This document shows, in pieces, positions 1-64,000 of a stretch of 64,000 bases of DNA. The notes beneath the pieces are model-generated. The model did no database searches. It saw only the letters and a program-made list of their open reading frames with translations, and had not been told where the DNA came from. A program made the translations under genes and the position numbers. Origin of the DNA: a virus. The stretch spans positions 63,324 through 127,323 of the IMG/VR virus record IMGVR_UViG_3300005613_000008; one strand, written 5' to 3'. Position 1 is the first letter of the stretch; each line of letters begins with the position of its first letter.

Positions 1-1
1 C

Positions 2-733
2 TCACCACATTACTTTGTTTCAAGTTCATTATGGAACAAAGACGAACAAGACATCAACCTTATCTCTATTCCAAAGATCTTTTATGGAACACGAATCAAG
101 CCCGGCTCGATGTCGCTAAAATTCTACATCACAGGCACATTGGTGGGAGAACTACAAGACACAAAATACAATGGCGAATTAATTCAGGTCGGTCCTGAAG
201 GTTCTACAGGTTCTGGCTCAGTTGCTGGAGTCGCAATGTACGAAGAAGGTTTTGTTCTTCTTACAGGTAGTTGGGATCTCACCAACGATGCATATGATTT
301 CGGCGCAGGATTAGCGACCGGCTCTTGGTTAAATTATGCAGCAGGAGCAAATGATGGAACAACTGTGTCAACTTCTGCTTCATTCGATCTTTCTTTCAAA
401 GGTCACACAGAAACACAAGTCCTTACGATGTTTGCCCATGCTCGCAGAGGCGAAATAAATTATTCTAACAACCCGACATTCTTGGATTATGGACAAAGCA
501 GGGTTGCCGTCACGTCTTCAAATGTCTATTTAGAGAATGATGCAGTGACAATAAAGAACACCGTATCGTCAAGTTACGAAGGATTTGACGCTCCTTTCGA
601 GAGGCAGGTTTACATTTCTAGAGTCGCTATCTACGATGAAGACAAAAAACTTATCGGAATTGCAACCTTATCTAACCCAATTCTCAAAAAAGAAGCACAA
701 GATCTCTCATTTAAACTAAAATTGGATATCTAA
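2..733 (+). CDS. Baseplate/tail structural protein, 5'-truncated (frame open from the window start)
   Basis: Frame 2 is open from base 2 (SPHYF...SIPKIFYGTRIKPGS). The C-terminus YISRVAIYDEDKKLIGIATLSNPILK resembles baseplate/fibre-attachment beta domains of myoviruses. Confidence 0.6.
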   Translation, partial: SPHYFVSSSLWNKDEQDINLISIPKIFYGTRIKPGSMSLKFYITGTLVGELQDTKYNGELIQVGPEGSTGSGSVAGVAMYEEGFVLLTGSWDLTNDAYDFGAGLATGSWLNYAAGANDGTTVSTSASFDLSFKGHTETQVLTMFAHARRGEINYSNNPTFLDYGQSRVAVTSSNVYLENDAVTIKNTVSSSYEGFDAPFERQVYISRVAIYDEDKKLIGIATLSNPILKKEAQDLSFKLKLDI

Positions 734-1074
734 TGAAACCTATTACCATAGTCTCTCCGTGGTTTACTAAGCTTATGTCGGTAGTGATCGATGTTTACGC
801 AATCACAATCTTTCCATTTATTATTTCAAGAGAAAAAATGAATGAAAGAACCCTTAACCATGAAACAATTCACATTTATCAACAGAAAGAGTTGTTAGTT
901 ATTCCGTTCTATCTTCTATACTTTTACTTTTATTTTATTGGAATTGTTAAGTATAGAGATAAACAAAAAGCTTATTACATGATACCATTTGAGCAAGAAG
1001 CCTACGAAAATGACCATAATTTTGATTATCTAAAAACAAGAAAATGGTTTGCATGGCGAAGGTATAAAGTTTGA
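733..1074 (+). CDS. Small membrane-associated HExxH (zincin-like) hypothetical protein
   Basis: TAATG overlap with the upstream gene; TLNHETIHIYQQ (HExxH) flanked by hydrophobic segments; PFEQEAY motif. Confidence 0.55.
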   Translation: MKPITIVSPWFTKLMSVVIDVYAITIFPFIISREKMNERTLNHETIHIYQQKELLVIPFYLLYFYFYFIGIVKYRDKQKAYYMIPFEQEAYENDHNFDYLKTRKWFAWRRYKV

Positions 1075-1610
1075 TTCTCGGAATAGACGTTTCCACTAGT
1101 ATTACAGGTTTTGCGATTGTGGATAATGAAGGCAAGATCCTTCTCTCCGAAGCCTGTGATTTGCGAAAGCATAAAGACTTTTTCTCTAAGTGTCTCGCGA
1201 TAAGAGAACATATTTTGGACATTTGCGATAAACACTGTGCTGCGATCAATGGAGAAGGAATAAGCCACATTTATATTGAACAACCTTTCACCTTCTTCAA
1301 CTCTGGCGGCTCTTCTGGCAAGACTATGGCGGCTCTACAACGTTTTAACGGTGTTGTTTCTTGGATGGTCTACGAATGCTTTGAGATAAAACCATGCTAT
1401 CTGGGGGCGACACAGGCGCGTAAAATGGTAGGAATCAAGGTGCCTCGTGGCGAAAAAGCAAAGAAAGTTGTCATGGAACACCTGCTCGCAACTGACCCAG
1501 AGTTCGCGATCGAACGCACACCCAAAGGCAATCCTAAACCGCAAGAATATGACAGAGCCGATGCCCTCGTCATTGCGAGAGCAGGACTAAAAGAACTTGC
1601 GAAAGAGTGA
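1071..1610 (+). CDS. ruvC: RuvC-like Holliday junction resolvase
   Basis: ILGIDVSTSITG (first catalytic Asp), YIEQPF (Glu) and YDRADALVIA (Asp pair); TTG start. Confidence 0.85.
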   Translation: MILGIDVSTSITGFAIVDNEGKILLSEACDLRKHKDFFSKCLAIREHILDICDKHCAAINGEGISHIYIEQPFTFFNSGGSSGKTMAALQRFNGVVSWMVYECFEIKPCYLGATQARKMVGIKVPRGEKAKKVVMEHLLATDPEFAIERTPKGNPKPQEYDRADALVIARAGLKELAKE

Positions 1611-1659
1611 TTGTGGGTTTGTGATTTTTTTTAAAAAACGGCTTTAAGGGTTTGTGATT

Positions 1660-1667
1660 ACTATTTA
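1660..1667 (+). promoter_or_regulatory. Putative phage late promoter (ACTATTTA)
   Basis: Copy of the CTA(T/C)TTA motif, 29 nt before the endonuclease start. Confidence 0.55.
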
Positions 1668-1688
1668 CTAATGTAAGAGGGTGGTCGC

Positions 1689-2315
1689 ATGAAAACATTT
1701 AGCGGTATTTACATCATTAAGAATAAAAAGACAAATAAAATTTATGTTGGTAGTAGCAATGATATACGGCGACGCTGGCGAGCACATAGAAGTCTTTTAA
1801 AAAACAACAAACATCACAGCATCTATCTACAAAACGCTTATAATCAATATGGTAAAAGTTGTTTTGAGTTCACAATATTAAAAGAAGTCGCCATCGAGAA
1901 ACTTCTAGATGAAGAACAAGCCATAATTAAAGCGCTTGACTGCTTAGCCCCAGCAGGTTACAATATGACTGATAGCACACACGCACCGTTCGCCGGTTGT
2001 AGTCACTCTGTCGAGGCAAAGAAAGCTCAAAGCGAAAAGAATACAGGTAAAAATAATTACTGGTATGGAAAAACATTAACAGAAGAACATAATAGTAAGA
2101 TAAGCAAGTCTACAAAAAGATATACCGATCAGGAAGAAAAGAGTTTCTATCTTCGTTTAGAGGGTGGAGAGAGATTACAATCAATAGCAAATGAGCAGTG
2201 TGTTCATCCTACAACAATCCGCCGAGCGGTAGATCGATACATTCGATTTAAGGAAGAATATGATAGACGAGAGAAAAGCGCTGCCGATCCTACAAGTAGC
2301 GCTGGGTCGTTATAA
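1689..2315 (+). mobile_element. Free-standing GIY-YIG homing endonuclease (Seg-like, NUMOD3-type tail)
   Basis: SGIYIIKNKKTNKIYVGSS...RRW..H, LQNAYNQYG, conserved Glu in EEQAII, GYN; the HSVEAKKAQSEKNTGKNN.WYGK repeat is NUMOD3-like. Confidence 0.9.
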
Positions 2316-3204
2316 GCAGGCTTCTAAAAATGAATTTTATTTTACGTGCCCTGCGTGCGGTCACCATAAGAGTAAATTCGCTGTTAACATCAGCAAAAAT
2401 GCTTTTCATTGCTGGATTTGTGATTATCGTGGTCGCAATATTAGGCGCATTATTAGACGTTTTGGTTCGTTTACACAACTCCAGAAGTGGGACCAGATTA
2501 CGGACAGAACAGATCTTAGTCACTTTTCTGAGCTATTCTCTGACGAAGGCAATGTTGATGTCGAAGATAAAATCGAACTCCCAGCAGAGTTCATAAGCCT
2601 CGCCAATAAAAACCTCCCATTATCAGCCAATCGCGCTCTCCGCTATCTTAGCGAGAGAGGGATTACTAGGGAAGAAATTCGGCGTTGGAAGATTGGCTTT
2701 TGCTATGACGGAGAATATGGCGGCAGAATCATCGTGCCGTCATTCGGCACCAGCGGCTATCCCAACTACTTTGTTGCCCGGTCTTATGTTGGGCACGGAA
2801 TGAAATACAAGAATCCACAGGCGTCCAAGAATGTGGTATTTAATGATCTATTTACAAACTGGAACGACGACCTTACAATTGTCGAAGGAGTATTTGATGC
2901 TATTCGGGCAGGAAACGCTGTGCCTATCTTGGGGTCTACACTACGGACAGACTCCGACCTACTACGAAAGATTGTACGAAATGACACCCCGTGCTACATC
3001 GCCCTCGATCCTGACGCGGCTGACAAAGAACGTCGGATCATTCAGACGCTACTGCGCTACGATGTGGAACTCTATAAGATCGATGTGATAGGCTACGAAG
3101 ACGTAGGCACTATGCCAAAAAAAATCTTCCAAGAACGAAAAGCAAAAGCTACATTTATCGACAGAGACAACTACTTATTGCTAGATTTGCTAGCGGCGGT
3201 ATAA
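2260..3204 (+). CDS. dnaG: DNA primase (Zn-finger + TOPRIM, T4 gp61/DnaG-like)
   Basis: CPACGHH...HCWICD zinc finger; IVEGVFDA and IALDPDA TOPRIM motifs. Confidence 0.9.
   Translation: MIDERKALPILQVALGRYKQASKNEFYFTCPACGHHKSKFAVNISKNAFHCWICDYRGRNIRRIIRRFGSFTQLQKWDQITDRTDLSHFSELFSDEGNVDVEDKIELPAEFISLANKNLPLSANRALRYLSERGITREEIRRWKIGFCYDGEYGGRIIVPSFGTSGYPNYFVARSYVGHGMKYKNPQASKNVVFNDLFTNWNDDLTIVEGVFDAIRAGNAVPILGSTLRTDSDLLRKIVRNDTPCYIALDPDAADKERRIIQTLLRYDVELYKIDVIGYEDVGTMPKKIFQERKAKATFIDRDNYLLLDLLAAV
3171..3177 (+). promoter_or_regulatory. Putative late promoter variant (CTACTTA)
   Basis: Motif variant 37 nt before the GTG start at 3208. Confidence 0.4.
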
Positions 3205-3207
3205 ATT

Positions 3208-4071
3208 GTGAAACACACTTTTACTAAAAAACAAATAAAAAGAATTATTATTGAAGAATTGCAGGCTGATTTGCTTATTGAGAATACAACAAATCAGCTT
3301 ATCGAAGAAGGTGTTGTAGAAACAGTCAAGAATTTAAAAAACAAATTCTTTCCAAATAAAAGTGATGAAGAGATCGATACCGAATTGGAAGAAATTGGAA
3401 GAAATCCTTCACAATTAGAAAAAATGCCAAGATCCAAGAGAATAGGGATCCTATTCCTATCCGGATTGCTTGGCGGATTCTTAACTCAAGCAAGTTTTGA
3501 TTATAATAAGCTTAGCACTGCAACTGCTGCTGATGCTAAAAAAATATCATCTTCTCAACAAGTGACTGCTCAAAAATCAAAAGATATTATCAATTTTAGA
3601 CAAATGGCTTCTTCAGAGACTCTTGGAAAAACAGCCTCAACACAAAAAGAGGTAGATGCCAAAGTAAGAGAAATAATTGATGATTATAAACCAGTTATGA
3701 AACCGGCACCAATATCTCCGGGTCGAGGACTTTTTATTGGAGGCGATCCGGCTAAAGGCAACTTTAGGGGCTTTGCTTATGTGCCATCGGAAAATATCCC
3801 AGATGATGAAATAATGCCATTTATTGCTATGTCTAAAGCAGATTATGAAATTTTGCTTAGAGCCACTTATCTAAGTGGGACTGAAGGTGACAAAAGATTG
3901 GAAGATCTCGTTATGGGACGAGGAAGAGCTGGCTCTTCTGTTTTTTGGGCTTATAGTGACAGATCCTCATATCAAGGATACAATAGAAATTCCACCATTG
4001 CTTTGTTACCACTTGAATGGTCTGTTGCATATGGGTTATTACAAAAAAGACAAAATAGAGGCAAACGATAG
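3208..4071 (+). CDS. Hypothetical protein with N-terminal TKKQIKRIIIEEL signal-like motif
   Basis: 287-aa ORF with GTG start; shares the N-terminal motif family; one hydrophobic segment (IGILFLSGLLGGFL). Confidence 0.7.
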   Translation: MKHTFTKKQIKRIIIEELQADLLIENTTNQLIEEGVVETVKNLKNKFFPNKSDEEIDTELEEIGRNPSQLEKMPRSKRIGILFLSGLLGGFLTQASFDYNKLSTATAADAKKISSSQQVTAQKSKDIINFRQMASSETLGKTASTQKEVDAKVREIIDDYKPVMKPAPISPGRGLFIGGDPAKGNFRGFAYVPSENIPDDEIMPFIAMSKADYEILLRATYLSGTEGDKRLEDLVMGRGRAGSSVFWAYSDRSSYQGYNRNSTIALLPLEWSVAYGLLQKRQNRGKR

Positions 4072-4075
4072 TCTC

Positions 4076-4104
4076 TTGACAAGCCGTCTTGCTCGTGTTA
4101 TCTT
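4076..4104 (+). promoter_or_regulatory. Sigma70-type promoter (TTGACA-17-TATCTT, extended -10)
   Basis: TTGACA 4076-4081, 17-nt spacer ending TGt, TATCTT 4099-4104, followed by AGGAG and ATG. Confidence 0.75.
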
Positions 4105-4123
4105 ACTGTTACAGGAGATAACA

Positions 4124-4216
4124 ATGACAAGATTTCTTTTTGATTCTGCGATTAGCGGAGTGATTATGTATATCGGCTGGTTAGCTGGTATTGCTCTATA
4201 TAGTATTTGTTTCTAA
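4124..4216 (+). CDS. 30-aa hydrophobic micro-protein (MTRFLFDSAISGVIMYIGWLAGIALYSICF)
   Basis: ATG at 4124 with an AGGAG SD directly behind a sigma70 promoter; it is the tail of the tracked 3875..4216 frame. Confidence 0.55.
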   Translation: MTRFLFDSAISGVIMYIGWLAGIALYSICF

Positions 4217-4227
4217 TCGGAGGAGCC

Positions 4228-7200
4228 TTGATCAAAATTGCACACATTGCTGATACTCATATTAAGAATTTGAAGTATCACGAAGATTACCGCGCCTGCT
4301 TTGAGCAGATGTACGAAATCCTTCGAGAGCAGGAAGTAGATTATATCGTTCACTGCGGCGACATCGCACACACAAAGACCCAGATTTCCCCAGAGTTTGT
4401 GGAAATGGCGTCTGACTTTTTCACAAATCTCAGTAAGATTGCGACGACATTTATTATTCTTGGTAACCACGATGGTAACCTAAAGAACAGTAGCCGCCAA
4501 GACGCAATAACGCCTATTGTTCAGGCGCTTGATTTTGGAACTCTCCGACTATTGAAGAACTCAGGCGAGACTCATCTTGCCTATGGCAACGTTGTTCTCA
4601 ATGTTTTGTCTGTTTTTGATAGAGATAACTGGGTTCAGCCCACAGATCCAGATAAAATCAATATTGCTCTCTATCACGGCGCAATCTCCAACTGCCAGAC
4701 AGACGCAGGCTGGACGATGGAGCATGGTGAAGATAATCTCTCAATCTTTGAAGAGTTTGATTTTGCAATGCTTGGCGACATTCACAAGCGCCAGTTCTTG
4801 GATAAGGAGCAGCGTGTCTACTACGCAGGATCTACCATCCAGCAGAACCATGGAGAAGAAGACAATAAGGGCTTCTCTGTTTGGACTATTAATTCTAAGG
4901 ACGATTGGAACATTGAACACTTTGGGCTACAGAACCCTCGTCCATTTGTTACAGTCGAACTAACATGTACAGGCAAGATCCCTCGCAAGACTACTGTACC
5001 TGCAAACGCCCGCCTACGTCTTGTAAGTGATAACAATCTGCCTCTTGACGTAATGCGTAAAGCAGTAGATATAGCAAAACACAAGTTTCGCCCAGAGTCT
5101 ATCTCTTTCCTTAATCGCGCCGCAGGCAAACGTGGTGATGTTGAAGGGTTAACAGAAGGGCTTGGAGCACAGAATCTTCGAGATCCAGAAGTTCAGCAGG
5201 AGTTGATCTCAGAGTATCTCAAAGATTATCAGGTTAGTTCTGACACTCTATCTAAGGTTTATGAACTGAACTCAAAGTATAACGTTCGGGTCGAATCAAA
5301 AGAAGATATTTCTAGAAATGTAAATTGGGATCTCGTCAGATTTGAATGGTCTAATCTATTCAATTATGGAGAGAACAACTGCGTTGACTTCAATAATGTA
5401 AATGGAATTGTCGGTATTTTTGGTAAGAACTTCTCAGGTAAGTCTTCCATTATTGATGCCATTCTCTTTACAATGTTCAATACAACTTCTAAAAACGAGC
5501 GCAAGAATGTCAATGTTGTAAATCAGAACCGCGATTGGGGCGAAGGCAAGTTGTCTATTGCTATTAACGATAAGACCTACACAATCTGTCGCAAGGTCAC
5601 AAAATATGTAAAGAAAGGCAAAGACGGCGAAAGTACAGAAGCAAAAACCGAACTAGACTTTTTGGTCTATGACGCTGTTCTTGACGAGACTACTTCACTA
5701 AACGGCACAACTCGCAACGAAACCGACGCAGTAATCCGTCGTCACTTTGGGACTATTGACGATTTTCTTATTTCATCTCTATCCTCGCAGCATGGCGCTC
5801 TTGCGTTTATCAATGAGGGTTCAACCAAGCGTAAGGAAATCATTGCGAAGTTCCTCGATCTTCAGTTCTTTGATAAGAAATTCAAACTAGCCAAAGAGGA
5901 CTCTATTACGTCCAAGGCACTCGTCAAAAAATTAGAAGGGCGAGATTACGAAAAAGAAATTCTGGAAGCAGAGGAAGCCTTTGAGAGCTACAAAAAGGCT
6001 ATTTCTGTGGTAGAGGCAGAAGAGAAATTGATAGAAACCAAGTTGGCTACAGCCCATATCCTTCTAAACGATGTTTCTCGTAAGATTATCGATATTCCGA
6101 CAGATGCGATCGATATCCACACAGTTCAGTCCGAGATCAAAACAATAAAAAATCAACTGATTTCTCTATCTCAATCGGTAGTTGAAGATTCTGAGAAACT
6201 AATTAAGGAAAGAGAACGCTTTGAGAAGATCTCGGCTTTAATGATGAGCCTTGATTACGACTCACTAAAAGACTCTCTTAGTACAATTCAGGAAACTGAA
6301 GAGAGGCTTAAGGGCTTCACAAGCAGATTGGAGATTGCGACCGAGAAAAAGAGGCTATTAGAAGATATTCCCTGTGGCTCATCTTACCCTGCTTGTAAGT
6401 TTATTCGTGATGCTCACGTCGCATCAGCGACAATTCCAGAAGTGGAATCAAAAGCGAATGAACTTCGCAACATTCTTGAGGGACTTAACCCCGAGATTGT
6501 ACGAGACCACCTAAACAAGTACAGTGCGCTTGAAACAAAGCGAATCAACACCAAAACCTTTATTAAGGAACTGGAACTATCGGTTGAAAAGATGAATAGC
6601 GCAATTCAGCGTCTGAATACAAAGATGCAGGAACTTGTCGCACAGCAGTCGGAATACAATGACAATAAGGAAGCAATCGAGAATCTAGAAAAACTAATAA
6701 AGGAGAAGGATACATATGACAATCAAATCAAATCTCTTGAAAGAGAGAATCGATCAAATAACCAAAAGAAGATTGATCTTTATAAATCACTTGGTTCAGA
6801 AGAACAACGAGTCGAAAGCCTCAAAGAAAGAAGAATAGAGTTCGAGACAATTCAATCGGAGTATGCAGCGTATGATTTATTCCTGCGCTGTATGCATCCG
6901 AACGGGATTGCTTACGATATCATCAAGCAGAAACTACCAGTAATCAACGAAGAGATTGCAAAGATCCTATCAAACGTCGTAGACTTTGAGATCTTTTTTG
7001 AGACATCAGGCAACAAGTTTGACATTTTTATCAAGCACCCTCGGTATGATGCCCGCCCTATTGAGATGGCGTCCGGTGCGGAGAAGTCTATGGCTGCTAT
7101 GGCTATTCGTCTTGCTCTGCTCTCCGTATCTTCTTTGCCAAAGGGAAACACTTTCGTACTTGACGAGCCCGGTACTGCTTTGGACGAAGAGAATATGGCT

Positions 7201-7341
7201 GGATTTATTCGGATCTTGGAACTAATTAAGGTATATTTCAAGAACGTCTTGCTGATTTCTCACCTTGATTCTCTCAAGGATTGTGTAGATATGCAGATTG
7301 TGATTGAGAAAGAAGCAGGTTTTGCAAAGGTAAATCAATAA
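4228..7341 (+). CDS. Fused SbcD/Mre11 nuclease - SbcC/Rad50 ATPase (T4 gp47-gp46 fusion)
   Basis: Phosphoesterase motifs HIADTH, HCGDIAH, GNHD, YHG, GDIH; Walker A GKNFSGKSS; long coiled coil; signature ASGAEK; Walker B VLDEPG; H-loop LISH. The likely start is TTG 4228 after GGAGG. Confidence 0.92.
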   Translation: MIKIAHIADTHIKNLKYHEDYRACFEQMYEILREQEVDYIVHCGDIAHTKTQISPEFVEMASDFFTNLSKIATTFIILGNHDGNLKNSSRQDAITPIVQALDFGTLRLLKNSGETHLAYGNVVLNVLSVFDRDNWVQPTDPDKINIALYHGAISNCQTDAGWTMEHGEDNLSIFEEFDFAMLGDIHKRQFLDKEQRVYYAGSTIQQNHGEEDNKGFSVWTINSKDDWNIEHFGLQNPRPFVTVELTCTGKIPRKTTVPANARLRLVSDNNLPLDVMRKAVDIAKHKFRPESISFLNRAAGKRGDVEGLTEGLGAQNLRDPEVQQELISEYLKDYQVSSDTLSKVYELNSKYNVRVESKEDISRNVNWDLVRFEWSNLFNYGENNCVDFNNVNGIVGIFGKNFSGKSSIIDAILFTMFNTTSKNERKNVNVVNQNRDWGEGKLSIAINDKTYTICRKVTKYVKKGKDGESTEAKTELDFLVYDAVLDETTSLNGTTRNETDAVIRRHFGTIDDFLISSLSSQHGALAFINEGSTKRKEIIAKFLDLQFFDKKFKLAKEDSITSKALVKKLEGRDYEKEILEAEEAFESYKKAISVVEAEEKLIETKLATAHILLNDVSRKIIDIPTDAIDIHTVQSEIKTIKNQLISLSQSVVEDSEKLIKERERFEKISALMMSLDYDSLKDSLSTIQETEERLKGFTSRLEIATEKKRLLEDIPCGSSYPACKFIRDAHVASATIPEVESKANELRNILEGLNPEIVRDHLNKYSALETKRINTKTFIKELELSVEKMNSAIQRLNTKMQELVAQQSEYNDNKEAIENLEKLIKEKDTYDNQIKSLERENRSNNQKKIDLYKSLGSEEQRVESLKERRIEFETIQSEYAAYDLFLRCMHPNGIAYDIIKQKLPVINEEIAKILSNVVDFEIFFETSGNKFDIFIKHPRYDARPIEMASGAEKSMAAMAIRLALLSVSSLPKGNTFVLDEPGTALDEENMAGFIRILELIKVYFKNVLLISHLDSLKDCVDMQIVIEKEAGFAKVNQ

Positions 7342-7556
7342 TGAAAATTACAAAGACTAGACTAAAGCAGATTATCAAGGAAGAGCTTAGGGAAACAATG
7401 ATAGATGAAAAAGTAGATCTATTTCTTTCTGATTTTTGCAAAGACAATGATGGAGAAGATCCTGATTTTGCTGATGTAAAGGCGTTTTTTGGCGATTCTC
7501 ACCTATCGAGTCTTGTGTGGGAAGAGATAAGGGGCATAAGGGCTCCTTGTAAATAA
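7341..7556 (+). CDS. Small protein with MKITKTRLKQIIKEEL N-terminal motif (putative head-internal protein)
   Basis: TAATG coupling; motif shared with 8709 and 9570. Confidence 0.65.
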   Translation: MKITKTRLKQIIKEELRETMIDEKVDLFLSDFCKDNDGEDPDFADVKAFFGDSHLSSLVWEEIRGIRAPCK

Positions 7557-7567
7557 AAGGTAAATCA

Positions 7568-8704
7568 ATGAATAACGACGACGAGTTTGGCTTCTTGCCT
7601 CCCGCAGAAGCACCCCCATCATTCAACCAAGAAAAGGACCACTTCCACGAAGAAGTAGAAGCGGAAGACTTTGGTATGGTTGAGGACTTCGGATTACAGA
7701 TGGAATACTCTGACGAAGACATGCTCCCCGAGAACACAGCCCCATCATCTTTGAATGTGGGATTTGTCGGTGTTGGCGGGGGCGGCAATAAGATGGCGAA
7801 CGCTATGATTGAGTTGGGCTTTAACAAAACCCTGCTTGTCAACAGCACAGGCAAAGACATTCCAAAGAATGTAGATGAAGAACACGTCGTCCTTATTCCT
7901 GACTCTGACGGCATCGGCAAGAACATCTCCTACGGCAAGGAAGTTCTAACACAGAACGGCGCAGTAGTTGAAGACGCACTCCGCATCAAGCTAGGCAAGG
8001 TTGATTGGTTATTTGTTATGGCTGGTGGTGGTGGGGGCACTGGTTCGTCCGTGGTTGCTCTACAACCCGTCTTTGAGCGCTACCTACAATCTGTTCAGGC
8101 AAGCGGCAAGGTTGTCTATATCGTTTCTTGGCCAACAGCACAAGAAAACCTAAACCCAACCATCGCCCGTAACGCCCTGTCTCTGCTCAATGATGTGACC
8201 CCTTACCCACACATCGTTCTAGATAACGAGCGTTCTACGCGCCTCCTACGCGGTCGTATCGGTATGCTTGGTATGTATCCAGTAGCTAATACTCAGTTCT
8301 CTAAAATCCTAGCTCAGATCCTTAAACTATCTACCGAGGATTCCCCAATCCAATCATTTGATTCCAAGGATCTAGAAACCTGCTTAAACAAAGACGGTCG
8401 TGCCTTTATTGGTTCCACAATGATTAAGGATCCCAACACTGGCAAACTTGGCACAACGATCATGCACAACTGTATGAATCGTTCTGCTTGTCCGCCACCC
8501 AAGGGCAAAGCGGCAGCCGGGTCGCTTATCCTTGTGGTCAGCGAAGAAATGGTTGCCGACCCTCGCGTGTCCAAGCACCTTGAATCTGCGATTGCTTATG
8601 TTGGTGGTCGCTGCGAGACGCTTTTCTCTGGGGTTTATGTCAGAAAGAATGTCCCCGGACTGATTGCGATACTATCTATGAATGGGATCGAGAAAGGAAA
8701 ATAA
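7568..8704 (+). CDS. Tubulin/FtsZ-family GTPase (PhuZ/TubZ/CetZ-like) with acidic N-terminal extension
   Basis: T1 loop VGFVGVGGGGNK, signature MAGGGGGTGS, IVLDN, T7-like FDSKD. Confidence 0.88.
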   Translation: MNNDDEFGFLPPAEAPPSFNQEKDHFHEEVEAEDFGMVEDFGLQMEYSDEDMLPENTAPSSLNVGFVGVGGGGNKMANAMIELGFNKTLLVNSTGKDIPKNVDEEHVVLIPDSDGIGKNISYGKEVLTQNGAVVEDALRIKLGKVDWLFVMAGGGGGTGSSVVALQPVFERYLQSVQASGKVVYIVSWPTAQENLNPTIARNALSLLNDVTPYPHIVLDNERSTRLLRGRIGMLGMYPVANTQFSKILAQILKLSTEDSPIQSFDSKDLETCLNKDGRAFIGSTMIKDPNTGKLGTTIMHNCMNRSACPPPKGKAAAGSLILVVSEEMVADPRVSKHLESAIAYVGGRCETLFSGVYVRKNVPGLIAILSMNGIEKGK

Positions 8705-8708
8705 ATAA

Positions 8709-8954
8709 ATGAAGATCACAAAGCCTCAACTGAAACAGATTATCTTAGAAGAGTTATCTTCTTTGGAGACTGGCGAGCAACGCCGTGATTTCCAAAAAAT
8801 GACTAATGCGCCAGCACAACAACAAACGTCTTTTGAAGAATGGGTTTCTGCTGTTTCGGCGTTTGGCTACGAGTTTGACGAAAACTCCCCCAACCCCTAT
8901 GATGCTTGGTTTGGGGGTCAGAGCCCAGAAGAGTATTTTAGGAGTTCTAGATAA
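8709..8954 (+). CDS. Small protein with MKITKPQLKQIILEEL motif
   Basis: AGGA SD; shared N-terminal motif. Confidence 0.65.
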   Translation: MKITKPQLKQIILEELSSLETGEQRRDFQKMTNAPAQQQTSFEEWVSAVSAFGYEFDENSPNPYDAWFGGQSPEEYFRSSR

Positions 8955-9367
8955 TGCCTTACATGAAGAAAGGAAAGTGCGTCTACAAAAAAAACAAAGA
9001 CGGCTCACAAGGAAAAAAGGTTGGTTGTACCAAAGGTTCAGTTGATGACTATTTAAAAGCGTTGTATGCGAATGTAGATGACGCACTAAAAAAGGAAAAC
9101 AAAACTATGAAAATCAAGAAGTCAGAGCTAATCGCTCTAATTAAAGAAGAGATTATGTCCGAGATGGATGGTCTCACTATGATGGACGATCCATACGACG
9201 ACGATGATATGGATATGAAGCAGGAGGGTATGGAAAACATTACCCCCGAGAACATCGAAATTGTTGGACAGGCTATGGCTCAAATGGCTCCACTTATTGG
9301 TGCTATGTCTCTTCCAGTTCTTATTGGAATGATCTACGAGAAACTAAAAGAAATGGGTGCTAAATAA
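8954..9367 (+). CDS. Hypothetical protein; internal in-frame MKIKKSELIALIKEEI start at 9107
   Basis: K/C-rich N-terminal module followed by the motif with its own AAGGA SD. Confidence 0.65.
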   Translation: MPYMKKGKCVYKKNKDGSQGKKVGCTKGSVDDYLKALYANVDDALKKENKTMKIKKSELIALIKEEIMSEMDGLTMMDDPYDDDDMDMKQEGMENITPENIEIVGQAMAQMAPLIGAMSLPVLIGMIYEKLKEMGAK

Positions 9368-9567
9368 TGAGTGAAGAGACCAAACAAGCCCTGCTTGATA
9401 AAGGCGTAGAAAAGATTACTTCCCGCAAACTACTTGTGTGGATTGCTGCCACAGGTCTAATGCTGTGGGGCGGACTAGAATCAGGTGACTGGGTTATTAT
9501 CTCTGGTCTCTACCTTGGTGGTCAATCTGTGATTGACGCTATTGTAAAACTAAAAGGAATGGAATAA
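9367..9567 (+). CDS. Small membrane protein, holin-like
   Basis: 66 aa, SRKLL followed by two hydrophobic helices, charged C-terminus; lies next to spanin-like genes. Confidence 0.45.
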   Translation: MSEETKQALLDKGVEKITSRKLLVWIAATGLMLWGGLESGDWVIISGLYLGGQSVIDAIVKLKGME

Positions 9568-9569
9568 AA

Positions 9570-9857
9570 ATGAAAATTACCAAAACTTTTTTAAAAAAAA
9601 TCATTAAAGAAGAATTATCTTTCATAAAAGAGAATGATCCAATGTATGATCCTTTCGATGATGCGATCGTACCAGATGAAACCCAGCAAGCTGCTGTGCC
9701 TGATGAAGAATATGAATCAGTAATGGATAAAATTAGAGAACTAGAATCTGTTTCAAAAAGCCTAGGAACTGTGAAGATATCTTTCTTGAATACAGAATTA
9801 GATAAACTTCTTGATGAGCTATCAGAAATGGCAGATGTAATGCCTCGTCGTAGATGA
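9570..9857 (+). CDS. Small protein with MKITKTFLKKIIKEEL motif
   Basis: AGGA SD; shared N-terminal motif; acidic. Confidence 0.65.
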   Translation: MKITKTFLKKIIKEELSFIKENDPMYDPFDDAIVPDETQQAAVPDEEYESVMDKIRELESVSKSLGTVKISFLNTELDKLLDELSEMADVMPRRR

Positions 9858-10234
9858 AAGAAAAAATACTAGTTTTTTGTTTAAAACACTGGAAGGAGAT
9901 CGGGCTTGTCCTGCTCCTTCTTGTTGTTTTTGCAAAGGGACGATATGATATTCATAATATCGTTAAAGCAAATGAGATTTCCAGACAATCACTTGAAAAT
10001 CAAATTACAGAGCTTCAATCAATACATGAACAAGAAATACAACAAAGAGACGAAGCACTTGAGAGATTTAGAATAAGGAATGAGCAATTAGAAATGCGCT
10101 ATCAGGATGCTCTAATAGATTTAGCAAATGAGATTGACAAGCGAAAAAAAAATGTTATTAAAAGATATAGAGAAGACAAAGACTCTCTTCGCATTCAAAT
10201 AGAAAATACTTACGGATTTACTTATGTTCCTTAA
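9854..10234 (+). CDS. Inner-membrane spanin-like protein (N-terminal TM + coiled coil)
   Basis: IGLVLLLLVVFA transmembrane segment followed by about 90 aa of helical coiled coil. Confidence 0.45.
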   Translation: MKEKILVFCLKHWKEIGLVLLLLVVFAKGRYDIHNIVKANEISRQSLENQITELQSIHEQEIQQRDEALERFRIRNEQLEMRYQDALIDLANEIDKRKKNVIKRYREDKDSLRIQIENTYGFTYVP

Positions 10235-10631
10235 TATATTATTATTTACAACAGTTTCTTATGCTGGTTCTGAATTCACTTTTATAGATCAAGGAGAGCG
10301 TTCTCCAATTGAAGGAGTGGTGTTCAATCCAGAGGCTTTATCGGAGGTTCTTGTGACCCCAGAAAGACTTAAACAAGAGTGTGAAATTGAGTGGACGAGA
10401 ACTATAGAAAGAAAAGAAAATGAGTTTACACTAGAAATAGAAAAAGAAAAGATTCGTTACAACGCTCTCAATAAAAAGCACACCATAATGCTTATTGAAA
10501 AAGATACCGAGATTAATGAACTGCAAGAAATTGTAAAAAAGCAATCGCCAGCCTACAAGTGGATGTGGTTTGCGATTGGAATTGCAGCCGGTGGTGCTAC
10601 CTACTATGGAATAGAACAGGTCACACAATGA
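10224..10631 (+). CDS. Secreted/membrane coiled-coil protein (spanin partner-like)
   Basis: N-terminal signal-like segment, coiled coil and C-terminal hydrophobic WMWFAIGIAAGGATYYGI; overlaps the upstream gene; no lipobox Cys seen. Confidence 0.35.
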   Translation: MFLNILLFTTVSYAGSEFTFIDQGERSPIEGVVFNPEALSEVLVTPERLKQECEIEWTRTIERKENEFTLEIEKEKIRYNALNKKHTIMLIEKDTEINELQEIVKKQSPAYKWMWFAIGIAAGGATYYGIEQVTQ

Positions 10632-11176
10632 GGCATACAAATCTTCCTTTTCACATTTATGTTTGGGTAAATAATAAATATCTTGGACCTAAAATGCCAG
10701 AGGGCTACACTTATGCTTTATGGCATGGTATACATTCTAGAGAGGGGCAGATTCCTATGGCTCATGTTCTACTAGAAAGTGGTGCTCATTGGTCTGGCTT
10801 GCCGCTTCATGCAATGTCAAACTTTCACGGACCAGATACTTGGAAAGAAAAACCACATAACGATTTGATCCCTTGGACTGCTATGGGACCAAACATAGAA
10901 GCATGGCACGCAAAATATTTAGAAGGACTTGAAGTAGAACTATTCCGCCATGGATGGAGTGGGAGGCATACAGGCATAATAATCGACTGGATTGGTGGTT
11001 TTGATCGCTATCCGCAAGAACACAAACCTCTCAATCTTGTCTCTCTCGATGATGGTCAGTTTGCTCTACAACCAAACAACTATTGTAGATTTAGAGACGA
11101 TCATTTAATAGATGAAACTAAGTTTGAGCAAACAAAATTCTATCGCAGAGGCGAAGAGGTTTGGTGGGGACAATGA
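10628..11176 (+). CDS. Hypothetical protein
   Basis: ATGA-coupled start at 10628 (MRHTNLP) inside the tracked 10559 frame. Confidence 0.65.
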   Translation: MRHTNLPFHIYVWVNNKYLGPKMPEGYTYALWHGIHSREGQIPMAHVLLESGAHWSGLPLHAMSNFHGPDTWKEKPHNDLIPWTAMGPNIEAWHAKYLEGLEVELFRHGWSGRHTGIIIDWIGGFDRYPQEHKPLNLVSLDDGQFALQPNNYCRFRDDHLIDETKFEQTKFYRRGEEVWWGQ

Positions 11177-11553
11177 GTAAAGATCCAGATTACATTGTAA
11201 AAGTAGAACAAGCCATCGCACAGAAGTATGGCGAAGAAACAATCCAGAACCCCAAGGCAGAATGGGACGAGAACAAAGAGAAAGTTTATCTTGAACAGAT
11301 GAGAGAACTCTACAAAAAACAAAAGAAAAATGATGAAGCAAACGACAAAGTAGAACTAAATGGAATAAAGGTATCAAGAAAACTACTTAATAGAGAATCC
11401 AAGACAGGATGTCCTGTTTGTGGTGCCTTCTCACATTCTACCCGTGATGATGTCTCACTCGTAAAGTTTAACTGCTGTTACAAGTGCTACATCAAATGGG
11501 TTGAGGGAAGAGAAAAACGTTGGAAAGAAGGATGGCGACCAAATGAAAGCTGA
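11173..11553 (+). CDS. Hypothetical protein with C-terminal Zn-finger (CPVC...CCYKC)
   Basis: ATGA-coupled start (MSKDPD); four-Cys pattern. Confidence 0.65.
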   Translation: MSKDPDYIVKVEQAIAQKYGEETIQNPKAEWDENKEKVYLEQMRELYKKQKKNDEANDKVELNGIKVSRKLLNRESKTGCPVCGAFSHSTRDDVSLVKFNCCYKCYIKWVEGREKRWKEGWRPNES

Positions 11554-12076
11554 AGAATTGAGAGCATTAATCAGAGAAGTGCTTAAAGAGCAAGACGACA
11601 AGATGACCTTAAAGTCTGGTTCAAAGACGCCACAGGCACTTAAAGCTGAAATCTTAGAGACTATCAAGAACATTGATGTGGAAAAAATTAAATCACAAGA
11701 GCTAATGTTCTTAAATCAGATGATTGGTAAAATGTTTGAAATGGCTGCAACCGGAGATCTCGTTAGAGGTCGTCAGGCAATCCAGCGTGCTTTTGGGGTA
11801 ATGTCTAAAGGCGTACCAAAAGAGGAGCCACAACAAACAAGTGAGGGTTATGAGCCGCCCATGATGCATGGTGGCATCGATGACGATGACCATGAAGTCC
11901 AAATGGCTATGTCTGATCTTCATAAACTAGAAAAGTACGCCCCAGAAGTGTCACAACTTGCTTCGCAATACTCTGACCTACCCGGCTGGGTTCAATCAAA
12001 AATTACTCTTGCTGCCGACTATTTAGGTAAAGTTTACCACTATTTAGATGGCAAGCACAATAAAGGAATGGAATAA
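11543..12076 (+). CDS. Hypothetical, putative head-internal protein
   Basis: Starts MKAEELRALIREVLKEQ (motif-like); C-terminal helical module HEVQMA...LPGWVQSKITLAADYL. Confidence 0.65.
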   Translation: MKAEELRALIREVLKEQDDKMTLKSGSKTPQALKAEILETIKNIDVEKIKSQELMFLNQMIGKMFEMAATGDLVRGRQAIQRAFGVMSKGVPKEEPQQTSEGYEPPMMHGGIDDDDHEVQMAMSDLHKLEKYAPEVSQLASQYSDLPGWVQSKITLAADYLGKVYHYLDGKHNKGME

Positions 12077-12624
12077 TGGCAACAGTTTACGAAATCGTTC
12101 AGGCTCTATCACAAGCCGCAGCAAATGCTTACGACGGCGCACACGACGCAGACGGTGAAGCAATCAAAGCAGGTCTTCAGCGCGAAGAAGGCAATCCACT
12201 AATCGACAAACGTGTTATGGACGGATTCGGTGTTAAGTTCCACGGCAACATGATGCGCCTATCTTACCAGTCTGAGGTGCAACTCAAAGAAGTTTACGCC
12301 AATGGATTCGAGGCTGACGTAGAGCAGCGCATGGCGGACATTGTTACTTTCCTCAAGAAAGAAGCACGCAAGTTAGGTGCTGGCTCTGTTTCTCTAACCA
12401 AGGAAGGCGAGATCGACATTCGCGTTGAGAACTCTTCTCGCGTTCGCTCTTGGGTCACTGCTTGCATGGACTACAAGATTGGCGGCATGGAAGAGGTTGC
12501 TGTCGTTGGCGAAGCCACAGAAGACAAACTTGCTGCTGGCTGGGAAGCATTTATGAAGCAGGGCGGTCTTGGTAAGCGTCCACCCAACGATAAGAGACCA
12601 GCAAACTCTGGCAAGAAAGAATAA
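12076..12624 (+). CDS. Hypothetical protein upstream of terminase
   Basis: 182-aa ORF with AAGGA SD and TAATG coupling; codon use resembles the highly expressed genes. Confidence 0.7.
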   Translation: MATVYEIVQALSQAAANAYDGAHDADGEAIKAGLQREEGNPLIDKRVMDGFGVKFHGNMMRLSYQSEVQLKEVYANGFEADVEQRMADIVTFLKKEARKLGAGSVSLTKEGEIDIRVENSSRVRSWVTACMDYKIGGMEEVAVVGEATEDKLAAGWEAFMKQGGLGKRPPNDKRPANSGKKE

Positions 12625-12634
12625 AGAAAGATGA

Positions 12635-14215
12635 ATGCCAAGATTAACGAAAAAAGAAATTCTCAAAGAAGTCGTTAAGTGCGGTAAGGAACCTTCTTAT
12701 TTCCTAAAAAACTATGCCCGTATATCTCACCCGATGCACGGGCTTATGTTATTTAAGACATTTGATTATCAGGATCGGCTGCTAGAAGATTTCAACAACT
12801 ACCGCTTTAATATTATCAACAAAGGTCGTCAGCTAGGTATTTCAACGGTTACCGCTGGCTACATTGTTTGGATGATGCTGTTTCATCGTGATAAGACCAT
12901 TCTTGTTATGGCAACTAAGTTTGAAACAGCAGGTAACTTGGTCCGAAAAGTTAAAAATATTATGAAGAACCTTCCTGATTGGATCAGGATTGCAAATATT
13001 ACAACAGACAACCGCACGTCTTTTGAGTTGTCTAATGGTTCTTCTATCAAGGCTGCCTCTACCTCTGGTGATGCTGGTCGTTCCGAGGCACTATCACTTC
13101 TTGTTCTTGACGAGGCTGCTCACATTGAGGGTCTCGACGATCTATGGACTGGTCTCTATCCGACACTATCTACTGGTGGTCGCTGCATCGCCATCTCCAC
13201 ACCAAATGGTGTTGGTAACTGGTTCCACAAAACCTGCGCAGGTGCTGAGAACGGAGAAAATAATTTCAATCTCACAACGCTTATGTGGTGGGTCCACCCA
13301 GAAAGAGATGAAGAATGGTTTAAGAAAGAAACCAAGAACATGTCCAGAAGACAGATCGCACAGGAGTTGGAATGTAACTTCAATACTTCAGGCGAAACTG
13401 TTATTGATCCAGAGAACATGGAATGGATCATGGCTAATGTCAAAGAACCAAAGCATAAAACAGGCTTTGATAGAAACTTTTGGATCTGGGAAGAGTATGA
13501 CCCAAGCTGCAATTATCTTATGGCGGCAGATGTAGCCAGAGGCGACGGCGCTGATAGTTCTACATTCCACATTCTAAAACTTGAAACAATGGAAATCATT
13601 GGCGAATACATGGGCAAGCCAACACCCGACCTTTATGCGAACATGTTAAATCAGGTCGGCAGAGAATTTGGTAACGCTATGCTCGTTGTAGAAAATAATT
13701 CTATTGGCTATACCGTTATAGATAAATTGATAGAATATGGATATCCTAATCTTTATTATTCAATCAAATCTACACACGAATACATTGACCAGCACCTTGG
13801 GGAACACAAGTCCGGTGCTATTGCAGGTTTCTCAACCACAAGCAAGACTAGACCTCTCATCGTAGCCAAGCTAGAAGAGTTTATGAGAAACAAACTAGTT
13901 AAGACGTATTCTTCACGTTTAGCAAACGAGTTCCGCACTTTTATTTGGTATAACGGGAAGCCACAAGCCATGAGAGGCTACAACGATGACTTGGTGATGG
14001 CTCTTGCAATTTGTTGTTGGGTTAGGGACACTGCCCTCCAGTCAAACGCCCGAGACCTTAACTACCAAAAAGCATTTGTTGATGCCATTATGACTTCGAG
14101 GACAACCCTGAACACACAGATAAAAGGACAAATTGGCTACACAGGCGAAGACAATACAAGTAAAATGAACGAAGCAAAAAATCTATATTCCCAATATATG
14201 TGGATAATCAAGTGA
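12635..14215 (+). CDS. terL: Terminase large subunit (T4 gp17-like)
   Basis: NKGRQLGIST (Walker A region), LVLDEAAH (Walker B), ISTPNG coupling motif, nuclease AADVARG and NDDLVMA. Confidence 0.93.
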   Translation: MPRLTKKEILKEVVKCGKEPSYFLKNYARISHPMHGLMLFKTFDYQDRLLEDFNNYRFNIINKGRQLGISTVTAGYIVWMMLFHRDKTILVMATKFETAGNLVRKVKNIMKNLPDWIRIANITTDNRTSFELSNGSSIKAASTSGDAGRSEALSLLVLDEAAHIEGLDDLWTGLYPTLSTGGRCIAISTPNGVGNWFHKTCAGAENGENNFNLTTLMWWVHPERDEEWFKKETKNMSRRQIAQELECNFNTSGETVIDPENMEWIMANVKEPKHKTGFDRNFWIWEEYDPSCNYLMAADVARGDGADSSTFHILKLETMEIIGEYMGKPTPDLYANMLNQVGREFGNAMLVVENNSIGYTVIDKLIEYGYPNLYYSIKSTHEYIDQHLGEHKSGAIAGFSTTSKTRPLIVAKLEEFMRNKLVKTYSSRLANEFRTFIWYNGKPQAMRGYNDDLVMALAICCWVRDTALQSNARDLNYQKAFVDAIMTSRTTLNTQIKGQIGYTGEDNTSKMNEAKNLYSQYMWIIK

Positions 14216-14223
14216 GAAATTAA

Positions 14224-16221
14224 ATGGCACCCCAGAACCCAAAACAAGGACAGAACCCGGCAAATAGAGATTCTCAATTATTTAGATCTCTTACGCGCTT
14301 ATTCTCTGGACCTATCATTAACTATCGTTCCGAATCTGGTCGCAAGATTCGCAGACAACATCTTGACAAATATTCTACAAGATTCAAGTCAGCATCAGGG
14401 CAGCAGTTTAAGAAGCAGTCTTATAACCCATTAGACACAATCGCTGCCAATGCTATTGCAAATCAACGCCGCTCTGAACGTTATATCGATTTCGATCAGA
14501 TGGAATACATGCCAGAGTTGGCTTCTGCTCTTGACATTTACGCAGACGAAATGACCACATTCTCTGCTCTTTCTCCGATGCTAAACATCAAGTGCCGCAA
14601 CGATGAAATTAAAGCTGTTCTTAATATTCTTTACCACAACATTATGAATGTAGAGCACAATCTCTTTGGTTGGTGCCGCACAATGTGCAAGTATGGTGAC
14701 TTCATTCTTTATCTCGACATCGATGACGAGATTGGGATTAAATCCACGATTGCCCTTCCCCTACAAGAAGTCGAGAGACTAGAAGGTCTTGACGCTACAA
14801 ACCCTAACTATGTTCAGTATCAGTGGAACTCGGCAGGAATGACCTTTGAAAATTGGCAGGTCGCCCATTTCCGCATTCTTGGTAATGACAAATACTCACC
14901 CTATGGAACCTCTGTTCTAGAACCAGCCCGCCGCATTTGGCGTCAATTGACCCTAATGGAAGACGCCATGATGGCTTATCGCATCGTTCGCTCTTCTGAA
15001 CGCAAAGTGTTCAAGATTGATGTTGGTGCCATTCCTCCACAAGAGGTAGAGCAATACATGCAAAAGATCGTTACTCAGCTAAAGAGGCATACTATTGTTG
15101 ATAAAGATACAGGACGCATCGATCTTCGCTACAACCCTCTATCAATCGAAGAAGACTACTATATTCCGATTCGTGCTGGTTCTGTGACCGATATTCAATC
15201 ACTCGCTGGTGGTCAGAACACAACGCAGATTGACGACATCAAATATCTCCGCGACAAAATGTTCTCTGCTATCAAGATTCCACAAGCTTATCTTACAATG
15301 GGCGACGGAGCACAAGAAGATAAAACAACACTAGCAACCAAAGACATTCGTTTTGCTCGCACCATTCAGCGCCTACAGCGTTCTGTTATTCACGAACTAG
15401 AAAAGGTTGGCATTATCCACCTTTACACGCTTGGCTACAGAGGCGAAGATCTTATGAACTTCAAGCTTGCTCTCAACAATCCAAGCAAGATTGCAGAACT
15501 ACAAGAACTGGAGCACTGGAAGACAAAATTTGACATTGCTGCGGCAGCCACAGAGGGTTACTTCTCGCGTCGTTGGGTTGCCGACAATATCTTTGGTATG
15601 TCTCACGAAGAGTTCCTACGCAACCAGCGCGAGATGTTCTACGACCGCAAGCACGACACTGCCCTCGAAGGCGTTGCTGAGGCTGTCGCTGCTGGTGGCG
15701 GTGGTGAAGGTGGTGGAGGCGGTCTTGATCTTGGCGGCGACGGCGGCGGCTTAGATTTAGGTGGTGAAGAAGAAGGAGGACTCGATCTGGGTGGTGAAGA
15801 AGCCGGCGGCGAAGAAGCAGGCGGCGAAGAAGAGTCTGCACTCCTAGCGGCACCTCCCGGCTCTCGTCCCTCACCGCGTCTAGCACCTTCTCTTGGCAAG
15901 CGTGCGAGATCAGGTAAAAAATATCTAACTAAGGGCTCCAAAGGCAAAGTCTATCAAAAAGTAGCAACTGATAAACGACCCGCTGGAGCTAGAACAAGAA
16001 ACTATAACAGTGTTCCAACACCAGAAATGAATACTTATAGAACCAACAACCTCGGCGCTTCTGAACTAAGATCGTTAGCTAGAGGCATTTATGAGGAACA
16101 AGATCCTATTTACCTCAGAGAACAGGAAGAGGAAACCTCTCTTCTTGAAGTAAACAACTCAGTCAAGTTCCTGATTGAATCTTTAGAAAACAAGGTTATG
16201 GAGACCGACAATGAAGAATAA
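14224..16221 (+). CDS. Portal protein (T4 gp20-like) with Gly/Glu-rich C-terminal extension
   Basis: ALDIYADE, SPYGTSVLEPARRIWRQL.LMEDAMMAYRIVR..ERKVFKIDVG, EEDYYIP, KIPQAYL, RFARTIQRLQ. Confidence 0.92.
   Translation: MAPQNPKQGQNPANRDSQLFRSLTRLFSGPIINYRSESGRKIRRQHLDKYSTRFKSASGQQFKKQSYNPLDTIAANAIANQRRSERYIDFDQMEYMPELASALDIYADEMTTFSALSPMLNIKCRNDEIKAVLNILYHNIMNVEHNLFGWCRTMCKYGDFILYLDIDDEIGIKSTIALPLQEVERLEGLDATNPNYVQYQWNSAGMTFENWQVAHFRILGNDKYSPYGTSVLEPARRIWRQLTLMEDAMMAYRIVRSSERKVFKIDVGAIPPQEVEQYMQKIVTQLKRHTIVDKDTGRIDLRYNPLSIEEDYYIPIRAGSVTDIQSLAGGQNTTQIDDIKYLRDKMFSAIKIPQAYLTMGDGAQEDKTTLATKDIRFARTIQRLQRSVIHELEKVGIIHLYTLGYRGEDLMNFKLALNNPSKIAELQELEHWKTKFDIAAAATEGYFSRRWVADNIFGMSHEEFLRNQREMFYDRKHDTALEGVAEAVAAGGGGEGGGGGLDLGGDGGGLDLGGEEEGGLDLGGEEAGGEEAGGEEESALLAAPPGSRPSPRLAPSLGKRARSGKKYLTKGSKGKVYQKVATDKRPAGARTRNYNSVPTPEMNTYRTNNLGASELRSLARGIYEEQDPIYLREQEEETSLLEVNNSVKFLIESLENKVMETDNEE
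15691..15837 (+). repeat. Low-complexity GGG-LDLGG-EE repeats in the portal tail
   Basis: GGGGEGGGGGLDLGGDGGGLDLGGEEEGGLDLGGEEAGGEEAGGEEES. Confidence 0.85.
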
Positions 16222-17041
16222 GCATAATAAGAAGAGAAACACAGCTTTCGTTTTTGAAGCTCTCGCCCGCGAAGCAACAACTGCGATCATCAAAGGAAAT
16301 CAGGAGCGAAAAGTAAAAGTTGTCTCAATTATTCGTAAACACTTTACCGGTGATTCTCTTCTAAAGAAAGATCTTGAGTGCTATCGCTCACTTTATGAAA
16401 ATCAGAATCTTGATGAGAACACAAGTCATAAGATTCTTGAAGCAGTAATGGCAGCAAAGCGTCTCATTGATCCTGATGGTCTTTTCAAGCAACAGACTGA
16501 AGTTATCAACGATATCAACAAAGAACTATCCCCTGCTACTTTCAACAACTTTGTTCCAAACTACAAATCTCTTGCTACCATTGCAAAGATGTTCAATACA
16601 AATTCACCAAAACAGAGGGTAATGCTTGAGTCAAAGATCGTTGAAGGAATGGTTGGAAAACTAGAAGAGCAGACCCTAGAGCCGATTGACTCACTTACTT
16701 TTGTAACCTTCACCAAGAAGTTCAACGAGAAATACAACGGTTCTTTACTCCGAGAACAAAAAGAACTACTAAACCATTACATTTCTTCTTTTTCTCACGA
16801 CGAACTTGAGACCAAGATTTATCTCAATAGAGAACTCGGCAGACTAAAGCTATCTCTATCAGAGGCAGTCAAGGTAGAAGAGATCGCTAATGATCCAGAA
16901 ATGATCCGCAAGACAACAGCCGTCAAGGAACGTCTTGAAGATTTATCTAGCGAGACAACACTAAATGAATCAACCCTGCTGACTATTCTAAAGACACAGG
17001 AACTTGTAAAGGAAATCTACGACGATGGCAGTAACAGTTAG
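16211..17041 (+). CDS. Helical hypothetical protein of the head module
   Basis: 276-aa ORF (KHNKKRNTAFVFEAL) overlapping the portal stop. Confidence 0.7.
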   Translation: MKNKHNKKRNTAFVFEALAREATTAIIKGNQERKVKVVSIIRKHFTGDSLLKKDLECYRSLYENQNLDENTSHKILEAVMAAKRLIDPDGLFKQQTEVINDINKELSPATFNNFVPNYKSLATIAKMFNTNSPKQRVMLESKIVEGMVGKLEEQTLEPIDSLTFVTFTKKFNEKYNGSLLREQKELLNHYISSFSHDELETKIYLNRELGRLKLSLSEAVKVEEIANDPEMIRKTTAVKERLEDLSSETTLNESTLLTILKTQELVKEIYDDGSNS

Positions 17042-17597
17042 GATTGTTCCAATCCCAGAGCCGGTCAAGGTTACAATCAAGCCAAAGACCCCGCCCCCTA
17101 CCGTAACTTTAGAATTAAACATTCGTAAATCTCTAAGCGGAGATCTAATGATCTTTGACCACGGCGACATCGACATTGTTTTATCTGGAAAGGACAAGAA
17201 GATAACTGCGTTCCCTAAGCAGACTCAGACTGACTTTACCTACGGCGCACAAAATCGCCTATTCAACCATCTTGCTAGAAAAGGCATCATAATCCCTGAG
17301 TCTATTCAGGGCGGCTCTTTCTACGGCGCTATGGAGGCAACCCTACAAGAAGCAGCAGACGGTAAGTTAAATGCTGCCAAATTTGCGCTTGTGAGCATTG
17401 AAAAATTCATTAAAGAAGAGAAGCCCTACTACGAAAATGTAGAAGCAGTTGTTGCTGGTGTTAAGGACGAATATACTGATCCTGATAAGACCGACTCTAC
17501 CGAACTAGGCGAAGTTCCTCACCACGATGAACAAGGCTCTATCCGTAAGGGTTACATTCGAGATCCTTACACTTTCTCATATATGTACACTATATAG
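17025..17597 (+). CDS. Hypothetical protein, head module
   Basis: 190-aa ORF in the same operon. Confidence 0.7.
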   Translation: MAVTVRIVPIPEPVKVTIKPKTPPPTVTLELNIRKSLSGDLMIFDHGDIDIVLSGKDKKITAFPKQTQTDFTYGAQNRLFNHLARKGIIIPESIQGGSFYGAMEATLQEAADGKLNAAKFALVSIEKFIKEEKPYYENVEAVVAGVKDEYTDPDKTDSTELGEVPHHDEQGSIRKGYIRDPYTFSYMYTI

Positions 17598-17606
17598 GAG
17601 CCTGCT

Positions 17607-18065
17607 ATGTCTAACAACATGAAAGTCATAATGGAGCGTTGGGATAGATACGTTCTCGAAGAAGCGCCCTTAGAGACAGTTGGAGATCTTAGAAAATTAA
17701 TCAAGACCCACCGAGCTATGGAAGCAGGACTAGAGCTAGGAAAGAAAGCAGCGGAAGCAGTAATAGAGCAGATACCAGTTGTTAGTAGCATTTTCTCTCT
17801 TTGGAAGGGTGTGAAAGATGCTAAAGAAATTATTGGAAAACTGTATGGTGCTGAAGATTCTTTTAAATCAGCAACTGGACTAGACAAGCTAAACGTTGAT
17901 GACGAAGTTTCCAAGATTGTTGATGATCCCATCGAGGTTGCTTTTATTAATGATCTTTTAAAAGCAATAGAAAACATGGATGATCTATCCCCAATCCCAG
18001 ACATAAACGCTGAACTTCAGAAATACTTAGCAAATAAATTCAACTCATATCAGGTAAAGAAATGA
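17607..18065 (+). CDS. Hypothetical protein with MKVIMERWDRYVLEE N-terminal motif
   Basis: AGGAG SD; the N-terminus resembles that of the 59138 ORF. Confidence 0.7.
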   Translation: MSNNMKVIMERWDRYVLEEAPLETVGDLRKLIKTHRAMEAGLELGKKAAEAVIEQIPVVSSIFSLWKGVKDAKEIIGKLYGAEDSFKSATGLDKLNVDDEVSKIVDDPIEVAFINDLLKAIENMDDLSPIPDINAELQKYLANKFNSYQVKK

Positions 18066-18406
18066 TGGAACTTCTACTATTCGTCCTTATAGCCTACGGA
18101 CTAACACAAATTTTAGTCTATAGCGATATGCCTATACTAAAAAAACTACGCCCTCAGAAGGACTCCTACAAGGGCTACGGCAAAGTGTTTCACTGCCCTA
18201 TGTGCATGGGATTTCACGTCGGATGGTTTTTGGTCCTGCTTTCTCCTTGGACCGAACTATTTACGTTTGACACAACAATTGTCAATGCTTTTATGCTTGG
18301 TTGTCTCTCATCAGCAACATCCTATGTTCTCAACATGGCATTTTCGGATGAAGGAATCATGATAAAGCATAACTACAAACACGATAACTTTATGGGAGAA
18401 GAGTGA
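18062..18406 (+). CDS. Small multi-TM protein with CxxC (DUF1360-like)
   Basis: Hydrophobic helices and VFHCPMCMGFHVGW. Confidence 0.55.
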   Translation: MMELLLFVLIAYGLTQILVYSDMPILKKLRPQKDSYKGYGKVFHCPMCMGFHVGWFLVLLSPWTELFTFDTTIVNAFMLGCLSSATSYVLNMAFSDEGIMIKHNYKHDNFMGEE

Positions 18407-18471
18407 TGAACAACTACCTAATCAGTAAGTGGGGCTTACAGCCCGTTCGTCGTTGCTGTAAAGGCTCCTAG
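18406..18471 (+). CDS. 21-aa micro-ORF MNNYLISKWGLQPVRRCCKGS
   Basis: TGATG overlap and GGAG SD, followed immediately by a terminator-like hairpin. Confidence 0.45.
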   Translation: MNNYLISKWGLQPVRRCCKGS

Positions 18472-18476
18472 CTCGC

Positions 18477-18496
18477 GCGGGTAACGCCCGCTTTTT
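18477..18496 (+). terminator. Short intrinsic terminator
   Basis: GCGGG-taacg-CCCGC followed by TTTTT. Confidence 0.5.
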
Positions 18497-18516
18497 ACTT
18501 TTGAGAGAACATTAAA

Positions 18517-19116
18517 ATGAAACTACTACGAGAATACTACGAACTATGTGAAGGCGGCGTTTGCCAAGACCTTCTTACCGAGGACGAGAAGCGCTTTGTC
18601 TCCAATGGCGGCATGATGCTTACAGGTAAGCTACAAGAAGCAGATGTTCAGAACGGCAACGGTCGTGTTTATCCTTACAAAGTTTTAGCCCGAGAAGTCC
18701 AAAACTACAAGAAACTAGTAAAAGAAAACAGGGCACTTGGCGAACTAGACCACCCTGACGATTCAGTTATCAATCTAAAAAACGCTTCACATATGGTTAC
18801 AGACATTTGGATGGAAGATAAGGCTGTTATGGGTAAGGTCAAGGTTCTCAACACTCCATCAGGTCAGGTTCTCAAGTCTCTCGTAGAGTCAGGGGTTAAA
18901 CTTGGCATCTCTTCTCGTGGTATGGGCTCCGTATCAGAAGGCGCAGGCAAGGTTATAGTCCAAGAAGACTTTCAGCTTATTTGCTTTGACTTTGTATCGG
19001 AGCCATCGACACCAAACGCATTTATGATGCGAGAAGCAAAAGAGTTTAATAATAGAGTATTCACAAAAGCCGACCGAATCAACAGGTTATTAAACGAGGT
19101 ATTAGAAAATGAATAA
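18517..19116 (+). CDS. Prohead core protease (T4 gp21-like)
   Basis: NGRVYP, ALGELDHP (catalytic His), LGISSRGMGS (catalytic Ser), FDFVSEPS. Confidence 0.93.
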   Translation: MKLLREYYELCEGGVCQDLLTEDEKRFVSNGGMMLTGKLQEADVQNGNGRVYPYKVLAREVQNYKKLVKENRALGELDHPDDSVINLKNASHMVTDIWMEDKAVMGKVKVLNTPSGQVLKSLVESGVKLGISSRGMGSVSEGAGKVIVQEDFQLICFDFVSEPSTPNAFMMREAKEFNNRVFTKADRINRLLNEVLENE

Positions 19117-19783
19117 GTCAGATTTAGAAAAAATTCTATTAGAAGAAATAGAAACAGTTATAAACGAAGAAGAACTTGATGAGCAGAGTTTTCTAAAAAG
19201 AGTTGCCTCTGCTTTTAGAGGAAAACGACGTGGAGATCAATTAAGAGCAAAGAGAGCCAAAGCGAGAAGCAGAGGCACTTACAATGTGGATGATTCTGGT
19301 CAAGCTCCCGCAGACACAAAAACTCCAGAACCAGCAGCAAAAGAAGACTCAGGTAAAACGATATCTTTGACAAAGGATATCTTTCCTGATCTGATACCAG
19401 ATATTCCATCACAAGATCGACATAAGCTAACCAAGTTGGTAAAAAGATTAAAGAGAGATAGAATAATTGGAAAAAAAATCTCCAACTCTGAAAGAGAGAG
19501 ACTAAAAGATGAATATTCTAAGATAGACGTTTATTCAAGCAAGTTAAGAGATGCAATCAAAAATGCAGGTTCAAAACGCTCACAACTTGCATCACAGATG
19601 TCAAAAACAGTATCAGTTGATGACGTAAAGAATAAAATTCAGAATGCTGCCAGTATTGTAGATATAGATCCACAGATAGTGAAATACATACTCAACGATA
19701 TTGAAGATAATACAACCTTGGTAGAAAATATAGTATTAGCAATAATAAAAGAAAATCTAAATGGAAATAAGGTGGTATTGTGA
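19109..19783 (+). CDS. Hypothetical protein with MNKSDLEKILLEEI motif
   Basis: Overlaps the protease stop; motif followed by an acidic and then a basic stretch. Confidence 0.65.
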   Translation: MNKSDLEKILLEEIETVINEEELDEQSFLKRVASAFRGKRRGDQLRAKRAKARSRGTYNVDDSGQAPADTKTPEPAAKEDSGKTISLTKDIFPDLIPDIPSQDRHKLTKLVKRLKRDRIIGKKISNSERERLKDEYSKIDVYSSKLRDAIKNAGSKRSQLASQMSKTVSVDDVKNKIQNAASIVDIDPQIVKYILNDIEDNTTLVENIVLAIIKENLNGNKVVL

Positions 19784-20211
19784 ATAAAGCACAATTAAAG
19801 AAGCTAATCAAACCAGTCGTAAAAGAATGCATCCAAGAAGTCCTCATAGAAGAAGGTCTTCTCACGGAAGTTGTATCTCAAGTAACTGCTGGTTTATCGA
19901 AGAAACCAATTGTTGAGAATAAACCAAAGAAAACAAAAGATAACCTATTTAATGAAGACTTGCAGATGAAACGCAAGACCCAAGAGGTGAACCAGAAACT
20001 ACAGGAGCATCGTAAGAAACTCCTAGATTCAATTGGTAAAGAAGCTTATAATGGCGTAGATCTCTTTGAAGGCACAGAACCCATTAGAGAATCAGGAACA
20101 CCCGGAGCCTCACATAGACCAAATGTTCTAGGCGACGATCCAAATGATGCTGGTGTAGATATCAGTTCACTAATGGGAAATGCAAGTAAAGTCTGGCAAG
20201 CACTTAAATAG
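19780..20211 (+). CDS. Hypothetical protein with MNKAQLKKLIKPVVKE motif
   Basis: GTGA-coupled start. Confidence 0.7.
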   Translation: MNKAQLKKLIKPVVKECIQEVLIEEGLLTEVVSQVTAGLSKKPIVENKPKKTKDNLFNEDLQMKRKTQEVNQKLQEHRKKLLDSIGKEAYNGVDLFEGTEPIRESGTPGASHRPNVLGDDPNDAGVDISSLMGNASKVWQALK

Positions 20212-20219
20212 GAATAACA

Positions 20220-20468
20220 ATGAGCAGAAGAAAGGGCGCTAACGTTAAAGTAACAGCAAAAGAGTGCCGTGGTAATCACGAGAAGATGATCCGAAAGTTC
20301 ATCAAAAAGTGTAAAAAAGAAAAAGTTATTGAACAGATTAGAGATAGAAGATATTTTAAGAAACCTTCAGATGTAAAGAGACATGCAAAACAGGCTGCTA
20401 TTCGCAGACAAAAGCGTGACGTTGCAAAGCAAAAGGCAAAAGATGCTGCCCGCGAAAGAAATAGTTAA
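20220..20468 (+). CDS. rpsU: Phage-encoded ribosomal protein bS21
   Basis: VKVT...EKMIRKFIKKCKKEKVIEQIRDRRYFKKPSDVKR.AK.AAIRR aligns by eye with the bS21 consensus (V.V...E.ALRRFKR...GI..E.R.R.FYEKP). Confidence 0.85.
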   Translation: MSRRKGANVKVTAKECRGNHEKMIRKFIKKCKKEKVIEQIRDRRYFKKPSDVKRHAKQAAIRRQKRDVAKQKAKDAARERNS

Positions 20469-20469
20469 G

Positions 20470-20477
20470 ACTATTTA
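20470..20477 (+). promoter_or_regulatory. Putative late promoter (ACTATTTA)
   Basis: Intergenic, 37 nt before the 20507 start. Confidence 0.65.
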
Positions 20478-20506
20478 TTCTGACTATGTAAAAACGGAGG
20501 TTTCTT

Positions 20507-20950
20507 ATGTCTAACTTTATCAAATCCTATCAAGCGAATGTAGGACTTAACCATGTGCCTGCCTATCAGGTTTCAGGACAGCCATTCGCCACAGGGTCCA
20601 TAACTGCTAATCCAGTCACAGGAGATGTAGTAAAGGTTGAGTTTCCATATGTTACTAGATGGGTTAAAATTGTAGCCATTACTGGTAGTGCGAATACTCA
20701 CTTGAGAGTAGGCTTTTCTGAAAATGGTGTTAAAGGCGACAACTACTTTAGATACCTTGCAGGAAACAACTTTAATCACGAAGGTGGTCCATCTGCTCCG
20801 CTTGAATTAAAAGTGAGTGAACTTTACTTCTTGGGTGATAATGGAGCAACAGTTGAATTTGATGTTGTGGCTGGCTTAACTTCTATCCCTAGTTCTCGCA
20901 CCACAACCGATAGTGGTCCAAGCTGGTCAGGCTCTGCTGGGGTGGGTTGA
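20507..20950 (+). CDS. Virion structural protein (beta-rich), first gene of the fibre cassette
   Basis: GGAGG SD; G/S/T-rich beta-strand composition. Confidence 0.6.
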   Translation: MSNFIKSYQANVGLNHVPAYQVSGQPFATGSITANPVTGDVVKVEFPYVTRWVKIVAITGSANTHLRVGFSENGVKGDNYFRYLAGNNFNHEGGPSAPLELKVSELYFLGDNGATVEFDVVAGLTSIPSSRTTTDSGPSWSGSAGVG

Positions 20951-20953
20951 TAG

Positions 20954-21601
20954 ATGGCTCAGTTTGGATGGGCATATGTAAATTGTTCTAGTTCTGGAGG
21001 TACCGCAAATCATGCAGGACCAATCCAGTCTATTCAGTTTTTAACATCTTCCACAGACACAAGCGGGTCATCTAACTTTCTGTATCTAACCTCCAGCAAC
21101 ACTGTTTATCTTTCTGGAACTTTGCAAGTTGTAGGAACAATTACAGCAAGTTCTTTTGTTGTTGATCAAACAGATATTATTTCTGGTTCTACCATTTTTG
21201 GCAACTCTACTGATGATACTCACCAATTTACTGGTTCTGTTTATATTGGTGCTTCAGCAAGTGCTCCTACTTTTCAAGTAGATCCGGTAAACTCTCAAAC
21301 AATCACACAGGGCTTGAGAGTAAATTATAGACAAATTACTTCAGCAGGAACCTCTTCTACTATCGACTACATTCTTGGCTTTGCCGGGGCAGGGGCTATA
21401 GAGTTTAGAATCCACTCTGCTTCTGTTGCAGGTGAAGGTGCTTTAGTATTGGTAAAGGATGAATTATCTTCTCGCGCTGGCGCAATTACCCTATCGGCAT
21501 CTTCAGGTGAAACTATTGATGGTAATTCATTTTATGAAATCACAGGCTCATCTCCAGCAATCAGCCTTTATTCCAATGGGACAAGCTGGTTCGTATTCTA
21601 G
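20954..21601 (+). CDS. Short fibre/decoration protein, paralogue 1 (C-terminal gp9/gp10-like beta domain)
   Basis: SGSTIFGNSTDDTHQFTGS fibre motif; C-terminus LVLVKDE...ITLSAS.GETIDG...ISLYSNGTSWFVF. Confidence 0.65.
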   Translation: MAQFGWAYVNCSSSGGTANHAGPIQSIQFLTSSTDTSGSSNFLYLTSSNTVYLSGTLQVVGTITASSFVVDQTDIISGSTIFGNSTDDTHQFTGSVYIGASASAPTFQVDPVNSQTITQGLRVNYRQITSAGTSSTIDYILGFAGAGAIEFRIHSASVAGEGALVLVKDELSSRAGAITLSASSGETIDGNSFYEITGSSPAISLYSNGTSWFVF

Positions 21602-21619
21602 TAATGGAGAAGGCTGTAG

Positions 21620-22603
21620 ATGGCGAAAAATCACTTAACAGGCAATGTCCAGGCACCAGCCTACTTTGGTCCATTAGGTAACCAACCAGTAGCAAATATT
21701 ATCTCTGGTGCATTTCACGGAGATGGAACGAACGTAACTAACGTTGCAAGAGTTACGGCTAACGATATTAACGATTATGTTGTTACGCTAGGAAATCAGC
21801 CACAGAGTTTGGTCGGAGAACCAAACTTAAGATTTAATGGCTCTCGCCTCTATGTTAATGCACCAGTAACAGCTTCTGCATTACATTTAACTGCACTTCC
21901 TGTTGGAATAGCGACAACAGCCTCTTATCTTGCCCTTGATGAAAATAACAATGTTATTCTTACATCTTCTGTTATAGATACGGGAGCAGAAGGTCAAGGA
22001 CCAATTAATTCAATCCAGATTCATACCGGTTCTAGTGGAATTTCTGGCTCTGCCAACTTTATCTATGATCCCTCAACAAATGTAGTAGAGCTATCTGGCA
22101 ATCTAATAATTTCCGGCAATATTACAGCACACACATTTGATATCATACACACAGATATAATCGAGATCGATTCTTCTGGATCTACAAGATTCGGTGATAG
22201 TAATGATGATGTTCACATTCGCACTGGCTCTTTGTCTATCATGTCTTCATCAGCAGAACAATTCAAAGTAGACATAATAAATAAAGTTACCTCTATCAAC
22301 ACAGGTGTTTCTTTCAATAGAATCTCAACCTCTATAGATTACAATGTTAAGAAATCAAATTACATTATAGGAGTAGATAGCACAAGCAATCCTGTAACAA
22401 TCACCTTGCCTGATGCAAGTACTTTATCTAGCGGTCACACATTTGTCGTAAAAGACGAAGGTGGCGCTGTTTCCAGCAATGCCATTACGATTTCGGCGTC
22501 TGGATCTCAACAAATCGACAGTGTAAATTCGATTGTTTTGGAAGTGCCTTATTCATCTATTCAGCTTTATTGTAACGGCACATCAAAGTTCTTTGTTTTC
22601 TAA
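21620..22603 (+). CDS. Fibre/decoration protein, paralogue 2
   Basis: SGSTRFGDSNDDVHIRTGS; C-terminus TITLPDA...FVVKDEGG...ITISASG.QQID...IQLYCNGTSKFFVF. Confidence 0.65.
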   Translation: MAKNHLTGNVQAPAYFGPLGNQPVANIISGAFHGDGTNVTNVARVTANDINDYVVTLGNQPQSLVGEPNLRFNGSRLYVNAPVTASALHLTALPVGIATTASYLALDENNNVILTSSVIDTGAEGQGPINSIQIHTGSSGISGSANFIYDPSTNVVELSGNLIISGNITAHTFDIIHTDIIEIDSSGSTRFGDSNDDVHIRTGSLSIMSSSAEQFKVDIINKVTSINTGVSFNRISTSIDYNVKKSNYIIGVDSTSNPVTITLPDASTLSSGHTFVVKDEGGAVSSNAITISASGSQQIDSVNSIVLEVPYSSIQLYCNGTSKFFVF

Positions 22604-22625
22604 ATCCTGTTTATGATCATTGTAT

Positions 22626-22632
22626 CTATTTA
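22626..22632 (+). promoter_or_regulatory. Putative late promoter (CTATTTA)
   Basis: Intergenic, before the long coiled-coil fibre gene. Confidence 0.55.
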
Positions 22633-22692
22633 TAATCAAATAAGCAAGCCTATGCGTTTGTTTATCTTAATGACATTATAGGAGGATTTTAT

Positions 22693-24600
22693 ATGTCTAA
22701 TGGTTTTGTTCCCGCAAAGGGTACTCAGGATCCACTCTGGAAGGGTGGTGGTCTTGAGATTTCAGGTTCCGGCGTACTTCGTGTCACCGGTTCCGGTGCT
22801 GGTGGTGAAGATATTCACGCTGATTTCAAGGAACACCTTGGTATCTCTGCTGTTGAGTCTCGCGCTACTGTTCTAGAAGGCGATGTTGTCTCTATCGACA
22901 CCCGCATCACTGACGAAGAGTCTGCTCGCCTCGCTGGTGACAACTCTCTAGAAGCTGCTCTATCTTCTGAGATTTCTGCAACAAACGACGATGTTGATTC
23001 ACTCGACGTTCGCGTCTCAGCCCTTGATTCCGAGCAGGATGCAGATCAGGTTTCTATCGACGCTGCAATTTCTGGTGAGGTTTCTGCCCGCATTGCTGGT
23101 GATGACTCTCTCCAGACACGTCTATCTGCCGAAGAGTCCCGTGCTGGCTCTGTCGAAGTTAGCCTTCAGGGTTCACTAGACGCCCGTGTTTCTGCTCTCG
23201 ATTCTGAACAGGATGCAGATCAGGTTTCTATCGACGCTGCAATTTCTGGTGAGGTTTCTGCTCGTGTCGCTGGCGATGGTTCCCTAGAGACCCGTCTAAG
23301 CGATGAAGAGGTTGCTCGCGCTTCTGTCGATGCTGTCGCATCTGCTGCCCTATCTTCTGAGGCTTCAGAGCGTCTCGCTGGCGATGGCTCTCTTGAGACC
23401 AAGATGGATGCTGCCGATGGTTCACTCACAACTCGCATCTCTGGCGAAGAGTCTGTTCGTCTCGCTGATGATCTTTCTCTCCAGACCCGCCTAAGCACTG
23501 AAGAGTCTACTCGCACCGCCGAGATGGCTTCTAACGATACAGCACATACCTCTCTAGAGACTAAGATTTCTACTGATGTTTCTGCTGCTAACGCTTCTGT
23601 CGATCTTCGCGTTAGTAATGAAGAAGATGCGCGCGCTGCTGCCGATGCTTCACTTACCACTCGCGTAAGCGATGAAGAGGTTGCTCGCGCTTCTGTCGAT
23701 GCTATCGCATCTGCTGCTCTCTCTTCTGAAGAGTCTGCTCGCGTTGCTGGCGATGCTTCACTTACCACCCGTGTTGGCAATGAAGAGAGTGTCCGTGCTT
23801 CTGCTGACGCTTCTATCGTTGCTATGCACGAAGCTGACGAGGTTTCTCTCAACGCTCGTTTGAGCACTGCCGAGTCTCAGGAAGCTGCTGATGTCGCTTC
23901 TCTCGAAGTTGTTGATGGTTCTCTAGAGACCCGTCTAAGCGAAGAGGAATCTACTCGCACTTCCGAAATGGCTTCTAATGATCTAGCACACAGCACAATG
24001 CAGTCTATAGTTCAGTCTGTTGATGGTTCTCTAGAGACCCGTCTAAGTGATGAAGAGGATGCACGCACTTCTGGTGATAATTCTCTCACCACTCGCATCT
24101 CTGGTGAAGAGTCTGTTCGTCTCGCTGACGACCTCTCACTCCAGACACGTCTAAGCACAGAAGAGTCGCGTGCCTCTGCTGCTGAAGGTTCTCTTGAGAC
24201 CCGTCTAAGTGAAGAAGAATCTCTTGCTGTTGCAGAGTTCGCTTCAGTCGATGCCGCAATCTCTTCTGAAGAGTCTGCTCGCATCTCTGGCGATGCTTCT
24301 GTCTTGGCTGCCATCGTTGCTGGTTTCAAGGACATTCAGGTTCTCGGCACCAACACAACCCTAGATAACACTTACACCCACGTTGTTGCTGGTGCTGATG
24401 GTCTAACCTTCACACTTCCAGCCACTCCCGGTGCTGATGAAATCTACTTCATCAAGAACTTCGATGGTGTTGATGCTCAGGTTACAATCGCCGGTAACGG
24501 TAACAACATTGATGGTCAGTCCAGCATCTCTCTAGATGTTCCAAACGCTGCTGTCAAGGTTGTTTACGATAGCGCTACTGACGAGTGGTACATCTTCTGA
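22693..24600 (+). CDS. Long Ser/Ala/Asp/Glu-rich coiled-coil fibre, paralogue 3
   Basis: About 470 aa of SLETRLS.EE.AR...D repeats followed by the same C-terminal domain (TFTLPATP...FIKNFDG...TIAGNGNNIDG...VKVVYD...WYIF); strong AGGAGG SD. Confidence 0.8.
   Translation: MSNGFVPAKGTQDPLWKGGGLEISGSGVLRVTGSGAGGEDIHADFKEHLGISAVESRATVLEGDVVSIDTRITDEESARLAGDNSLEAALSSEISATNDDVDSLDVRVSALDSEQDADQVSIDAAISGEVSARIAGDDSLQTRLSAEESRAGSVEVSLQGSLDARVSALDSEQDADQVSIDAAISGEVSARVAGDGSLETRLSDEEVARASVDAVASAALSSEASERLAGDGSLETKMDAADGSLTTRISGEESVRLADDLSLQTRLSTEESTRTAEMASNDTAHTSLETKISTDVSAANASVDLRVSNEEDARAAADASLTTRVSDEEVARASVDAIASAALSSEESARVAGDASLTTRVGNEESVRASADASIVAMHEADEVSLNARLSTAESQEAADVASLEVVDGSLETRLSEEESTRTSEMASNDLAHSTMQSIVQSVDGSLETRLSDEEDARTSGDNSLTTRISGEESVRLADDLSLQTRLSTEESRASAAEGSLETRLSEEESLAVAEFASVDAAISSEESARISGDASVLAAIVAGFKDIQVLGTNTTLDNTYTHVVAGADGLTFTLPATPGADEIYFIKNFDGVDAQVTIAGNGNNIDGQSSISLDVPNAAVKVVYDSATDEWYIF
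22900..24310 (+). repeat. Intragenic coiled-coil repeats (about 18 aa) with recent DNA-level duplications
   Basis: An identical 53-bp block starts at 23035 and at 23209 (174 bp apart); further near-identical blocks start near 23297/23666 and 23431/24091. Confidence 0.85.
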
Positions 24601-24620
24601 TAACCCTGTAGTCTAAATCT

Positions 24621-24660
24621 TGGGGGCACCTCTTCGGGGGTGCCCCCATTTCGTTTTGTT
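24621..24660 (+). terminator. Intrinsic terminator with UUCG loop
   Basis: TGGGGGCACC-tc-TTCG-gg-GGTGCCCCCA followed by a T-rich tract. Confidence 0.85.
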
Positions 24661-24682
24661 AGTTCTTAAATGGATTCGTGAT

Positions 24683-24690
24683 ACTATTTA
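24683..24690 (+). promoter_or_regulatory. Putative late promoter (ACTATTTA)
   Basis: Immediately after the terminator, 35 nt before ATG 24718. Confidence 0.65.
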
Positions 24691-24717
24691 CGAGTGCTTG
24701 TAGCGGAGAACAAAAGA

Positions 24718-25821
24718 ATGAAAATAAGCAAGAATGTAAAGATCGGAATTACCACCAAGTGTGACGAAAATCTATTTGGAAATGGGCTCAACCAAAACGT
24801 TTGGTTCCTATACAGACTTCTAAGTGGTGCCGGATACGATGTGCATCTAGTGTCGGAATCAAACAAGCATCACGGTAAGAAGCTGATTACCCAAGACATT
24901 CTTCCCTTAACAAAAGAAAATATAAAAGAATACGGCATGATTATGGAGTGCGCTTTTGCTCTTGAAAATGCTACTGCTGATGCTCTAATAGAATCTGGTG
25001 GAGTTCGCATTGGTATTCAGTATGGCAACAGACTCCTAATTGATTTAGAGAACATGCTCTTTAAACCAGATAACGGCGGTATAGGTAAGAAAGACATTCA
25101 TGAAATCTGGTGCTCTCCACACTTTGAGTTCTCAATCCCAGCATTGGAGATCTTAGAGAAAACAGAAATGCATGTTTGCCCCTATGTTTGGAGCCCTGAC
25201 GTTGTTACTCACACTTACATAAACTTTAAGATCAATCCGTTCTTTAAGCCATCTACAAACATCAATAACATTTCATTTTTTGAACCTAACCTAAACATTG
25301 TAAAGTCTTGTATGATTCCCATGATTGTTGTTGAAGATGTCTACAATAGAAGACCAGAACTTATCAATGACGTTTATAACTTTGGTTCACTTAAGCTCGC
25401 AAAGCATAAAACCTTCTTATCGATGGTTAACAAACTAAATCTAAAGAAAGACAAAAAGATTTCTTTTGAAGGTCGCTACAAGTTTGTTTGGGCTCTTCAC
25501 AAAGAGTTTGCTGGCACCATTGTTAGCCATCACTGGATGAACGGGCTAAACTATCTTCAGCTTGAGGCAATGTACTTTGGAACCCCATTCGTCCACAACT
25601 CTGAGTTTTTCAAAGACCATGGTTATTATTTCCCTGAATGGGATGCTAAGGAAGGTTCACGTCAATTAGAGCGCGCTATTGAAACCCATAAGGGCGTCTA
25701 CCTAAAAGAGAGAGAAAGAGACAGAGAAAAACTTTGGGAGTTCCATCCAGACAACCCTAAGAACATTGAAGGCTATTCCGAGCTAATTGAAAATGCTCTT
25801 GCAAAGCATTTGAGAAAATAA
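24718..25821 (+). CDS. DUF2827-like protein, predicted GT-B glycosyltransferase
   Basis: KIGIT...NGLNQN, EIW.SP, PYVWSP, FFEPNLNIVKSCMIPM, IVSHHWMNGLNYLQLEAMYFGTPFVHNS, GYYFP match my recollection of DUF2827. LEAM..G.P.V is the GT-B donor-binding motif. Confidence 0.7.
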   Translation: MKISKNVKIGITTKCDENLFGNGLNQNVWFLYRLLSGAGYDVHLVSESNKHHGKKLITQDILPLTKENIKEYGMIMECAFALENATADALIESGGVRIGIQYGNRLLIDLENMLFKPDNGGIGKKDIHEIWCSPHFEFSIPALEILEKTEMHVCPYVWSPDVVTHTYINFKINPFFKPSTNINNISFFEPNLNIVKSCMIPMIVVEDVYNRRPELINDVYNFGSLKLAKHKTFLSMVNKLNLKKDKKISFEGRYKFVWALHKEFAGTIVSHHWMNGLNYLQLEAMYFGTPFVHNSEFFKDHGYYFPEWDAKEGSRQLERAIETHKGVYLKERERDREKLWEFHPDNPKNIEGYSELIENALAKHLRK

Positions 25822-25832
25822 AGAAATAAAAA

Positions 25833-25839
25833 CTACTTA
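25833..25839 (+). promoter_or_regulatory. Putative late promoter variant (CTACTTA)
   Basis: Intergenic, 29 nt before the 25862 start. Confidence 0.55.
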
Positions 25840-25861
25840 CTACAAAAAATAGAGGTTTTAT

Positions 25862-26986
25862 ATGGCTTATAATGTTATTAAGGGAAATATTGAGTTCAGC
25901 GGACCAACTCAAGGCACAATTGAGGATATGGTTGATGTTCATAGTGATCAAGTAATCGGTGGAACTAAAACATTCTCTCAAATGGTCACAGCATCCTCTG
26001 GTCTGTCAGCTTCTATTTTTTATGGCGATGGATCAAACCTAGATGGTATCACCTCTGGACCTATTGATACTTACGATAACTCTGGTAATAACAGAATTAT
26101 AACTTCTGTTGATTCTACCACAATCCAAGGCGAAGCGAACCTTACCTTTGACGGCACTTCATTGTCGGTAACTGGAGACGTAACTGCTTCTGCTAATGTT
26201 TCGGCATCAGCATTCCAAGGTGACGGCAACAGTCTAACAAACATTGGTCCTTCTAGTTTAAACTTAGGTGCAGGATTGCAAGATCTTGCTGGAAATTTAG
26301 AACTAAACTTAGATACAGCCTCTGGTCTTCAAATAGCAGCAGGTGGTTTAAAAGTATATCTAAGTACGTTATCTAACGCTGATCCACTTGCTGATGGTGA
26401 TTTGTTTATTGCAGACCAGAGTGGAAATAAAAAAGCAACAGCATTACAGCTATACAACTACGTTGATGGCAAATTATCAATCCCGATCGTAGCTGGTGCA
26501 AATACTCAGATTCAATTTAATGATGCTGGGGATCTCGGCGCAAGCACCAATCTTGCTTTCAATTCTGCTACAAATATTTTTTCTACTGTTACTGCAAGTT
26601 TTACTGGAGATGTAGAGATTGGTGGGAATCTAGAAATAAGTAAAGAATTAACAGTTACAGGTTCTACCAGAACAGCCGCAAGGTTTCATTCGGTTTCTGT
26701 TCAGACAGCTAGTTACTCAGCAACAAGTGGCGATGAAATAATTCTTATGAATAGTTCCTTGGCAACAACTGCAAGCCTGCCTCCAATTTCTAGCACTCTT
26801 GTTGGACTTACCTTGACAGTTAAAAGAACTGGAACCGGCGAGGTACAAGTTTCTGGAAGTAATGGTATAGATACTCAGCCAACAATAAATCTAACACCAC
26901 AGGGTGCTTTTGTCAAGATTATAGCCGCAGATTTCGGAGGCTCTAGTTATGGTTGGGCTATTATAGCTAAAAGCGGCTCTTTCTAA
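25862..26986 (+). CDS. Fibre/decoration protein, paralogue 4
   Basis: QVIGGTKTFS and GDGSNL fibre motifs; C-terminus TASLPP...LTVKRTGTG.VQVSG.NGID...VKIIA...WAII. Confidence 0.65.
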   Translation: MAYNVIKGNIEFSGPTQGTIEDMVDVHSDQVIGGTKTFSQMVTASSGLSASIFYGDGSNLDGITSGPIDTYDNSGNNRIITSVDSTTIQGEANLTFDGTSLSVTGDVTASANVSASAFQGDGNSLTNIGPSSLNLGAGLQDLAGNLELNLDTASGLQIAAGGLKVYLSTLSNADPLADGDLFIADQSGNKKATALQLYNYVDGKLSIPIVAGANTQIQFNDAGDLGASTNLAFNSATNIFSTVTASFTGDVEIGGNLEISKELTVTGSTRTAARFHSVSVQTASYSATSGDEIILMNSSLATTASLPPISSTLVGLTLTVKRTGTGEVQVSGSNGIDTQPTINLTPQGAFVKIIAADFGGSSYGWAIIAKSGSF

Positions 26987-26993
26987 TGCTTTT

Positions 26994-27001
26994 ACTATTT
27001 A
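26994..27001 (+). promoter_or_regulatory. Putative late promoter (ACTATTTA) for scaffold/capsid operon
   Basis: Intergenic, 55 nt before ATG 27049. Confidence 0.65.
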
Positions 27002-27048
27002 TTGTTACTAGTTAGAATGAAAAACTAATGTTATAGGAGTTTTTGTTA

Positions 27049-28287
27049 ATGTCTTCATTATTAGAGCAAGCAATCGTAGACGCCAAAGCGTTGAAGGAAG
27101 CCGCAATGAAAAATGCGGAAGCAACCATTATTGACAAGTATTCAGAAGAGGTCAAATCAACCTTGAACCAGCTTCTTGAGCAGGATGAGTTGGAAGCACT
27201 ACTTGGTGGCACTGACGAGACCACCGCAGATGCAGAAGCAACTATGGATGAAGAAGTCGAGAAAGATGAGATTGTTGAAGGCGTTCCAGATGCTTTTACC
27301 GAAGACATTTCTGAACTTGGCGGTGTAAACGAAGGCGATGAGACAGAAGTTACTGTTGATTTTGCCGAACTTGCCGAGGCTCTAAAAGAACTTCGCGAAG
27401 GCGTCGAAGAAGAGACACTCAACGAAGAAGGCTACGATTGTATCAAGGATATGATGGCCGAAGGTATGTCCCGTAGAGAAGCAATTGCCGAGTGTAAGAG
27501 AATGGGCAGACTTGACGAGGCAGAAGAAGAAGATCCAATGGACGAAGAAGTCGAACTTGACGAAGAGTCTATTATGGAGATGGTTGCTGCTATGCTTTCC
27601 GGCGATTCTGCTGCCGCAGAAGAGGAAGCAGACGCCGACCAGATGCAGATGGCTGGTCTCGAAGAAGCCGAAGAGGAAGAAGAAGTTATGGAAGAAGGTG
27701 AAGATGAAGATCTTTACGAAGAACTTTCTGATTCTATGCTCGATGCAATCGTAGAAAAACTTACTGTAGATATGGGTGCTACGCTCTCTGGTTGGGCAGG
27801 TCGTTCTGACGACGATATGAAACACCAGATGGAGCTAGAGATGGCACATCGCCGCAGCACCGAAGTTGCAGAAGAACTCGAAGCACTCAAGAAGGCTCAA
27901 GAAGAGCTAGTCTTCGAGAACAAGAAACTAAAAGAAACACTTTCTAACTACAAACAAGTAGTTAACTCACTTAAGGAGAATGTGCAGGATGTAAATCTTA
28001 GTAATGCACGTCTTCTTTACACCAACCGCACGCTAAGAAATACCTCCCTGAATGAGCGACAAAAAGAAAGAATTGTCGAAGCGATTTCTAAAGCTGGTTC
28101 GGTTGAGGAAGCAAAGACAATCCACGAGACACTTCAAAGCACAGTGGCGTCCACTCCCAAGAGAGGACCACAATCACTAAGCGAAGCTATCACCCGTCCA
28201 ACTTCCATTATCCGTGCATCCCGTAAGGAAGAACCCAAAGTGGATCCCTTCCAGGCGAGAATGCGTAAACTAGCAGGTTTAGAATAA
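27049..28287 (+). CDS. Prohead core scaffolding protein (gp22-like)
   Basis: Highly acidic coiled coil directly upstream of the capsid gene; C-terminus RMRKLAGL; AGGAG SD before ATG 27049. Confidence 0.75.
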   Translation: MSSLLEQAIVDAKALKEAAMKNAEATIIDKYSEEVKSTLNQLLEQDELEALLGGTDETTADAEATMDEEVEKDEIVEGVPDAFTEDISELGGVNEGDETEVTVDFAELAEALKELREGVEEETLNEEGYDCIKDMMAEGMSRREAIAECKRMGRLDEAEEEDPMDEEVELDEESIMEMVAAMLSGDSAAAEEEADADQMQMAGLEEAEEEEEVMEEGEDEDLYEELSDSMLDAIVEKLTVDMGATLSGWAGRSDDDMKHQMELEMAHRRSTEVAEELEALKKAQEELVFENKKLKETLSNYKQVVNSLKENVQDVNLSNARLLYTNRTLRNTSLNERQKERIVEAISKAGSVEEAKTIHETLQSTVASTPKRGPQSLSEAITRPTSIIRASRKEEPKVDPFQARMRKLAGLE

Positions 28288-28313
28288 CAAAATAAAAAGG
28301 AGGTTTATTCATT

Positions 28314-30119
28314 ATGTCTAGTATTGTTGAAAGACTCACCGAGGGTGTAGTCAACCGTGATATGCGTGCCGAGTCCCACGCTCTTCTATCCAAGTGGAAG
28401 AAAACAGGTCTTCTTGAGGGTCTAGAGGGTGAGCGTCAGGCTAACTCCATGGCTCGTCTACTTGAGAACCAAGCCAAGGAGCTACTCCGTGAGGCTAACT
28501 CTATGTCTTCTGGTGATGTCGAAGGCTTCGCTGCCGTCGCATTCCCCATTGTTCGTCGCGTTTTCGCTGGTCTTATCGCCAACGATCTCGTCAGCGTTCA
28601 GCCCATGAGCCTACCTTCTGGTCTCATCTTCTTCCTCGATTTCACTTTCTCTGGTGATCTCGGTGATGGTAATACTCAGGATCGTCGCTTCGGTAACGTT
28701 GCTGATAAGTCCATCTACGGTACCGATCAGGTTGGTTCACAGGTTACCGGTGGTGTTGATCTCGTTGATACTCGCGGTGGTGACCTTTCTGGTCCTCGTT
28801 CTTCTGCTCGCGGCTACGCCTACGCTAGCCCAAGTGGCTCCGCTATCCTTAGCTCCTCTGCTACAGCATTCACCTCTTCAGGTTGGCAGATTGGCGCTGA
28901 GACAGCAGCACAGCGTAAGGCTGTACAGTTCGACCCAGATGTCATGCAGTTCTCTGGTTCTAGCACTGCTCATTACATCCTAGAATTGCAGCTTCCAAAG
29001 GCAGCCACACAATGGTCTTCTGGTGACTGGGCTTATCTAGACTACAACAACCTCTCAGCGGTTGATGTCATGGACCTAACCGATCTAGACGATATCACTG
29101 ACGGTGCTAGCGGAGGTTACACCTCTTCTAACACTTCACGTCTACGTCGTCTAACTCAGGTGACCGATACTCTTGTTAAGCTTTACTTCTTGACAACTGT
29201 TGACACTACTGCTACTGCTGATGGTACTGGTGGCAGCGCGAACCTAAACGTAGAATTCCCAATTGTTGATCAGTTCCAAGCTGGTGCCAACACTTCACTT
29301 GGCGCGGTTCGTGGCGATACTCCTTGGGGTCTTGAAGGCAACGCTGACATCCCTGAGATCGACATCAAGGTCGATTCCATCGCTGTCACCGCTCAGACCA
29401 AGAAGCTCAAGGCTAAGTGGACCCCCGAACTCGGTCAGGATCTCAACGCCTACCACAACCTCGATGCCGAGGTTGAGCTTACCAGCCTTCTCTCCGAGCA
29501 GATTGCTCTTGAGATCGACCGCGAGATCCTTGCTGACCTCGTTAACGGTGCTACTGCTGGTACCCGCTACTGGTCACGCGCTCCCGGTCTCTTCGTTGAT
29601 TCCAACGGTAACGAGATTGGTGCCAGCGCTAAGGCTCCCGACTTCACTGGTACTGTCAGTGAGTGGTACGAGACCCTCGTTGAGACCATCAACGATGTCT
29701 CTGCTCAGATCCACCGTAAGACTCTTCGTGGTGGTGCTAACTTCGTCGTCTGCGGACCTGAAGTTGCCAACATCCTTGAGTTCACCGCTGGCTTCCGCGC
29801 AAGCGTCACTCACACCGACGAGAAGGGCTCCATCGGCGCTCTCAAGGTTGGTTCACTCAGCAAGAAGTTTGATGTCATTGTTGACCCCTACTTCCTACGC
29901 AACGTCATCCTAGTTGGTCGTCGCGGTAGCTCCTTCCTCGAAAGCGGCTACGTCTACGCTCCCTACGTCCCGCTACAGACTACACCCACAATCTTCGGAC
30001 CAGAAGACTTCGTACCGCGTAAGGGCGTTATGACCCGTTACGCCAAGAAGATGGTTCGTCCAGATATGTACGGTCTAGTCGTCGTTCGTGGTCTCCTAGG
30101 TGAGTCTGGCGGCTCCTGA
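28314..30119 (+). CDS. Major capsid protein (T4 gp23-like) with a large insertion
   Basis: AFPIVRRVF..LIANDLVSVQPM..PSGLIFF, KKLKAKWTPELGQDLNAYH.LDAEVEL..LSEQIALEIDREIL, YAPYVPL, KGVMTRY. Confidence 0.95.
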   Translation: MSSIVERLTEGVVNRDMRAESHALLSKWKKTGLLEGLEGERQANSMARLLENQAKELLREANSMSSGDVEGFAAVAFPIVRRVFAGLIANDLVSVQPMSLPSGLIFFLDFTFSGDLGDGNTQDRRFGNVADKSIYGTDQVGSQVTGGVDLVDTRGGDLSGPRSSARGYAYASPSGSAILSSSATAFTSSGWQIGAETAAQRKAVQFDPDVMQFSGSSTAHYILELQLPKAATQWSSGDWAYLDYNNLSAVDVMDLTDLDDITDGASGGYTSSNTSRLRRLTQVTDTLVKLYFLTTVDTTATADGTGGSANLNVEFPIVDQFQAGANTSLGAVRGDTPWGLEGNADIPEIDIKVDSIAVTAQTKKLKAKWTPELGQDLNAYHNLDAEVELTSLLSEQIALEIDREILADLVNGATAGTRYWSRAPGLFVDSNGNEIGASAKAPDFTGTVSEWYETLVETINDVSAQIHRKTLRGGANFVVCGPEVANILEFTAGFRASVTHTDEKGSIGALKVGSLSKKFDVIVDPYFLRNVILVGRRGSSFLESGYVYAPYVPLQTTPTIFGPEDFVPRKGVMTRYAKKMVRPDMYGLVVVRGLLGESGGS

Positions 30120-30141
30120 TAGCTAGCCAACTCTAAAACCT

Positions 30142-30173
30142 AAGCCCCCTGCTTCGGCAGGGGGTTTTTGTTT
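30142..30173 (+). terminator. Intrinsic terminator with UUCG loop
   Basis: CCCCCTGC-TTCG-GCAGGGGG followed by TTTTTGTTT. Confidence 0.9.
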
Positions 30174-30181
30174 GTGCGCCC

Positions 30182-30189
30182 ACTATTTA
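30182..30189 (+). promoter_or_regulatory. Putative late promoter (ACTATTTA)
   Basis: After the capsid terminator, 30 nt before the neck gene. Confidence 0.65.
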
Positions 30190-30211
30190 CTACGATTAGG
30201 AGGCTCTATGA

Positions 30212-31489
30212 ATGCCCACAAACTTACAACCACTTTCCGAGACTAGCGCAGTAATTCTTTCATCAACTGGCGATCCGTCAGCAGTAGCCGCAGCAGTTCC
30301 GTTTGGAATCTATAATGATTCAAACTATTTTCTCACAGGAGCAGCAAAGCAGGTAGATTTTGTCTACAAAAGACTTGGTGGCGATGTAGTAGACATTGAG
30401 CTTACAAACGCAAATGTTTATGCTGCTTATGAAGAAGCAGTCTTAGAATACTCCTACATCCTCAACATGCACCAAGGCAAGAATGTTCTTGGTGATGCTC
30501 TTGGGAAAACAACAGGAACCTTCGATCATAACGGTGATACCCTAACAGGACCAGAAGGAGCGAACCTACAATACACAAAGATTACCCTTTCTTATGCTAA
30601 TAAAGTAGGTGACGCTGTTGCTACTATGGCTGGTGTTGGCGGTTCTACTCCAATCTACTCTGCTTCTTTCACAACAGTAAAAAACCAACAGGATTATGAT
30701 CTTCAATCGATTATCTCCGCAGCTTCCGACACAGGTTTAGACGATGCTGGCAATGCTGTGCCTTATGCTGGAAAAGTTGGAGATTCCAGAGTAATCATCG
30801 ATAAGGTTTTTTATCGCTCTCCAATCGCAATGTGGCGCTTCTATGGCTACTACGGAGGCATGGGTGTCGTCGGCAACTACTCTACCTACGGGCAGTATGC
30901 TGATGATTCTACTTTTGAGATCGTACCAACTTGGCAAAATAAACTTCAAGCCATTATGTATGAAGACTCACTTTACACAAGAACCTCTCATTATTCATTT
31001 GAGATCATTGATAACAAGCTAAGGCTTTATCCAACTCCACGCGGAGAAGATAACTTCGCTGGCTATCTTGATCGTATTTGGGTTCGTTTCCGCATTGTTG
31101 ATAACTCTTGGGGTGAGGACGGAGATACAAACACAGGTGTAAATGGTGTCAACAACATCAACACACTTCCATTTGATAACATCCCTTATGAAAACATCAA
31201 CTCTATGGGTAAGCAATGGATTCGCAACTATGCTCTTGCTCTATGTAAAGAGATGTTAGGGCAGATTCGCGGTAAGTTCCAAACTGTCCCAATCCCCGGT
31301 GAGTCTGTTACTCTCAACTATTCTTCCCTTCTATCCGAGGCTCAAAAAGAAAAAGAAGACCTACGACAGAAGCTAGCAGATATGTTGAAAGAAATGGAAT
31401 ACCCAGAACTCGCAAAGAAAGATCAAGAGAAGGTTACGGCAGCAGAAGAAGTTCTTCGTCGCTCTCCACTACCTATCTTTGTAGGATAA
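30212..31489 (+). CDS. Neck/head-tail adaptor (gp13-like)
   Basis: VDIELT...EEAVLEY; WIRNYALALCKEMLGQIRGKF..VPIPG..VTLN...LLSEA; positioned after the capsid gene. Confidence 0.8.
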   Translation: MPTNLQPLSETSAVILSSTGDPSAVAAAVPFGIYNDSNYFLTGAAKQVDFVYKRLGGDVVDIELTNANVYAAYEEAVLEYSYILNMHQGKNVLGDALGKTTGTFDHNGDTLTGPEGANLQYTKITLSYANKVGDAVATMAGVGGSTPIYSASFTTVKNQQDYDLQSIISAASDTGLDDAGNAVPYAGKVGDSRVIIDKVFYRSPIAMWRFYGYYGGMGVVGNYSTYGQYADDSTFEIVPTWQNKLQAIMYEDSLYTRTSHYSFEIIDNKLRLYPTPRGEDNFAGYLDRIWVRFRIVDNSWGEDGDTNTGVNGVNNINTLPFDNIPYENINSMGKQWIRNYALALCKEMLGQIRGKFQTVPIPGESVTLNYSSLLSEAQKEKEDLRQKLADMLKEMEYPELAKKDQEKVTAAEEVLRRSPLPIFVG

Positions 31490-31493
31490 CTAA

Positions 31494-31985
31494 ATGTCAG
31501 ATAACGAATGGTCTAGACCAGCATCACCTCCACCGCCACTCTTTCTTGGCAAGAAAGAACGTGATCTCGTTAAGCAAGTCAATGACGAACTTGTAGAAAA
31601 AGTAATCGGACAACAGATTCTCTATTACCCTATTGATCTCGAAACAACAAACTTTCATGAGCTTTATGGCGAGGCTATAGAAAAAACTTATCTACCACCA
31701 ATAAGAGTTTATGCTCTTGTTAAGTTCGATCAAGATGATACTTCTTATCTAGACTCAGTTGGTATTGATAATGTATCTGAGATTACGATTCATTTTCATA
31801 AACGCAGACTTACAGAAGACCAAAATGTTTTTGTAAGAGAAGGCGACTTTGTTCTCTATGGAGATCTCTATTATGAAATTATGGCTCTTTCTTCGCAAAG
31901 AAAATTGTTTGGTCAAGTAAACCACGCATTTGAAATTTCTGCTAAATGTAAGAGAGCACGCAAGGGACTATTCGATGCTACCTGA
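31494..31985 (+). CDS. Neck/head completion protein (gp14-like)
   Basis: GQQILYYPI...LYGE.IEK.Y, VREGDFVLYG..YYEI; synteny with the neck genes. Confidence 0.7.
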   Translation: MSDNEWSRPASPPPPLFLGKKERDLVKQVNDELVEKVIGQQILYYPIDLETTNFHELYGEAIEKTYLPPIRVYALVKFDQDDTSYLDSVGIDNVSEITIHFHKRRLTEDQNVFVREGDFVLYGDLYYEIMALSSQRKLFGQVNHAFEISAKCKRARKGLFDAT

Positions 31986-32862
31986 TAATTTTGACTTCGC
32001 ACAACTTCCTGAAGATAAAAAAGACTTTACCCTTAAAGAAGTAGGGATGCTTGCTTCTCGCATAGAGGACATTGACTACGCAATTGTTTCTTGGATTAAA
32101 GAAGATTTAGATTTGTCAACTCTAACGAATGAAGGCTACAAGCGTGTACCTGTTTTGTGGCAAACACCAGAGAGAGCATTCCAAATAAAGAATAACAAAG
32201 ACCTTCGAGCGCCTGATGATCATAGTTCAGGTGCCATTACACTTCCTGTGATCACTATTGAAAGAACTGGTATCACCAAAGATCCGACAAGAAAGGGAGG
32301 TTATCAGGCACAGATCTTTTCAAATCAACGGAATGGCAGAGTAGGTCGTATGACTATCGCCAAGCGTATCAAGCAAGATAAGACTCGCAACTTTGCGGTT
32401 GTTGGAAACACTCGCACAAACACTTCAGGAGATAGGCAAAAGTTCTTTCCGAGAGTAAACAAGAAGGTTGTTATTGAAACCCTTTCAATCCCTATTCCTA
32501 TCTATGTCAATCTCGACTATAAGATTGTTGTCAAGACAGAATACCAACAGCAAATGAATGATCTTACCCAGCCATTCATGACGAGAACAGGACAAATAAA
32601 TTCATTTGTAATGCGTAGAAATGGTCATCTTTATGAAGCCTTTATTGACCAAGGTTTCAACCAGTCCAACAATGTCGCCAATCTAGGTGAAGATGAAAGA
32701 CAGTTCACGAGTGAAGTAAATATCAAAGTATTGGGCTATCTCATAGGCGAAGGCAACAGCGATGATAGACCCATCGTTACCAAAGAAGAGAGCATAGTTG
32801 AGATAACCTATCCAAGAGAGACAGTAGTTCCAGCAGACAATGACAACTTTTTTATGGACTAA
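31975..32862 (+). CDS. Tail terminator/sheath stabiliser (gp15-like)
   Basis: VPVLWQTPERAF...LPVITIERT, PIYVNLDY; lies between neck and sheath; likely start ATG 31975 (MLPDN). Confidence 0.65.
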   Translation: MLPDNFDFAQLPEDKKDFTLKEVGMLASRIEDIDYAIVSWIKEDLDLSTLTNEGYKRVPVLWQTPERAFQIKNNKDLRAPDDHSSGAITLPVITIERTGITKDPTRKGGYQAQIFSNQRNGRVGRMTIAKRIKQDKTRNFAVVGNTRTNTSGDRQKFFPRVNKKVVIETLSIPIPIYVNLDYKIVVKTEYQQQMNDLTQPFMTRTGQINSFVMRRNGHLYEAFIDQGFNQSNNVANLGEDERQFTSEVNIKVLGYLIGEGNSDDRPIVTKEESIVEITYPRETVVPADNDNFFMD

Positions 32863-32894
32863 TGATATCCTGAAGTCTCTTTGAGGCAACTACT

Positions 32895-32926
32895 ACTATT
32901 TACATTATGATTAGCGATGCTATTTA
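32895..32926 (+). promoter_or_regulatory. Tandem putative late promoters (ACTATTTA 32895-32902, CTATTTA 32920-32926)
   Basis: Two motif copies in the intergenic region before the sheath gene. Confidence 0.6.
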
Positions 32927-32957
32927 GTATCATTTACTATAAAGAGAGGTTCTTAGA

Positions 32958-35750
32958 ATGTCAGTAAAAAGTTTCAAGTTTGTGTCTCCCGGTGTATTTA
33001 TCAACGAAATTGATAACTCTTTCCGCCCCCGCAGACCAGACACAATTGGTCCAGTAGTTATTGGGCGTGCTGCCCGTGGTCCTGCCATGCAGCCAGTAAA
33101 GGTAGAATCATACTCTCAGTTTGTTGAGGTATTTGGTGATACAGTACCCGGAAATGGTGGTGGCGATGTCTACCGCGACGGAAACTACCAGTCCCCAATG
33201 TATGGCACTTACGCCGCGAAGGCATTCTTAAACGCCAATGTTGCTCCGCTTACCTACGTTCGCTTGCTCGGAGAGCAAAATGTTAATAAAGCCTCTGGTG
33301 GTGAGAACGGATGGCAAACCACAAAGACTCCCGATCCTGCTCTAGCAGATAACGGTGGTGCTTACGGTCTTTGGATGTTTAACTCATCATCTGCTGCCGA
33401 TCTCGGTGATGGAACATTGGTCGCAATCTGGTATCTAGACTCTGGTTCTGCTGTTCTTCTTTCAGGAACACTAGCACAGGGCAGTGTCTCAGATACAAGT
33501 GCTTCAGTTGGGGGTGTCTACACAGAAGATTCTTCTGGCGATTTCACTATTCTAATAGAATCCGCAGACTCTGGGATTACAGATGAGAAAATTACATTTA
33601 ACTTTGATGATAGTTCTGACAAGTTTATCCGCAAGGTATTTAATACTAACCCACAGGTTGGTAACGATGGTGCGGATAGCTTCTATCCTGCCTCTTCTAA
33701 AAAGGCTTACTGGCTTGGTGAATCTTTTGAACAAGAAGTGAGAGACACCTTCACTGGAAATAAGTTTGCAATGATTACTCCCCTAAAGGGAACATCTGAC
33801 TCTCCAGCAAACATGACAGATGTTGCAGACCTCAAGGGCAGAACCGGTTGGTTCATTGGGCAAGATTTGGGACTTGCTTCATCTTACAATCCCGCCACTG
33901 CACAAAAGCTATTCTACTTTGAAGATCTAGGGCACAGTGAGTGGCTAAACAAAAATGTAAAGATTTCTATCGAGAAAATCAAACCATCAAACACAAAAAC
34001 TTCTGATTACGGAACATTCTCCGTAGTATTGAGAAATCTAAAAGATACAGACCCTAAAACAGTTATTTTGGAACGTTTCGACAACCTAACCCTAGATCCA
34101 ACATCACCAAACTTTATTGCTAAGAAGATTGGTGATATGGAATATGTTTGGGACGAAACAGAGAGAACTCTAAAGCAATACGGAGACTATGCAAATCTAT
34201 CTAAGTTTATTCGTGTTGTAATGAACTCTGACGTAGAAGCCGGTGCAACAGACGCAACCCTATTACCTTTTGGCTACTATGGTCCACCCCGCTACGGCGG
34301 CACTTCTGGCGCTACTTACTCTGGCGCTACTGGCGGTGATTTATCGAATGTTCTTGTTCTAACTTCTAGTGTTTATGGCTCTATGGCTAATTTTATGTCT
34401 GGAGCTTCTGCACAACTAAGTGGAACATTTAACTGGCCTGTTGTGAGACTACGCCACTCAGCTTCTGACGGCGGAATCGCTGACAGACGTAATGCCTACT
34501 TCGGTATGATGTCCACAAGAACAGCAGGAAGCACAGTTGCTGATATGAGCATCGCAGACCCACATAGATATTGGCCAGGAACCTCAGAGGCAGATTATGC
34601 TTACATCTTCTCACTTGACGATATTGTTGTAGATGGTTCAAATGTCTATTATCTCTCTGGTTCTCGTGTAGCTGGAACAAGTGAGACTGCCGTAAATAGC
34701 GCCTCAGATCTTCTAGATGCAGGTTATAACCGCTTTACAGCACCAATCTGGGGCGGCTTCGATGGCTTTGACATTACCAAGCCTGACCCAATGTACAATG
34801 CTGGTCTATCAAGCGGAACCGAGTTAACAAACTATGCTTACAACTCTATGAAGCGAGCAATCGATACAGTTGCAGACCCAGAGTTTGTTGATATGAATCT
34901 ACTTGCTACACCCGGTCTTACTAACACTGGACTAACCACAAGAATGGTTGACTTATGCGAAGAGCGTGCCGATGCAATGGCTCTAATCGACCTACCCAAT
35001 GTTTACAAACCTGCTGCCGAAGGCTATGAATCCTCTAAGCAAGCACGAGTTGTTGGTAACCCACAGACTGCTGCAAACGACTTAAGAACACGTCAGATTG
35101 ACTCTTCTTATGGTGCGACATTCTATCCATGGGTACAAACTTTGGATGAGCCAACTGGGCAGCTTCTTTGGGTACCACCTTCTGTTGCTATGATGGGTGT
35201 TCTAGCATCTTCAGAAAGATCTTCACAGGTGTGGTTTGCTCCAGCAGGCTTCAACCGAGGCGGACTATCAGACGGTGCAGCAGGTATTCCAGTTACAAAT
35301 GTAACAGAGCGCCTATCTTCTCGCGACCGTGATACACTTTACGAGGCTCGCATTAACCCAATCGCTAGCTTCCCAAGCAGTGGTATTGTCGTGTTCGGTC
35401 AGAAGACCCTACAAGAGCGCCCATCTGCTCTAGACCGTATTAATGTACGCCGTCTAGTTATCTATCTCAAGAAGCAGATCTCCATACTTTCTACTCAGAT
35501 TCTATTTGAGCAGAATGTACAGGCAACTTGGAACCGCTTTAAGGGTCTAGTAGAGCCTTTCCTTGCTAACGTTAAAGTTCAGTTCGGTATCTCTGATTAC
35601 CGCCTAATTCTAGACGAGAGCACAACAACGCCCGACCTAGTTGATCAGAACATCATGTATGCTAAGATCATGGTCAAGCCCGCCCGCGCTATCGAATACA
35701 TCGCAATTGACTTTGTGGTTGCTTCATCTGGCGCATCATTTGACGACTGA
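32958..35750 (+). CDS. Contractile tail sheath protein (gp18-like)
   Basis: FVSPGVFINEID, IGRAARGP, WFAPAGFNRG, LYEARINPI, VFGQKTLQ...SALDRINVRRL, IMVKPARAIEYIAIDF. Confidence 0.95.
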   Translation: MSVKSFKFVSPGVFINEIDNSFRPRRPDTIGPVVIGRAARGPAMQPVKVESYSQFVEVFGDTVPGNGGGDVYRDGNYQSPMYGTYAAKAFLNANVAPLTYVRLLGEQNVNKASGGENGWQTTKTPDPALADNGGAYGLWMFNSSSAADLGDGTLVAIWYLDSGSAVLLSGTLAQGSVSDTSASVGGVYTEDSSGDFTILIESADSGITDEKITFNFDDSSDKFIRKVFNTNPQVGNDGADSFYPASSKKAYWLGESFEQEVRDTFTGNKFAMITPLKGTSDSPANMTDVADLKGRTGWFIGQDLGLASSYNPATAQKLFYFEDLGHSEWLNKNVKISIEKIKPSNTKTSDYGTFSVVLRNLKDTDPKTVILERFDNLTLDPTSPNFIAKKIGDMEYVWDETERTLKQYGDYANLSKFIRVVMNSDVEAGATDATLLPFGYYGPPRYGGTSGATYSGATGGDLSNVLVLTSSVYGSMANFMSGASAQLSGTFNWPVVRLRHSASDGGIADRRNAYFGMMSTRTAGSTVADMSIADPHRYWPGTSEADYAYIFSLDDIVVDGSNVYYLSGSRVAGTSETAVNSASDLLDAGYNRFTAPIWGGFDGFDITKPDPMYNAGLSSGTELTNYAYNSMKRAIDTVADPEFVDMNLLATPGLTNTGLTTRMVDLCEERADAMALIDLPNVYKPAAEGYESSKQARVVGNPQTAANDLRTRQIDSSYGATFYPWVQTLDEPTGQLLWVPPSVAMMGVLASSERSSQVWFAPAGFNRGGLSDGAAGIPVTNVTERLSSRDRDTLYEARINPIASFPSSGIVVFGQKTLQERPSALDRINVRRLVIYLKKQISILSTQILFEQNVQATWNRFKGLVEPFLANVKVQFGISDYRLILDESTTTPDLVDQNIMYAKIMVKPARAIEYIAIDFVVASSGASFDD

Positions 35751-35754
35751 TAAA

Positions 35755-35783
35755 TGGGGGCTTTTGCCCCCACCAACTACTTA
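35755..35783 (+). promoter_or_regulatory. GC hairpin followed by late-promoter variant (CTACTTA 35777-35783)
   Basis: TGGGGGC-TTTT-GCCCCCA without a U-tract, then the motif 34 nt before the tube gene. Confidence 0.5.
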
Positions 35784-35810
35784 TTTATGAATTACAGGAG
35801 AACCTAACAA

Positions 35811-36398
35811 ATGCCATTCTGGTCAACAAACTTCGGACAGGACGCAACCCTAAAAGATCCAAAGCGTAAACATCGATTTACCGTAGAATTCCAAGGAATT
35901 AACGCTGCTCAGGGAGGTGCTCTCCTTTGGTACGCAAAGACTGCCACTAAGCCCGGCTTCACCGTTAATGCTGCCGAGCACAAGTATCTCGGTCACACCT
36001 TTTACTACCCTGGTAACGTTACTTGGGAACAGGTTACTGTAACACTTGTTGACCCAGTTGATCCAGATGTTACTGCTACTTTCGCTGACATTGTTACTGC
36101 TGGTGGCTACACCCCCCCCACTGATGCCAACTCACTTGGCACCGTTTCCAAGGCAAAGGCTACTGGCGCTCTTGGTAATGTCCTAATCACTCAACTCGAC
36201 GGTGATGGTAATCCAGTTGAGACTTGGACCTTGTGGAACGCTTTTGTAACAAGCATGAAACAGGACGATCTTGACTACACTTCTGACGAGTTGGCTACCA
36301 CCACAATTGAGCTTCGCTTCGACTGGGCAAGAGTAGAAACACTCAACAATTCTTCTGCTGTCAATGGTTCCGGCGGAAACTCATTCTTCAACGTTTGA
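35811..36398 (+). CDS. Tail tube protein (gp19-like)
   Basis: DPKRKHRF.VEF, YYPG.VTWE.VTVTL.D, WTLWNAF, LDY, L.FDWA. Confidence 0.9.
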   Translation: MPFWSTNFGQDATLKDPKRKHRFTVEFQGINAAQGGALLWYAKTATKPGFTVNAAEHKYLGHTFYYPGNVTWEQVTVTLVDPVDPDVTATFADIVTAGGYTPPTDANSLGTVSKAKATGALGNVLITQLDGDGNPVETWTLWNAFVTSMKQDDLDYTSDELATTTIELRFDWARVETLNNSSAVNGSGGNSFFNV

Positions 36399-36427
36399 TA
36401 AGACAATAACTAAACGCGAGGTGTAAA

Positions 36428-37252
36428 TTGTCAAGAAATCAAGATCGCCTAGGTGGCGTTCAACAGCATGACACGAGCCCCCCACCCCAACAGGGTGGCG
36501 GGGGTTTCTCGTTTGTAGTTCCAACCGAATTTGTGGATCTACCTTCACAGGGTCGCTTTTATGCACAGGGTCACCCTCTTCACGGAAAAGACTCTATCGA
36601 AATCAAGCAGATGACTGCCAAGGAAGAAGACATTCTCACTTCGAGAACTCTTTTGAAGAAAGGTATTGCTCTAGATAGATTGATCGAAAGTTTAATCGTT
36701 GATAAATCTATCAACCCAACAAGCCTTCTTATTGGTGATCGTAACGCTATCATCGTTGCTGCAAGAGTTTCTGGCTATGGCAATAGCTATGAGACAAGCG
36801 TTCAGTGCCCCGCCTGCGAGACAAAACAGACTTATGGATTTGATTTAAACTCTGCTCATATTCAGCATGGCGAAATGAAAGAAAATCTTGGAGTAACTGA
36901 CAATGGTGATGGAACAATCACTTGCATTCTTCCAAAAACACAGATTACCGTTGTTGCAAGATTGCTAACAGGTCGTGAAGAGAAACTGCTATTAAGCCTA
37001 AACGAAAACACAGGACTTATTTCTACTCAGTTACAGTCCATTATTGTGAGTGCTAATGGAGATTCTTCTCAGCAAGCAATCAACTATGTTTCCAACAACC
37101 TACCTTCATTTGATTCTCGTCATCTAAGAATGATTCTCAAAATGGCTACCCCCAATGTTGATTTAACACAGCAGTTCTCTTGTACCAATTGCGGTCATAC
37201 ACAAGAGATGGAGGTGCCGCTTACGGCGGACTTTTTTTGGCCTGACCGATGA
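36428..37252 (+). CDS. Baseplate hub/tail assembly chaperone (T4 gp26-like)
   Basis: VDLPSQGRFY, MTAKEEDIL, LLIGDRNAI..AAR.SGYG, CPAC and CTNC; TTG start after GAGGTG. Confidence 0.75.
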   Translation: MSRNQDRLGGVQQHDTSPPPQQGGGGFSFVVPTEFVDLPSQGRFYAQGHPLHGKDSIEIKQMTAKEEDILTSRTLLKKGIALDRLIESLIVDKSINPTSLLIGDRNAIIVAARVSGYGNSYETSVQCPACETKQTYGFDLNSAHIQHGEMKENLGVTDNGDGTITCILPKTQITVVARLLTGREEKLLLSLNENTGLISTQLQSIIVSANGDSSQQAINYVSNNLPSFDSRHLRMILKMATPNVDLTQQFSCTNCGHTQEMEVPLTADFFWPDR

Positions 37253-37490
37253 ATACAATGAAGGGATTTATGAAGAAATTTTCTTCCTCAAGTATTCAGG
37301 TGGCTGGAGTTTTTCAGAAGCTTACAGCCTGCCCATAGGGCTCAGAAAATGGTTTGTCCAACGAACCATCAAGCAGCTTGAGATGGAATCAGAAGCAATC
37401 AAGAAAGCCTCGAAAGGGCAATCTAATTCCAGTTATCAGGAACTGACCCCTTCTAATCAACCACCAATTCCAAAAGAATATGCTAGATGA
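37239..37490 (+). CDS. Start-less +1-frame ORF (83 codons), putative frameshift extension of the chaperone (gp51/gpT-like)
   Basis: GLTDEYNEGIYEEIFFLKYSGGWSFSEAYSLPIGLRKWFVQRTIKQLE...; begins right after a run of 7 T (37232-37238) and ends just before a terminator. Confidence 0.7.
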   Translation, partial: GLTDEYNEGIYEEIFFLKYSGGWSFSEAYSLPIGLRKWFVQRTIKQLEMESEAIKKASKGQSNSSYQELTPSNQPPIPKEYAR

Positions 37491-37495
37491 TCTTG

Positions 37496-37521
37496 GGCTC
37501 CTTCGGGAGCCTTTGCTTTTT
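37496..37521 (+). terminator. Intrinsic terminator with UUCG loop
   Basis: GGCTCC-TTCG-GGAGCC followed by TTTGCTTTTT. Confidence 0.8.
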
Positions 37522-37531
37522 GTATAGATGG

Positions 37532-37538
37532 CTATTTA
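37532..37538 (+). promoter_or_regulatory. Putative late promoter (CTATTTA)
   Basis: 26 nt before the tape measure start. Confidence 0.6.
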
Positions 37539-37557
37539 TAGGGAGAGGTGACTTTAG

Positions 37558-39654
37558 ATGGCAGATGATCCAAAACAGTTAAAAAATGCCTTTGAAGCTT
37601 TAGCGAAACAGATCGAGGCTTTAACTGAAATTAACAAAAAGTTGCTTCAAGACACTATTGTCGCTAATGAAAAAGTTGCTGACTCACAAGCAAAGACAAA
37701 CAAAAATCTGCAAGAAGAGATAGCTAAAAGGCGACTAATTTTAGACTCACAAATAGCTCAAACCGCAGAAACCAAAAAGCAAGCAGAAGAAGCGGGAAGA
37801 TATGCCGAAAAACAAAGACTTCTTGACGAGTATTATTCTCAAACAATTGAAAATTTACAAGAAGAAATCCGTCTAAGAAAAGAAAATGGTGAAGGCGTTG
37901 ATGAACTTGTAAAAAAACTAGAAGAAGCCAAAAAGGGTCAAAAGAATCTAAACGATGAGACCAAAAAAGGCACCAAGAGTATAGAGAAGTATGGAGGCAT
38001 TTTAAAAAATGTTTTAAAAGGAGATTTAAAAAGTGTCCTGACTGGAGTTGGAAAAGAATTTGCGGGTAAAAGCAAATTTATTCAAAAACAAATGGGCAAC
38101 CTTGAGAGCAAATTAGTTCAAGTCGGAAAATCAGGCGGCAAAGCACTGGCTGCCCTAGGTGCCTCTGCGGTGGCATTGGCTGCTGCGTTGTTTATTACAA
38201 AAGAAATTATTAAACTCGCTATCTCCGTTGAAAACTTAAGCAGAGAGATCCAAAAAGCCACCGGGTTGTCTAAAGACTTTACAAATCAGATAATGGCAAA
38301 TGCCGATGCTGTCCGTGCTTTCGATCCACAAATGAAGATGCTTGGAGCAACCACTCAAGAGCTTGCGAAATCATTCACCGACTTCTCTATGCTAAATAAA
38401 GAAGTAGCAGCAGATGTCGCTGTTACACTAACGGCTCTAACTGCTCTTGGGATAGGAGCAGGGGACTTGGCGAAGGGAATGCAGCTATCAACCAAGGCTC
38501 TTGGGCAAAATGCCGACCAAGCAACACAAACACAACTTGAATTAAATGCCTTAGCAAGAGATATAGGTGTAGCCCCGGCAGAAATGGCTGCGAACTTTGC
38601 TGCTGCTGGTCCTCAACTCGCTAAACTAGGAAGAGATGGCGTAAAAGCTTTCAAGGACTTAGCTATTACTTCTAAGATTACAGGTATTGAAGTCAGCAGG
38701 CTTCTCGCGATTACCGAAAAGTTTGATACATTTGAGGGCGCAGCAGAACAAGCAGGTAAGTTGAATGCTGCATTGGGCGGCAACTTCGTCAATGCTATGG
38801 AATTGATGACTGCAACAGATCCTGCCGAACGTTTTGAGATGATTAGAGACTCTGTTCTTGATGCTGGACTTGCTTTTGACGATATGTCTTACTATCAACG
38901 TAAGTTTTATGCTGATGCTATGGGGCTAAACGATGTTTCCGAACTTGCTCTTGTTCTTTCGGGCAACATGGAATCTCTAAACGGAGAGATAGGCAAAACT
39001 TCTGCTGATTATGAAAATGCAGCGAAAATGGCAAGAGACTTCCAGTCCGTACAAGATCAAATTAAAAATGCAATTCACGCGCTAATTCCAGTTGTTCAGC
39101 CGCTGGCTGAATTAATTGGTGACCTTGCATCCGAAGTTTCAACTTTTATTACCGAAAATAAGGAGCTATTACGCTCAATAGGTTATGGGCTATTAGTAGC
39201 ACTTGCAGCAGTGGGGGTGGCTTTAGCCGTCGTTGCTGGTAAGTTCATTTTGATTGCTGGGGTTGTTATGGGTGTCGTTACAGCAATTGGGGCACTTATA
39301 AATATAATGTTGCATAAAAGAAATTCTCCAACATTTTTTGAAAGCTTATTAGAAACAGCAGATAGGTTTGACAAACTGTCTGGTTCTACAAAGAAGTTTG
39401 CTATAGAAACAGAAAACACTTCAACCTCTGTTGATGAAATGAGAAAATCTATGAGCCAAGTATCTACCAATAGAGCAGGTGCTCCAATTTATGCCACAAA
39501 CAATGCAGTCAGCAATGCGGTCAGCAGTGCCATCAATAGTACAATAAACAACTACGGACAGCAAAATAGCCAGAACATTGTAATCGAACTTGATGGTAAG
39601 AAGGTTGGTGAAGGTGTTATGGGTAAGTTCGCAAGAAATGCAGCTATGGTATGA
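37558..39654 (+). CDS. Tape measure protein
   Basis: 698 aa, Ala/Gly/Leu-rich helical, hydrophobic segments near aa 200 and aa 545-585; follows tube and chaperone. Confidence 0.8.
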   Translation: MADDPKQLKNAFEALAKQIEALTEINKKLLQDTIVANEKVADSQAKTNKNLQEEIAKRRLILDSQIAQTAETKKQAEEAGRYAEKQRLLDEYYSQTIENLQEEIRLRKENGEGVDELVKKLEEAKKGQKNLNDETKKGTKSIEKYGGILKNVLKGDLKSVLTGVGKEFAGKSKFIQKQMGNLESKLVQVGKSGGKALAALGASAVALAAALFITKEIIKLAISVENLSREIQKATGLSKDFTNQIMANADAVRAFDPQMKMLGATTQELAKSFTDFSMLNKEVAADVAVTLTALTALGIGAGDLAKGMQLSTKALGQNADQATQTQLELNALARDIGVAPAEMAANFAAAGPQLAKLGRDGVKAFKDLAITSKITGIEVSRLLAITEKFDTFEGAAEQAGKLNAALGGNFVNAMELMTATDPAERFEMIRDSVLDAGLAFDDMSYYQRKFYADAMGLNDVSELALVLSGNMESLNGEIGKTSADYENAAKMARDFQSVQDQIKNAIHALIPVVQPLAELIGDLASEVSTFITENKELLRSIGYGLLVALAAVGVALAVVAGKFILIAGVVMGVVTAIGALINIMLHKRNSPTFFESLLETADRFDKLSGSTKKFAIETENTSTSVDEMRKSMSQVSTNRAGAPIYATNNAVSNAVSSAINSTINNYGQQNSQNIVIELDGKKVGEGVMGKFARNAAMV

Positions 39655-39665
39655 GAGGATAAAAA

Positions 39666-40661
39666 ATGGCACAAAAATTATTTGATGTAAGAAAGTATCA
39701 AGACGAAAGACCAACACTTGTGGATGGCTCAGATGCTCTTGCTAATCAAAGAGAACTAGTAATTTCTTTCTACCATGTACCTTCAGAAAGAAGTGTATTC
39801 TTTAAAGCTTTCATAACTGCTTTTTCCGAGACTTATAACTCCAACTTTACTCCAACTGAAGTCTTTGGTAGAACAGATCCAATCTATCAGTATAAGAATA
39901 CAACAAGAAAAATTTCTCTCACTTTTGAAGTTCCAGCAGCAAGTGAAGGCGAAGCATACGAAAATCTCGGCAGAGTCTCGGCACTTGAACAAATGTTGTA
40001 TGCTTCATACACCGGAGATCCCAATAACGCTTTAAACATAACACAGGCTCCCCTTATTCGCTTAAAGGTAATGAACTTGTTACAGACTATTGGAAGAGAG
40101 CCCACCACAACAGGAGGGCAAGATTTATATTCTTTTTATGAATCGACTTCAAATTCTGATAGGGGGCTTCTTGGAATCATAGATAACCTCTCGGTCAATC
40201 ATAATATTGTTAGCGATGATGGTGTTTTTCATAAAGGAACAAATACGATTCTTCCAAAGAATATAGAACTAAGTATTGGATTTTCGCCTATTCATGAAAC
40301 TACGATAGGGTGGGATGGCGATAAGAAACAAATCAACAATCTCTTTCCTTATAATGTTATCACGGAAGAAACAGAATTAGGAAAAGACTCAGATGTATTA
40401 CCAGCGTACAAAGAACAGGCTGAAAAAGAAAAAGCCGAAGAGCAAGCACGAAGAGTAAGACAACAACAAATTGATAGCGCAAAAGCACGCTATGGCGGCG
40501 TCTTAGGAAACATGAGAATGAACGCAGATGTTCGTAGAGCAGGGAGAGGTAATGATAAGGCTTTGAATAGATTGGGCGCAGGATCGGTGGCTGGTATTGA
40601 AGGTGCCGATGAGGCACTTAAAGAAGGCTTCGAAGGATACATTGAGGATTTCATCGAATGA
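39666..40661 (+). CDS. Tail tube initiator/baseplate protein (gp48/gp54-like)
   Basis: FKAFIT.FSE.YN......GRTDPIYQY..T.RKISL.F, APLIRL; follows the tape measure. Confidence 0.65.
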   Translation: MAQKLFDVRKYQDERPTLVDGSDALANQRELVISFYHVPSERSVFFKAFITAFSETYNSNFTPTEVFGRTDPIYQYKNTTRKISLTFEVPAASEGEAYENLGRVSALEQMLYASYTGDPNNALNITQAPLIRLKVMNLLQTIGREPTTTGGQDLYSFYESTSNSDRGLLGIIDNLSVNHNIVSDDGVFHKGTNTILPKNIELSIGFSPIHETTIGWDGDKKQINNLFPYNVITEETELGKDSDVLPAYKEQAEKEKAEEQARRVRQQQIDSAKARYGGVLGNMRMNADVRRAGRGNDKALNRLGAGSVAGIEGADEALKEGFEGYIEDFIE

Positions 40662-40999
40662 GCGACATCAAAAACTTTACATCCACAACAATCATAAACG
40701 ACACAGACTTTTACAGAGAGTTGCGTGAGCGTAGAGGCGTAAAACAAATAGAACAATTTACAACTCCACGCTTACGACATCCAACTCTTGCAGACAGAGT
40801 GAGGATAAAGACTTCTACTCACATCTGGAAATACGGCGATAGATTCTACAATCTCGCACATCAATACTATGGTGATACTCGTTATTGGTGGGTCATTGCT
40901 TGGTGGAATGGAGTTCCAACAGAAGCAGAGGCAAACACGGGCGATGTGCTTGAGATCCCAATAGATATTAGTGAAGCCTTATTGGCTTTAGGGGCGTGA
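40658..40999 (+). CDS. Baseplate LysM/gp53-like protein
   Basis: HIWKYGDRFYNLAHQYYGDTRYWWVIA.WN...G..LEIP. Confidence 0.8.
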   Translation: MSDIKNFTSTTIINDTDFYRELRERRGVKQIEQFTTPRLRHPTLADRVRIKTSTHIWKYGDRFYNLAHQYYGDTRYWWVIAWWNGVPTEAEANTGDVLEIPIDISEALLALGA

Positions 41000-41002
41000 T
41001 AG

Positions 41003-44000
41003 ATGGCTTGCTATGATCCAAGTAATCCTTTAAGTAAAGAAGAATTTGATGCTCTTTTTGAAAATGTTCATAAAGATTCAAATAAATGGGATTCAGTTAT
41101 TCAAAAGTATTCATCAGAGCAGCCAGATGGATTTCTTGAACAAGCTGCCGACTGGTTCTCTGACTCGTTCAGAGTAAGTGTAGAAGATATCCAAAAGCCA
41201 AACGAATTCATTCCGTGGATGAAAGATACAGGCAAACATTTAAAAATTAATACGTTTTATGCTGACTATTATAGAGATGTCTTAAAGGATGGACGCTTTG
41301 GTTCTCCAAGTAGAATACCTTTTGAAAGAAGATATTCAAATATAGTATGTAATACAGGCAACGATTCACTTGAAAACAAAATTTTAGAACTTTATGAAGA
41401 ATCTGTATCAAGTTATTTAAACTCTGTTATCGAAAGTGATGAACAGGGTATCTTCGCTCAAAATACGGGATTAACAAGCGAACAGATTAGGGCTGCTTCC
41501 GAATCCAAAGAAGGTCGAGATGCCGCAGTGGCAGCATTAGATGACCAAAGAGATAGGTCTGATAAAAGAAAAGAAGATATTAAAAAATCTTTATTTACTG
41601 ACAGGGCAATTTACCAAGAGCAATGCTTTCTATTATCTCAGATAATAAAGCTAGTAGATTTAAAGCAAGACACCCACATTCCTAGACTGCCTTATACTGA
41701 ATCTAAAATTTTTACCAAAGTATCACCTCCACTAAAATCAGAAATAGATGTCAATGCAAACTCGCCAATCTTGGTTGCAGATCAGCCTTTTGGCTTCATA
41801 AACAGAATGACCCAAGTTGCTCATTCAAAAAAACTCTTTAATTTAACAACAGATAAAATTTCCTCTCTTGTGCCATCAATCAAACTTTACAAAGTTGAAA
41901 CAGATAGTAAAACAGGTAAAGATGTGGGATTTGTAGAAATCGAATTCGACTCTAATCCTGCTATAAAATCTTATGCTGGAGAGCGCAGCGCACTTGACTT
42001 GTTTAAAGATAAGAGAAAGAGAGGTTTGGGTGTAGGCTTAAAAGACTTTAGTTTTACTTTTCACGGTTCTGACCCATTTGCAGCTAAAAAAGCAATTCTA
42101 GCTAAGCTATCTATTTTTGCAACAAGTTTTGGCGACTTGATTCAAAATAGAGTCGGTACTTATAAAGCTATCTCTAAGGATTCTGAACAAACAAACATAA
42201 ATTCACAATACAAATTTGCCGATCTTGCTCTCAAAACCGGAAAGACACCTGAAGACTTAAGAACAAACTTATCAAAAATACAAAAAGATAATTTGGACAA
42301 ACTCAACTTTAGGCTAAAAGCAGTTCTTGGCTGGGCTATCCCACAAGATGCTCGTTTTACATCTGAGGAACGAGACGCAATAAACGATTCTTTTGTCAAT
42401 ATCAATCTTACACCAACAACCCATGATTTCAGCTTTGATGAAATGGGCGGTGTTACATTTACAATAAATTATCTTGCTTACATCGAAGACTATTTCAACA
42501 ATCCGTCTTTTAATATTTTTTCATCCAGCGGTATAGAGCTAAACAGAGTTGGTAGAAAGTTATTTTATGAATTTTTGAGTAATCAGAAATGCGATGACAA
42601 CACAATCCAGCAAGTTAAAGAGCAAGACGCTCCTCTTATCCAAGCAGAGAAGGGGCTCTCTTTATCGAAGATTGTAAGACAATTGAGCTATCAAAACAAG
42701 ATTCTTTACTATAATTTGACTTACGATCAAATCAACCAATTTCTTAGAACTGGCAAATTTACTGGGTCGCCTCCTGAGCCAAAGATAGATAATGAGAGCG
42801 ATACTACAGCAATAAGACAAGCTTTCAAGACACAACTAAATGATTCCGGCATCAACGATGAGAAATTGATACAAAATCTACAAATTTCTTTAACTTCAAC
42901 TTCTCGTGATAGAAACAAAATCTCATTCTTTTATGTCTCAGATTTAATTGATGTTATTATGCAAAATATCGATAAAAGCTTGAATGAGATCAGCGAGAAA
43001 CTTAAGGACTCCACCAAAGAAGCACTCAATTATTATCAAAATGCAGGCTCATCTACAACCAACCTAGCTACAACGATTCAAACTTCTTTAAATGAGTTTA
43101 TAGAAAGTAGTGAAAAAAGTTCTTCTGTTGCAAAAGAGACAGAAAGGTTACTAAAAGCAAAAGAACAGTTTAAAAAACTAAGAATTGTTCTTGGACCAAT
43201 GGAGATTACAGATCCATTTGATAAATCAAAGATAAGATTTTGTTCTATTGGGGATATTCCCATATCTCTGAATTATTTCATAGAGTTTATGACTGAGAAG
43301 ATGTTAAGCAAAGATTTAGCCTATTACCCAATAACTAACTTTATCAAAGATCTAACAAGTGACTTAATACGAAACTTTATCAATAGTGACGGCTGTTTCT
43401 CTTTCAATACAAAACAGAGAGTTAGATTAAACAGTTCTGTAATTTCTGCATTTGCTAGATCAGATAAAGCTAGAAAAGAAGGAGAAGACGACTTAACTTA
43501 CTTTATTAGATCTAATCCAAAAACAATCGGAAAAAATGGAATCTTCAATGTTCCAACAGCAATGCAGAAAGGATTAAAACCAGTTTTGCAAGTCGCAGGT
43601 CCAAGCAGAAGCCCATTAAGCTTATTACAGCCTGAACGTGAATTTAACTATTACGTTTTTTATGCAGGAAGAGCATACCCAACAGAGTTTATGACTGGCG
43701 ATGAAGAAAAAGACGCAAAAAGTGGCATTTTTCACTACATTTTAGGCAAAGATAGAGGATTGGTTAAAAACATAACTCTAGATAAAACAGATCAGCCCGG
43801 TCTCAAAGAACTTCGCTTTGAACAAGAAGGCTATGATGGCTTAACTCAGCTAAGAGAAGTTTATAATGCTAATATCGATTGTTTTCTCAACCCACACACA
43901 TTTCCGGGTACATACATCTATATTGATCCAAAGGGGTTCTCGCCAGAAGCAGGAATAAATTATACTCAGTTTGGAATTGGTGGCTATTACATGATTACAA

Positions 44001-44290
44001 GATCTGAACACTCTATTGGTTTAGGCAAAGCAGATACTAAAATCGTTGCTAAATGGGTTGCCGATTCGACGGGAATGAGACCCGAAGAGCAAAATAGACC
44101 TGATGTCTCTGAAGAAGAAGATAAGCCTAAGAAGTGTGCAGTTCAGAAAAGACAATCTTCTTTCGCCGAAAGATTAGAAAAAGAATTAGTTATAGATAGT
44201 GCTGGAGATGCTGCCCTACTTGTAGTCGCAACCCCTGTTGGGTTTGTTGCTAATGCAATTGTTAAAGCAGCAATTGGTGGAGATGAATAA
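41003..44290 (+). CDS. Large baseplate hub-like protein
   Basis: 1095 aa after the LysM gene; C-terminal YNANI.C......PG.YIYIDP...GGYYMI...H resembles gp27/hub C-termini. Confidence 0.5.
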   Translation: MACYDPSNPLSKEEFDALFENVHKDSNKWDSVIQKYSSEQPDGFLEQAADWFSDSFRVSVEDIQKPNEFIPWMKDTGKHLKINTFYADYYRDVLKDGRFGSPSRIPFERRYSNIVCNTGNDSLENKILELYEESVSSYLNSVIESDEQGIFAQNTGLTSEQIRAASESKEGRDAAVAALDDQRDRSDKRKEDIKKSLFTDRAIYQEQCFLLSQIIKLVDLKQDTHIPRLPYTESKIFTKVSPPLKSEIDVNANSPILVADQPFGFINRMTQVAHSKKLFNLTTDKISSLVPSIKLYKVETDSKTGKDVGFVEIEFDSNPAIKSYAGERSALDLFKDKRKRGLGVGLKDFSFTFHGSDPFAAKKAILAKLSIFATSFGDLIQNRVGTYKAISKDSEQTNINSQYKFADLALKTGKTPEDLRTNLSKIQKDNLDKLNFRLKAVLGWAIPQDARFTSEERDAINDSFVNINLTPTTHDFSFDEMGGVTFTINYLAYIEDYFNNPSFNIFSSSGIELNRVGRKLFYEFLSNQKCDDNTIQQVKEQDAPLIQAEKGLSLSKIVRQLSYQNKILYYNLTYDQINQFLRTGKFTGSPPEPKIDNESDTTAIRQAFKTQLNDSGINDEKLIQNLQISLTSTSRDRNKISFFYVSDLIDVIMQNIDKSLNEISEKLKDSTKEALNYYQNAGSSTTNLATTIQTSLNEFIESSEKSSSVAKETERLLKAKEQFKKLRIVLGPMEITDPFDKSKIRFCSIGDIPISLNYFIEFMTEKMLSKDLAYYPITNFIKDLTSDLIRNFINSDGCFSFNTKQRVRLNSSVISAFARSDKARKEGEDDLTYFIRSNPKTIGKNGIFNVPTAMQKGLKPVLQVAGPSRSPLSLLQPEREFNYYVFYAGRAYPTEFMTGDEEKDAKSGIFHYILGKDRGLVKNITLDKTDQPGLKELRFEQEGYDGLTQLREVYNANIDCFLNPHTFPGTYIYIDPKGFSPEAGINYTQFGIGGYYMITRSEHSIGLGKADTKIVAKWVADSTGMRPEEQNRPDVSEEEDKPKKCAVQKRQSSFAERLEKELVIDSAGDAALLVVATPVGFVANAIVKAAIGGDE

Positions 44291-45468
44291 TGTCAACATT
44301 CTACAAAGATAGTAATAACGAATCTTCACTTCTTTTGTTTAATAAGACAATAGTTTATAAATCTGAAGTTTTAAAAACAGACTACCCAAACTTGATTGAT
44401 TTTACATTTGCCGAAAAAGCTTTATATGGAAAAACAAGTAGAAATTTTATTCCTATTGTTTCAAATCCAAATCTTATAACATTCAAAAACTTTAGATCTT
44501 CAGCAGATCCAAGACAAAGACTACAGGCAATAGGGTTTGTAGTAGATGCTTTTGAAGCATTAGCGCAGCAGTTTAAGAAAGCAGAACAGTCAGGCAAGAT
44601 CTATTCCGATGATCCTTATCTTACTAATCTAAAGGTTTATAAAAGCTATAAAAATAATAGAACAAACTATCAATCTTATCAAGTTAATTTTATCAATGCT
44701 CTCAAAACAAATATGAATGTTAATAACATTTATAACTTTCAAACTTTCATAAAAGAACTCCTTACCACAGTTTCTATTGTAACAAGAAGCTACCCAATGT
44801 CAATGCCTGCTTATACAAAAAGTCGCTTAAATAGTCTTACAAATACAGGTCTTGCTCTTGAGATTGCCGATGAACCCTATGATAACGACGATCAAAAAAT
44901 ATCACAGTTCGTAAACAGCAAGAATTGGGAGTTCTATGTAAATGCTTGTAACTCTTACGGATTTATGATCGATATCAATGCTCCTTGGCGTTTGATCGCA
45001 GATCTTGACTCGGAAGCGATGATAGGTTATGCTACTACTTATGGATTCAATTCAACGGATTTTGTTTTGGCATTAGGTTTTCAAACAACTCACAACTCAT
45101 ATTTCAATGACTTGCCGAGACAATTACTCAGTCTTTACAATGAGTTAGTGCCAACACATATACCAACTTACACAGAATGTGGTTCCAAGATTATAACAAC
45201 AGAGCGCTATACTATCGAGAGTCTGAAGGAAAAGTTCTCAAATGATTTCTTTTTGAAGTTTTATTTTGATCTCAGGTTCTCGGAAGAAGAGAATCAGTTC
45301 AATGTAACAGAGAAACAGAGGATCGTGAAGGATTGTCTTCAGATCTCCAAGGCACAAGACAATACCACAGCCATAGGTCGCTTTGAACGTTTTGTCAATC
45401 AACCATTTGACTACAGAGGATCCTTGAGTTATCTTAACAAGGCAAGAAAACTACGAGAGGACACATGA
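44290..45468 (+). CDS. Hypothetical protein
   Basis: 392-aa ORF, TAATG coupled. Confidence 0.7.
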   Translation: MSTFYKDSNNESSLLLFNKTIVYKSEVLKTDYPNLIDFTFAEKALYGKTSRNFIPIVSNPNLITFKNFRSSADPRQRLQAIGFVVDAFEALAQQFKKAEQSGKIYSDDPYLTNLKVYKSYKNNRTNYQSYQVNFINALKTNMNVNNIYNFQTFIKELLTTVSIVTRSYPMSMPAYTKSRLNSLTNTGLALEIADEPYDNDDQKISQFVNSKNWEFYVNACNSYGFMIDINAPWRLIADLDSEAMIGYATTYGFNSTDFVLALGFQTTHNSYFNDLPRQLLSLYNELVPTHIPTYTECGSKIITTERYTIESLKEKFSNDFFLKFYFDLRFSEEENQFNVTEKQRIVKDCLQISKAQDNTTAIGRFERFVNQPFDYRGSLSYLNKARKLREDT

Positions 45469-46655
45469 TTTTCCAAACACTTGACGACAAGTCGGAATGT
45501 GTTGGTGTTTATGTTGACGGAAAGCTTCACTTTGACAGCATCCCCGATGGTTTGACCAAGACATGGAAGTACACTGGCTCTGTGCAGGACGATGCAATCG
45601 AGTATGCTTGGCTCTACACAGGAGGAAAGAACCTTCAAGAAGCTTGTTCTGATGACCTCAAACAAGAACTAACTGAGATCCAGAAAACATTCAAAGCTTA
45701 TATGAAATCATTTCAGATCGCCAAGATAAACCTCCGAGATAACTGTTTCTTTGATCTCGTTCCCTCGGACTTTCTAATGGAATTCTGCGAGATTCGTAAT
45801 AAGATCACGGAACATGTTTTCAGCACTTATGAGAAGCCAGAAAATTACGATCACCTTGACCGTGTTTATAAGCTTCTTCACAAGATTCATTATCAGAAAT
45901 TGGAGATCAATGTGGATGGTTGCCGCAACCTTATGACGAACACAAGCGACCGAGAAGACATCAAGGTGCTTGTAAAAAATAAGTCACACTATGTTGACTA
46001 TAATCTTTTTGGAACGGTTACGGGGCGTCTCACAACCAATAGAACAAGTAATCCTATCTTGACTATGAAATCCAAGTTCCGCTCCCTAATCAAACCAACG
46101 AACGACTGGTTTGTGTCTCTTGATTACAACGGAGCAGAGGTTAGAACTTTTTTGGCTCTCTCGGGGCACGAACAGCCGCAGGAAGATATTCATCTTTGGA
46201 ATATGCGGCACCTTTACGCAAACACACCAATCGATCGTGACGAAGCTAAGGTGATGTTCTTCTCTGCATTCTACAACAACAACGATATGAGTCTAAACGG
46301 CTCTATCTACGACAGAGAGAAGGTTCTGACCGAGAACTATAAAGACAATAAAATTAAAACTCCTTTTGGGAGGACGGTTGAGGTAGATGAGAGAAAAGCT
46401 TTCAGCTATCTTATTCAGAGCACAACTGCTGACACCACTCTCGAACGTGCAGTAGAGTTAGATAGGATTCTTAGAAGTACAAAATCTCATGTTGCGTTCA
46501 TTGTTCATGACGAGATTGTTCTGGATATTCATGAAGACGATAAATATCTGATTCCAGAACTAAAAGAGGTATTCCAGAACAACAAACTTGGTAGTTTTAT
46601 GGCTAATATAAAGGCAGGTAAGACTTATGGAGATATGAAGGAATTGAAGCTATGA
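45465..46655 (+). CDS. polA: Family A DNA polymerase, polymerase domain only
   Basis: FGTVTGRLT, motif A LDYNGAEVR, motif B RDEAK.MFF, YLIQSTTAD, motif C VHDEIV. Confidence 0.85.
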   Translation: MIFQTLDDKSECVGVYVDGKLHFDSIPDGLTKTWKYTGSVQDDAIEYAWLYTGGKNLQEACSDDLKQELTEIQKTFKAYMKSFQIAKINLRDNCFFDLVPSDFLMEFCEIRNKITEHVFSTYEKPENYDHLDRVYKLLHKIHYQKLEINVDGCRNLMTNTSDREDIKVLVKNKSHYVDYNLFGTVTGRLTTNRTSNPILTMKSKFRSLIKPTNDWFVSLDYNGAEVRTFLALSGHEQPQEDIHLWNMRHLYANTPIDRDEAKVMFFSAFYNNNDMSLNGSIYDREKVLTENYKDNKIKTPFGRTVEVDERKAFSYLIQSTTADTTLERAVELDRILRSTKSHVAFIVHDEIVLDIHEDDKYLIPELKEVFQNNKLGSFMANIKAGKTYGDMKELKL

Positions 46656-47515
46656 TTTCGCTGATAGGCATAGGCGAAGCAGGCTGCAATGTGGTATCTC
46701 TGTTCGAGAACCATAAAGAATATAATTGTTTTCTATTCTCGGAAGGACAGGAGAATACAAAATACACGAGAAAACTATCAAAAGTGACTAAAGCAGAAGA
46801 TTGTGAGGAACAGGCACCTGACTTATCTTCTTACAAGACACTTTCGGCAATCCAAGAGAGGGTGCAAGTTTTTCTTTGCGGGTCTTCATTTTCCGCAAAC
46901 TATACACTTGCTATCTTACAGCAAATAAGAGACAGAAAAATAGACATTTTCTACATTAGACCCGATGTAGATCTCTTAATTGGAGAGTTACGGCTACAAG
47001 AGCGAGCAATTTTTGGTATTTTACAGGAATATGCTCGCTCCGGTTTATTCAATAGTATCACTATTTTCTCCAATCCAGAAATTGAAAAGACAATAGGCGA
47101 GATCCCAATAAAAAAATACTTTGAGGCTATCAACAAGAGTATTTATTATGCTGTTCATTACTTAAATGTATTCGATCACACAACACCGATCGTAGGCAAC
47201 TTGACAAAGCCCTCAGAAGTGCAGAGAATCCGCTCTGTAGGTGTGGTTTCAGTAGATAAATTAAGTGAACAATGGTACTACAAAATGCAGGAAGATCGCG
47301 ATGTAGCGTACTATTTATGTATAGCGACAAGCCGCTTGGAAACGGACGGAAAACTCCATTCCCGAGTGGTTGAGAGCCTAAAAAGTAAACCCCGAAACGC
47401 ATTTAAAAATGTGACTTATGGAATCTATGAGTCACCCTATGAAAGCGACTTCGGATTCTGCGTTGCTCACACAAATTTCATCCAAGGACAAAAAATACTT
47501 GACAGCACAGACTGA
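46652..47515 (+). CDS. Second, degenerate tubulin/FtsZ-family protein
   Basis: T1 loop LIGIGEAGCNV; the GGGTGS signature is replaced by CGSSFSA; IFSN and YFEAINK sit at tubulin-equivalent positions. Confidence 0.6.
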   Translation: MISLIGIGEAGCNVVSLFENHKEYNCFLFSEGQENTKYTRKLSKVTKAEDCEEQAPDLSSYKTLSAIQERVQVFLCGSSFSANYTLAILQQIRDRKIDIFYIRPDVDLLIGELRLQERAIFGILQEYARSGLFNSITIFSNPEIEKTIGEIPIKKYFEAINKSIYYAVHYLNVFDHTTPIVGNLTKPSEVQRIRSVGVVSVDKLSEQWYYKMQEDRDVAYYLCIATSRLETDGKLHSRVVESLKSKPRNAFKNVTYGIYESPYESDFGFCVAHTNFIQGQKILDSTD

Positions 47516-47527
47516 TCACGTTACCTT
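47499..47527 (+). promoter_or_regulatory. Sigma70-type promoter (TTGACA-17-TACCTT)
   Basis: Inside the end of the upstream gene. Confidence 0.5.
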
Positions 47528-47575
47528 ATAACTTGAGCAAGGGGAAGCTCTCAGACATACCCCAGGAAAATACGC

Positions 47576-47604
47576 TTGACAGGACTTGGAGAGCGTGTTA
47601 CATT
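47576..47604 (+). promoter_or_regulatory. Sigma70-type promoter (TTGACA-17-TGtTACATT)
   Basis: 52 nt before the SSB start. Confidence 0.75.
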
Positions 47605-47655
47605 CAGATGGTGAGGAACGCTCATCATACTATAGCCCAACAAAAGGAGATTATT

Positions 47656-48423
47656 ATGGGAATCAATATGGAACTAATGCGGAAGAAGCTAGCCACACTT
47701 CGTGGCGAGGGTGGAGGCGACCGCACCTCTGTCTGGTTCAAGCCGGATGAGGGCGACACGGACATTCGTATCGTCCCGACTGCTGACGGTGATCCACTAA
47801 AGGAGATTTTCTTCCACTATAACATTGAGGGACACAAGGCAGGTATTATGTGTCCAAAGCGAAACTTCGGTGAAGAGTGCGCTATCTGTGACTTTGCGTC
47901 CAAGCTTTGGCGTGATGGAACCGAAAACAACGATGAGGAAACAAAGAAACTTGCTAAGTCTCTCTTTGTTCGCACTCGTTACTTCTCGCCAGTAGTTGTT
48001 CGTGGTCTAGAATCCGAGGGTGTAAAGGTCTACGGCTACGGCAAGACCGCTTACGAACTCCTACTCGGTTACATTCTTGACCCGGAGTATGGCGATATTA
48101 CTGATGTAAAGGAAGGTACTGACATCACGATTACCTACACCAAGCCTACCCGCCCTGGCGCTTACCCGCAAACCAACATGAAGATGCGCCGTAACACCAG
48201 CGGTCTTCTTGAAGACGCAGACGCAATCCCTGGTCTGCTACAGAATATGCCGGACATTGATGGTCTGTTCACCCGCCATAGTTCAAGTGAGGTTTCTGCA
48301 ATCCTTGATTCTATGCTATCAGGCGATAGCTCCGCAGAGTCTCGTTCTCGCGAGACTACTCAGTACAACAGCAATCAGACCTCAAATGTCGATAAGGCAT
48401 TCAATGAACTAATGGCTGGCTAG
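47656..48423 (+). CDS. Single-stranded DNA-binding protein (T4 gp32-like)
   Basis: WFKP...IRIVP, CPK.NFGE.CAIC zinc site, RYFSPVVVR, KVYGYGK, DIT...GTD; AAGGAG SD before ATG 47656. Confidence 0.85.
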   Translation: MGINMELMRKKLATLRGEGGGDRTSVWFKPDEGDTDIRIVPTADGDPLKEIFFHYNIEGHKAGIMCPKRNFGEECAICDFASKLWRDGTENNDEETKKLAKSLFVRTRYFSPVVVRGLESEGVKVYGYGKTAYELLLGYILDPEYGDITDVKEGTDITITYTKPTRPGAYPQTNMKMRRNTSGLLEDADAIPGLLQNMPDIDGLFTRHSSSEVSAILDSMLSGDSSAESRSRETTQYNSNQTSNVDKAFNELMAG

Positions 48424-48445
48424 TAAAAGCGTATTGCTCCAATCG

Positions 48446-48478
48446 CCCCCACCCCTAAAAAGGTGGGGGTTTTTGTTT
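48446..48478 (+). terminator. Intrinsic terminator
   Basis: CCCCCACC-8nt-GGTGGGGG followed by TTTTTGTTT. Confidence 0.85.
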
Positions 48479-48505
48479 GCACTTTTCCTTTTGCTGTGTT
48501 ATAAT
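48477..48505 (+). promoter_or_regulatory. Sigma70-type promoter (TTGCAC-17-TGtTATAAT)
   Basis: Perfect -10 with the TG extension. Confidence 0.8.
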
Positions 48506-48578
48506 TACTACTGAGCTTCGGCTCGAAATTAAAGAAAAATAAAGTAAAGAAAAGTTAAATTAAATCAAGGAGAAATAT

Positions 48579-49691
48579 ATGGCTAAAACAAAAGCTGGTC
48601 GTGTTTCTATGGGCGACCTACGAGCAATGATAAACAAAAAAGCAGGTCGCAATGTCGCTCACGACCTAAGAGAAGACAACCCAACAGAGGTCAAGGAGTG
48701 GATCCCAACAGGATCTCGCTGGCTTGATTCTATTATCTGTAAGGGCAAGTATGCAGGTATTCCAGTTGGTAAGGTAACAGAACTTGCAGGACTTGAAGCA
48801 ACAGGCAAATCCTTCCTCGCTGCCCAGTGTGCCGCAAATGCACAGAAGATGGGAATTGGAGTTGTTTACTTTGATTCAGAGTCTGCAATTGATCCATCTT
48901 TTTTGGAGAAGGCTGGTTGTGATCTTGAGGCTATAATGTATGTACAGGCACAATCCGTTGAGTTTGTGCTTGAAACCATTGAAGAGATCTTGGGAGCCAC
49001 TGACGATAAGATGCTCTTTATTTGGGATTCACTCGCATTCACACCTTCTGTTTCAGACGTTGAGGGTGATTTCAACCCGCAGTCTTCCGTTGCTTCTAAG
49101 GCTCGCATTCTTGCAAAAGGAATGTCTAAGTTGATTGTTCCGCTTGCTGATAAACAGGCAACATTCTTGGTCCTCAATCAGTTGAAGACCAATATCCCAC
49201 AAGGACCAATGGCTCGTCAGATTGCAATGACAACTCCTTACATCACCCCCGGTGGTAAGGCGATGCACTATTCTTACTCTCTTCGCATCTGGCTTACAGG
49301 TCGCAAGAGCAAGGCTGCATACATCGAAGACGATAATGGTTTCCGCATTGGGTCTGAGGTAAAGGCAAAGCTAGAAAAGTCCCGCTTTGGAACACAGGGC
49401 AGAACCTGCACATTCCGTATTTTATGGGGAACCGAGAATATCGGCGTGCAATGTAATGAGAGTCTTTTTGAAGCCCTCAAGAATTTTATGAATGTCGCTG
49501 GCTCATGGTACACTTTTGAACACAATGGTTACACCAAGAAGTTTCAACCCAGTAAGTGGGCTGAAACAATGGAATCTGATCCAGAGTTTAAGCAGCATGT
49601 TTATGACTTTATGGACGAAGTAATTGTCCAGAAGTTTGACAAACGCGAAGGTGCAGCATCTGATTTCTACGAAGTGGACAAAGCCTCTTGA
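48579..49691 (+). CDS. uvsX: RecA/UvsX recombinase
   Basis: IPTGSRWLD, GIPVGKVTELAGLEATGKS (Walker A), YFDSE, IWDS, NQLK, TPGGKAMHY, KLEKSR. Confidence 0.93.
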   Translation: MAKTKAGRVSMGDLRAMINKKAGRNVAHDLREDNPTEVKEWIPTGSRWLDSIICKGKYAGIPVGKVTELAGLEATGKSFLAAQCAANAQKMGIGVVYFDSESAIDPSFLEKAGCDLEAIMYVQAQSVEFVLETIEEILGATDDKMLFIWDSLAFTPSVSDVEGDFNPQSSVASKARILAKGMSKLIVPLADKQATFLVLNQLKTNIPQGPMARQIAMTTPYITPGGKAMHYSYSLRIWLTGRKSKAAYIEDDNGFRIGSEVKAKLEKSRFGTQGRTCTFRILWGTENIGVQCNESLFEALKNFMNVAGSWYTFEHNGYTKKFQPSKWAETMESDPEFKQHVYDFMDEVIVQKFDKREGAASDFYEVDKAS

Positions 49692-49716
49692 CAGCGAGCC
49701 TCCACCCTGTTACATT
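49688..49716 (+). promoter_or_regulatory. Sigma70-type promoter (TTGACA-17-TGtTACATT) whose -10 is enclosed by a 9-bp inverted repeat
   Basis: CCTCCACCC 49699-49707 and GGGTGGAGG 49720-49728. Confidence 0.7.
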
Positions 49717-49812
49717 ATGGGGTGGAGGTAGTCAGCAAAAACTAGCAGACCAGTTTGGGTGCCCCAAGGGCTGCATTAAACACATTCTAAAAAACAGATC
49801 ATGGAGAGAATA

Positions 49813-50778
49813 ATGAAAAGAGTTCTAGTGATAGACATGAACAACGCTTATTTACGGGCGTTTATTATCGATCCCAGTCTATCTAACCACGGACAGCCTA
49901 TTGGCGGGATCAAGGGATCTATCAAGATCCTACAGAAACTGGTTAGAATGACAAATCCAAATGAGATTGTGATTTGCTGGGATGGACCAAATGGTTCTCA
50001 AAAGCGCAAGACTCTTGATTCAGGCTACAAAGAAGGACGCAAACCCTTACGCCTGAACCGCGCTGTCCACAATCTAACTGAGAACGAAGAGCTACAGAAC
50101 AAGTTGTGGCAGCAGATGCGAATCACAGAGTATCTAAACCAGATGCCGATTATTCAGCTTGTTCTTGAAAGAGTAGAAGCAGACGACATTATCTCTTATG
50201 TGTGCAGTTCTCCGCACTACAAGGGTTGGCAAAAGGTAATTGTCTCCAACGATAAAGACTTTCTTCAGTTGTGTAATGAAGAAACGGTAGTGTATCGCCC
50301 TACAACAGATAAGATTGAGACCAAGAAGACCGTCATTGAGTCTCTCGGTATTCACCCTACAAACATGGCTCTTGCTCGCGCTATGGTTGGCGATGCAAGC
50401 GATAACCTTCCAGGCGTCAGCCGTGTAGGTTTCAAGACGATTGCAGGCAAGTTACCTTTTATGAGCGAAGAACGAAGCGTAACGATTGATGAGCTGCTTG
50501 ATTATTGCGAGAACACAGACTCAAAACTCAAAGTCTATAAGAATATCCGAGAATCAAAGAAAATTATTGAACACAACTACAAAATGATGCAGTTGTACTC
50601 TCCACTTATCTCCGTTCAGGGCAAGCAGACGATTGATTATGCCCTTGAGAACTTTGAATGCGACTTCAATAAGACCGAGTTGTTGAAGCTAATGATGGAA
50701 GACGGCTTTGGAGAGCTAAACTGGGAAGAATTGAAGACGTTTCTAAATAAGATTTCCAGAGAGTGTAACGATAAATAG
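49813..50778 (+). CDS. 5'-3' exonuclease / RNase H (T4 rnh, PolI 5' nuclease family)
   Basis: LVIDMNN, WDG, YKEGR, VEADD, VSNDKDFLQL, GDASDNLPGV; likely start ATG 49813. Confidence 0.9.
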   Translation: MKRVLVIDMNNAYLRAFIIDPSLSNHGQPIGGIKGSIKILQKLVRMTNPNEIVICWDGPNGSQKRKTLDSGYKEGRKPLRLNRAVHNLTENEELQNKLWQQMRITEYLNQMPIIQLVLERVEADDIISYVCSSPHYKGWQKVIVSNDKDFLQLCNEETVVYRPTTDKIETKKTVIESLGIHPTNMALARAMVGDASDNLPGVSRVGFKTIAGKLPFMSEERSVTIDELLDYCENTDSKLKVYKNIRESKKIIEHNYKMMQLYSPLISVQGKQTIDYALENFECDFNKTELLKLMMEDGFGELNWEELKTFLNKISRECNDK

Positions 50779-50788
50779 GACTATTTAT
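50771..50788 (+). promoter_or_regulatory. Putative late promoter embedded in a palindrome ATAAATAG-ga-CTATTTAT
   Basis: ACTATTTA 50780-50787, 25 nt before the 50805 start. Confidence 0.6.
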
Positions 50789-50804
50789 TACCGAGGTGTA
50801 GTAA

Positions 50805-51569
50805 ATGGAAAATCAATTCTCAAAGTTTATGGATAAGAAGGACTTCTTCTTTCAGCTAGGTCAAAAAGACGGACAGGACGGAAAGTATAGAACTCGTGAA
50901 GAGATTTCTGGGCTTCCTGATGTCGGTCAGATCTCGGAAGATGATTTCCAAGAGTATCTTTCAGGTCGTGAGGTTGGTGAAGAGGATTCCCACTACTACG
51001 GTGACTTGTACGAACTTGACGAAGAAAACCTTCTAAACTTTGTAAATGAAGAAGAGGTTGAACTAGATGAGAAAAAAAAGAAGAAGTCAAAAGGCAAGAA
51101 AGATGCTTGCTACCACAAGGTTCGCGCTCGCTATGACGTGTGGCCTTCTGCTTATGCCAGTGGGGCTCTCGTTAAATGCCGCAAAGTTGGTGCTGCAAAC
51201 TGGGGCAACAAGTCCAAGAAGAAAGAGGGGATAGAACTAGACGATCAACTTCTTCAGATCATTAAAGAAGAATACCAAGCAGTGCTTGCCGAAAAAAAAA
51301 AGAAGAAGGCGGGCACTGAGTCAAGCAAAGAATCAAGTTTAAGAGACTGGTTTGGTCGTAAAGGCGGCAAGGGCTCTTCATCTGGCTGGGTAGATTGTAA
51401 CACTTGTCGTAAGGACAAAAAGACAGGCAGAAAGAAGTGCAGTTCTTGCGGTCGTAAGAGTGGCGAGAAGCGCTCTAAATATCCATCTTGTCGCCCAACT
51501 CCTGGCGCTTGCGAAGAAAGTGGTCGCGGAAAGTCTTGGGGCAAGAAGTCAGCTAAGGGAAAGGAATAA
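50805..51569 (+). CDS. Acidic/basic modular protein with K/C-rich modules (putative head-internal protein)
   Basis: KKDACYHKVRARYDVWPSAYASGALVKCRK and SLRDWF...WVDC...YPSCRP modules; internal LLQIIKEEY motif. Confidence 0.65.
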   Translation: MENQFSKFMDKKDFFFQLGQKDGQDGKYRTREEISGLPDVGQISEDDFQEYLSGREVGEEDSHYYGDLYELDEENLLNFVNEEEVELDEKKKKKSKGKKDACYHKVRARYDVWPSAYASGALVKCRKVGAANWGNKSKKKEGIELDDQLLQIIKEEYQAVLAEKKKKKAGTESSKESSLRDWFGRKGGKGSSSGWVDCNTCRKDKKTGRKKCSSCGRKSGEKRSKYPSCRPTPGACEESGRGKSWGKKSAKGKE

Positions 51570-53425
51570 TGAACATTCAAAAAATAATAGCAGAAGAACT
51601 AAAGCTTTTCCTTGAGGGTAAAGCAGAAGACCTTGTTTCAAAATACCCCGATCTTCAACCCGCTTACGATGCGGGCATCAAGAGCCCACAATATCTTCGG
51701 TGGATTCGGAAGCGCCGTGGCGGCGAACCAGTAGAAGACATTGTTGGTGTCGTCCAAGCCTTCGACGCTGCGAAGCAGCGTCTGAAAGCCAAAGGAATGT
51801 CACCTGACATTTATGCTTACAAGACGCCTGCTGTTCTTCGTCAAACTTTAGAAGACCTTGGCGGCTCCAAAGGAGCCGAAACTCGTCGTCTCAAAGATGA
51901 AGAAACAACCTACCTTGGAACCTTCGGTGATTGGATCGTGGCGATGCCACATACACGCGAAAGTTCGTGTCAGTTGGGCAAAGGCACCACATGGTGTACT
52001 GCCGCCACGCAATCACAAAACCTTTTCCTTTCATATGTTGCTAGAAAAGATGAAGACATTGTTCTTTATTACCTCATCAGAAAAGGTGCGGATCCAAGAG
52101 AAGATTCAACTGCTAAGCTTTCTGTTGGTTTTGTGAATGGAGAGCCGATTCTTGATGGAGAGGATGGTCATGTATCAGTTGATGCTAACAACAGAGGACT
52201 TGACGAGAGAAGACTTTCAAACATTCTAGGCGATCAGTTTGAGCCCATCATGACTGCAATGAAAGAAAGCGCTAGTTCAATTGAAGGTAAACACCCTGCC
52301 AAAAAGCAGGTGGAAAAGATTGCAAAGTCTAAAGATCCATCTGTTATTGACAAGTATGTGAGAGGCATGAAAGGAGACGAGAGAGAAGACTTCCTAGTGC
52401 AACTGTTGGAGTTTGAACCAAGCCCAGAAATTCTAGCAAAGCTTTCTGATGATGAGGGTTTTCGTGTCAGAAGAGATGTAGCCGGAAACCCTTCCACACC
52501 TCCCCAGATCTTAGTAAAGCTTTCTGATGATAAAGACGTATATGTCAGAATAGCTGTAGCCAGAAACCCTTCCATAACTCCCCAGATCTTAGCAAGGCTT
52601 TCTGATGATGAGGTTCCTAATGTCAGAGGAGCTATAGCCGGAAACCCTTCCATAACTCCCCAGATCTTAGCAAGGCTTTCTGATGATAAAGACGTATATG
52701 TCAGAATAGCTGTAGCCAGAAACCCTTCCATAACTCCCCAGATCTTAGCAAGGCTTTCTGATGATAAAGACGTATATGTCAGAATAGCTGTAGCCGGAAA
52801 CCCTTCCACACCTCCCCAGATCTTAGCAAAGCTTTCTGATGATAAGAATCCTTCTATCAGAGAAGCTGTAGCCAGAAACCCTTCCACAACTCCCCAGATC
52901 TTAGCAAAGCTTTCTGATGATAAGAATCCTTCTATCAGAGAAGCTGTAGCCAAAAACCCTTCCACACCTCCCCAGATCTTAGCAAAGCTTTCTGATGATG
53001 AGGATTTTTATGTCAAATGGGTTGCTGCAAACAACCCTAACTTTCCTAAACAACAGGACAACATAAATGAGTCCTTGTTTGATTTAAGAACTACTTACGA
53101 TGAGGGCACTACCATGCAATTTACCGAAGAATACATCAGACAAGTAATCAAAGAAGAATATGAGGCACTTCTTGACGAAAAGAAAAAGAAGCCTTGTAAG
53201 CCAGCTAAGGGAAAGCGTTTTGCTAAGCGTGTAAATGGCAAGTGTCGCTCATACGGGCAGGCAGGACAAGCAAAGGGCGGCGGTGATCGTATTCGTCCCG
53301 GCACAAAGAAAGGAGATGCTTACTGCGCTCGCTCTGCTAAGATTAAGAAGTGCAAGAACCCACCTTGTGCCAACGATCTTTCACGAAAGAAATGGAAGTG
53401 CCGTGGCTCTAAGTCAATGAAATAG
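51569..53425 (+). CDS. Multidomain protein: signal-like N-terminus, SCQLGKGTTWCT domain, 8 LRV/HEAT-like repeats, K/C-rich C-terminal module
   Basis: MNIQKIIAEEL; repeats IL.KLSDD....VR.AVA.NPS..PQ; internal MQFTEEYIRQVIKEEY at 53114. Confidence 0.75.
   Translation: MNIQKIIAEELKLFLEGKAEDLVSKYPDLQPAYDAGIKSPQYLRWIRKRRGGEPVEDIVGVVQAFDAAKQRLKAKGMSPDIYAYKTPAVLRQTLEDLGGSKGAETRRLKDEETTYLGTFGDWIVAMPHTRESSCQLGKGTTWCTAATQSQNLFLSYVARKDEDIVLYYLIRKGADPREDSTAKLSVGFVNGEPILDGEDGHVSVDANNRGLDERRLSNILGDQFEPIMTAMKESASSIEGKHPAKKQVEKIAKSKDPSVIDKYVRGMKGDEREDFLVQLLEFEPSPEILAKLSDDEGFRVRRDVAGNPSTPPQILVKLSDDKDVYVRIAVARNPSITPQILARLSDDEVPNVRGAIAGNPSITPQILARLSDDKDVYVRIAVARNPSITPQILARLSDDKDVYVRIAVAGNPSTPPQILAKLSDDKNPSIREAVARNPSTTPQILAKLSDDKNPSIREAVAKNPSTPPQILAKLSDDEDFYVKWVAANNPNFPKQQDNINESLFDLRTTYDEGTTMQFTEEYIRQVIKEEYEALLDEKKKKPCKPAKGKRFAKRVNGKCRSYGQAGQAKGGGDRIRPGTKKGDAYCARSAKIKKCKNPPCANDLSRKKWKCRGSKSMK
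52424..53047 (+). repeat. Eight tandem 78-bp (26-aa) leucine-rich-variant repeats
   Basis: CCCCAGATC recurs at 52502, 52580, 52658, 52736, 52814, 52892 and 52970. Confidence 0.92.
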
Positions 53426-53464
53426 TTAGGCATCGTCAAGATTAAAAATAAAGCGTAACTCGCC

Positions 53465-53492
53465 TTGACTTTTTATCTGGATCGGTTATATT
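53465..53492 (+). promoter_or_regulatory. Sigma70-type promoter (TTGACT-16-TATATT)
   Basis: Intergenic, before the helicase with AGGAG SD. Confidence 0.55.
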
Positions 53493-53517
53493 TAGTAGTG
53501 CGAGACCTAGGAGCATT

Positions 53518-54909
53518 ATGCTTGCACACAAAGCAGATTTTGGAAGGTACGGTAAGTCCTTCCAAGAGGGGCTTGTTCAACTCATTTTTGAGGATCGACC
53601 CTTCGCAGACCAAATCACTGAAGTTCTAGACGTTGAGTTTCTGGAACTTGAGTACCTTCGCACGTTTGTTGCGAAGATTGTGGAATACAGAACAAAGTAT
53701 GGAAAGCATCCTTCCACAAATGCTATGATTTCCATCCTTCGTACAGAACTTGATAGAGAGTCAGAAGTAACTCAGCAGCAGGTTCGTGACTATTTTGCGA
53801 GAGTCCATACAAATGAAATTGCTGATGACATAGATTACATTAAAGAGACTTCTCTTGATTTCTGCCGTAAGCAGAAGCTAAAAGAAGCAATGATGAAGTC
53901 TGTTGGACTTCTTCAGACTTGCTCATTTGATGAGATCTCGAAGGTTATCAACGATGCGCTCAAGTTAGGATCAGAGAACAACTTTGGACACGATTTTATT
54001 GCAGACTTTGAAGAGCGCTACAAGCCAAAGTTTAGACTTCCAGTAACAACAGGATGGAACGAAATTGACACTATCACTAGTGGCGGACTTGGTAGAAATG
54101 AGCTTGGCGTCGTTATTGCCCCTACTGGCGCAGGTAAGTCTATGGCTCTTGTTCACCTTGGATCTCAGGCTATCAAAGAGGGCAAGACTGTTGTTCATTA
54201 CACCCTTGAGTTGCAGGATACGGTTGTTGCTTGTCGCTATGATTCTTGTATCACAAAATATCCTCTATCCGATCTCGCAAACTTCAAGGACGAGATTTTT
54301 GAAGAGATTAAGGATCTTGATGGAACTCTAATCGTCAAGGAATACCCAACCAAGTCTGCCTCAACGAACACCATCAAGGCACACCTTGCTCGTCTAGTCA
54401 AGAGGGGAATAGAGCCCGGCATGGTCATCGTAGATTACGCAGATTTGCTACGCCCTGTCGTAGTCCGAAAAGAAAAACGGACGGAACTGGAGTCAATCTA
54501 CGAGGAACTACGAGGACTTTCCAACGAGTTCAACTGTCCTGTTTGGACTGCTTCTCAAACCAACCGTTCTGGTCTTAACGCTGAGGTTGTGACAATGGAG
54601 CAGATCTCTGAGGCATTTAACAAGTGTTTCGTTGCCGACTTTATTTGTACTCTTTCGCGAACGATCGAGGACAAACAAAACAATAAGGCGAAGATGTTTA
54701 TCGCCAAGAATCGTAACGGACCAGATGGTCTTGTCTATGATCTCTTTATGGACACTTCCAATGTCTGTATCAAAATGTTAGGTAAGCCAGCAGCCCCTTC
54801 TGCTACAACACAAATTGCCACAAATCCAGTTGTTGTTAGCACGAAAGAGCAAAAAGAAATTTTGAAGAACAAATATGATAAGTTTAGAAAACTAAGGAGT
54901 AATAACTAA
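53518..54909 (+). CDS. dnaB: Replicative DnaB-like helicase (gp41-like)
   Basis: GLGRNELGVVIAPTGAGKS, YTLEL, IVDYADLL, WTASQTNR, AKNRNG. Confidence 0.92.
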   Translation: MLAHKADFGRYGKSFQEGLVQLIFEDRPFADQITEVLDVEFLELEYLRTFVAKIVEYRTKYGKHPSTNAMISILRTELDRESEVTQQQVRDYFARVHTNEIADDIDYIKETSLDFCRKQKLKEAMMKSVGLLQTCSFDEISKVINDALKLGSENNFGHDFIADFEERYKPKFRLPVTTGWNEIDTITSGGLGRNELGVVIAPTGAGKSMALVHLGSQAIKEGKTVVHYTLELQDTVVACRYDSCITKYPLSDLANFKDEIFEEIKDLDGTLIVKEYPTKSASTNTIKAHLARLVKRGIEPGMVIVDYADLLRPVVVRKEKRTELESIYEELRGLSNEFNCPVWTASQTNRSGLNAEVVTMEQISEAFNKCFVADFICTLSRTIEDKQNNKAKMFIAKNRNGPDGLVYDLFMDTSNVCIKMLGKPAAPSATTQIATNPVVVSTKEQKEILKNKYDKFRKLRSNN

Positions 54910-56870
54910 TGAGAACACATATTCGTAGATTTAAATTGTCAGACACTTTTATTGATCAATATAGAGAACAGCAAGTTCCTTGGGGACCGCTTGGTTATAT
55001 TACATTCAAACGTACATATGCTCGCCGCTTGAACGAGTTTGACGATAATGCAAGCGGAACTGAGGAATGGTTTCAAACTTGTCGTCGCGTTATTGAAGGC
55101 ATGTTTGAAATGCAGAAGCAGCATGTTTATCGTCTTGGTCTTGAGTGGAATGACAATAAAGCACAGAAGACGGCAAAGGACGCATACGATCGCCTCTTCA
55201 ATCTAAAATGGACACCTCCCGGTCGAGGTCTTTGGATGATGGGCACAAAATTCGTAAATGAGCGTACCGCCGCAGGTCTATTCAACTGCGCTTTCCGCTC
55301 AACCAGAGAGCTAAACACTAAAGGTGGATATCTATTTGCTTGGATGATGGATGCTCTTATGCTTGGTATCGGTGTTGGATTCGATACTCTCGGAGCAGGC
55401 ACACTAACTGTTCAGCAGCCCGAGTTTGCTACTGAGAACTATGTTATTGGTGATTCTCGTGAAGGCTGGGTTGAGTCTGTAAAGATCCTTCTTAATGGCT
55501 TCCTATTTGGCGCTAAGATTCCTCAGTTTGATTACTCCGCTATTCGTCCATATGGTGCTCCAATTAGTGGCTTTGGCGGAACCTCCAGCGGTCACGGACC
55601 CCTAAAGGAGCTACACGAGAGCCTAATTGAACTTTACACTCCGCGTATTGGACAACCAATCACCTCTGTAGATATTGTTGATACAGAAAACCTTATTGGT
55701 CGTTGTGTTGTTGCAGGCAACGTTCGTCGTTCTGCCGCATTGGCTCTCGGCAACCACGAAGACTTTGAATACCTACAGATGAAGAATGACTCTGAGAAGT
55801 TGGCTCACCATCGCTGGGGTTCTAACAATTCTTTCCACGCTATCGTGGGTCAAGATTACGCTTGGCACGCAGAACAGTCACAGAAGAACGGCGAGCCCGG
55901 CTACATTTGGCTAGACAACGCACGCACCCGTGGTCGTTTTGCTGATCCTCCGAGAGACGATGATAAAAATGTTATGGGTTTCAACCCTTGTGTTGAGCAA
56001 CAGCTAGAAGATGCCGAACTTTGCTGTCTTGTTGAGACTTTCCCAGCCAAGCATGAAACCTACGAGGATTACCTCGCAACACTCAAAATTGCCTACCTTT
56101 ACGGCAAGACCGTTACTCTCGCAAACACCCATTGGGCTGAGACTAACGCAAAGATGCTTAAAAACCGACGCATTGGTCTTTCACAATCTGGCGTTGTTCA
56201 GGCATTTAACAAGTTTGGTCGCCGTCAAATGCTAGATTGGTGTAACAACGCCTATGAGCATGTGAGAGAACTAGATAAAATTTACTCAGATTGGCTCTGT
56301 ATCCCGCAGTCAGTAAGAATGACTAGTATCAAGCCTTCTGGGACAGTCTCTCTTCTCAACGGTTCAACACCCGGTATTCATTACCCCGAGGACGAGTTCT
56401 ACATTCGCCGCATTCGCTTTGCTTCTAATAGCGAAATGCTACCAGCACTCAAGGAGGCAGGCTATAAGATTGAGCCAGATCACTACTCTCCAAACACAAT
56501 GTGTGTTGAATTCCCCGTCCACGAAGAACATTTCAAAAAGGGTAAGCGCGAGATTACGATGTGGGAGCAGTTGGAGATTGCTGCTCAGTATCAGTATTTT
56601 TGGGCTGATAACTCTGTATCTATTACAGTAACTTTCAAGCCAGAGGAAGCGGCAGATATCAAAACTGCCCTTGAAATGTACGAAACTAGACTCAAGGCTG
56701 TCTCATTCCTACTCTACGAAGAAACCGGTTATGTTCAGGCACCCTATGAGCCTATCACCCGAGAACAGTATGAAGAAATGAGCAAGAACATAACTCCTAT
56801 TCAGCGCTTTAACACCGACGAGGGCGGTGAGGGAACTAGATTTTGTGATAGTGAATCATGTATAATTTAA
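54909..56870 (+). CDS. nrdJ: Class II (B12-dependent) ribonucleotide reductase, RTPR type
   Basis: PPGRGLW, FNCAF, VVAGNVRRSA, NPCVEQ, CCLVE, RRIGL, TSIKPSGTVS. Confidence 0.92.
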   Translation: MRTHIRRFKLSDTFIDQYREQQVPWGPLGYITFKRTYARRLNEFDDNASGTEEWFQTCRRVIEGMFEMQKQHVYRLGLEWNDNKAQKTAKDAYDRLFNLKWTPPGRGLWMMGTKFVNERTAAGLFNCAFRSTRELNTKGGYLFAWMMDALMLGIGVGFDTLGAGTLTVQQPEFATENYVIGDSREGWVESVKILLNGFLFGAKIPQFDYSAIRPYGAPISGFGGTSSGHGPLKELHESLIELYTPRIGQPITSVDIVDTENLIGRCVVAGNVRRSAALALGNHEDFEYLQMKNDSEKLAHHRWGSNNSFHAIVGQDYAWHAEQSQKNGEPGYIWLDNARTRGRFADPPRDDDKNVMGFNPCVEQQLEDAELCCLVETFPAKHETYEDYLATLKIAYLYGKTVTLANTHWAETNAKMLKNRRIGLSQSGVVQAFNKFGRRQMLDWCNNAYEHVRELDKIYSDWLCIPQSVRMTSIKPSGTVSLLNGSTPGIHYPEDEFYIRRIRFASNSEMLPALKEAGYKIEPDHYSPNTMCVEFPVHEEHFKKGKREITMWEQLEIAAQYQYFWADNSVSITVTFKPEEAADIKTALEMYETRLKAVSFLLYEETGYVQAPYEPITREQYEEMSKNITPIQRFNTDEGGEGTRFCDSESCII

Positions 56871-56880
56871 TGGAGGAAAA

Positions 56881-57111
56881 ATGAAATTCAATCACTTACT
56901 AACTGAAAAAGAACAATTATATTTTTGCAAGAACAGAAATCTCATTATTTGCAAATGGAAGCCTGTCTCTGAAGGATATACTTCCGCAGGCAATAATGTT
57001 TGTGTAAGTATGTTATGTGACGAGTGTGGGTCAAGAATAGACAAGTTTCTTCATTCCGAAGACTACAAGATTCACGAAAAACTTATTCTAAGCGAGGTAA
57101 ATGATGTTTAG
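56881..57111 (+). CDS. Small Cys-containing hypothetical protein
   Basis: GGAGG SD; CDEC. Confidence 0.6.
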   Translation: MKFNHLLTEKEQLYFCKNRNLIICKWKPVSEGYTSAGNNVCVSMLCDECGSRIDKFLHSEDYKIHEKLILSEVNDV

Positions 57112-57373
57112 ACCAGTAAACCGACATATTCTAGTAGACTACTCCCCGCCACAGGAAAAGTCAGATTCAGCAATTCTTCTTCCCGATGATTACAAAGCTC
57201 CAGAGCAAAATCATGTTGTTGTGGAGGTTGTAGGTGTTGCTGATGATGTATCTTTTGAATGTGAAATGGGCAACAAAATTATCATAGATAAGAAGATGTT
57301 GGATGTTTTAGTTATCGACCACTCTACTTATTACACAATTTTAGAGAATTATGTAATAGGAGTAATGGATTGA
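57101..57373 (+). CDS. groES: GroES-like co-chaperonin (T4 gp31 analogue)
   Basis: FRPVNRHILV, mobile loop SAILLP, VVEVVGV, ILENYVIGV. Confidence 0.75.
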   Translation: MMFRPVNRHILVDYSPPQEKSDSAILLPDDYKAPEQNHVVVEVVGVADDVSFECEMGNKIIIDKKMLDVLVIDHSTYYTILENYVIGVMD

Positions 57374-58267
57374 ATGGATAAAGACTTTTACAACCAGTCG
57401 TCGGCTGCTAACCTAGGCTGGGATCCCACTTGGTTTGGGGAAAAACACTTTGACGACAAACTTGTAAGAGCAATCAAGAGGTTTCAGAAATCTTATGGTC
57501 TCAAAGCTGACGGATTGTGTGGTCCTTCAACCTTCCGCCGCCTTTGGGTTGAGAGACAAGAAAACATTGACAACCATAAGCCTGAAGATCCTCATTATTC
57601 TAACTACATTGTTTACAATGGAGAGTTTACTCCTATCAAATGGGACAAACTTGTTCTATGGTCCGAGCGCGGCGGTCTTGCCGCCCGCTCTGGCACCTAC
57701 TACGACTACACAGGCAGACCAAAGCGCGACGTAAAACTATTCGTCAACCATTGGGATGTCTGTTTGTCCTCAGCACAATGTCAGAAGGTATTGGACAAGC
57801 GTGGCATCTCCGTACATTTCTTGATTGATAATGACGGCACAATTTATCAGACCCTTGACCTACAGCACGCAGCATTTCACGCTGGTAATGTAAATCGTAA
57901 GTCTGTTGGTGTCGAGATCTCAAACGCATACTACCCAAAATACCAGAGCACCTATGTTCGCAATGGCTTTGGAGAAAGACCGCTTATTAAGGGAGCGCGA
58001 GTTCATTACGATGAACTTGAGCCATTCCTTGGTTTTTATCCAGTTCAGATAGAAGCTCTCAAAGCGCTGTGGCAAGCTATTCATAACGCTTGTGATGTCC
58101 CATTTGTAACCCCAACAAACCAGTTCGATAAAACCTCCACAGTTTATGAACAGTCTTGGGCTTATGGTAAGGAGCGTGGATTCGTCAGCCACTACCACGT
58201 CAATAAGAAGAAGATCGACTGCGCAGGGCTGGACATAAAAACTTTGCTATCTGAACTTGACGACTGA
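57374..58267 (+). CDS. Endolysin: peptidoglycan-binding domain + Amidase_2 N-acetylmuramoyl-L-alanine amidase
   Basis: AIKRFQKSYGLKADGLCGPST; VNHWD, SVHFLIDNDGTIYQ, FHAG, SVGVEI, VSHYH...KIDC. Confidence 0.85.
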   Translation: MDKDFYNQSSAANLGWDPTWFGEKHFDDKLVRAIKRFQKSYGLKADGLCGPSTFRRLWVERQENIDNHKPEDPHYSNYIVYNGEFTPIKWDKLVLWSERGGLAARSGTYYDYTGRPKRDVKLFVNHWDVCLSSAQCQKVLDKRGISVHFLIDNDGTIYQTLDLQHAAFHAGNVNRKSVGVEISNAYYPKYQSTYVRNGFGERPLIKGARVHYDELEPFLGFYPVQIEALKALWQAIHNACDVPFVTPTNQFDKTSTVYEQSWAYGKERGFVSHYHVNKKKIDCAGLDIKTLLSELDD

Positions 58268-58285
58268 CCTGCGACCTGTTATGTT
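58257..58285 (+). promoter_or_regulatory. Sigma70-type promoter (TTGACG-17-TGtTATGTT)
   Basis: Before thyX, with a GGAG SD. Confidence 0.65.
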
Positions 58286-58305
58286 ATAGACATAACGGAG
58301 AGCAA

Positions 58306-58956
58306 ATGGATAACAAAGTAGAACTAATTGGGACTTATGGAGAAGATCTAACTCACGCACTCTCGGCTTGGACTAGCACAAGCAGGCAGATCGGACCAAA
58401 GAAACTCGCAAGAGTTGGGAAATTGCTCAAGATGCTCGCAACTGAGGGTCATATGACGCCGTTCGAGAAGTCGTCTCTTCACTTTCTCGTGACGACCGAC
58501 ATCGCTACGCACATTCACCTACTCAAACACCGCATTGGCGTAAACATCAACGCAGAGTCGGCACGCTACAAAGAGTTTAAGATCGATAAGTATTATTTGC
58601 CTGTTGATTGGGACGAAGAAGAGCGCGGCGAACTAGAAACCTTTATCAAGGACGCCTACGACCGCTATCATAAGTGCATTGCTCGCCTTGAGGAGAAGGG
58701 CTATGATCGTAAGCGCGCAAAGGAGAGCGCTCGACTCTATCTTCCATATGGCATTCAGATCACTTGCGACATTATGTTCAACTGGCGCTCTTTCGCTCAT
58801 TTCCAGAAACTACGAAATGACGAGCACGCCCAGTTGGAGGTTCGTGAGGTCGCAGCAGAGATGCTACGACTTGTAGAAGAGCAGGGCGACTTCCCGATGA
58901 CGATTGAGGCTATGACCGCAGCAGGAATGCTTCCAGCCAAGGAGAACGAAGAATGA
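58306..58956 (+). CDS. thyX: FAD-dependent thymidylate synthase
   Basis: GHMTPFE, LLKHRIGVNINAESARY (RHR..S.RY motif with K in place of the first R), ARLYLP, LRNDEHAQLEVR. Confidence 0.9.
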   Translation: MDNKVELIGTYGEDLTHALSAWTSTSRQIGPKKLARVGKLLKMLATEGHMTPFEKSSLHFLVTTDIATHIHLLKHRIGVNINAESARYKEFKIDKYYLPVDWDEEERGELETFIKDAYDRYHKCIARLEEKGYDRKRAKESARLYLPYGIQITCDIMFNWRSFAHFQKLRNDEHAQLEVREVAAEMLRLVEEQGDFPMTIEAMTAAGMLPAKENEE

Positions 58957-59093
58957 AGATACCTCCAGCAATGCCTAAACTCAACAAAGAACAAAAAGCA
59001 TATCAAGCCTCTAGAGATTGGTGGTATGTTTTTGCTGGATTTGTAATAGGCGCTATCCCAGCTTTTATCCTTGGATTTGAGTTAGCAAGATAA
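58953..59093 (+). CDS. 46-aa single-TM protein flanked by an 18-bp direct repeat
   Basis: MKIPPAMP...WWYVFAGFVIGAIPAFILGFELAR; AAGGAGAACGAAGAATGA at 58939-58956 and 59092-59109. Confidence 0.6.
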   Translation: MKIPPAMPKLNKEQKAYQASRDWWYVFAGFVIGAIPAFILGFELAR

Positions 59094-59114
59094 GGAGAAC
59101 GAAGAATGATTGAA

Positions 59115-59122
59115 ACTATTTA
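59115..59122 (+). promoter_or_regulatory. Putative late promoter (ACTATTTA)
   Basis: 23 nt before the 59138 start. Confidence 0.6.
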
Positions 59123-59137
59123 TACTCGGAGAACCAA

Positions 59138-59770
59138 ATGGACAAATTTATAAATGAATGGAAAGAATTCTTAACAGAGAGTTCTATCAGCCGCACCTAC
59201 GAACACATACTTAACCACGATACCGCATTTCTTACAGCGTTTCGTGACAATACAAAAGACAGAACCAAGTGTATGCCCGACCACAGCAAGACTATGGAGA
59301 ACCTTGAACGCAATCGTCAATTAAAGGCTGTTCTACTCAACAAGGGCTACGGCGTTACAGCCGTTGCCGGCACTTATGTCGAAGATTTTGGAACAAAAGC
59401 AGCCAAGGAAGTTAAGGAAGATTCATTCTTTGTTGTTAATCTCAAAGACGACCCAAACTTCAAGAATGTAATCACTGGCTTAGGCGAACATTTTTGTCAG
59501 GATTCTGTCCTATTTGTTCCCCGTGGTGGCGAGCAGTCATTTCTAATTGGTACAAATGACGCTGAGTTTCCCGGTTACGGCAATGAAACTGAAACAGGCG
59601 GTTTCCTTGGCGGCAAGGAAGGCGAGTTTATGACTCGCGTTGGCAAATCCAAGCGACCCATTAAGTTTGCCGAAGGTCTTGAAACCAAAGCCAAGATGCA
59701 GAACAACACAAAGTTCCTTATCTCACGCCTTGCAAAGCAGGTAATCAAGGAGATGAAGGAGGAAAGTTGA
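59138..59770 (+). CDS. Hypothetical protein with MDKFINEWKEFLTES N-terminus
   Basis: GGAG SD; motif resembles the 17607 N-terminus. Confidence 0.7.
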   Translation: MDKFINEWKEFLTESSISRTYEHILNHDTAFLTAFRDNTKDRTKCMPDHSKTMENLERNRQLKAVLLNKGYGVTAVAGTYVEDFGTKAAKEVKEDSFFVVNLKDDPNFKNVITGLGEHFCQDSVLFVPRGGEQSFLIGTNDAEFPGYGNETETGGFLGGKEGEFMTRVGKSKRPIKFAEGLETKAKMQNNTKFLISRLAKQVIKEMKEES

Positions 59771-60657
59771 ATCCCTACTACGACGAAATCGTAGTTGGCT
59801 CTTCACTCCGCGCTGTTTTGTTTGCTGCTCTCAATGGCTTCCCTGTGTTTTTTACAAAACCAGAGAAGCCTTTTGAGTTTGATCATTTTGACCCGTCTAT
59901 TGACTTGTCTAGTTGGGGGCTTCACAATGAACTTCAACTCTGGACAACGCCTGACGGCGACAAGGCGACAGGACAAAATAAGATTGCTCTATGGGAACAT
60001 GTTTTCTTTGTTCTCGGTTTGGAGGGACTAGCTCCGTTTTCCGATTTCTGCTCTTCACTGCGCATTGACGATAACACCTTGACAGGATTCTCGGACTATG
60101 CTAAACTAAGGTCAGTTGATTTCGGCGTGTGTCACTACTTTGACGAACACGCCACTTACAACCTTCTACCTTGCGAGAACACACCAAAAACTTACAATGT
60201 CTACGATAGGTTCGCATTTATCAGAGGTGGCAAGCATCACTTTGATTTTATTGGAAGCGATGACCATTTCTGTAATGAGATCTGGTTCTATCCCAGTCCA
60301 AGGCAAGACGGCGAAACGCTCATTAAAGACGCCTGTGTGCTCTCAATTTTATCAGACGACCAGATAGACGACTTTGATTTTTCAGAGACTATAGTGAAGC
60401 TCACAACCCTCAGAAAGATGAAAGATTTAGGACTAAGAGGACCAAAAAATGGGAAACAAGCAGACGGATCACAGAGATACAGAAGTTTCAAGATTGAAGC
60501 GCTCAATCGCGATAAATTCCTATCATCTGCTCCAGTTTGGTTGGAGGCAGATTCGATCAAAGTTCCGCAGATTTCTGAAAAAGAACTTCTCCTACAACTC
60601 CCCGACATAGCTGAGAAGCACAAAAGGATTTTAAAGCACTTATGGCGAAGCATTTAG
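59767..60657 (+). CDS. Rossmann-like (FAD/NAD-binding-type) protein with degenerate glycine loop
   Basis: YDEIVVGSSLRAVLFAALNG resembles DxxVVGxGxxG(L/A)xxA but has lost the later glycines; TTG start. Confidence 0.4.
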   Translation: MNPYYDEIVVGSSLRAVLFAALNGFPVFFTKPEKPFEFDHFDPSIDLSSWGLHNELQLWTTPDGDKATGQNKIALWEHVFFVLGLEGLAPFSDFCSSLRIDDNTLTGFSDYAKLRSVDFGVCHYFDEHATYNLLPCENTPKTYNVYDRFAFIRGGKHHFDFIGSDDHFCNEIWFYPSPRQDGETLIKDACVLSILSDDQIDDFDFSETIVKLTTLRKMKDLGLRGPKNGKQADGSQRYRSFKIEALNRDKFLSSAPVWLEADSIKVPQISEKELLLQLPDIAEKHKRILKHLWRSI

Positions 60658-61526
60658 CAGGCATCATTCCATTAGCAAACTTTGAGGAAAATTTCAATCT
60701 TCCTTATGATTCGTTTATGCTTCCAATCCAAAACGACTTCACCCTTATCCAGAAGTCTGTGTTTGAGTGCGCTATGGCTGGCTGTTCTACGATTTGGATC
60801 GTAGCCAACGATGATCTTGCCCCTATGGTGAAAAGACATATAGGCGAGTGGGTCTATGATCCAGTTTACTTCTGGGACGATTACATAAACAACCACATTG
60901 TCCAGCGTAGAACTCACATTCCAATCTACTATGTCCCGATCCTTCCAAAAGATAGAGACAAGCGCGATAGTTATGGTTGGTCTGCCTTATTTGGTATGCA
61001 CTCTGCTTGGTATGTTTCTTACAGAATCTCAAAGTGGGTCGTCCCGAAGAAATACTTTGTTTCATTTCCGCACAACGCCTACGATTACTGGTCATTGCGA
61101 GAACACAGAAAGCAACTTTTTAACATCAAACGAAACTTCTTTTTTACTCACGAGGGCAAAACAATAAAAGACAATCTCCCGATCCCATTTACTATGCGCG
61201 GAGAAGATTTTATCCAGTGTCGAAGAGAGGTCAATAAACTTACAACCCGAGACCATTATCCACTGGGTTCTAACGAGACTTGGCGTGACTTGAAGAAGAT
61301 GCCGAAGGAAGAGCGCTGGTCTGCCCGGCACTTTGACCTCGCGACAATCTTTGACAAGGTGACCGAGGAAGACTGCTTCCGCGAAGAACTCGACTGGTTC
61401 TACGATCTCAGAGAGTGGGACGGCTACCGAGCCTACCTCGCGTCAGATAATGTCGTGGGATCGCCCAACTGGCGCTTGACAAAGCCGCACCAACTGAATA
61501 GATTATGTCAGGAGGAAGAGGAATGA
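60642..61526 (+). CDS. Sugar-phosphate nucleotidyltransferase-fold protein (degenerate)
   Basis: LAGIIP...MLPI...LIQKSVFECAMAGCSTIWIVAN matches the NTP_transferase N-terminus but lacks GxGTR. Confidence 0.5.
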   Translation: MAKHLAGIIPLANFEENFNLPYDSFMLPIQNDFTLIQKSVFECAMAGCSTIWIVANDDLAPMVKRHIGEWVYDPVYFWDDYINNHIVQRRTHIPIYYVPILPKDRDKRDSYGWSALFGMHSAWYVSYRISKWVVPKKYFVSFPHNAYDYWSLREHRKQLFNIKRNFFFTHEGKTIKDNLPIPFTMRGEDFIQCRREVNKLTTRDHYPLGSNETWRDLKKMPKEERWSARHFDLATIFDKVTEEDCFREELDWFYDLREWDGYRAYLASDNVVGSPNWRLTKPHQLNRLCQEEEE

Positions 61527-61804
61527 GATGTCACAAGTGTGACGAAGGCGTGCTGCAAATAACCGCTCTAACACCCCCAGACCAAGGGTGGGCTATTGGC
61601 TGTAATCGGTGTGATTATTCCAGTTGGATTCCAACAGCAGATCAGATGGTAACAGCACAGCCTATGACTGCGCCAACAAAGATCAAGTGGAAAATTGAAG
61701 GGCACTACGCTCACCCTAGTTCGGAAGAACACCCACCAGATTGCCCTTGGCATAAAGATTGGCACGCCTGTAATTGTGGTTTCTTTGATGGAGAAGAAGA
61801 ATGA
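61523..61804 (+). CDS. Small Zn-ribbon accessory protein
   Basis: CHKC...CNRC; ATGA-coupled start at 61523. Confidence 0.6.
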   Translation: MRCHKCDEGVLQITALTPPDQGWAIGCNRCDYSSWIPTADQMVTAQPMTAPTKIKWKIEGHYAHPSSEEHPPDCPWHKDWHACNCGFFDGEEE

Positions 61805-62019
61805 AGTTTGAAAAAACTACTCATTGGCGCACCGAGATTGAAAACTGGGTCGCTACGATTACAAAATACAGCGACGCTGATGATTATTTCTGGAAAATCC
61901 AAACCAGAACTTTAGATTTTGGATTTGGTGATAGCTGGGAATGGAAGATTCTTGCTGAGGGAAAAGAAGAATCTCTTGCTAAGGCTAAAAGCGCGATTAA
62001 AGAATGGAGATCAAGGTAA
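61801..62019 (+). CDS. Small accessory hypothetical protein
   Basis: ATGA overlap with GGAG SD. Confidence 0.6.
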   Translation: MKFEKTTHWRTEIENWVATITKYSDADDYFWKIQTRTLDFGFGDSWEWKILAEGKEESLAKAKSAIKEWRSR

Positions 62020-62021
62020 GA

Positions 62022-62438
62022 ATGGAAAACCACTACGAAGTCTGCTCTTATTGCGAAGGCAACGGCTACGACGAAGAAGGTGAGTGTCCTAACTGCCTTT
62101 CTCGCTGTGTTGTTCCTACTCTTGATGCTCTCGATCTGATCGATAGGCTGAGAGCAGAAAACAAAAGACTAATCCTTCTGAGAGAAAAACTCCGTGACGA
62201 GATTACTAAACTTGAAATGGAGAGAACAGACGACGAACTACGCGAAATGCTAGATCTTGCAGCAAAGCATGAAAACGAAGCAACAGCAGAGAACGAGATT
62301 ATGAGAGAAAGGCTAAAAAAGATCAATAACCTTTCTCGCTATGCCGCAGAACAAGTAGCAAGAAAGCCAAAAGAAGCACAACTAATTTTTGAAAAGATTC
62401 ATGATCTTTCTGGAGGCATGTATGGGAAAATTTGCTAA
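62022..62438 (+). CDS. Accessory protein: Cys-rich N-terminus (CSYC.G.G...CPNC) + coiled coil
   Basis: DnaJ-like CxxCxGxG knuckle, then a heptad coil. Confidence 0.6.
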   Translation: MENHYEVCSYCEGNGYDEEGECPNCLSRCVVPTLDALDLIDRLRAENKRLILLREKLRDEITKLEMERTDDELREMLDLAAKHENEATAENEIMRERLKKINNLSRYAAEQVARKPKEAQLIFEKIHDLSGGMYGKIC

Positions 62439-62619
62439 ATGGTATCTTCATTTTGATCTTTTTGGTCTTTGTTGGAACATACATTTATTCACAAAGGACA
62501 AAAAGTATCAATTCTGGGGTTACCGTCTTGATTGGTACGATGGACCTATTCATTCTTTTGGTTTAGGACCGCTGCTATACATTTGCACGCATGAAGAAGA
62601 ATACATTCACAGAGGTTAA
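62422..62619 (+). CDS. Small accessory hypothetical protein
   Basis: GGAGG SD before ATG 62422. Confidence 0.5.
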   Translation: MGKFAKWYLHFDLFGLCWNIHLFTKDKKYQFWGYRLDWYDGPIHSFGLGPLLYICTHEEEYIHRG

Positions 62620-62693
62620 TGATGAAACAAATGACCATAGAAGAAGGTCTTCACAGAAGCATCGATTATGATCCTATTGAATTTGGAGATTAA
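62619..62693 (+). CDS. 24-aa micro-ORF MMKQMTIEEGLHRSIDYDPIEFGD
   Basis: TAATG coupling with a GAGG SD; fills the gap between neighbouring genes. Confidence 0.35.
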   Translation: MMKQMTIEEGLHRSIDYDPIEFGD

Positions 62694-62696
62694 GTA

Positions 62697-62975
62697 ATGT
62701 CTACTTGGAAATACAGCATGATTAAGGTCGCAGAAGATCACGGAGAAGATGTCTGTGAACTCGTGGAAGTTTATTCCCAGTCTGGACTTGTTAGTGGACC
62801 TTATACAAGTTTCTGTCGCCCTTTCTTAACTTCGATTAAGTGTCTTCAAATGGCACTCAAAGACGTTGAACGAGACGGAATCAACACTTGGTTTTGGGAG
62901 AATGGAACTTTCTCTTGGAACCAGAATGAATACTTTTGGGATTGGAAGTCAAATAAAGGAGAGCACGAAGAATGA
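62697..62975 (+). CDS. Small accessory hypothetical protein
   Basis: GGAG SD; ends in the junction motif. Confidence 0.6.
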   Translation: MSTWKYSMIKVAEDHGEDVCELVEVYSQSGLVSGPYTSFCRPFLTSIKCLQMALKDVERDGINTWFWENGTFSWNQNEYFWDWKSNKGEHEE

Positions 62976-63202
62976 GCACCAAATCAACAATAAGCTATGA
63001 TAAAGGTTATCATCTTTATGCTGAATGCTTTGATGAAAATTTAGTCTATCTAAGGCTCGATGACCCGATTATGTTGAAGGCAGATTTTTGGGAAGGATCG
63101 AAATCTTCTGTCACTGTAGCACTCTCTAAAGAAGATATGCTTCAGTTATGTAAGGAATTTGTAAACAAATATAACTATTATTACGGAGAGGAAGAAGAAT
63201 GA
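62972..63202 (+). CDS. Small accessory hypothetical protein
   Basis: ATGA overlap. Confidence 0.6.
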   Translation: MSTKSTISYDKGYHLYAECFDENLVYLRLDDPIMLKADFWEGSKSSVTVALSKEDMLQLCKEFVNKYNYYYGEEEE

Positions 63203-63381
63203 AAAGTAGAATTATGTATACTTGCGGAACAGCTTATTGTCACGATCCAGACATCACATTATATGATAATATCGAACTCCTTAAAAAAAGCAAAAGTTGT
63301 TGGAAAGAATGCGGCATTGTTGAAATCAGTCTGGCAAAAATTAAGTATGTTGAAGAACCGAATCTAATGGGTCAGCGATGA
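63199..63381 (+). CDS. Small accessory hypothetical protein
   Basis: ATGA overlap. Confidence 0.6.
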   Translation: MKSRIMYTCGTAYCHDPDITLYDNIELLKKSKSCWKECGIVEISLAKIKYVEEPNLMGQR

Positions 63382-63581
63382 AAGTTAAATCTATCAAATC
63401 AATCTATCTTTCTGAAAAGGAACTAAAAGGCGCAATCTGCAATTGGCTTCATGTTCGTGGACGCCATGATTTAGCGACACATTTGGAAGATAACTTGTGC
63501 GAGTTTGAGTGGTCCCATCAAGATGATGGTGACTATCTTGCTGTCGATATGGATGGCACATTTAACGAGAGCGAAGAATGA
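63378..63581 (+). CDS. Small accessory hypothetical protein
   Basis: ATGA overlap. Confidence 0.55.
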   Translation: MKVKSIKSIYLSEKELKGAICNWLHVRGRHDLATHLEDNLCEFEWSHQDDGDYLAVDMDGTFNESEE

Positions 63582-63709
63582 GCCATCATTTCTATTGCCC
63601 AAAATGTAATTCTAAAACCTTCTATCGCTATGTAGGAGGGTTCTACCCACAACCGGGTTGTCTAAAATGTGATGTTTGGTTTGAGAAACCAAAACCAAAG
63701 AGAAAATAA
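63578..63709 (+). CDS. 43-aa Zn-ribbon micro-protein (CPKC...CLKC)
   Basis: Not in the ORF track; ATGA-coupled start and TAATG-coupled end. Confidence 0.6.
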   Translation: MSHHFYCPKCNSKTFYRYVGGFYPQPGCLKCDVWFEKPKPKRK

Positions 63710-63999
63710 TGAATCTGATTCCACCAACGCAATGGGACTCTTACTTTGACCTTTTTGGGTCAGGACGAGTTTATTTTGGAAGAGCGACATTTGGTAAAGG
63801 ACAAAGAGTAGGGACACCCCCTATTATTGCTATGTTTCAGGGGTTAGAGCCTTATTATCCAACAGAACCTTTTATCGTGACTTCAAGAAACTCTATGCTA
63901 AAAATCAATAAAGAAATGGAAGGCAATAGAACTATTCCCGACTGGCTGCGTGCTGATTGTTTTGAGTATTTTTGGAGGAAGAGGAATGAAAGTCGGTGA
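63709..63999 (+). CDS. Small accessory hypothetical protein
   Basis: TAATG coupling; a further ORF (MKVGD...) starts at 63986 and runs off the window. Confidence 0.55.
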   Translation: MNLIPPTQWDSYFDLFGSGRVYFGRATFGKGQRVGTPPIIAMFQGLEPYYPTEPFIVTSRNSMLKINKEMEGNRTIPDWLRADCFEYFWRKRNESR

Positions 64000-64000
64000 T

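Follow-up and report, generated by a model that had tools for sequence, protein, structure and literature searches.

What does an enzyme that resembles a glycosyltransferase do among the fibre genes of a phage head module? The question is raised by a gene cassette of an uncultured, T4-like phage, of which a stretch of 64,000 nt (the window) was analysed. The original prediction held that the phage glycosylates its own capsid or neck fibres in the manner of a bacterial adhesin-glycosylation locus. No glycosylation has been shown, but the phage probably gives its own fibre a coat of sugar, since the pairing of enzyme and fibre recurs in unrelated viruses and mirrors the position of DUF2827 genes beside bacterial adhesins.

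Gene order and transcription signals of the cassette

The cassette is situated between the prohead protease and the scaffold and capsid genes, and consists of a 147-aa gene, four fibre-like paralogues and a gene of the DUF2827 family (Table 1). The presence of four Ser/Thr/Gly-rich paralogues in this position, as originally predicted, was borne out by the gene order and by a C-terminal domain found in all four. No cultured relative with the cassette was found, and in Flavobacterium phage immuto the gap between protease and scaffold is empty. The neighbours of the 147-aa protein in an atlas search were viral hypothetical proteins only; its homologues (40-43% identity) adjoin fibre genes in the lineage of L015-L018 and L020.

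Table 1. Features of the fibre cassette and its flanks, with positions in the 64,000-nt window
Feature	Position	Strand	Remark
Prohead protease S77	18517-19116		
Three small ORFs	between prohead protease S77 and 147-aa ORF		
ACTATTTA promoter-like motif before the fibre cassette	20470..20477	+	motif enrichment and strand bias
147-aa ORF, first gene of the cassette, virus-only family	20507..20950	+	no Pfam or PHROG match
Fibre paralogue 1, 215 aa	20954..21601	+	shared C-terminal domain
Fibre paralogue 2, 327 aa	21620..22603	+	shared C-terminal domain
635-aa repeat fibre, likely glycosylation substrate	22693..24600	+	18-residue repeats
Intrinsic terminator 3' of the repeat fibre	24621..24648	+	12-bp stem, TTCG loop
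ACTATTTA promoter-like motif of the DUF2827 gene	24683..24690	+	
Putative DUF2827 glycosyltransferase, 367 aa, predicted GT-B fold	24718..25821	+	PF10933
Fibre paralogue 4, 374 aa	25862..26986	+	C-terminal domain related to other paralogues
ACTATTTA motif before the scaffold gene, end of the cassette	26994..27001	+	
Scaffold	27043-28287		
gp23-type capsid	28314-30119		

The motif ACTATTTA was found to be enriched, with 14 matches against 2.4 expected, 13 of them on the + strand. Its copy in front of the cassette stands 37 nt before the ATG of the first gene. Another is located 28 nt before the ATG of the DUF2827 gene, downstream of the terminator that follows the repeat fibre, which is strong (nine G-C pairs in the stem, UUCG loop, T-rich tail); on account of this copy the ATG at 24718 is favoured as start codon over a GTG at 24694. 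The motif is not called a late promoter here because non-structural operons are headed by it too. The T4 late promoter TATAAATA, considered as the motif of the cassette, was rejected, as it was not enriched (4 matches against 2.3 expected). The earlier claim that the DUF2827 gene has its own late motif could thus be kept in part: it does have a motif copy of its own, but this is not the T4 motif and its lateness was not shown. No terminator was found between the DUF2827 gene and that of the 374-aa fibre, and judging from the sequence these two are probably co-transcribed.

Family and fold of the DUF2827 protein

The enzyme matched the DUF2827 profile (PF10933) with 237.5 bits (E 2.8e-70), its residues 18-365 covering profile positions 2-362 of 362. 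Both conditions for membership, full length and a score higher than the 25-bit gathering threshold, are fulfilled, and a Pfam scan of the protein to E 0.1 reported DUF2827 alone. No block of the family is more strongly conserved than the motif NYLQLEAMYFGTPFVHNS, which was quoted in the original prediction. Invariant family residues are H135, E189, K196, N278 and H293, with R253 and E283 nearly so, and within the family a Lys/Arg/Glu set is conserved in the C-terminal half of the protein.

A sequence search of the PDB with the protein found nothing, and only the fold comparison was informative. The AF2 model (pLDDT 90.9) has a GT-B fold, with two Rossmann-like domains and an inter-domain cleft. 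Its top Foldseek matches were GT4 enzymes (E 1e-10 to 1e-11), and with VIA-align Z scores of 20-24 were obtained for BshA, TarM, MshA and PimA, that of BshA being 24.1 (rmsd 4.1 Å, 323 residues). SdgB (PDB 7vfm) scored Z 20.5 over 325 residues at 12% identity, and the T4 DNA alpha-glucosyltransferase (AGT) Z 20.3. More than 800 of the 998 chains compared reached Z >=8, essentially all of them GT-B enzymes, which upholds the earlier reading of this gene as a GT-B-like enzyme. Glycos_transf_1 (PF00534) was not matched by the DUF2827 protein, while three other genes of its own genome did match it; with its GT4-like fold, DUF2827 is therefore a separate sequence family from CAZy GT4. The fold leaves the acceptor unidentified, since the T4 enzyme, which acts on DNA, scores in the same range.

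The repeat fibre, its paralogues and their association with the enzyme

The C-terminal domain common to the four fibre paralogues is about 100 aa long. The 215-aa and 327-aa proteins matched each other by BLASTP with E 2e-30, and in HMM tests that left out one group at a time E values of 1.5e-22 (327 aa), 3e-10 (215 aa) and 5.5e-5 (635 aa) were obtained. The 374-aa protein was related to the shared domain with an hhalign probability of 84% (E 7e-6) and by hmmsearch with E 9e-6. On these scores the paralogy is real, and weakest for the fourth protein, whose orthologues have a conserved N-terminal and a swapped C-terminal part. Residues 225-324 of the 327-aa protein matched phrog_972 (tail fibre proximal subunit, E 8e-7) and also phrog_20556 (baseplate), and the shared domain gave a weak match to T4 gp34 (PDB 9x3r, E 0.027). 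Its resemblance to a small domain of gp34 and the baseplate is a weak one, a lead to tail-fibre or baseplate kinship and not proof, and whether the fibres belong to the head, neck or tail of the virion is therefore left unstated. None of the four fibres matched a YadA family in the Pfam scan.

In the 635-aa fibre a small N-terminal domain is followed by about 25 repeats of 18 residues, with the consensus R-A-S-A-D-x-S-L-T-T-R-L-S-x-E-E-S-A, and by the shared C-terminal domain, a beta domain. The first 60 residues hardly vary among orthologues. The regular Ser-rich repeat noticed earlier was recovered both in the composition (Ser 95/635, 15%; Ala 14.5%) and in the identity autocorrelation, which peaked at lag 18 with 141 identities against a background of about 45. 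The AF2 monomer places helices at 67-515 and the beta domain at 560-635; with a pLDDT of only 58 it was read for secondary structure only. The fibre looks like a long alpha-helical stalk that is probably trimeric, its trimeric state being inferred. Among the 475 residues of the repeat region are 84 Ser and 32 Thr, which on an ideal helix fall on the half opposite the Leu stripe. A hydrophobic-moment test was ambiguous as to the buried face, because the face of the Leu stripe also carries Arg, Asp and Glu. A regular expression was used to pick the repeat units of the profile, which makes the conservation seen at positions 7, 8 and 10-12 circular in part. In its small terminal domains and long segmented helical stalk the protein is like the fibritin (wac) whiskers of T4; unlike them, it has a period of 18 and no heptads, and its gene lies between protease and scaffold and not in the neck/baseplate block. 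No fibritin family was matched in a Pfam search to E 0.1, which gave two weak unrelated hits only.

The gene-neighbourhood analysis found the co-occurrence of DUF2827 and fibres that the glycosylation reading called for. DUF2827 and a fibre with 18-residue repeats were observed together, adjacent or on the same contig, in at least eight viral lineages. The distance is 10 kb or less in the clade of the window (L001-L009), in L015-L018 and L020, in L021, in L022/L024-L027/L029 and in the giant-virus MAGs L037/L038; in L010, L012, L013, L023 and L019 the two genes lie about 60-100 kb apart on one contig. A reciprocal search from the side of the fibre, with a degenerate DNA pattern of the repeat, gave 13 stretches with the strict two-repeat pattern in 2.9 million IMG/VR contigs, seven of them on DUF2827 contigs. 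In metagenomes the two-repeat pattern led to three more adjacent pairs (L085, L087, L095), with DUF2827 proteins only 26-31% identical. By tblastn, no match for the DUF2827 protein, the 635-aa fibre or the 327-aa paralogue was found in 50,697 GenBank phage records. A search with the capsid protein of the window found no gp23-like capsid on contigs L017, L021 (judged 94% complete), L022 and L026, a hint that their backbones may differ from that of the window phage. The lineages are not fully independent, since several belong to one phage family, and the pairing is not universal, as a complete DUF2827 contig (L032) was found to have no repeat fibre. Giant-virus MAGs and Pyramimonas orientalis virus 01B have DUF2827 homologues.

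These data bear on whether the enzyme could instead act on another virion protein, namely the 374-aa fibre, the remaining Ser/Thr/Gly-rich paralogues or the Ser/Thr/Gly-rich insertion of the capsid. The enzyme appears to be transcribed together with the 374-aa fibre, the terminator stands between it and the 635-aa fibre, all four paralogues are rich in these residues, and the mycobacteriophage targets that Freeman et al. are said to have reported in 2023 were capsid and tail-tube subunits. Such a target is nevertheless considered unlikely, as across the distant lineages only the 18-residue-repeat fibre tracks DUF2827, the other paralogues being confined to the clade of the window. The same result narrows the original prediction of self-glycosylation, which is supported by the GT-B fold, the co-occurrence with fibres and the link to bacterial adhesins, but for the 635-aa fibre and not for all four paralogues.

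Proposed glycosylation of the fibre and comparison with known systems

The link drawn earlier between bacterial DUF2827 genes and trimeric adhesins was confirmed from two sides. A preprint places 327 DUF2827 homologues beside trimeric autotransporter adhesins, often in tandem, and proposes, without a test, that they are glycosyltransferases (bioRxiv 10.64898/2026.01.22.700529). In a Pfam scan of marine MAGs, the neighbour was a trimeric autotransporter adhesin with a YadA anchor in five of six bacterial loci. In the phage as in these loci, the same Pfam family adjoins a long, fibrous, Ser/Thr-rich surface protein. The partner in the window differs in being encoded by a virus, in lacking YadA anchor, head and stalk domains, in its distinct 18-residue repeat and in its setting, a phage head module. 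As far as sequence comparison allows, the locus works like a trimeric autotransporter adhesin locus but is not one.

The reading regarded as somewhat probable is that DUF2827 primes O-glycosylation of the repeat fibre; there is no biochemistry or proteomics behind it, and catalysis, acceptor and priming role are all inferred. The protein would be an active cytoplasmic GT-B glycosyltransferase using a nucleotide sugar, and would add the first sugar to Ser/Thr hydroxyls in the 18-residue repeats of the neighbouring fibre, before or during the building of this fibre into the virion. A separate sugar operon of the phage could be the source of donors and of enzymes that lengthen or decorate the glycan, and a sugar-coated fibre would result. 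This operon encodes three GT4 transferases, GT31-like and GT32-like transferases, a methyltransferase, a sulfotransferase-like protein, an epimerase/dehydratase and GlmS, with PMM nearby. In a sister clade, DUF2827 stands beside an HNH-PhoH-PDDEXK-GT4a-GT4b block, the same block as in the sugar operon of the window genome. Multi-glycosyltransferase proteins of other viruses carry DUF2827 as their N-terminal domain, fused with GT31, GT32, GT11 and GT47 in L040, with PLOD-GT, GT25 and GT47 in L041 and with GT2 in L037. The in silico tests of fold and fibre co-occurrence, either of which could have refuted the glycosylation reading, did not do so.

The full glycan toolkit could instead serve to remodel the host envelope (LPS, capsule or a host trimeric adhesin), so as to exclude superinfection or to aid release; the fibre would then be linked only indirectly, for example by binding the glycan. 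Bacterial DUF2827 genes act beside cell-surface adhesins, and phage-encoded transferases that modify O-antigen are well known. The recurrent viral partner, however, is a virus-encoded fibre even in giant-virus MAGs, the hosts of which would be eukaryotes, and the gene is part of the head-module cassette and preceded by the motif that also stands before structural genes, so that envelope remodelling seems distinctly unlikely.

Priming of fibre glycosylation is also the point of comparison with the GT4-type enzymes SdgA/SdgB and GtfA/GtfB, which O-glycosylate Ser-rich repeats of Gram-positive adhesins; SdgB, a GT-B enzyme like DUF2827, modifies Ser in the Ser-Asp repeats of staphylococcal adhesins. 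Repeat substrate, cytoplasmic priming and extension of the glycan by further transferases resemble the proposed system. DUF2827 differs from them by the low identity to SdgB and the missing PF00534 match described above, and its putative substrate is a helical 18-mer, theirs being disordered SD or SRR tracts. Like GtfB of the GtfA/GtfB pair, the DUF2827 protein might be a non-catalytic GT-B-fold partner or chaperone for folding or assembly of the fibre, the chemistry being left to other transferases. The tandem divergent DUF2827 pairs that are frequent in viruses and bacteria recall such pairs of a catalytic and a substrate-binding protein, but the window has a single copy, which keeps the invariant His/Lys/Glu/Asn residues of the family, and a chaperone role is judged improbable. 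A DNA-modifying glycosyltransferase that shields the phage DNA from restriction is very improbable despite the fold similarity to T4 AGT and the glycosylated DNA of T4-like phages and many other viruses, as the genome record (~70% complete) had no match to a thymidylate-synthase-like hydroxymethylase (PF00303), a C5-methyltransferase (PF00145) or, more weakly because the control matched nowhere, Tet/JBP (PF12851), and the links to bacterial adhesins and repeat fibres would be left unexplained.

Glycosylation of the fibre by its own phage would not be without precedent. In two papers, mycobacteriophages are described as encoding glycosyltransferases that modify their own virion proteins (PMC12582341, PMC11256854), as is proposed here; that system differs in its enzyme families, its actinobacterial hosts and, judging from the targets named above, the absence of a dedicated repeat fibre. 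Giant viruses encode the synthesis of their sugar nucleotides as well as multiple glycosyltransferases that serve structures on the virion surface (PMC4691112), and their fibril and capsid glycosylation shares virus-encoded glycan genes with the window phage, which is a tailed phage. No role of DUF2827 in it is described in the two papers found to name DUF2827. Since virion glycosylation was already described in these two groups, the earlier remark that no such phage system had been described was too strong.

A wider possibility, offered tentatively and held at somewhat less than an even chance, is that priming the O-glycosylation of fibrous helical surface proteins is the dedicated task of DUF2827. 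Enzyme and substrate would then make up a mobile module of two genes that has passed between bacteria, where the substrate is a trimeric autotransporter adhesin, and tailed phages, jumbo viruses and algal giant viruses. In the viruses the enzyme would recognise the 18-residue repeat as a structural sequon, and abundant uncultured aquatic viruses would carry mucin-like, heavily sugar-coated virion fibres. The benefit of the glycan can only be inferred and may lie in adhesion, in shielding from proteases or antibodies, or in mimicry.

If the proposed glycosylation is true, a sugar coat on the fibres would affect how such phages stick to hosts, particles or mucus and how they are recognized. Phage-encoded virion glycosylation would extend past the actinobacteriophages to T4-like phages of aquatic bacteria. 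The simple enzyme-plus-repeat pair would be testable, and a repeat-specific O-glycosyltransferase could serve as a tool for glyco-engineering. An uncharacterised family, present in the adhesin loci of bacterial pathogens and in environmental viruses, would thereby gain a function and a natural substrate.

Genomic setting of the fibre cassette

The IMG/VR record is 127 kb long and about 70% complete, and the window forms its right-hand 64 kb. The virus is a distant T4-like myovirus, in which a single plus-strand block encodes the terminase, portal, S77 prohead protease, scaffold, gp23-type capsid, sheath, tube, hub and tape measure proteins. The capsid protein shares at most 48-55% identity with GenBank phages, the best named relatives being Flavobacterium phage immuto, Microcystis phage Mel-JY01 and Rhodothermus phage RM378. 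An insertion of six genes separates the protease block from the scaffold gene (see table); no cassette was found between protease and scaffold in the cultured relative immuto. The capsid protein also carries a Ser/Thr/Gly/Asp-rich stretch of about 200 residues (about residues 105-320), which is covered neither by Pfam Gp23 nor by matches to other phages and may be a surface insertion domain. The capsid region has the highest GC content of the window (0.517).

Features of the cassette and of related loci (positions in the window unless a locus, L, or the genome record, G000, is named)
Feature	Position	Strand	Remarks
ORF, 147 aa	20507-20950	+	first gene of insertion
Fibre-like proteins, 215 and 327 aa	after 147-aa ORF, before DUF2827 gene	+	share C-terminal domain with 635-aa protein
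Fibre-like protein, 635 aa	22693-24600	+	18-residue repeats
Terminator	24621-24648		UUCG loop, 12-bp stem
DUF2827 protein	24718-25821	+	Pfam
Fibre-like protein, 374 aa	after DUF2827 gene, before scaffold	+	C-terminal domain related to other three
gp23-type capsid	28314-30119	+	601 aa
ACTATTTA	20470		precedes cassette
ACTATTTA	24683		precedes DUF2827 gene
ACTATTTA	26994		precedes scaffold gene
ACTATTTA, other sites	e.g. 1660, 12018, 12039, 30182, 32895, 50780, 59115		among the window's 14
tRNA-Ser, anticodon AGA	L080:726-815 (genome about 11725-11814)		outside window
Sugar/glycan operon	L080:2464-18308 (G000 13463-29307)		outside window
Extra cassette gene, 717 aa	L003:4123-6276		in some close relatives
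Seryl-tRNA synthetase gene	L021:3751-5070		316-kb jumbo viral contig
Fusion, 2,236 aa	L040:2955-9662	-	DUF2827 + GT31, GT32, GT11, GT47
Fusion, 1,331 aa	L041:9920-13912	+	DUF2827 + PLOD-GT, GT25, GT47
Fusion	L037		DUF2827 + GT2

The sequence ACTATTTA is enriched in the window (14 copies against 2.4 expected, 13/14 on the coding strand), usually 23-68 nt upstream of a start codon, and no enrichment of the T4 late promoter sequence was detected. The plus strand of the 127-kb record holds 22 copies of this promoter-like, strand-biased motif, which is distinct from the T4 late promoter, and most of them precede a start by 23-68 nt. A copy of its own and the terminator that parts it from the 635-aa fibre gene therefore give the DUF2827 gene a separate promoter-like site, and co-transcription with the gene of the 374-aa fibre is probable. 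The late motif proposed for the enzyme is thus present as a motif, but the term 'late' is unsupported, because ACTATTTA also stands at the front of non-structural operons, among them the PhoH-to-GlmS operon, where a copy before PhoH leads the run of sugar genes.

The DUF2827 enzyme and the fibre paralogues

The Pfam DUF2827 match spans the protein from end to end (E 2.8e-70), and an AlphaFold2 model built from a 22-sequence alignment reached a pLDDT of 90.9. With Foldseek and VIA-align this model fell clearly within the GT4-type GT-B enzymes, in agreement with the original prediction. By sequence, the protein does not belong to PF00534. The closest folds were BshA (Z 24.1 over 323 residues), followed by TarM, MshA, GlgM and PimA. 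Among the matches are two relatives of which one modifies protein and the other DNA: SdgB (Z 20.5), an enzyme that adds sugars to the Ser-Asp repeats of adhesins, and T4 alpha-glucosyltransferase (Z 20.3). The class of the enzyme is therefore proven by the fold, but its acceptor is not. Residues H135, E189, K196, N278, H293 and N294 are invariant, and R253 and E283 nearly so.

As had been predicted, all four fibres share one C-terminal domain of about 100 residues: the first two align by BLASTP (E 2e-30), leave-one-group-out HMM searches gave E-values of 1.5e-22, 3e-10 and 5.5e-5, and the fourth fibre was connected to the other paralogues by hhalign (E 7e-6). Weak resemblances link the domain to a small domain that is repeated close to the N-terminus of T4 gp34 (PDB 9x3r, E 0.027) and to baseplate and tail-fibre families of PHROG (E down to 7e-8). 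They therefore point to kinship with tail-fibre and baseplate proteins despite the location in the head module. Among orthologues, N-termini are kept and C-terminal domains are swapped, a sequence pattern that would fit N-terminal attachment with a distal C-terminal domain. The extra 717-aa gene matches the 327-aa paralogue at its N-terminus and has an unrelated C-terminus.

The regular repeat predicted for the Ser-rich 635-aa fibre was recovered as sharp residue-identity autocorrelation peaks at lags 18, 36 and 54. Some 25 units agree with the consensus R-A-S-A-D-x-S-L-T-T-R-L-S-x-E-E-S-A; since units were picked using positions 7, 8 and 10-12, conservation there is partly circular, and positions 1, 5, 13 and 15-17 are independent. 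The 475-residue repeat region contains 84 Ser and 32 Thr. A low-confidence monomer model (pLDDT 58) predicts helix at residues 67-515 with small beta domains on either side. Eighteen residues correspond to exactly five helical turns, and projection on an ideal helix puts L8 and L12 on the same face as R1, D5 and E15, with T10, S17, S/A3, S7 and S13 on the other half. If the Leu stripe forms the core, a buried face that is inferred only, four or five hydroxyls would be exposed per repeat. Orthologues range from 639 to 983 aa, with the length set by repeat number.

The virus encodes a tRNA-Ser with anticodon AGA. Of the 95 Ser codons in the 635-aa fibre gene, 66% are TCT; the share is 52-54% in two other paralogues and lower in the glycosyltransferase and capsid genes (33-35%).

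Recurrence of the enzyme-fibre pair and links to glycan assembly

The key result is the recurrence of the enzyme-fibre pair. A tblastn search of 50,697 GenBank phage records returned no match for DUF2827, the 635-aa fibre or the 327-aa fibre, and 45 loci with DUF2827 were found in IMG/VR. Pairs counted as adjacent when DUF2827 and a fibre bearing this 18-mer repeat were no more than 10 kb apart. The fibre is adjacent in the window's own clade (L001-L009, DUF2827 83-90% identical to that of the window), about 5 kb off together with a homologue of the 147-aa gene in L015-L018 and L020 (46-47%), 1 kb upstream in L021 (42%, plus a 31% tandem copy), 1 kb downstream on the opposite strand in L022, L024-L027 and L029 (tandem pairs, 34-37%), and about 8 kb off in the giant-virus MAGs L037/L038 (fused double, 28-32%). 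In a sister clade (L010, L012, L013, L023) both genes share one contig about 60 kb apart, the fibre still being in the head module where its position was readable (L012, L023); in L019 the distance is about 100 kb. Only 13 stretches in 2.9 million IMG/VR contigs matched a strict DNA pattern that spans two repeats in a row, 7 of them on DUF2827 contigs and the others on fragments of 25 kb or less. In metagenomes the pattern matched 22 stretches and revealed three new adjacent pairs (L085, L087, L095), with DUF2827 only 26-31% identical to the window's. No gp23-like capsid was seen on the contigs of L017, L021, L022 and L026 (L021 being judged 94% complete), a hint that their backbones differ, and the pair therefore does not seem limited to one virus family. 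The predicted co-occurrence thus holds in several viral lineages, with the exception of L032, a complete contig with tandem DUF2827 genes that lacks the repeat fibre.

The jumbo contig L021 also has a gene for a seryl-tRNA synthetase, at a distance of about 2 kb from the Ser-rich repeat fibre and the tandem DUF2827 genes. Three Prochlorococcus single-cell genomes (L050, L052, L055) contain, on short contigs, DUF2827 homologues with 25-29% identity, which may be cellular or stem from an infecting virus.

The clustering with bacterial adhesins, named in the original prediction, was substantiated: the S/T-rich neighbour of DUF2827 was a trimeric autotransporter adhesin (YadA anchor, stalk or head domains) in 5/6 bacterial MAG loci tested, and a 2026 preprint reports 327 DUF2827 genes next to adhesins of this type, many of them present as two or three copies (bioRxiv 10.64898/2026.01.22.700529). 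Giant multi-transferase proteins of other viruses carry DUF2827 as their N-terminal domain, strung in L040 and L041 with four to six further glycosyltransferase domains; this position fits a priming step, which is inferred. In L031 and L035 the tandem DUF2827 pair is followed by a gene for GT25 and GT32-like domains, to which L031 adds GT34. The sugar operon of the phage itself encodes PMM, a glutamine-synthetase-like protein, three GT4, GT31-like and GT32-like enzymes, a methyltransferase, sulfotransferase-like and epimerase/GDP-mannose-dehydratase-like proteins and GlmS. In the sister clade DUF2827 directly adjoins the same HNH-PhoH-PDDEXK-GT4a-GT4b block, which connects it with the sugar pathway and the fibre alike. 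Bacterial loci, fusions and phage sugar genes are independent lines placing DUF2827 in glycan assembly on fibres, in the absence of biochemistry.

Acceptor of the enzyme and comparison with known systems

That the target is a virion protein other than the 635-aa fibre is unlikely but cannot be excluded, the 374-aa fibre with its probable co-transcription being the obvious candidate. Remodelling of the host envelope, for which the large sugar operon makes room, has a slightly smaller chance, as the partner that recurs in viruses is encoded by the virus itself, also in giant-virus MAGs and in a cultured relative among the algal viruses. Tandem DUF2827 pairs elsewhere could suggest a non-catalytic chaperone; this is improbable for the window's sole copy, which retains the invariant residues. 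Glycosylation of DNA, although permitted by the fold, deserves very little credence: the roughly 70% complete genome showed no hydroxymethylase-type thymidylate synthase homologue, C5-methyltransferase or Tet/JBP match (the last being weak, since the positive control of that search matched nothing anywhere), and the adhesin and fibre partners would be left unexplained.

Glycosylation of its own fibres by the phage was thought not to have been described as a phage system, which was too strong. Virion glycosylation by phage-encoded enzymes is established in mycobacteriophages (cited in PMC12582341 and PMC11256854), and virus-encoded glycosylation likewise in giant viruses (PMC4691112), so the principle is not new. 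Only two papers naming the DUF2827 family were found, and neither deals with viruses. What appears to be new is DUF2827 as a proposed enzyme family for virion glycosylation, a dedicated repeat fibre as its inferred substrate, the occurrence in T4-like and other aquatic viruses, and the correspondence of viral fibres with the trimeric adhesins of bacteria.

Follow-up and report, generated by a model that had tools for sequence, protein, structure and literature searches.

The open reading frame at positions 46652–47515 (plus strand) of the window, i.e. the whole 64,000-nucleotide stretch of viral DNA analyzed here, encodes a 287-residue protein that is predicted to adopt the fold of FtsZ and tubulin and in which the GTP-binding signature is replaced. 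The label FtsZl is used here for the product of this frame. FtsZl represents a previously unnamed, virus-restricted branch of the FtsZ/tubulin superfamily, and it is carried by a large lineage of myoviruses that are uncultured and have genome sizes of about 170–200 kb. On balance, and with some reserve, we favor the interpretation that FtsZl, encoded in the core replication block, serves under the control of a nucleotide as an assembling or scaffolding protein by which the replication machinery or the replicating DNA is organized or positioned.

Position and Conservation of the FtsZl Gene

FtsZl is encoded by a single reading frame, and the N terminus of the protein reads MISLIGIGEAGCNV (the same start is also given as MISLIGIGEAGCNVVSLF). 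The upstream gene, polA (45465–46655, plus strand), specifies a family-A DNA polymerase domain of 396 residues (PF00476, E 2.8e-13; phrog_17, E 1e-23). Its stop codon and the start codon of FtsZl share an ATGA overlap at the window junction and likewise in most loci. On the 3' side follows a gp32-like single-stranded DNA-binding protein (SSB; 47533–48423, plus strand; PF08804, E 9e-16), the real start of which is probably the ATG at 47656, preceded by AAGGAG. A promoter-like site (47576–47604) and a terminator (48445–48470) were found around this gene. The location between polymerase and SSB given in the first-pass annotation was thereby confirmed. Overlapping stop and start codons are frequent across the window genome, unrelated genes included, and on the baseplate side the unrelated genes 41003 and 44290 likewise abut polA with overlapping stops. 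Gene 44290 was considered as a possible source of the N-terminal or exonuclease portion that the polymerase lacks and was rejected, as its structural model (pLDDT 88.7) resembled no polymerase or exonuclease fold; a weak likeness to LAS-type peptidases (Z 7.6) was seen.

Among the examined loci that reach both neighboring genes, the order polA, FtsZl, gp32 was present in all 80 of 80 at 45–95% identity, and it was also kept in distant members at 22–35% identity. All seven complete relatives possess FtsZl. Purifying selection on FtsZl is strong: its dN/dS ratio of 0.04–0.08 (about 0.05) is the same as those of polA, gp32, and UvsX. Gene position suggests a role of FtsZl in replication. This adjacency is weaker evidence than it looks because gene order is conserved throughout the lineage and because 41003 and 44290 abut polA as well. 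With a pI of 5.8, the protein is mildly acidic, so direct non-specific DNA binding is not suggested.

When sequences were clustered at 50% identity, 475 clusters matched FtsZl; at 90% identity, the number was 939. Because of these matches and the low dN/dS, it is not a chance reading frame. The family was encountered almost only on viral contigs. A scan of the contigs of 185,579 species genomes with a 20-row family alignment returned two contigs carrying the motif [VI]LQEYARSG, and both of them hold the phage module. The distant member P0193 found no relatives in IMG/VR when used as query. FtsZl had no match by tblastn in 50,697 deposited phage genomes, a collection that may omit records of the window's own or near genomes; the polymerase retrieved only distant polymerases of Mycobacterium and Bacillus phages from it. 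No cultured relative was found among the deposited phage genomes searched and no published description of the family in the literature searched, and Pfam, PHROG, and NCBIfam contain no model for it.

Predicted Fold

The single FtsZl sequence did not match any entry in Pfam, PHROGs, NCBIfam, or the PDB sequences. It stayed below the gathering score of PF00091, which was weakly matched by 7 of 124 family members (best E 4e-4), and in the NCBIfam search it was not matched by the FtsZ equivalog TIGR00065; the conserved C-terminal peptide is absent. A profile of the family gave weak matches to KtrA (E 9e-4) and dehydrogenases among PDB sequences, and FtsZ appeared at E 1.6. In the ESM Atlas, a 283-residue PF00091 cluster of Nitrososphaerota (score 0.89) emerged as a candidate match.

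An AlphaFold2 model of FtsZl was obtained with a pLDDT of 96 and a pTM of 0.92. The Foldseek comparison that had been proposed as a check of the tubulin assignment bore it out. FtsZ chains were the top matches (E 6e-13, TM 0.65–0.70), and FtsZ, TubZ, and CetZ matched the model over its full length. VIA-align scored CetZ at Z 23.5, TubZ/RepX at 21.2, and FtsZ and tubulins at about 20, whereas the best unrelated fold, that of dehydrogenases, reached Z 8.8 and covered only the N-terminal domain. Residues 1–281 align to CetZ, TubZ, FtsZ, and alpha-, beta-, and gamma-tubulin. An hhalign comparison of the FtsZl family with the phage tubulin family covered the elements from T1 through H7 with a probability of 89% (E 2e-6). 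As judged from the model, FtsZl has the two-domain tubulin/FtsZ fold, with a Rossmann-like N-terminal domain, the core helix H7, and a C-terminal beta-sheet domain. The chain stops 6–9 residues past the last core strand, S10, and a C-terminal tail is absent.

Nucleotide Loops and Conserved Residues

The tubulin-like N-terminal loop pointed out in the first-pass annotation was readily recognized. Residues 6–13 (46667–46690, plus strand) read GIGEAGCN, follow the pattern GxGxxGxN, and align to the tubulin T1 sequence GVGGGGN; the glycines Gly6, Gly8, and Gly11 are conserved at 81–99% across the family. The reported replacement of the GTP-binding signature also held. Residues 74–84 are FLCGSSFSANY, and the degenerate T4 loop CGSSFSANY (residues 76–84; 46877–46903, plus strand) takes the place of GGGTG(S/T)G, with CGSSFSAN standing where tubulins read GGGTGSG. 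In the profile-profile alignment, the stretch from Gly77 to Asn83 (GSSFSAN) lies opposite GGGGGTG of the phage tubulin family, so the signature loop is truly replaced in FtsZl. The family as a whole does not carry the T4 signature (G/A)GGTG(S/T)G; its consensus is G-[SAG]-G-x-[IV]-S-G, in which Gly77 alone exceeds 90%. Within the clade of the window, 2 of 13 columns of the T4 loop are variable, as compared with 39% for the whole protein.

Other elements of the pocket have recognizable counterparts. Asn141 of T6 and Phe157/Asn161 of H7 (47072–47134, plus strand) correspond to guanine-contacting residues of tubulin: in the sequence alignment, Asn141 pairs with the invariant Asn of the DNE motif (Asn220) of the phage tubulin family and Phe157/Asn161 with Tyr237/Asn241. 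All three residues are conserved in the family, Asn141 at 81% and Asn161 at 85%, and the conserved pocket residues in total comprise Gly6, Gly8, Gly11, Gly77, Pro104, Asn141, and Asn161. Conservation within the family peaks in the motif QEYARSG at the end of helix H5 (residues 125–131; 47024–47044, plus strand), in which Gln125, Arg129, and Ser130 are conserved at 94–98%; going by the topology of the fold, it would lie on the face opposite the nucleotide. The T7-equivalent loop (residues 176–192; 47177–47227, plus strand) contains no conserved acidic pair, and DSSP assignment of the model showed that helix H8 is absent. Position 186 is acidic in 42% and position 189 in 56% of the family (Lys186 and Glu189 in the protein of the window), and 18 of 18 columns of this loop are variable.

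Because the T1 loop, the T5 Pro-Asp, the T6 Asn, and the aromatic and Asn base contacts of H7 are retained, FtsZl is predicted to still bind a nucleotide, probably a guanine nucleotide. A classical polymerization-activated GTPase cycle is unlikely because both the canonical T4 glycines and the conserved catalytic pair of T7 are missing.

Relation to the Canonical Tubulin of the Window

The intact tubulin is encoded at 7568–8704 (plus strand). It is a canonical FtsZ/CetZ-like protein (PF00091, E 2.3e-8) with GGGGN and GGGGGTGS loops, and its nearest solved sequence is CetZ (PDB 3zid, E 3e-10). Its gene is located in a different module 39,084 bases upstream of FtsZl, as expected from the 39 kb given previously. 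The designation of FtsZl as its paralogue was too strong, given an identity of about 11% between the two and no demonstrated specific sister relationship.

A tubulin gene lies between SbcCD and the large terminase gene in 14 of 77 loci and is absent from the remaining 63 such intervals. Searches with PF00091 and a tubulin profile revealed tubulin in two of the seven complete relatives and none in the other five; the same kind of search detected tubulin in G001 and G016. FtsZl without any tubulin was encountered in 13 genomes or long fragments, five of them complete. As most relatives have FtsZl and no tubulin, we deduced that FtsZl predates the tubulin and works without it. The tubulin encoded at 7568 is an accessory add-on of one clade and no constant partner of FtsZl. 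The previous proposal that FtsZl serves it as heteropolymer partner, cap, or adaptor is at variance with these counts as far as a general role is concerned.

The co-occurrence suggested as a check was observed within a single clade, consisting of the window, G001, G016, and G018, and broke down in the 13 tubulin-free cases. On the FtsZl tree, these four make up a single split with full support, set apart by a branch of 0.9 substitutions per site that is longer than any other internal one. Their T4 loop, which ends in Asn83, is the most degenerate. Such a branch and such a loop would fit a functional shift at the arrival of tubulin. Together with the co-occurrence, they speak for a two-tubulin phage cytoskeleton in which FtsZl would act as a pseudo-GTPase subunit that co-polymerizes with, caps, or regulates the tubulin filaments. 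We regard this arrangement as unlikely. It is opposed by the 13 tubulin-free cases and by the separation of the genes in distinct modules, and the T7-equivalent loop, which would be required to contact the nucleotide of the partner, is not conserved. Moreover, the co-occurrence carries no statistical weight because it represents one phylogenetic event. A secondary interplay of FtsZl and tubulin within the clade of the window is possible.

Comparison with Known Tubulin-like Proteins

The tubulin superfamily proteins known to us from phages and plasmids act as motors of a spindle or of partition (PhuZ, TubZ), and every one of them carries the canonical GTP signature. TubZ/RepX proteins are tubulin-like proteins required for the stability of Bacillus plasmids (PMC3160578). 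They are type III partition tubulins of plasmids and phages and have the two-domain tubulin fold (PDB 4ei7, 3m8k, 4xcq) in common with FtsZl. The longest structural alignment of FtsZl, 275 residues at Z 21.2, was obtained with Bacillus cereus TubZ, which was deposited as "plasmid replication protein RepX." Both proteins are encoded on a mobile replicon and have a link to how its DNA is maintained or replicated (PMC3160578), the link of FtsZl being given by gene position. TubZ has GGGTGSG and the catalytic acid of T7, whereas FtsZl has a degenerate T4 loop and no conserved T7 acid pair. At its C terminus, TubZ also carries a long helix and a tail that serve in filament contacts and in the binding of TubR, whereas FtsZl ends right after strand S10. 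In addition, tubZ adjoins tubR/tubC, whereas FtsZl adjoins polA and gp32 in all examined loci.

CetZ (PDB 3zid, 4b45) was the best structural match, with Z scores of 23.5 and 22.0 over 257–261 aligned residues at 10–12% identity, and a relationship at the sequence level was not detected. Unlike FtsZl, CetZ is a cellular archaeal tubulin/FtsZ-like cell-shape protein with canonical GTP-binding motifs. FtsZ shares with FtsZl the full-length fold and counterparts of the T1 loop, the T5 proline, and the T6 Asn, but FtsZl lacks its GGGTGTG, its NxDFAD T7 loop, helix H8, the C-terminal linker, and the membrane-tether peptide. PhuZ, the spindle tubulin of jumbo phages (PDB 3rb8, 3zbq, 9pm9), is a phage-encoded superfamily member like FtsZl, with matches in BFVD, but is structurally farther from it (Z 15.8–16.2) than CetZ, TubZ, or FtsZ. 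In contrast to FtsZl, its GTP motifs are canonical, its three-stranded filaments are built by means of an acidic C-terminal tail, and it occurs in nucleus-forming jumbo phages.

FtsZl1 and FtsZl2 of Makarova and Koonin (2010, PMC2875224) are highly divergent branches of the superfamily that do not function in division and were recognized by remote homology, and in this respect the protein of the window resembles them. FtsZl1 and FtsZl2 keep GGGTG(S/T)G, which FtsZl does not, and bear large additional C-terminal regions (a coiled coil or an alpha/beta region of 300 residues), which are lacking in the 287-residue FtsZl; FtsZl1 has no recognizable T6-H7 and C-terminal domain (PMC2875224). Both are cellular and linked to membrane remodeling (PMC2875224), whereas the FtsZl family is almost exclusively viral. 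The FtsZl family is their reverse: its core is minimal yet complete, and its signature is degenerate.

Proposed Role and Alternatives

In the mechanism that we favor, FtsZl is a minimal, tail-less core of about 280 residues consisting of the Rossmann-like nucleotide-binding domain, helix H7, and the C-terminal domain. Its gene belongs to the core of a replication block comprising polA, FtsZl, gp32, UvsX, FEN, DnaB helicase, and RNR and would be expressed from a transcription unit common to polymerase and SSB. Through nucleotide-regulated assembly or scaffolding, FtsZl may organize or position the replication machinery or the replicating DNA; its analogue would be plasmid TubZ/RepX and no tubulin of division or of a spindle. 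Later, the clade of the window gained a canonical tubulin, and the T4 loop of FtsZl drifted further there. As a bolder and tentative extension, FtsZl may constitute a third phage tubulin-superfamily system, in which a signature-less FtsZ-fold component of the replisome or replication factory is nucleotide-regulated and physically coupled to the exonuclease-less family-A polymerase and gp32 throughout the lineage, one sub-lineage having later added a canonical tubulin and become a true two-tubulin phage.

It is improbable that FtsZl is instead an accessory subunit of the polymerase, i.e. a monomeric or dimeric processivity or tethering factor in which the tubulin fold provides a nucleotide-binding module only. 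The ATGA overlap would be in line with such a role, and so would the shortness of the polymerase and the absence of the PF01612 exonuclease domain from the four complete relatives checked; QEYARSG lies outside the nucleotide loops, as expected of a partner-binding surface. However, overlaps of this kind are common throughout the genome, and a search for fused or longer forms, including fusions with polA or another replication protein, found none, a result that weighs little. We know of no precedent for a polymerase subunit with a tubulin fold.

A still smaller chance is given to a host-directed function in which FtsZl mimics FtsZ and caps or poisons the host filaments, thus blocking division during infection. 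FtsZ chains were the top Foldseek matches, and the lack of a conserved T7 catalytic pair would be expected of a chain-terminating subunit. However, bacterial FtsZ (Z 20, 12–14% identity) is no closer to FtsZl than are CetZ, TubZ, and eukaryotic tubulins. FtsZl is moreover a core gene that is conserved universally within the unit of polA and gp32 and not a variable early gene, and across the family the surfaces by which host FtsZ would have to be contacted diverge to as little as 22% identity. The FtsZ poison proposed earlier is not supported as a general role.

Very improbable is a Rossmann-type NAD(P)- or nucleotide-binding enzyme or regulator of the TrkA_N/KtrA kind that is no tubulin relative in function: weak TrkA_N matches in 11 of 124 members (best E 3.9e-6), the KtrA profile match, and GxGxxG plus an acidic residue ending strand 2 (Asp30, 72% of the family) speak for it, but the profile matches are sub-threshold, the protein of the window has Ser at position 30, and the 281-residue model, including H7 and the C-terminal domain, matches the tubulin superfamily at Z 20–23.5. 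The weak matches arise because the N-terminal domain of tubulin is itself Rossmann-like; they allow for more than one identity of the ligand.

The FtsZl family is compact and abundant. It retains the fold together with the residues that bind the base; the signature loop and the T7 catalytic pair have been lost, and its place is fixed in a replication block and not in a partition or nucleus module. A name and a testable hypothesis now exist for proteins that were "hypothetical" on viral metagenome contigs and number in the hundreds. If FtsZl works with the polymerase and the SSB, the uses of the FtsZ/tubulin fold would extend to DNA replication itself. The family would also provide a natural series for the motifs needed in nucleotide binding and assembly, since its T4 loops range from near-canonical in phages without tubulin to fully degenerate in those that have it.

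Predicted fold of FtsZl

FtsZl is the 287-residue product of the plus-strand ORF at 46652-47515. The N-terminus (MISLIGIGEAGCNV) and the CGSSFSA loop reported in the first-pass annotation were both read in this ORF, the latter within residues 74-84 (FLCGSSFSANY). AlphaFold2, supplied with the FtsZl family alignment (124 diverse members), returned a model with a mean pLDDT of 96 and a pTM of 0.92. Upon comparison with the PDB by Foldseek, the top matches were exclusively FtsZ, TubZ, and CetZ chains, aligned over the full length (E 6e-13 to 4e-11, TM 0.6-0.7); among viral models, phage FtsZ and PhuZ were retrieved. An independent all-against-all aligner gave Z scores of 23.5 for CetZ, 21.2 for Bacillus cereus TubZ/RepX (275 aligned residues), about 19-20 for FtsZ and the alpha, beta, gamma, bacterial, Asgard, and Odin tubulins, and about 16 for PhuZ. 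Among unrelated folds, a short-chain dehydrogenase came closest, with a Z score of 8.8 and an alignment restricted to the N-terminal domain. Secondary-structure elements of FtsZl follow one another as in the FtsZ core, i.e. S1-S6 with H1-H6, a long H7, and a C-terminal domain of four strands; the model has no helix H8 behind the T7 loop. These lines of evidence together establish the tubulin/FtsZ fold as far as prediction can, and the tubulin-like architecture proposed at first reading was thus upheld. The model comprises the entire tubulin-fold core and lacks a tail.

Putative nucleotide pocket

The canonical tubulin of the window, a PF00091 protein with GGGGN and GGGGGTGS motifs, is encoded on the plus strand at 7568-8704, 39,084 bases upstream of FtsZl, in agreement with the 39 kb noted earlier. 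Profile-profile comparison of the two family alignments matched FtsZl columns 7-186 to tubulin residues 66-265 (probability 89%, E 2e-6). The T1 loop, G6-x-G8-x-x-G11-x-N13, fell on tubulin GVGGGGN, and its three glycines are conserved in 81-99% of the family. In T4, G77-S-S-F-S-A-N83 aligned opposite tubulin G-G-G-G-G-T-G, which bears out the reported loss of the GTP-binding GGGTGS. The family consensus of this loop is G-[SAG]-G-x-[IV]-S-G, only G77 exceeds 90% conservation, and the window protein carries the most degenerate version seen. T5 is represented by P104-D105 (85 and 69% of members) and T6 by N141 (81%), opposite the Asn of the invariant tubulin D-N-E. In H7, F157 and N161 (the latter in 85% of members) aligned with tubulin Y237 and N241, the guanine-stacking aromatic residue and the hydrogen-bonding Asn. 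No acidic pair is conserved across the family in residues 176-192, the counterpart of T7; an acidic residue occurs at position 186 in 42% and at position 189 in 56% of members, where the window protein carries K186 and E189, respectively. Conservation peaks outside the classical nucleotide loops, in the motif Q125-E-Y-A-R129-S130-G131 that closes H5. Because FtsZl retains the T1 phosphate loop and the base/ribose face of the pocket, nucleotide binding is likely, judged from the aligned residues. Classical polymerization-activated GTPase activity would not be expected.

Its fold, T1 loop, and base-contact residues place FtsZl in the FtsZ/tubulin superfamily; it lacks the T4 signature and the T7 catalytic pair and falls short of the Pfam threshold. 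In contrast to TubZ and PhuZ, it has neither a C-terminal tail nor an adjoining adaptor gene, which excludes both assignments. FtsZ proper was excluded by the missing TIGR00065 match and C-terminal peptide, and FtsZl1 and FtsZl2, which keep the signature and bear large extra regions, were excluded since the window protein has neither.

Family extent and gene order

Relatives of FtsZl, nearly all 270-290 residues long, formed 939 clusters at 90% and 475 at 50% identity, none of which carried a functional name. Searched singly, the sequence had no match in Pfam, in NCBIfam, or among PDB sequences, and PHROGs gave no more than a partial match of marginal significance (E 0.0085); 20 diverse members had no PHROG match. 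None of the deposited phage genomes searched matched FtsZl, and no description of the family was found in the literature searched. When 185,579 bacterial and archaeal species genomes were scanned for the family's most conserved motif, two contigs encoded a relative, both MAG contigs with the same phage gene order. These contigs (PBLX01000020.1 and JABHTA010000215.1, labeled Legionellales and Flavobacteriales by GTDB) carry the polA-FtsZl-gp32 module and probably represent phage sequence that was binned into MAGs, a weak host hint at best.

All genes of the window, the final 64 kb of an IMG/VR record of 127,323 bases (estimated completeness 70%), lie on a single strand. The ATG of FtsZl overlaps the stop codon of polA, the family-A DNA polymerase gene (45465-46655, plus strand; PF00476 E 2.8e-13, phrog_17 E 1e-23), within CTATGA. 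Directly downstream on the plus strand is a gp32-like SSB gene (PF08804 E 9e-16), followed by UvsX/RecA, a 5'-3' exonuclease, a DnaB-type helicase, and a class II ribonucleotide reductase. The polA-FtsZl-gp32 unit runs to a strong terminator at 48445-48470 (9-bp GC-rich stem plus T run). A promoter-like TTGACA-17-TACATT at 47576-47604 might serve gp32 internally, and another promoter-like site (48476-48505) lies between the terminator and UvsX. The gp32 ORF as listed begins at TTG 47533; ATG 47656 follows AAGGAG and is probably the true start.

Two further proteins of this region were noted. The gene at 44290-45468 overlaps its neighbors at both ends, the baseplate-side genes on one side and polA on the other. 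Its 392-residue product gave a confident AlphaFold2 model (pLDDT 88.7) without a clear structural match; the best likeness, to LAS-type peptidoglycan peptidases (VanY/LdcB), was weak (Z 7.6, 139 residues), and a virion-associated role in cell-wall hydrolysis is possible. Within the replication block, 51569-53425 encodes a 618-residue leucine-rich-repeat-variant/HEAT-repeat protein, a variable insert given that the gene is partial or much shortened in related loci (~300-base matches in L004, L020, and L024).

A scan of IMG/VR yielded at least 595 FtsZl loci, of which 80 (45-95% identity) were kept. Every neighbor reached in all 80 fits the order polA, FtsZl, gp32, with UvsX, exonuclease, DnaB, and ribonucleotide reductase downstream wherever the contig extends that far, and the polymerase stop/FtsZl start overlap recurs in most. 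The same neighboring genes flank members at 25 and 38% identity and another 21 loci at 22-49%. The rate of evolution is higher for FtsZl than for the genes beside it: at 24-35% FtsZl identity, polA retained 33-48%, gp32 41-57%, and UvsX 53-76%. Position alone is moderate evidence for a replication role, since gene order is conserved genome-wide in the lineage and overlapping stop/start codons also join unrelated genes.

Co-occurrence with the canonical tubulin

The first-pass annotation proposed FtsZl as a partner of the canonical tubulin, which sits between a fused SbcCD-like nuclease (4207-7341) and the large terminase. With SbcCD as anchor, the downstream region was inspected in 77 informative loci. 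Tubulin was present in 14 and was not detected in the other 63, in most of which terminase comes next (read directly in the related genome G007). Five genomes of at least 95% completeness (172-204 kb, two with terminal repeats) all encoded FtsZl (E 1e-88 to 1e-115) and none encoded tubulin by PF00091 or the tubulin family profile, the sole PF00091 signal being the T1 region of FtsZl. The same searches recovered tubulin in G001 and G016, two complete genomes that likewise encode FtsZl. Seven further long fragments combined FtsZl with an SbcCD-terminase interval devoid of tubulin. In total, FtsZl occurred without tubulin in 13 records versus four with both (the window, G001, G016, and G018), which does not support partnership with tubulin as the general role of FtsZl.

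In a maximum-likelihood tree of 17 FtsZl proteins, the four tubulin-bearing genomes formed one split (support 100/100), whose branch is the longest of all internal ones (0.9 substitutions per site). Thus, FtsZl is an ancestral core gene and tubulin a later acquisition of one clade. A T4 loop ending in Asn83 was found in exactly these four genomes; the others have mostly G-x-G-x-I-[ST]-G. The coincidence of tubulin with further T4 decay is suggestive, a single event beyond statistical test.

Tubulin was 85-98% identical between phages whose flanking SbcCD proteins share 52-60% (L119-L198; for L134, SbcCD 55% versus tubulin 98%), so that this accessory protein is either unusually constrained or recently exchanged. 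Its nearest solved relative by sequence is archaeal CetZ (3zid, E 3e-10). A far more divergent tubulin, matching the tubulin profile at E 4.6e-38, is encoded on a related 120-kb fragment (G024:C1:17019-17924), where some 70 kb separate it from the SbcCD-like gene, so that the two do not adjoin. The FtsZl profile weakly cross-matched this protein (E 4e-6), which independently supports homology of the two families.

Constraint and proposed function

Within the window's clade (28 sequences, 82-100% identical), 39% of FtsZl columns vary, compared with 2 of 13 in the T4 segment and 1 of 11 in the QEYARSG segment. Pairwise dN/dS against nine clade members was 0.04-0.08, a range shared by polA, gp32, and UvsX of those loci; dS was saturated in most pairs, and the two closest (dS 0.5-0.6) gave 0.05-0.06. 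FtsZl is thus strongly constrained, and the near-invariant segments together with the dN/dS values rule out a decaying copy.

FtsZl is universally present. We propose that it would bind nucleotide and act together with replication proteins, as a nucleotide-regulated assembly or scaffold organizing the replication machinery or the replicating DNA. Functionally nearest would be plasmid TubZ/RepX, tubulin-like and needed for plasmid stability (PMC3160578). Caveats to a replication role are the mildly acidic pI of 5.8 and that no FtsZl fusions were found in the search. A serious rival is that FtsZl serves as accessory subunit of a short, exonuclease-less polymerase. The window polA is only 396 residues long with matches confined to the polymerase domain, and a search of four complete relatives revealed no PF01612 3'-5' exonuclease domain; the polymerase of this lineage may therefore be exonuclease-less or split. 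An FtsZ-poison role is conceivable but hard to reconcile with a core gene conserved this deeply, whose product stands no nearer to FtsZ than to archaeal or eukaryotic members of the superfamily. The superfamily itself is already known; new is a virus-only family within it, in a new genomic role, for which we favor the scaffold function.
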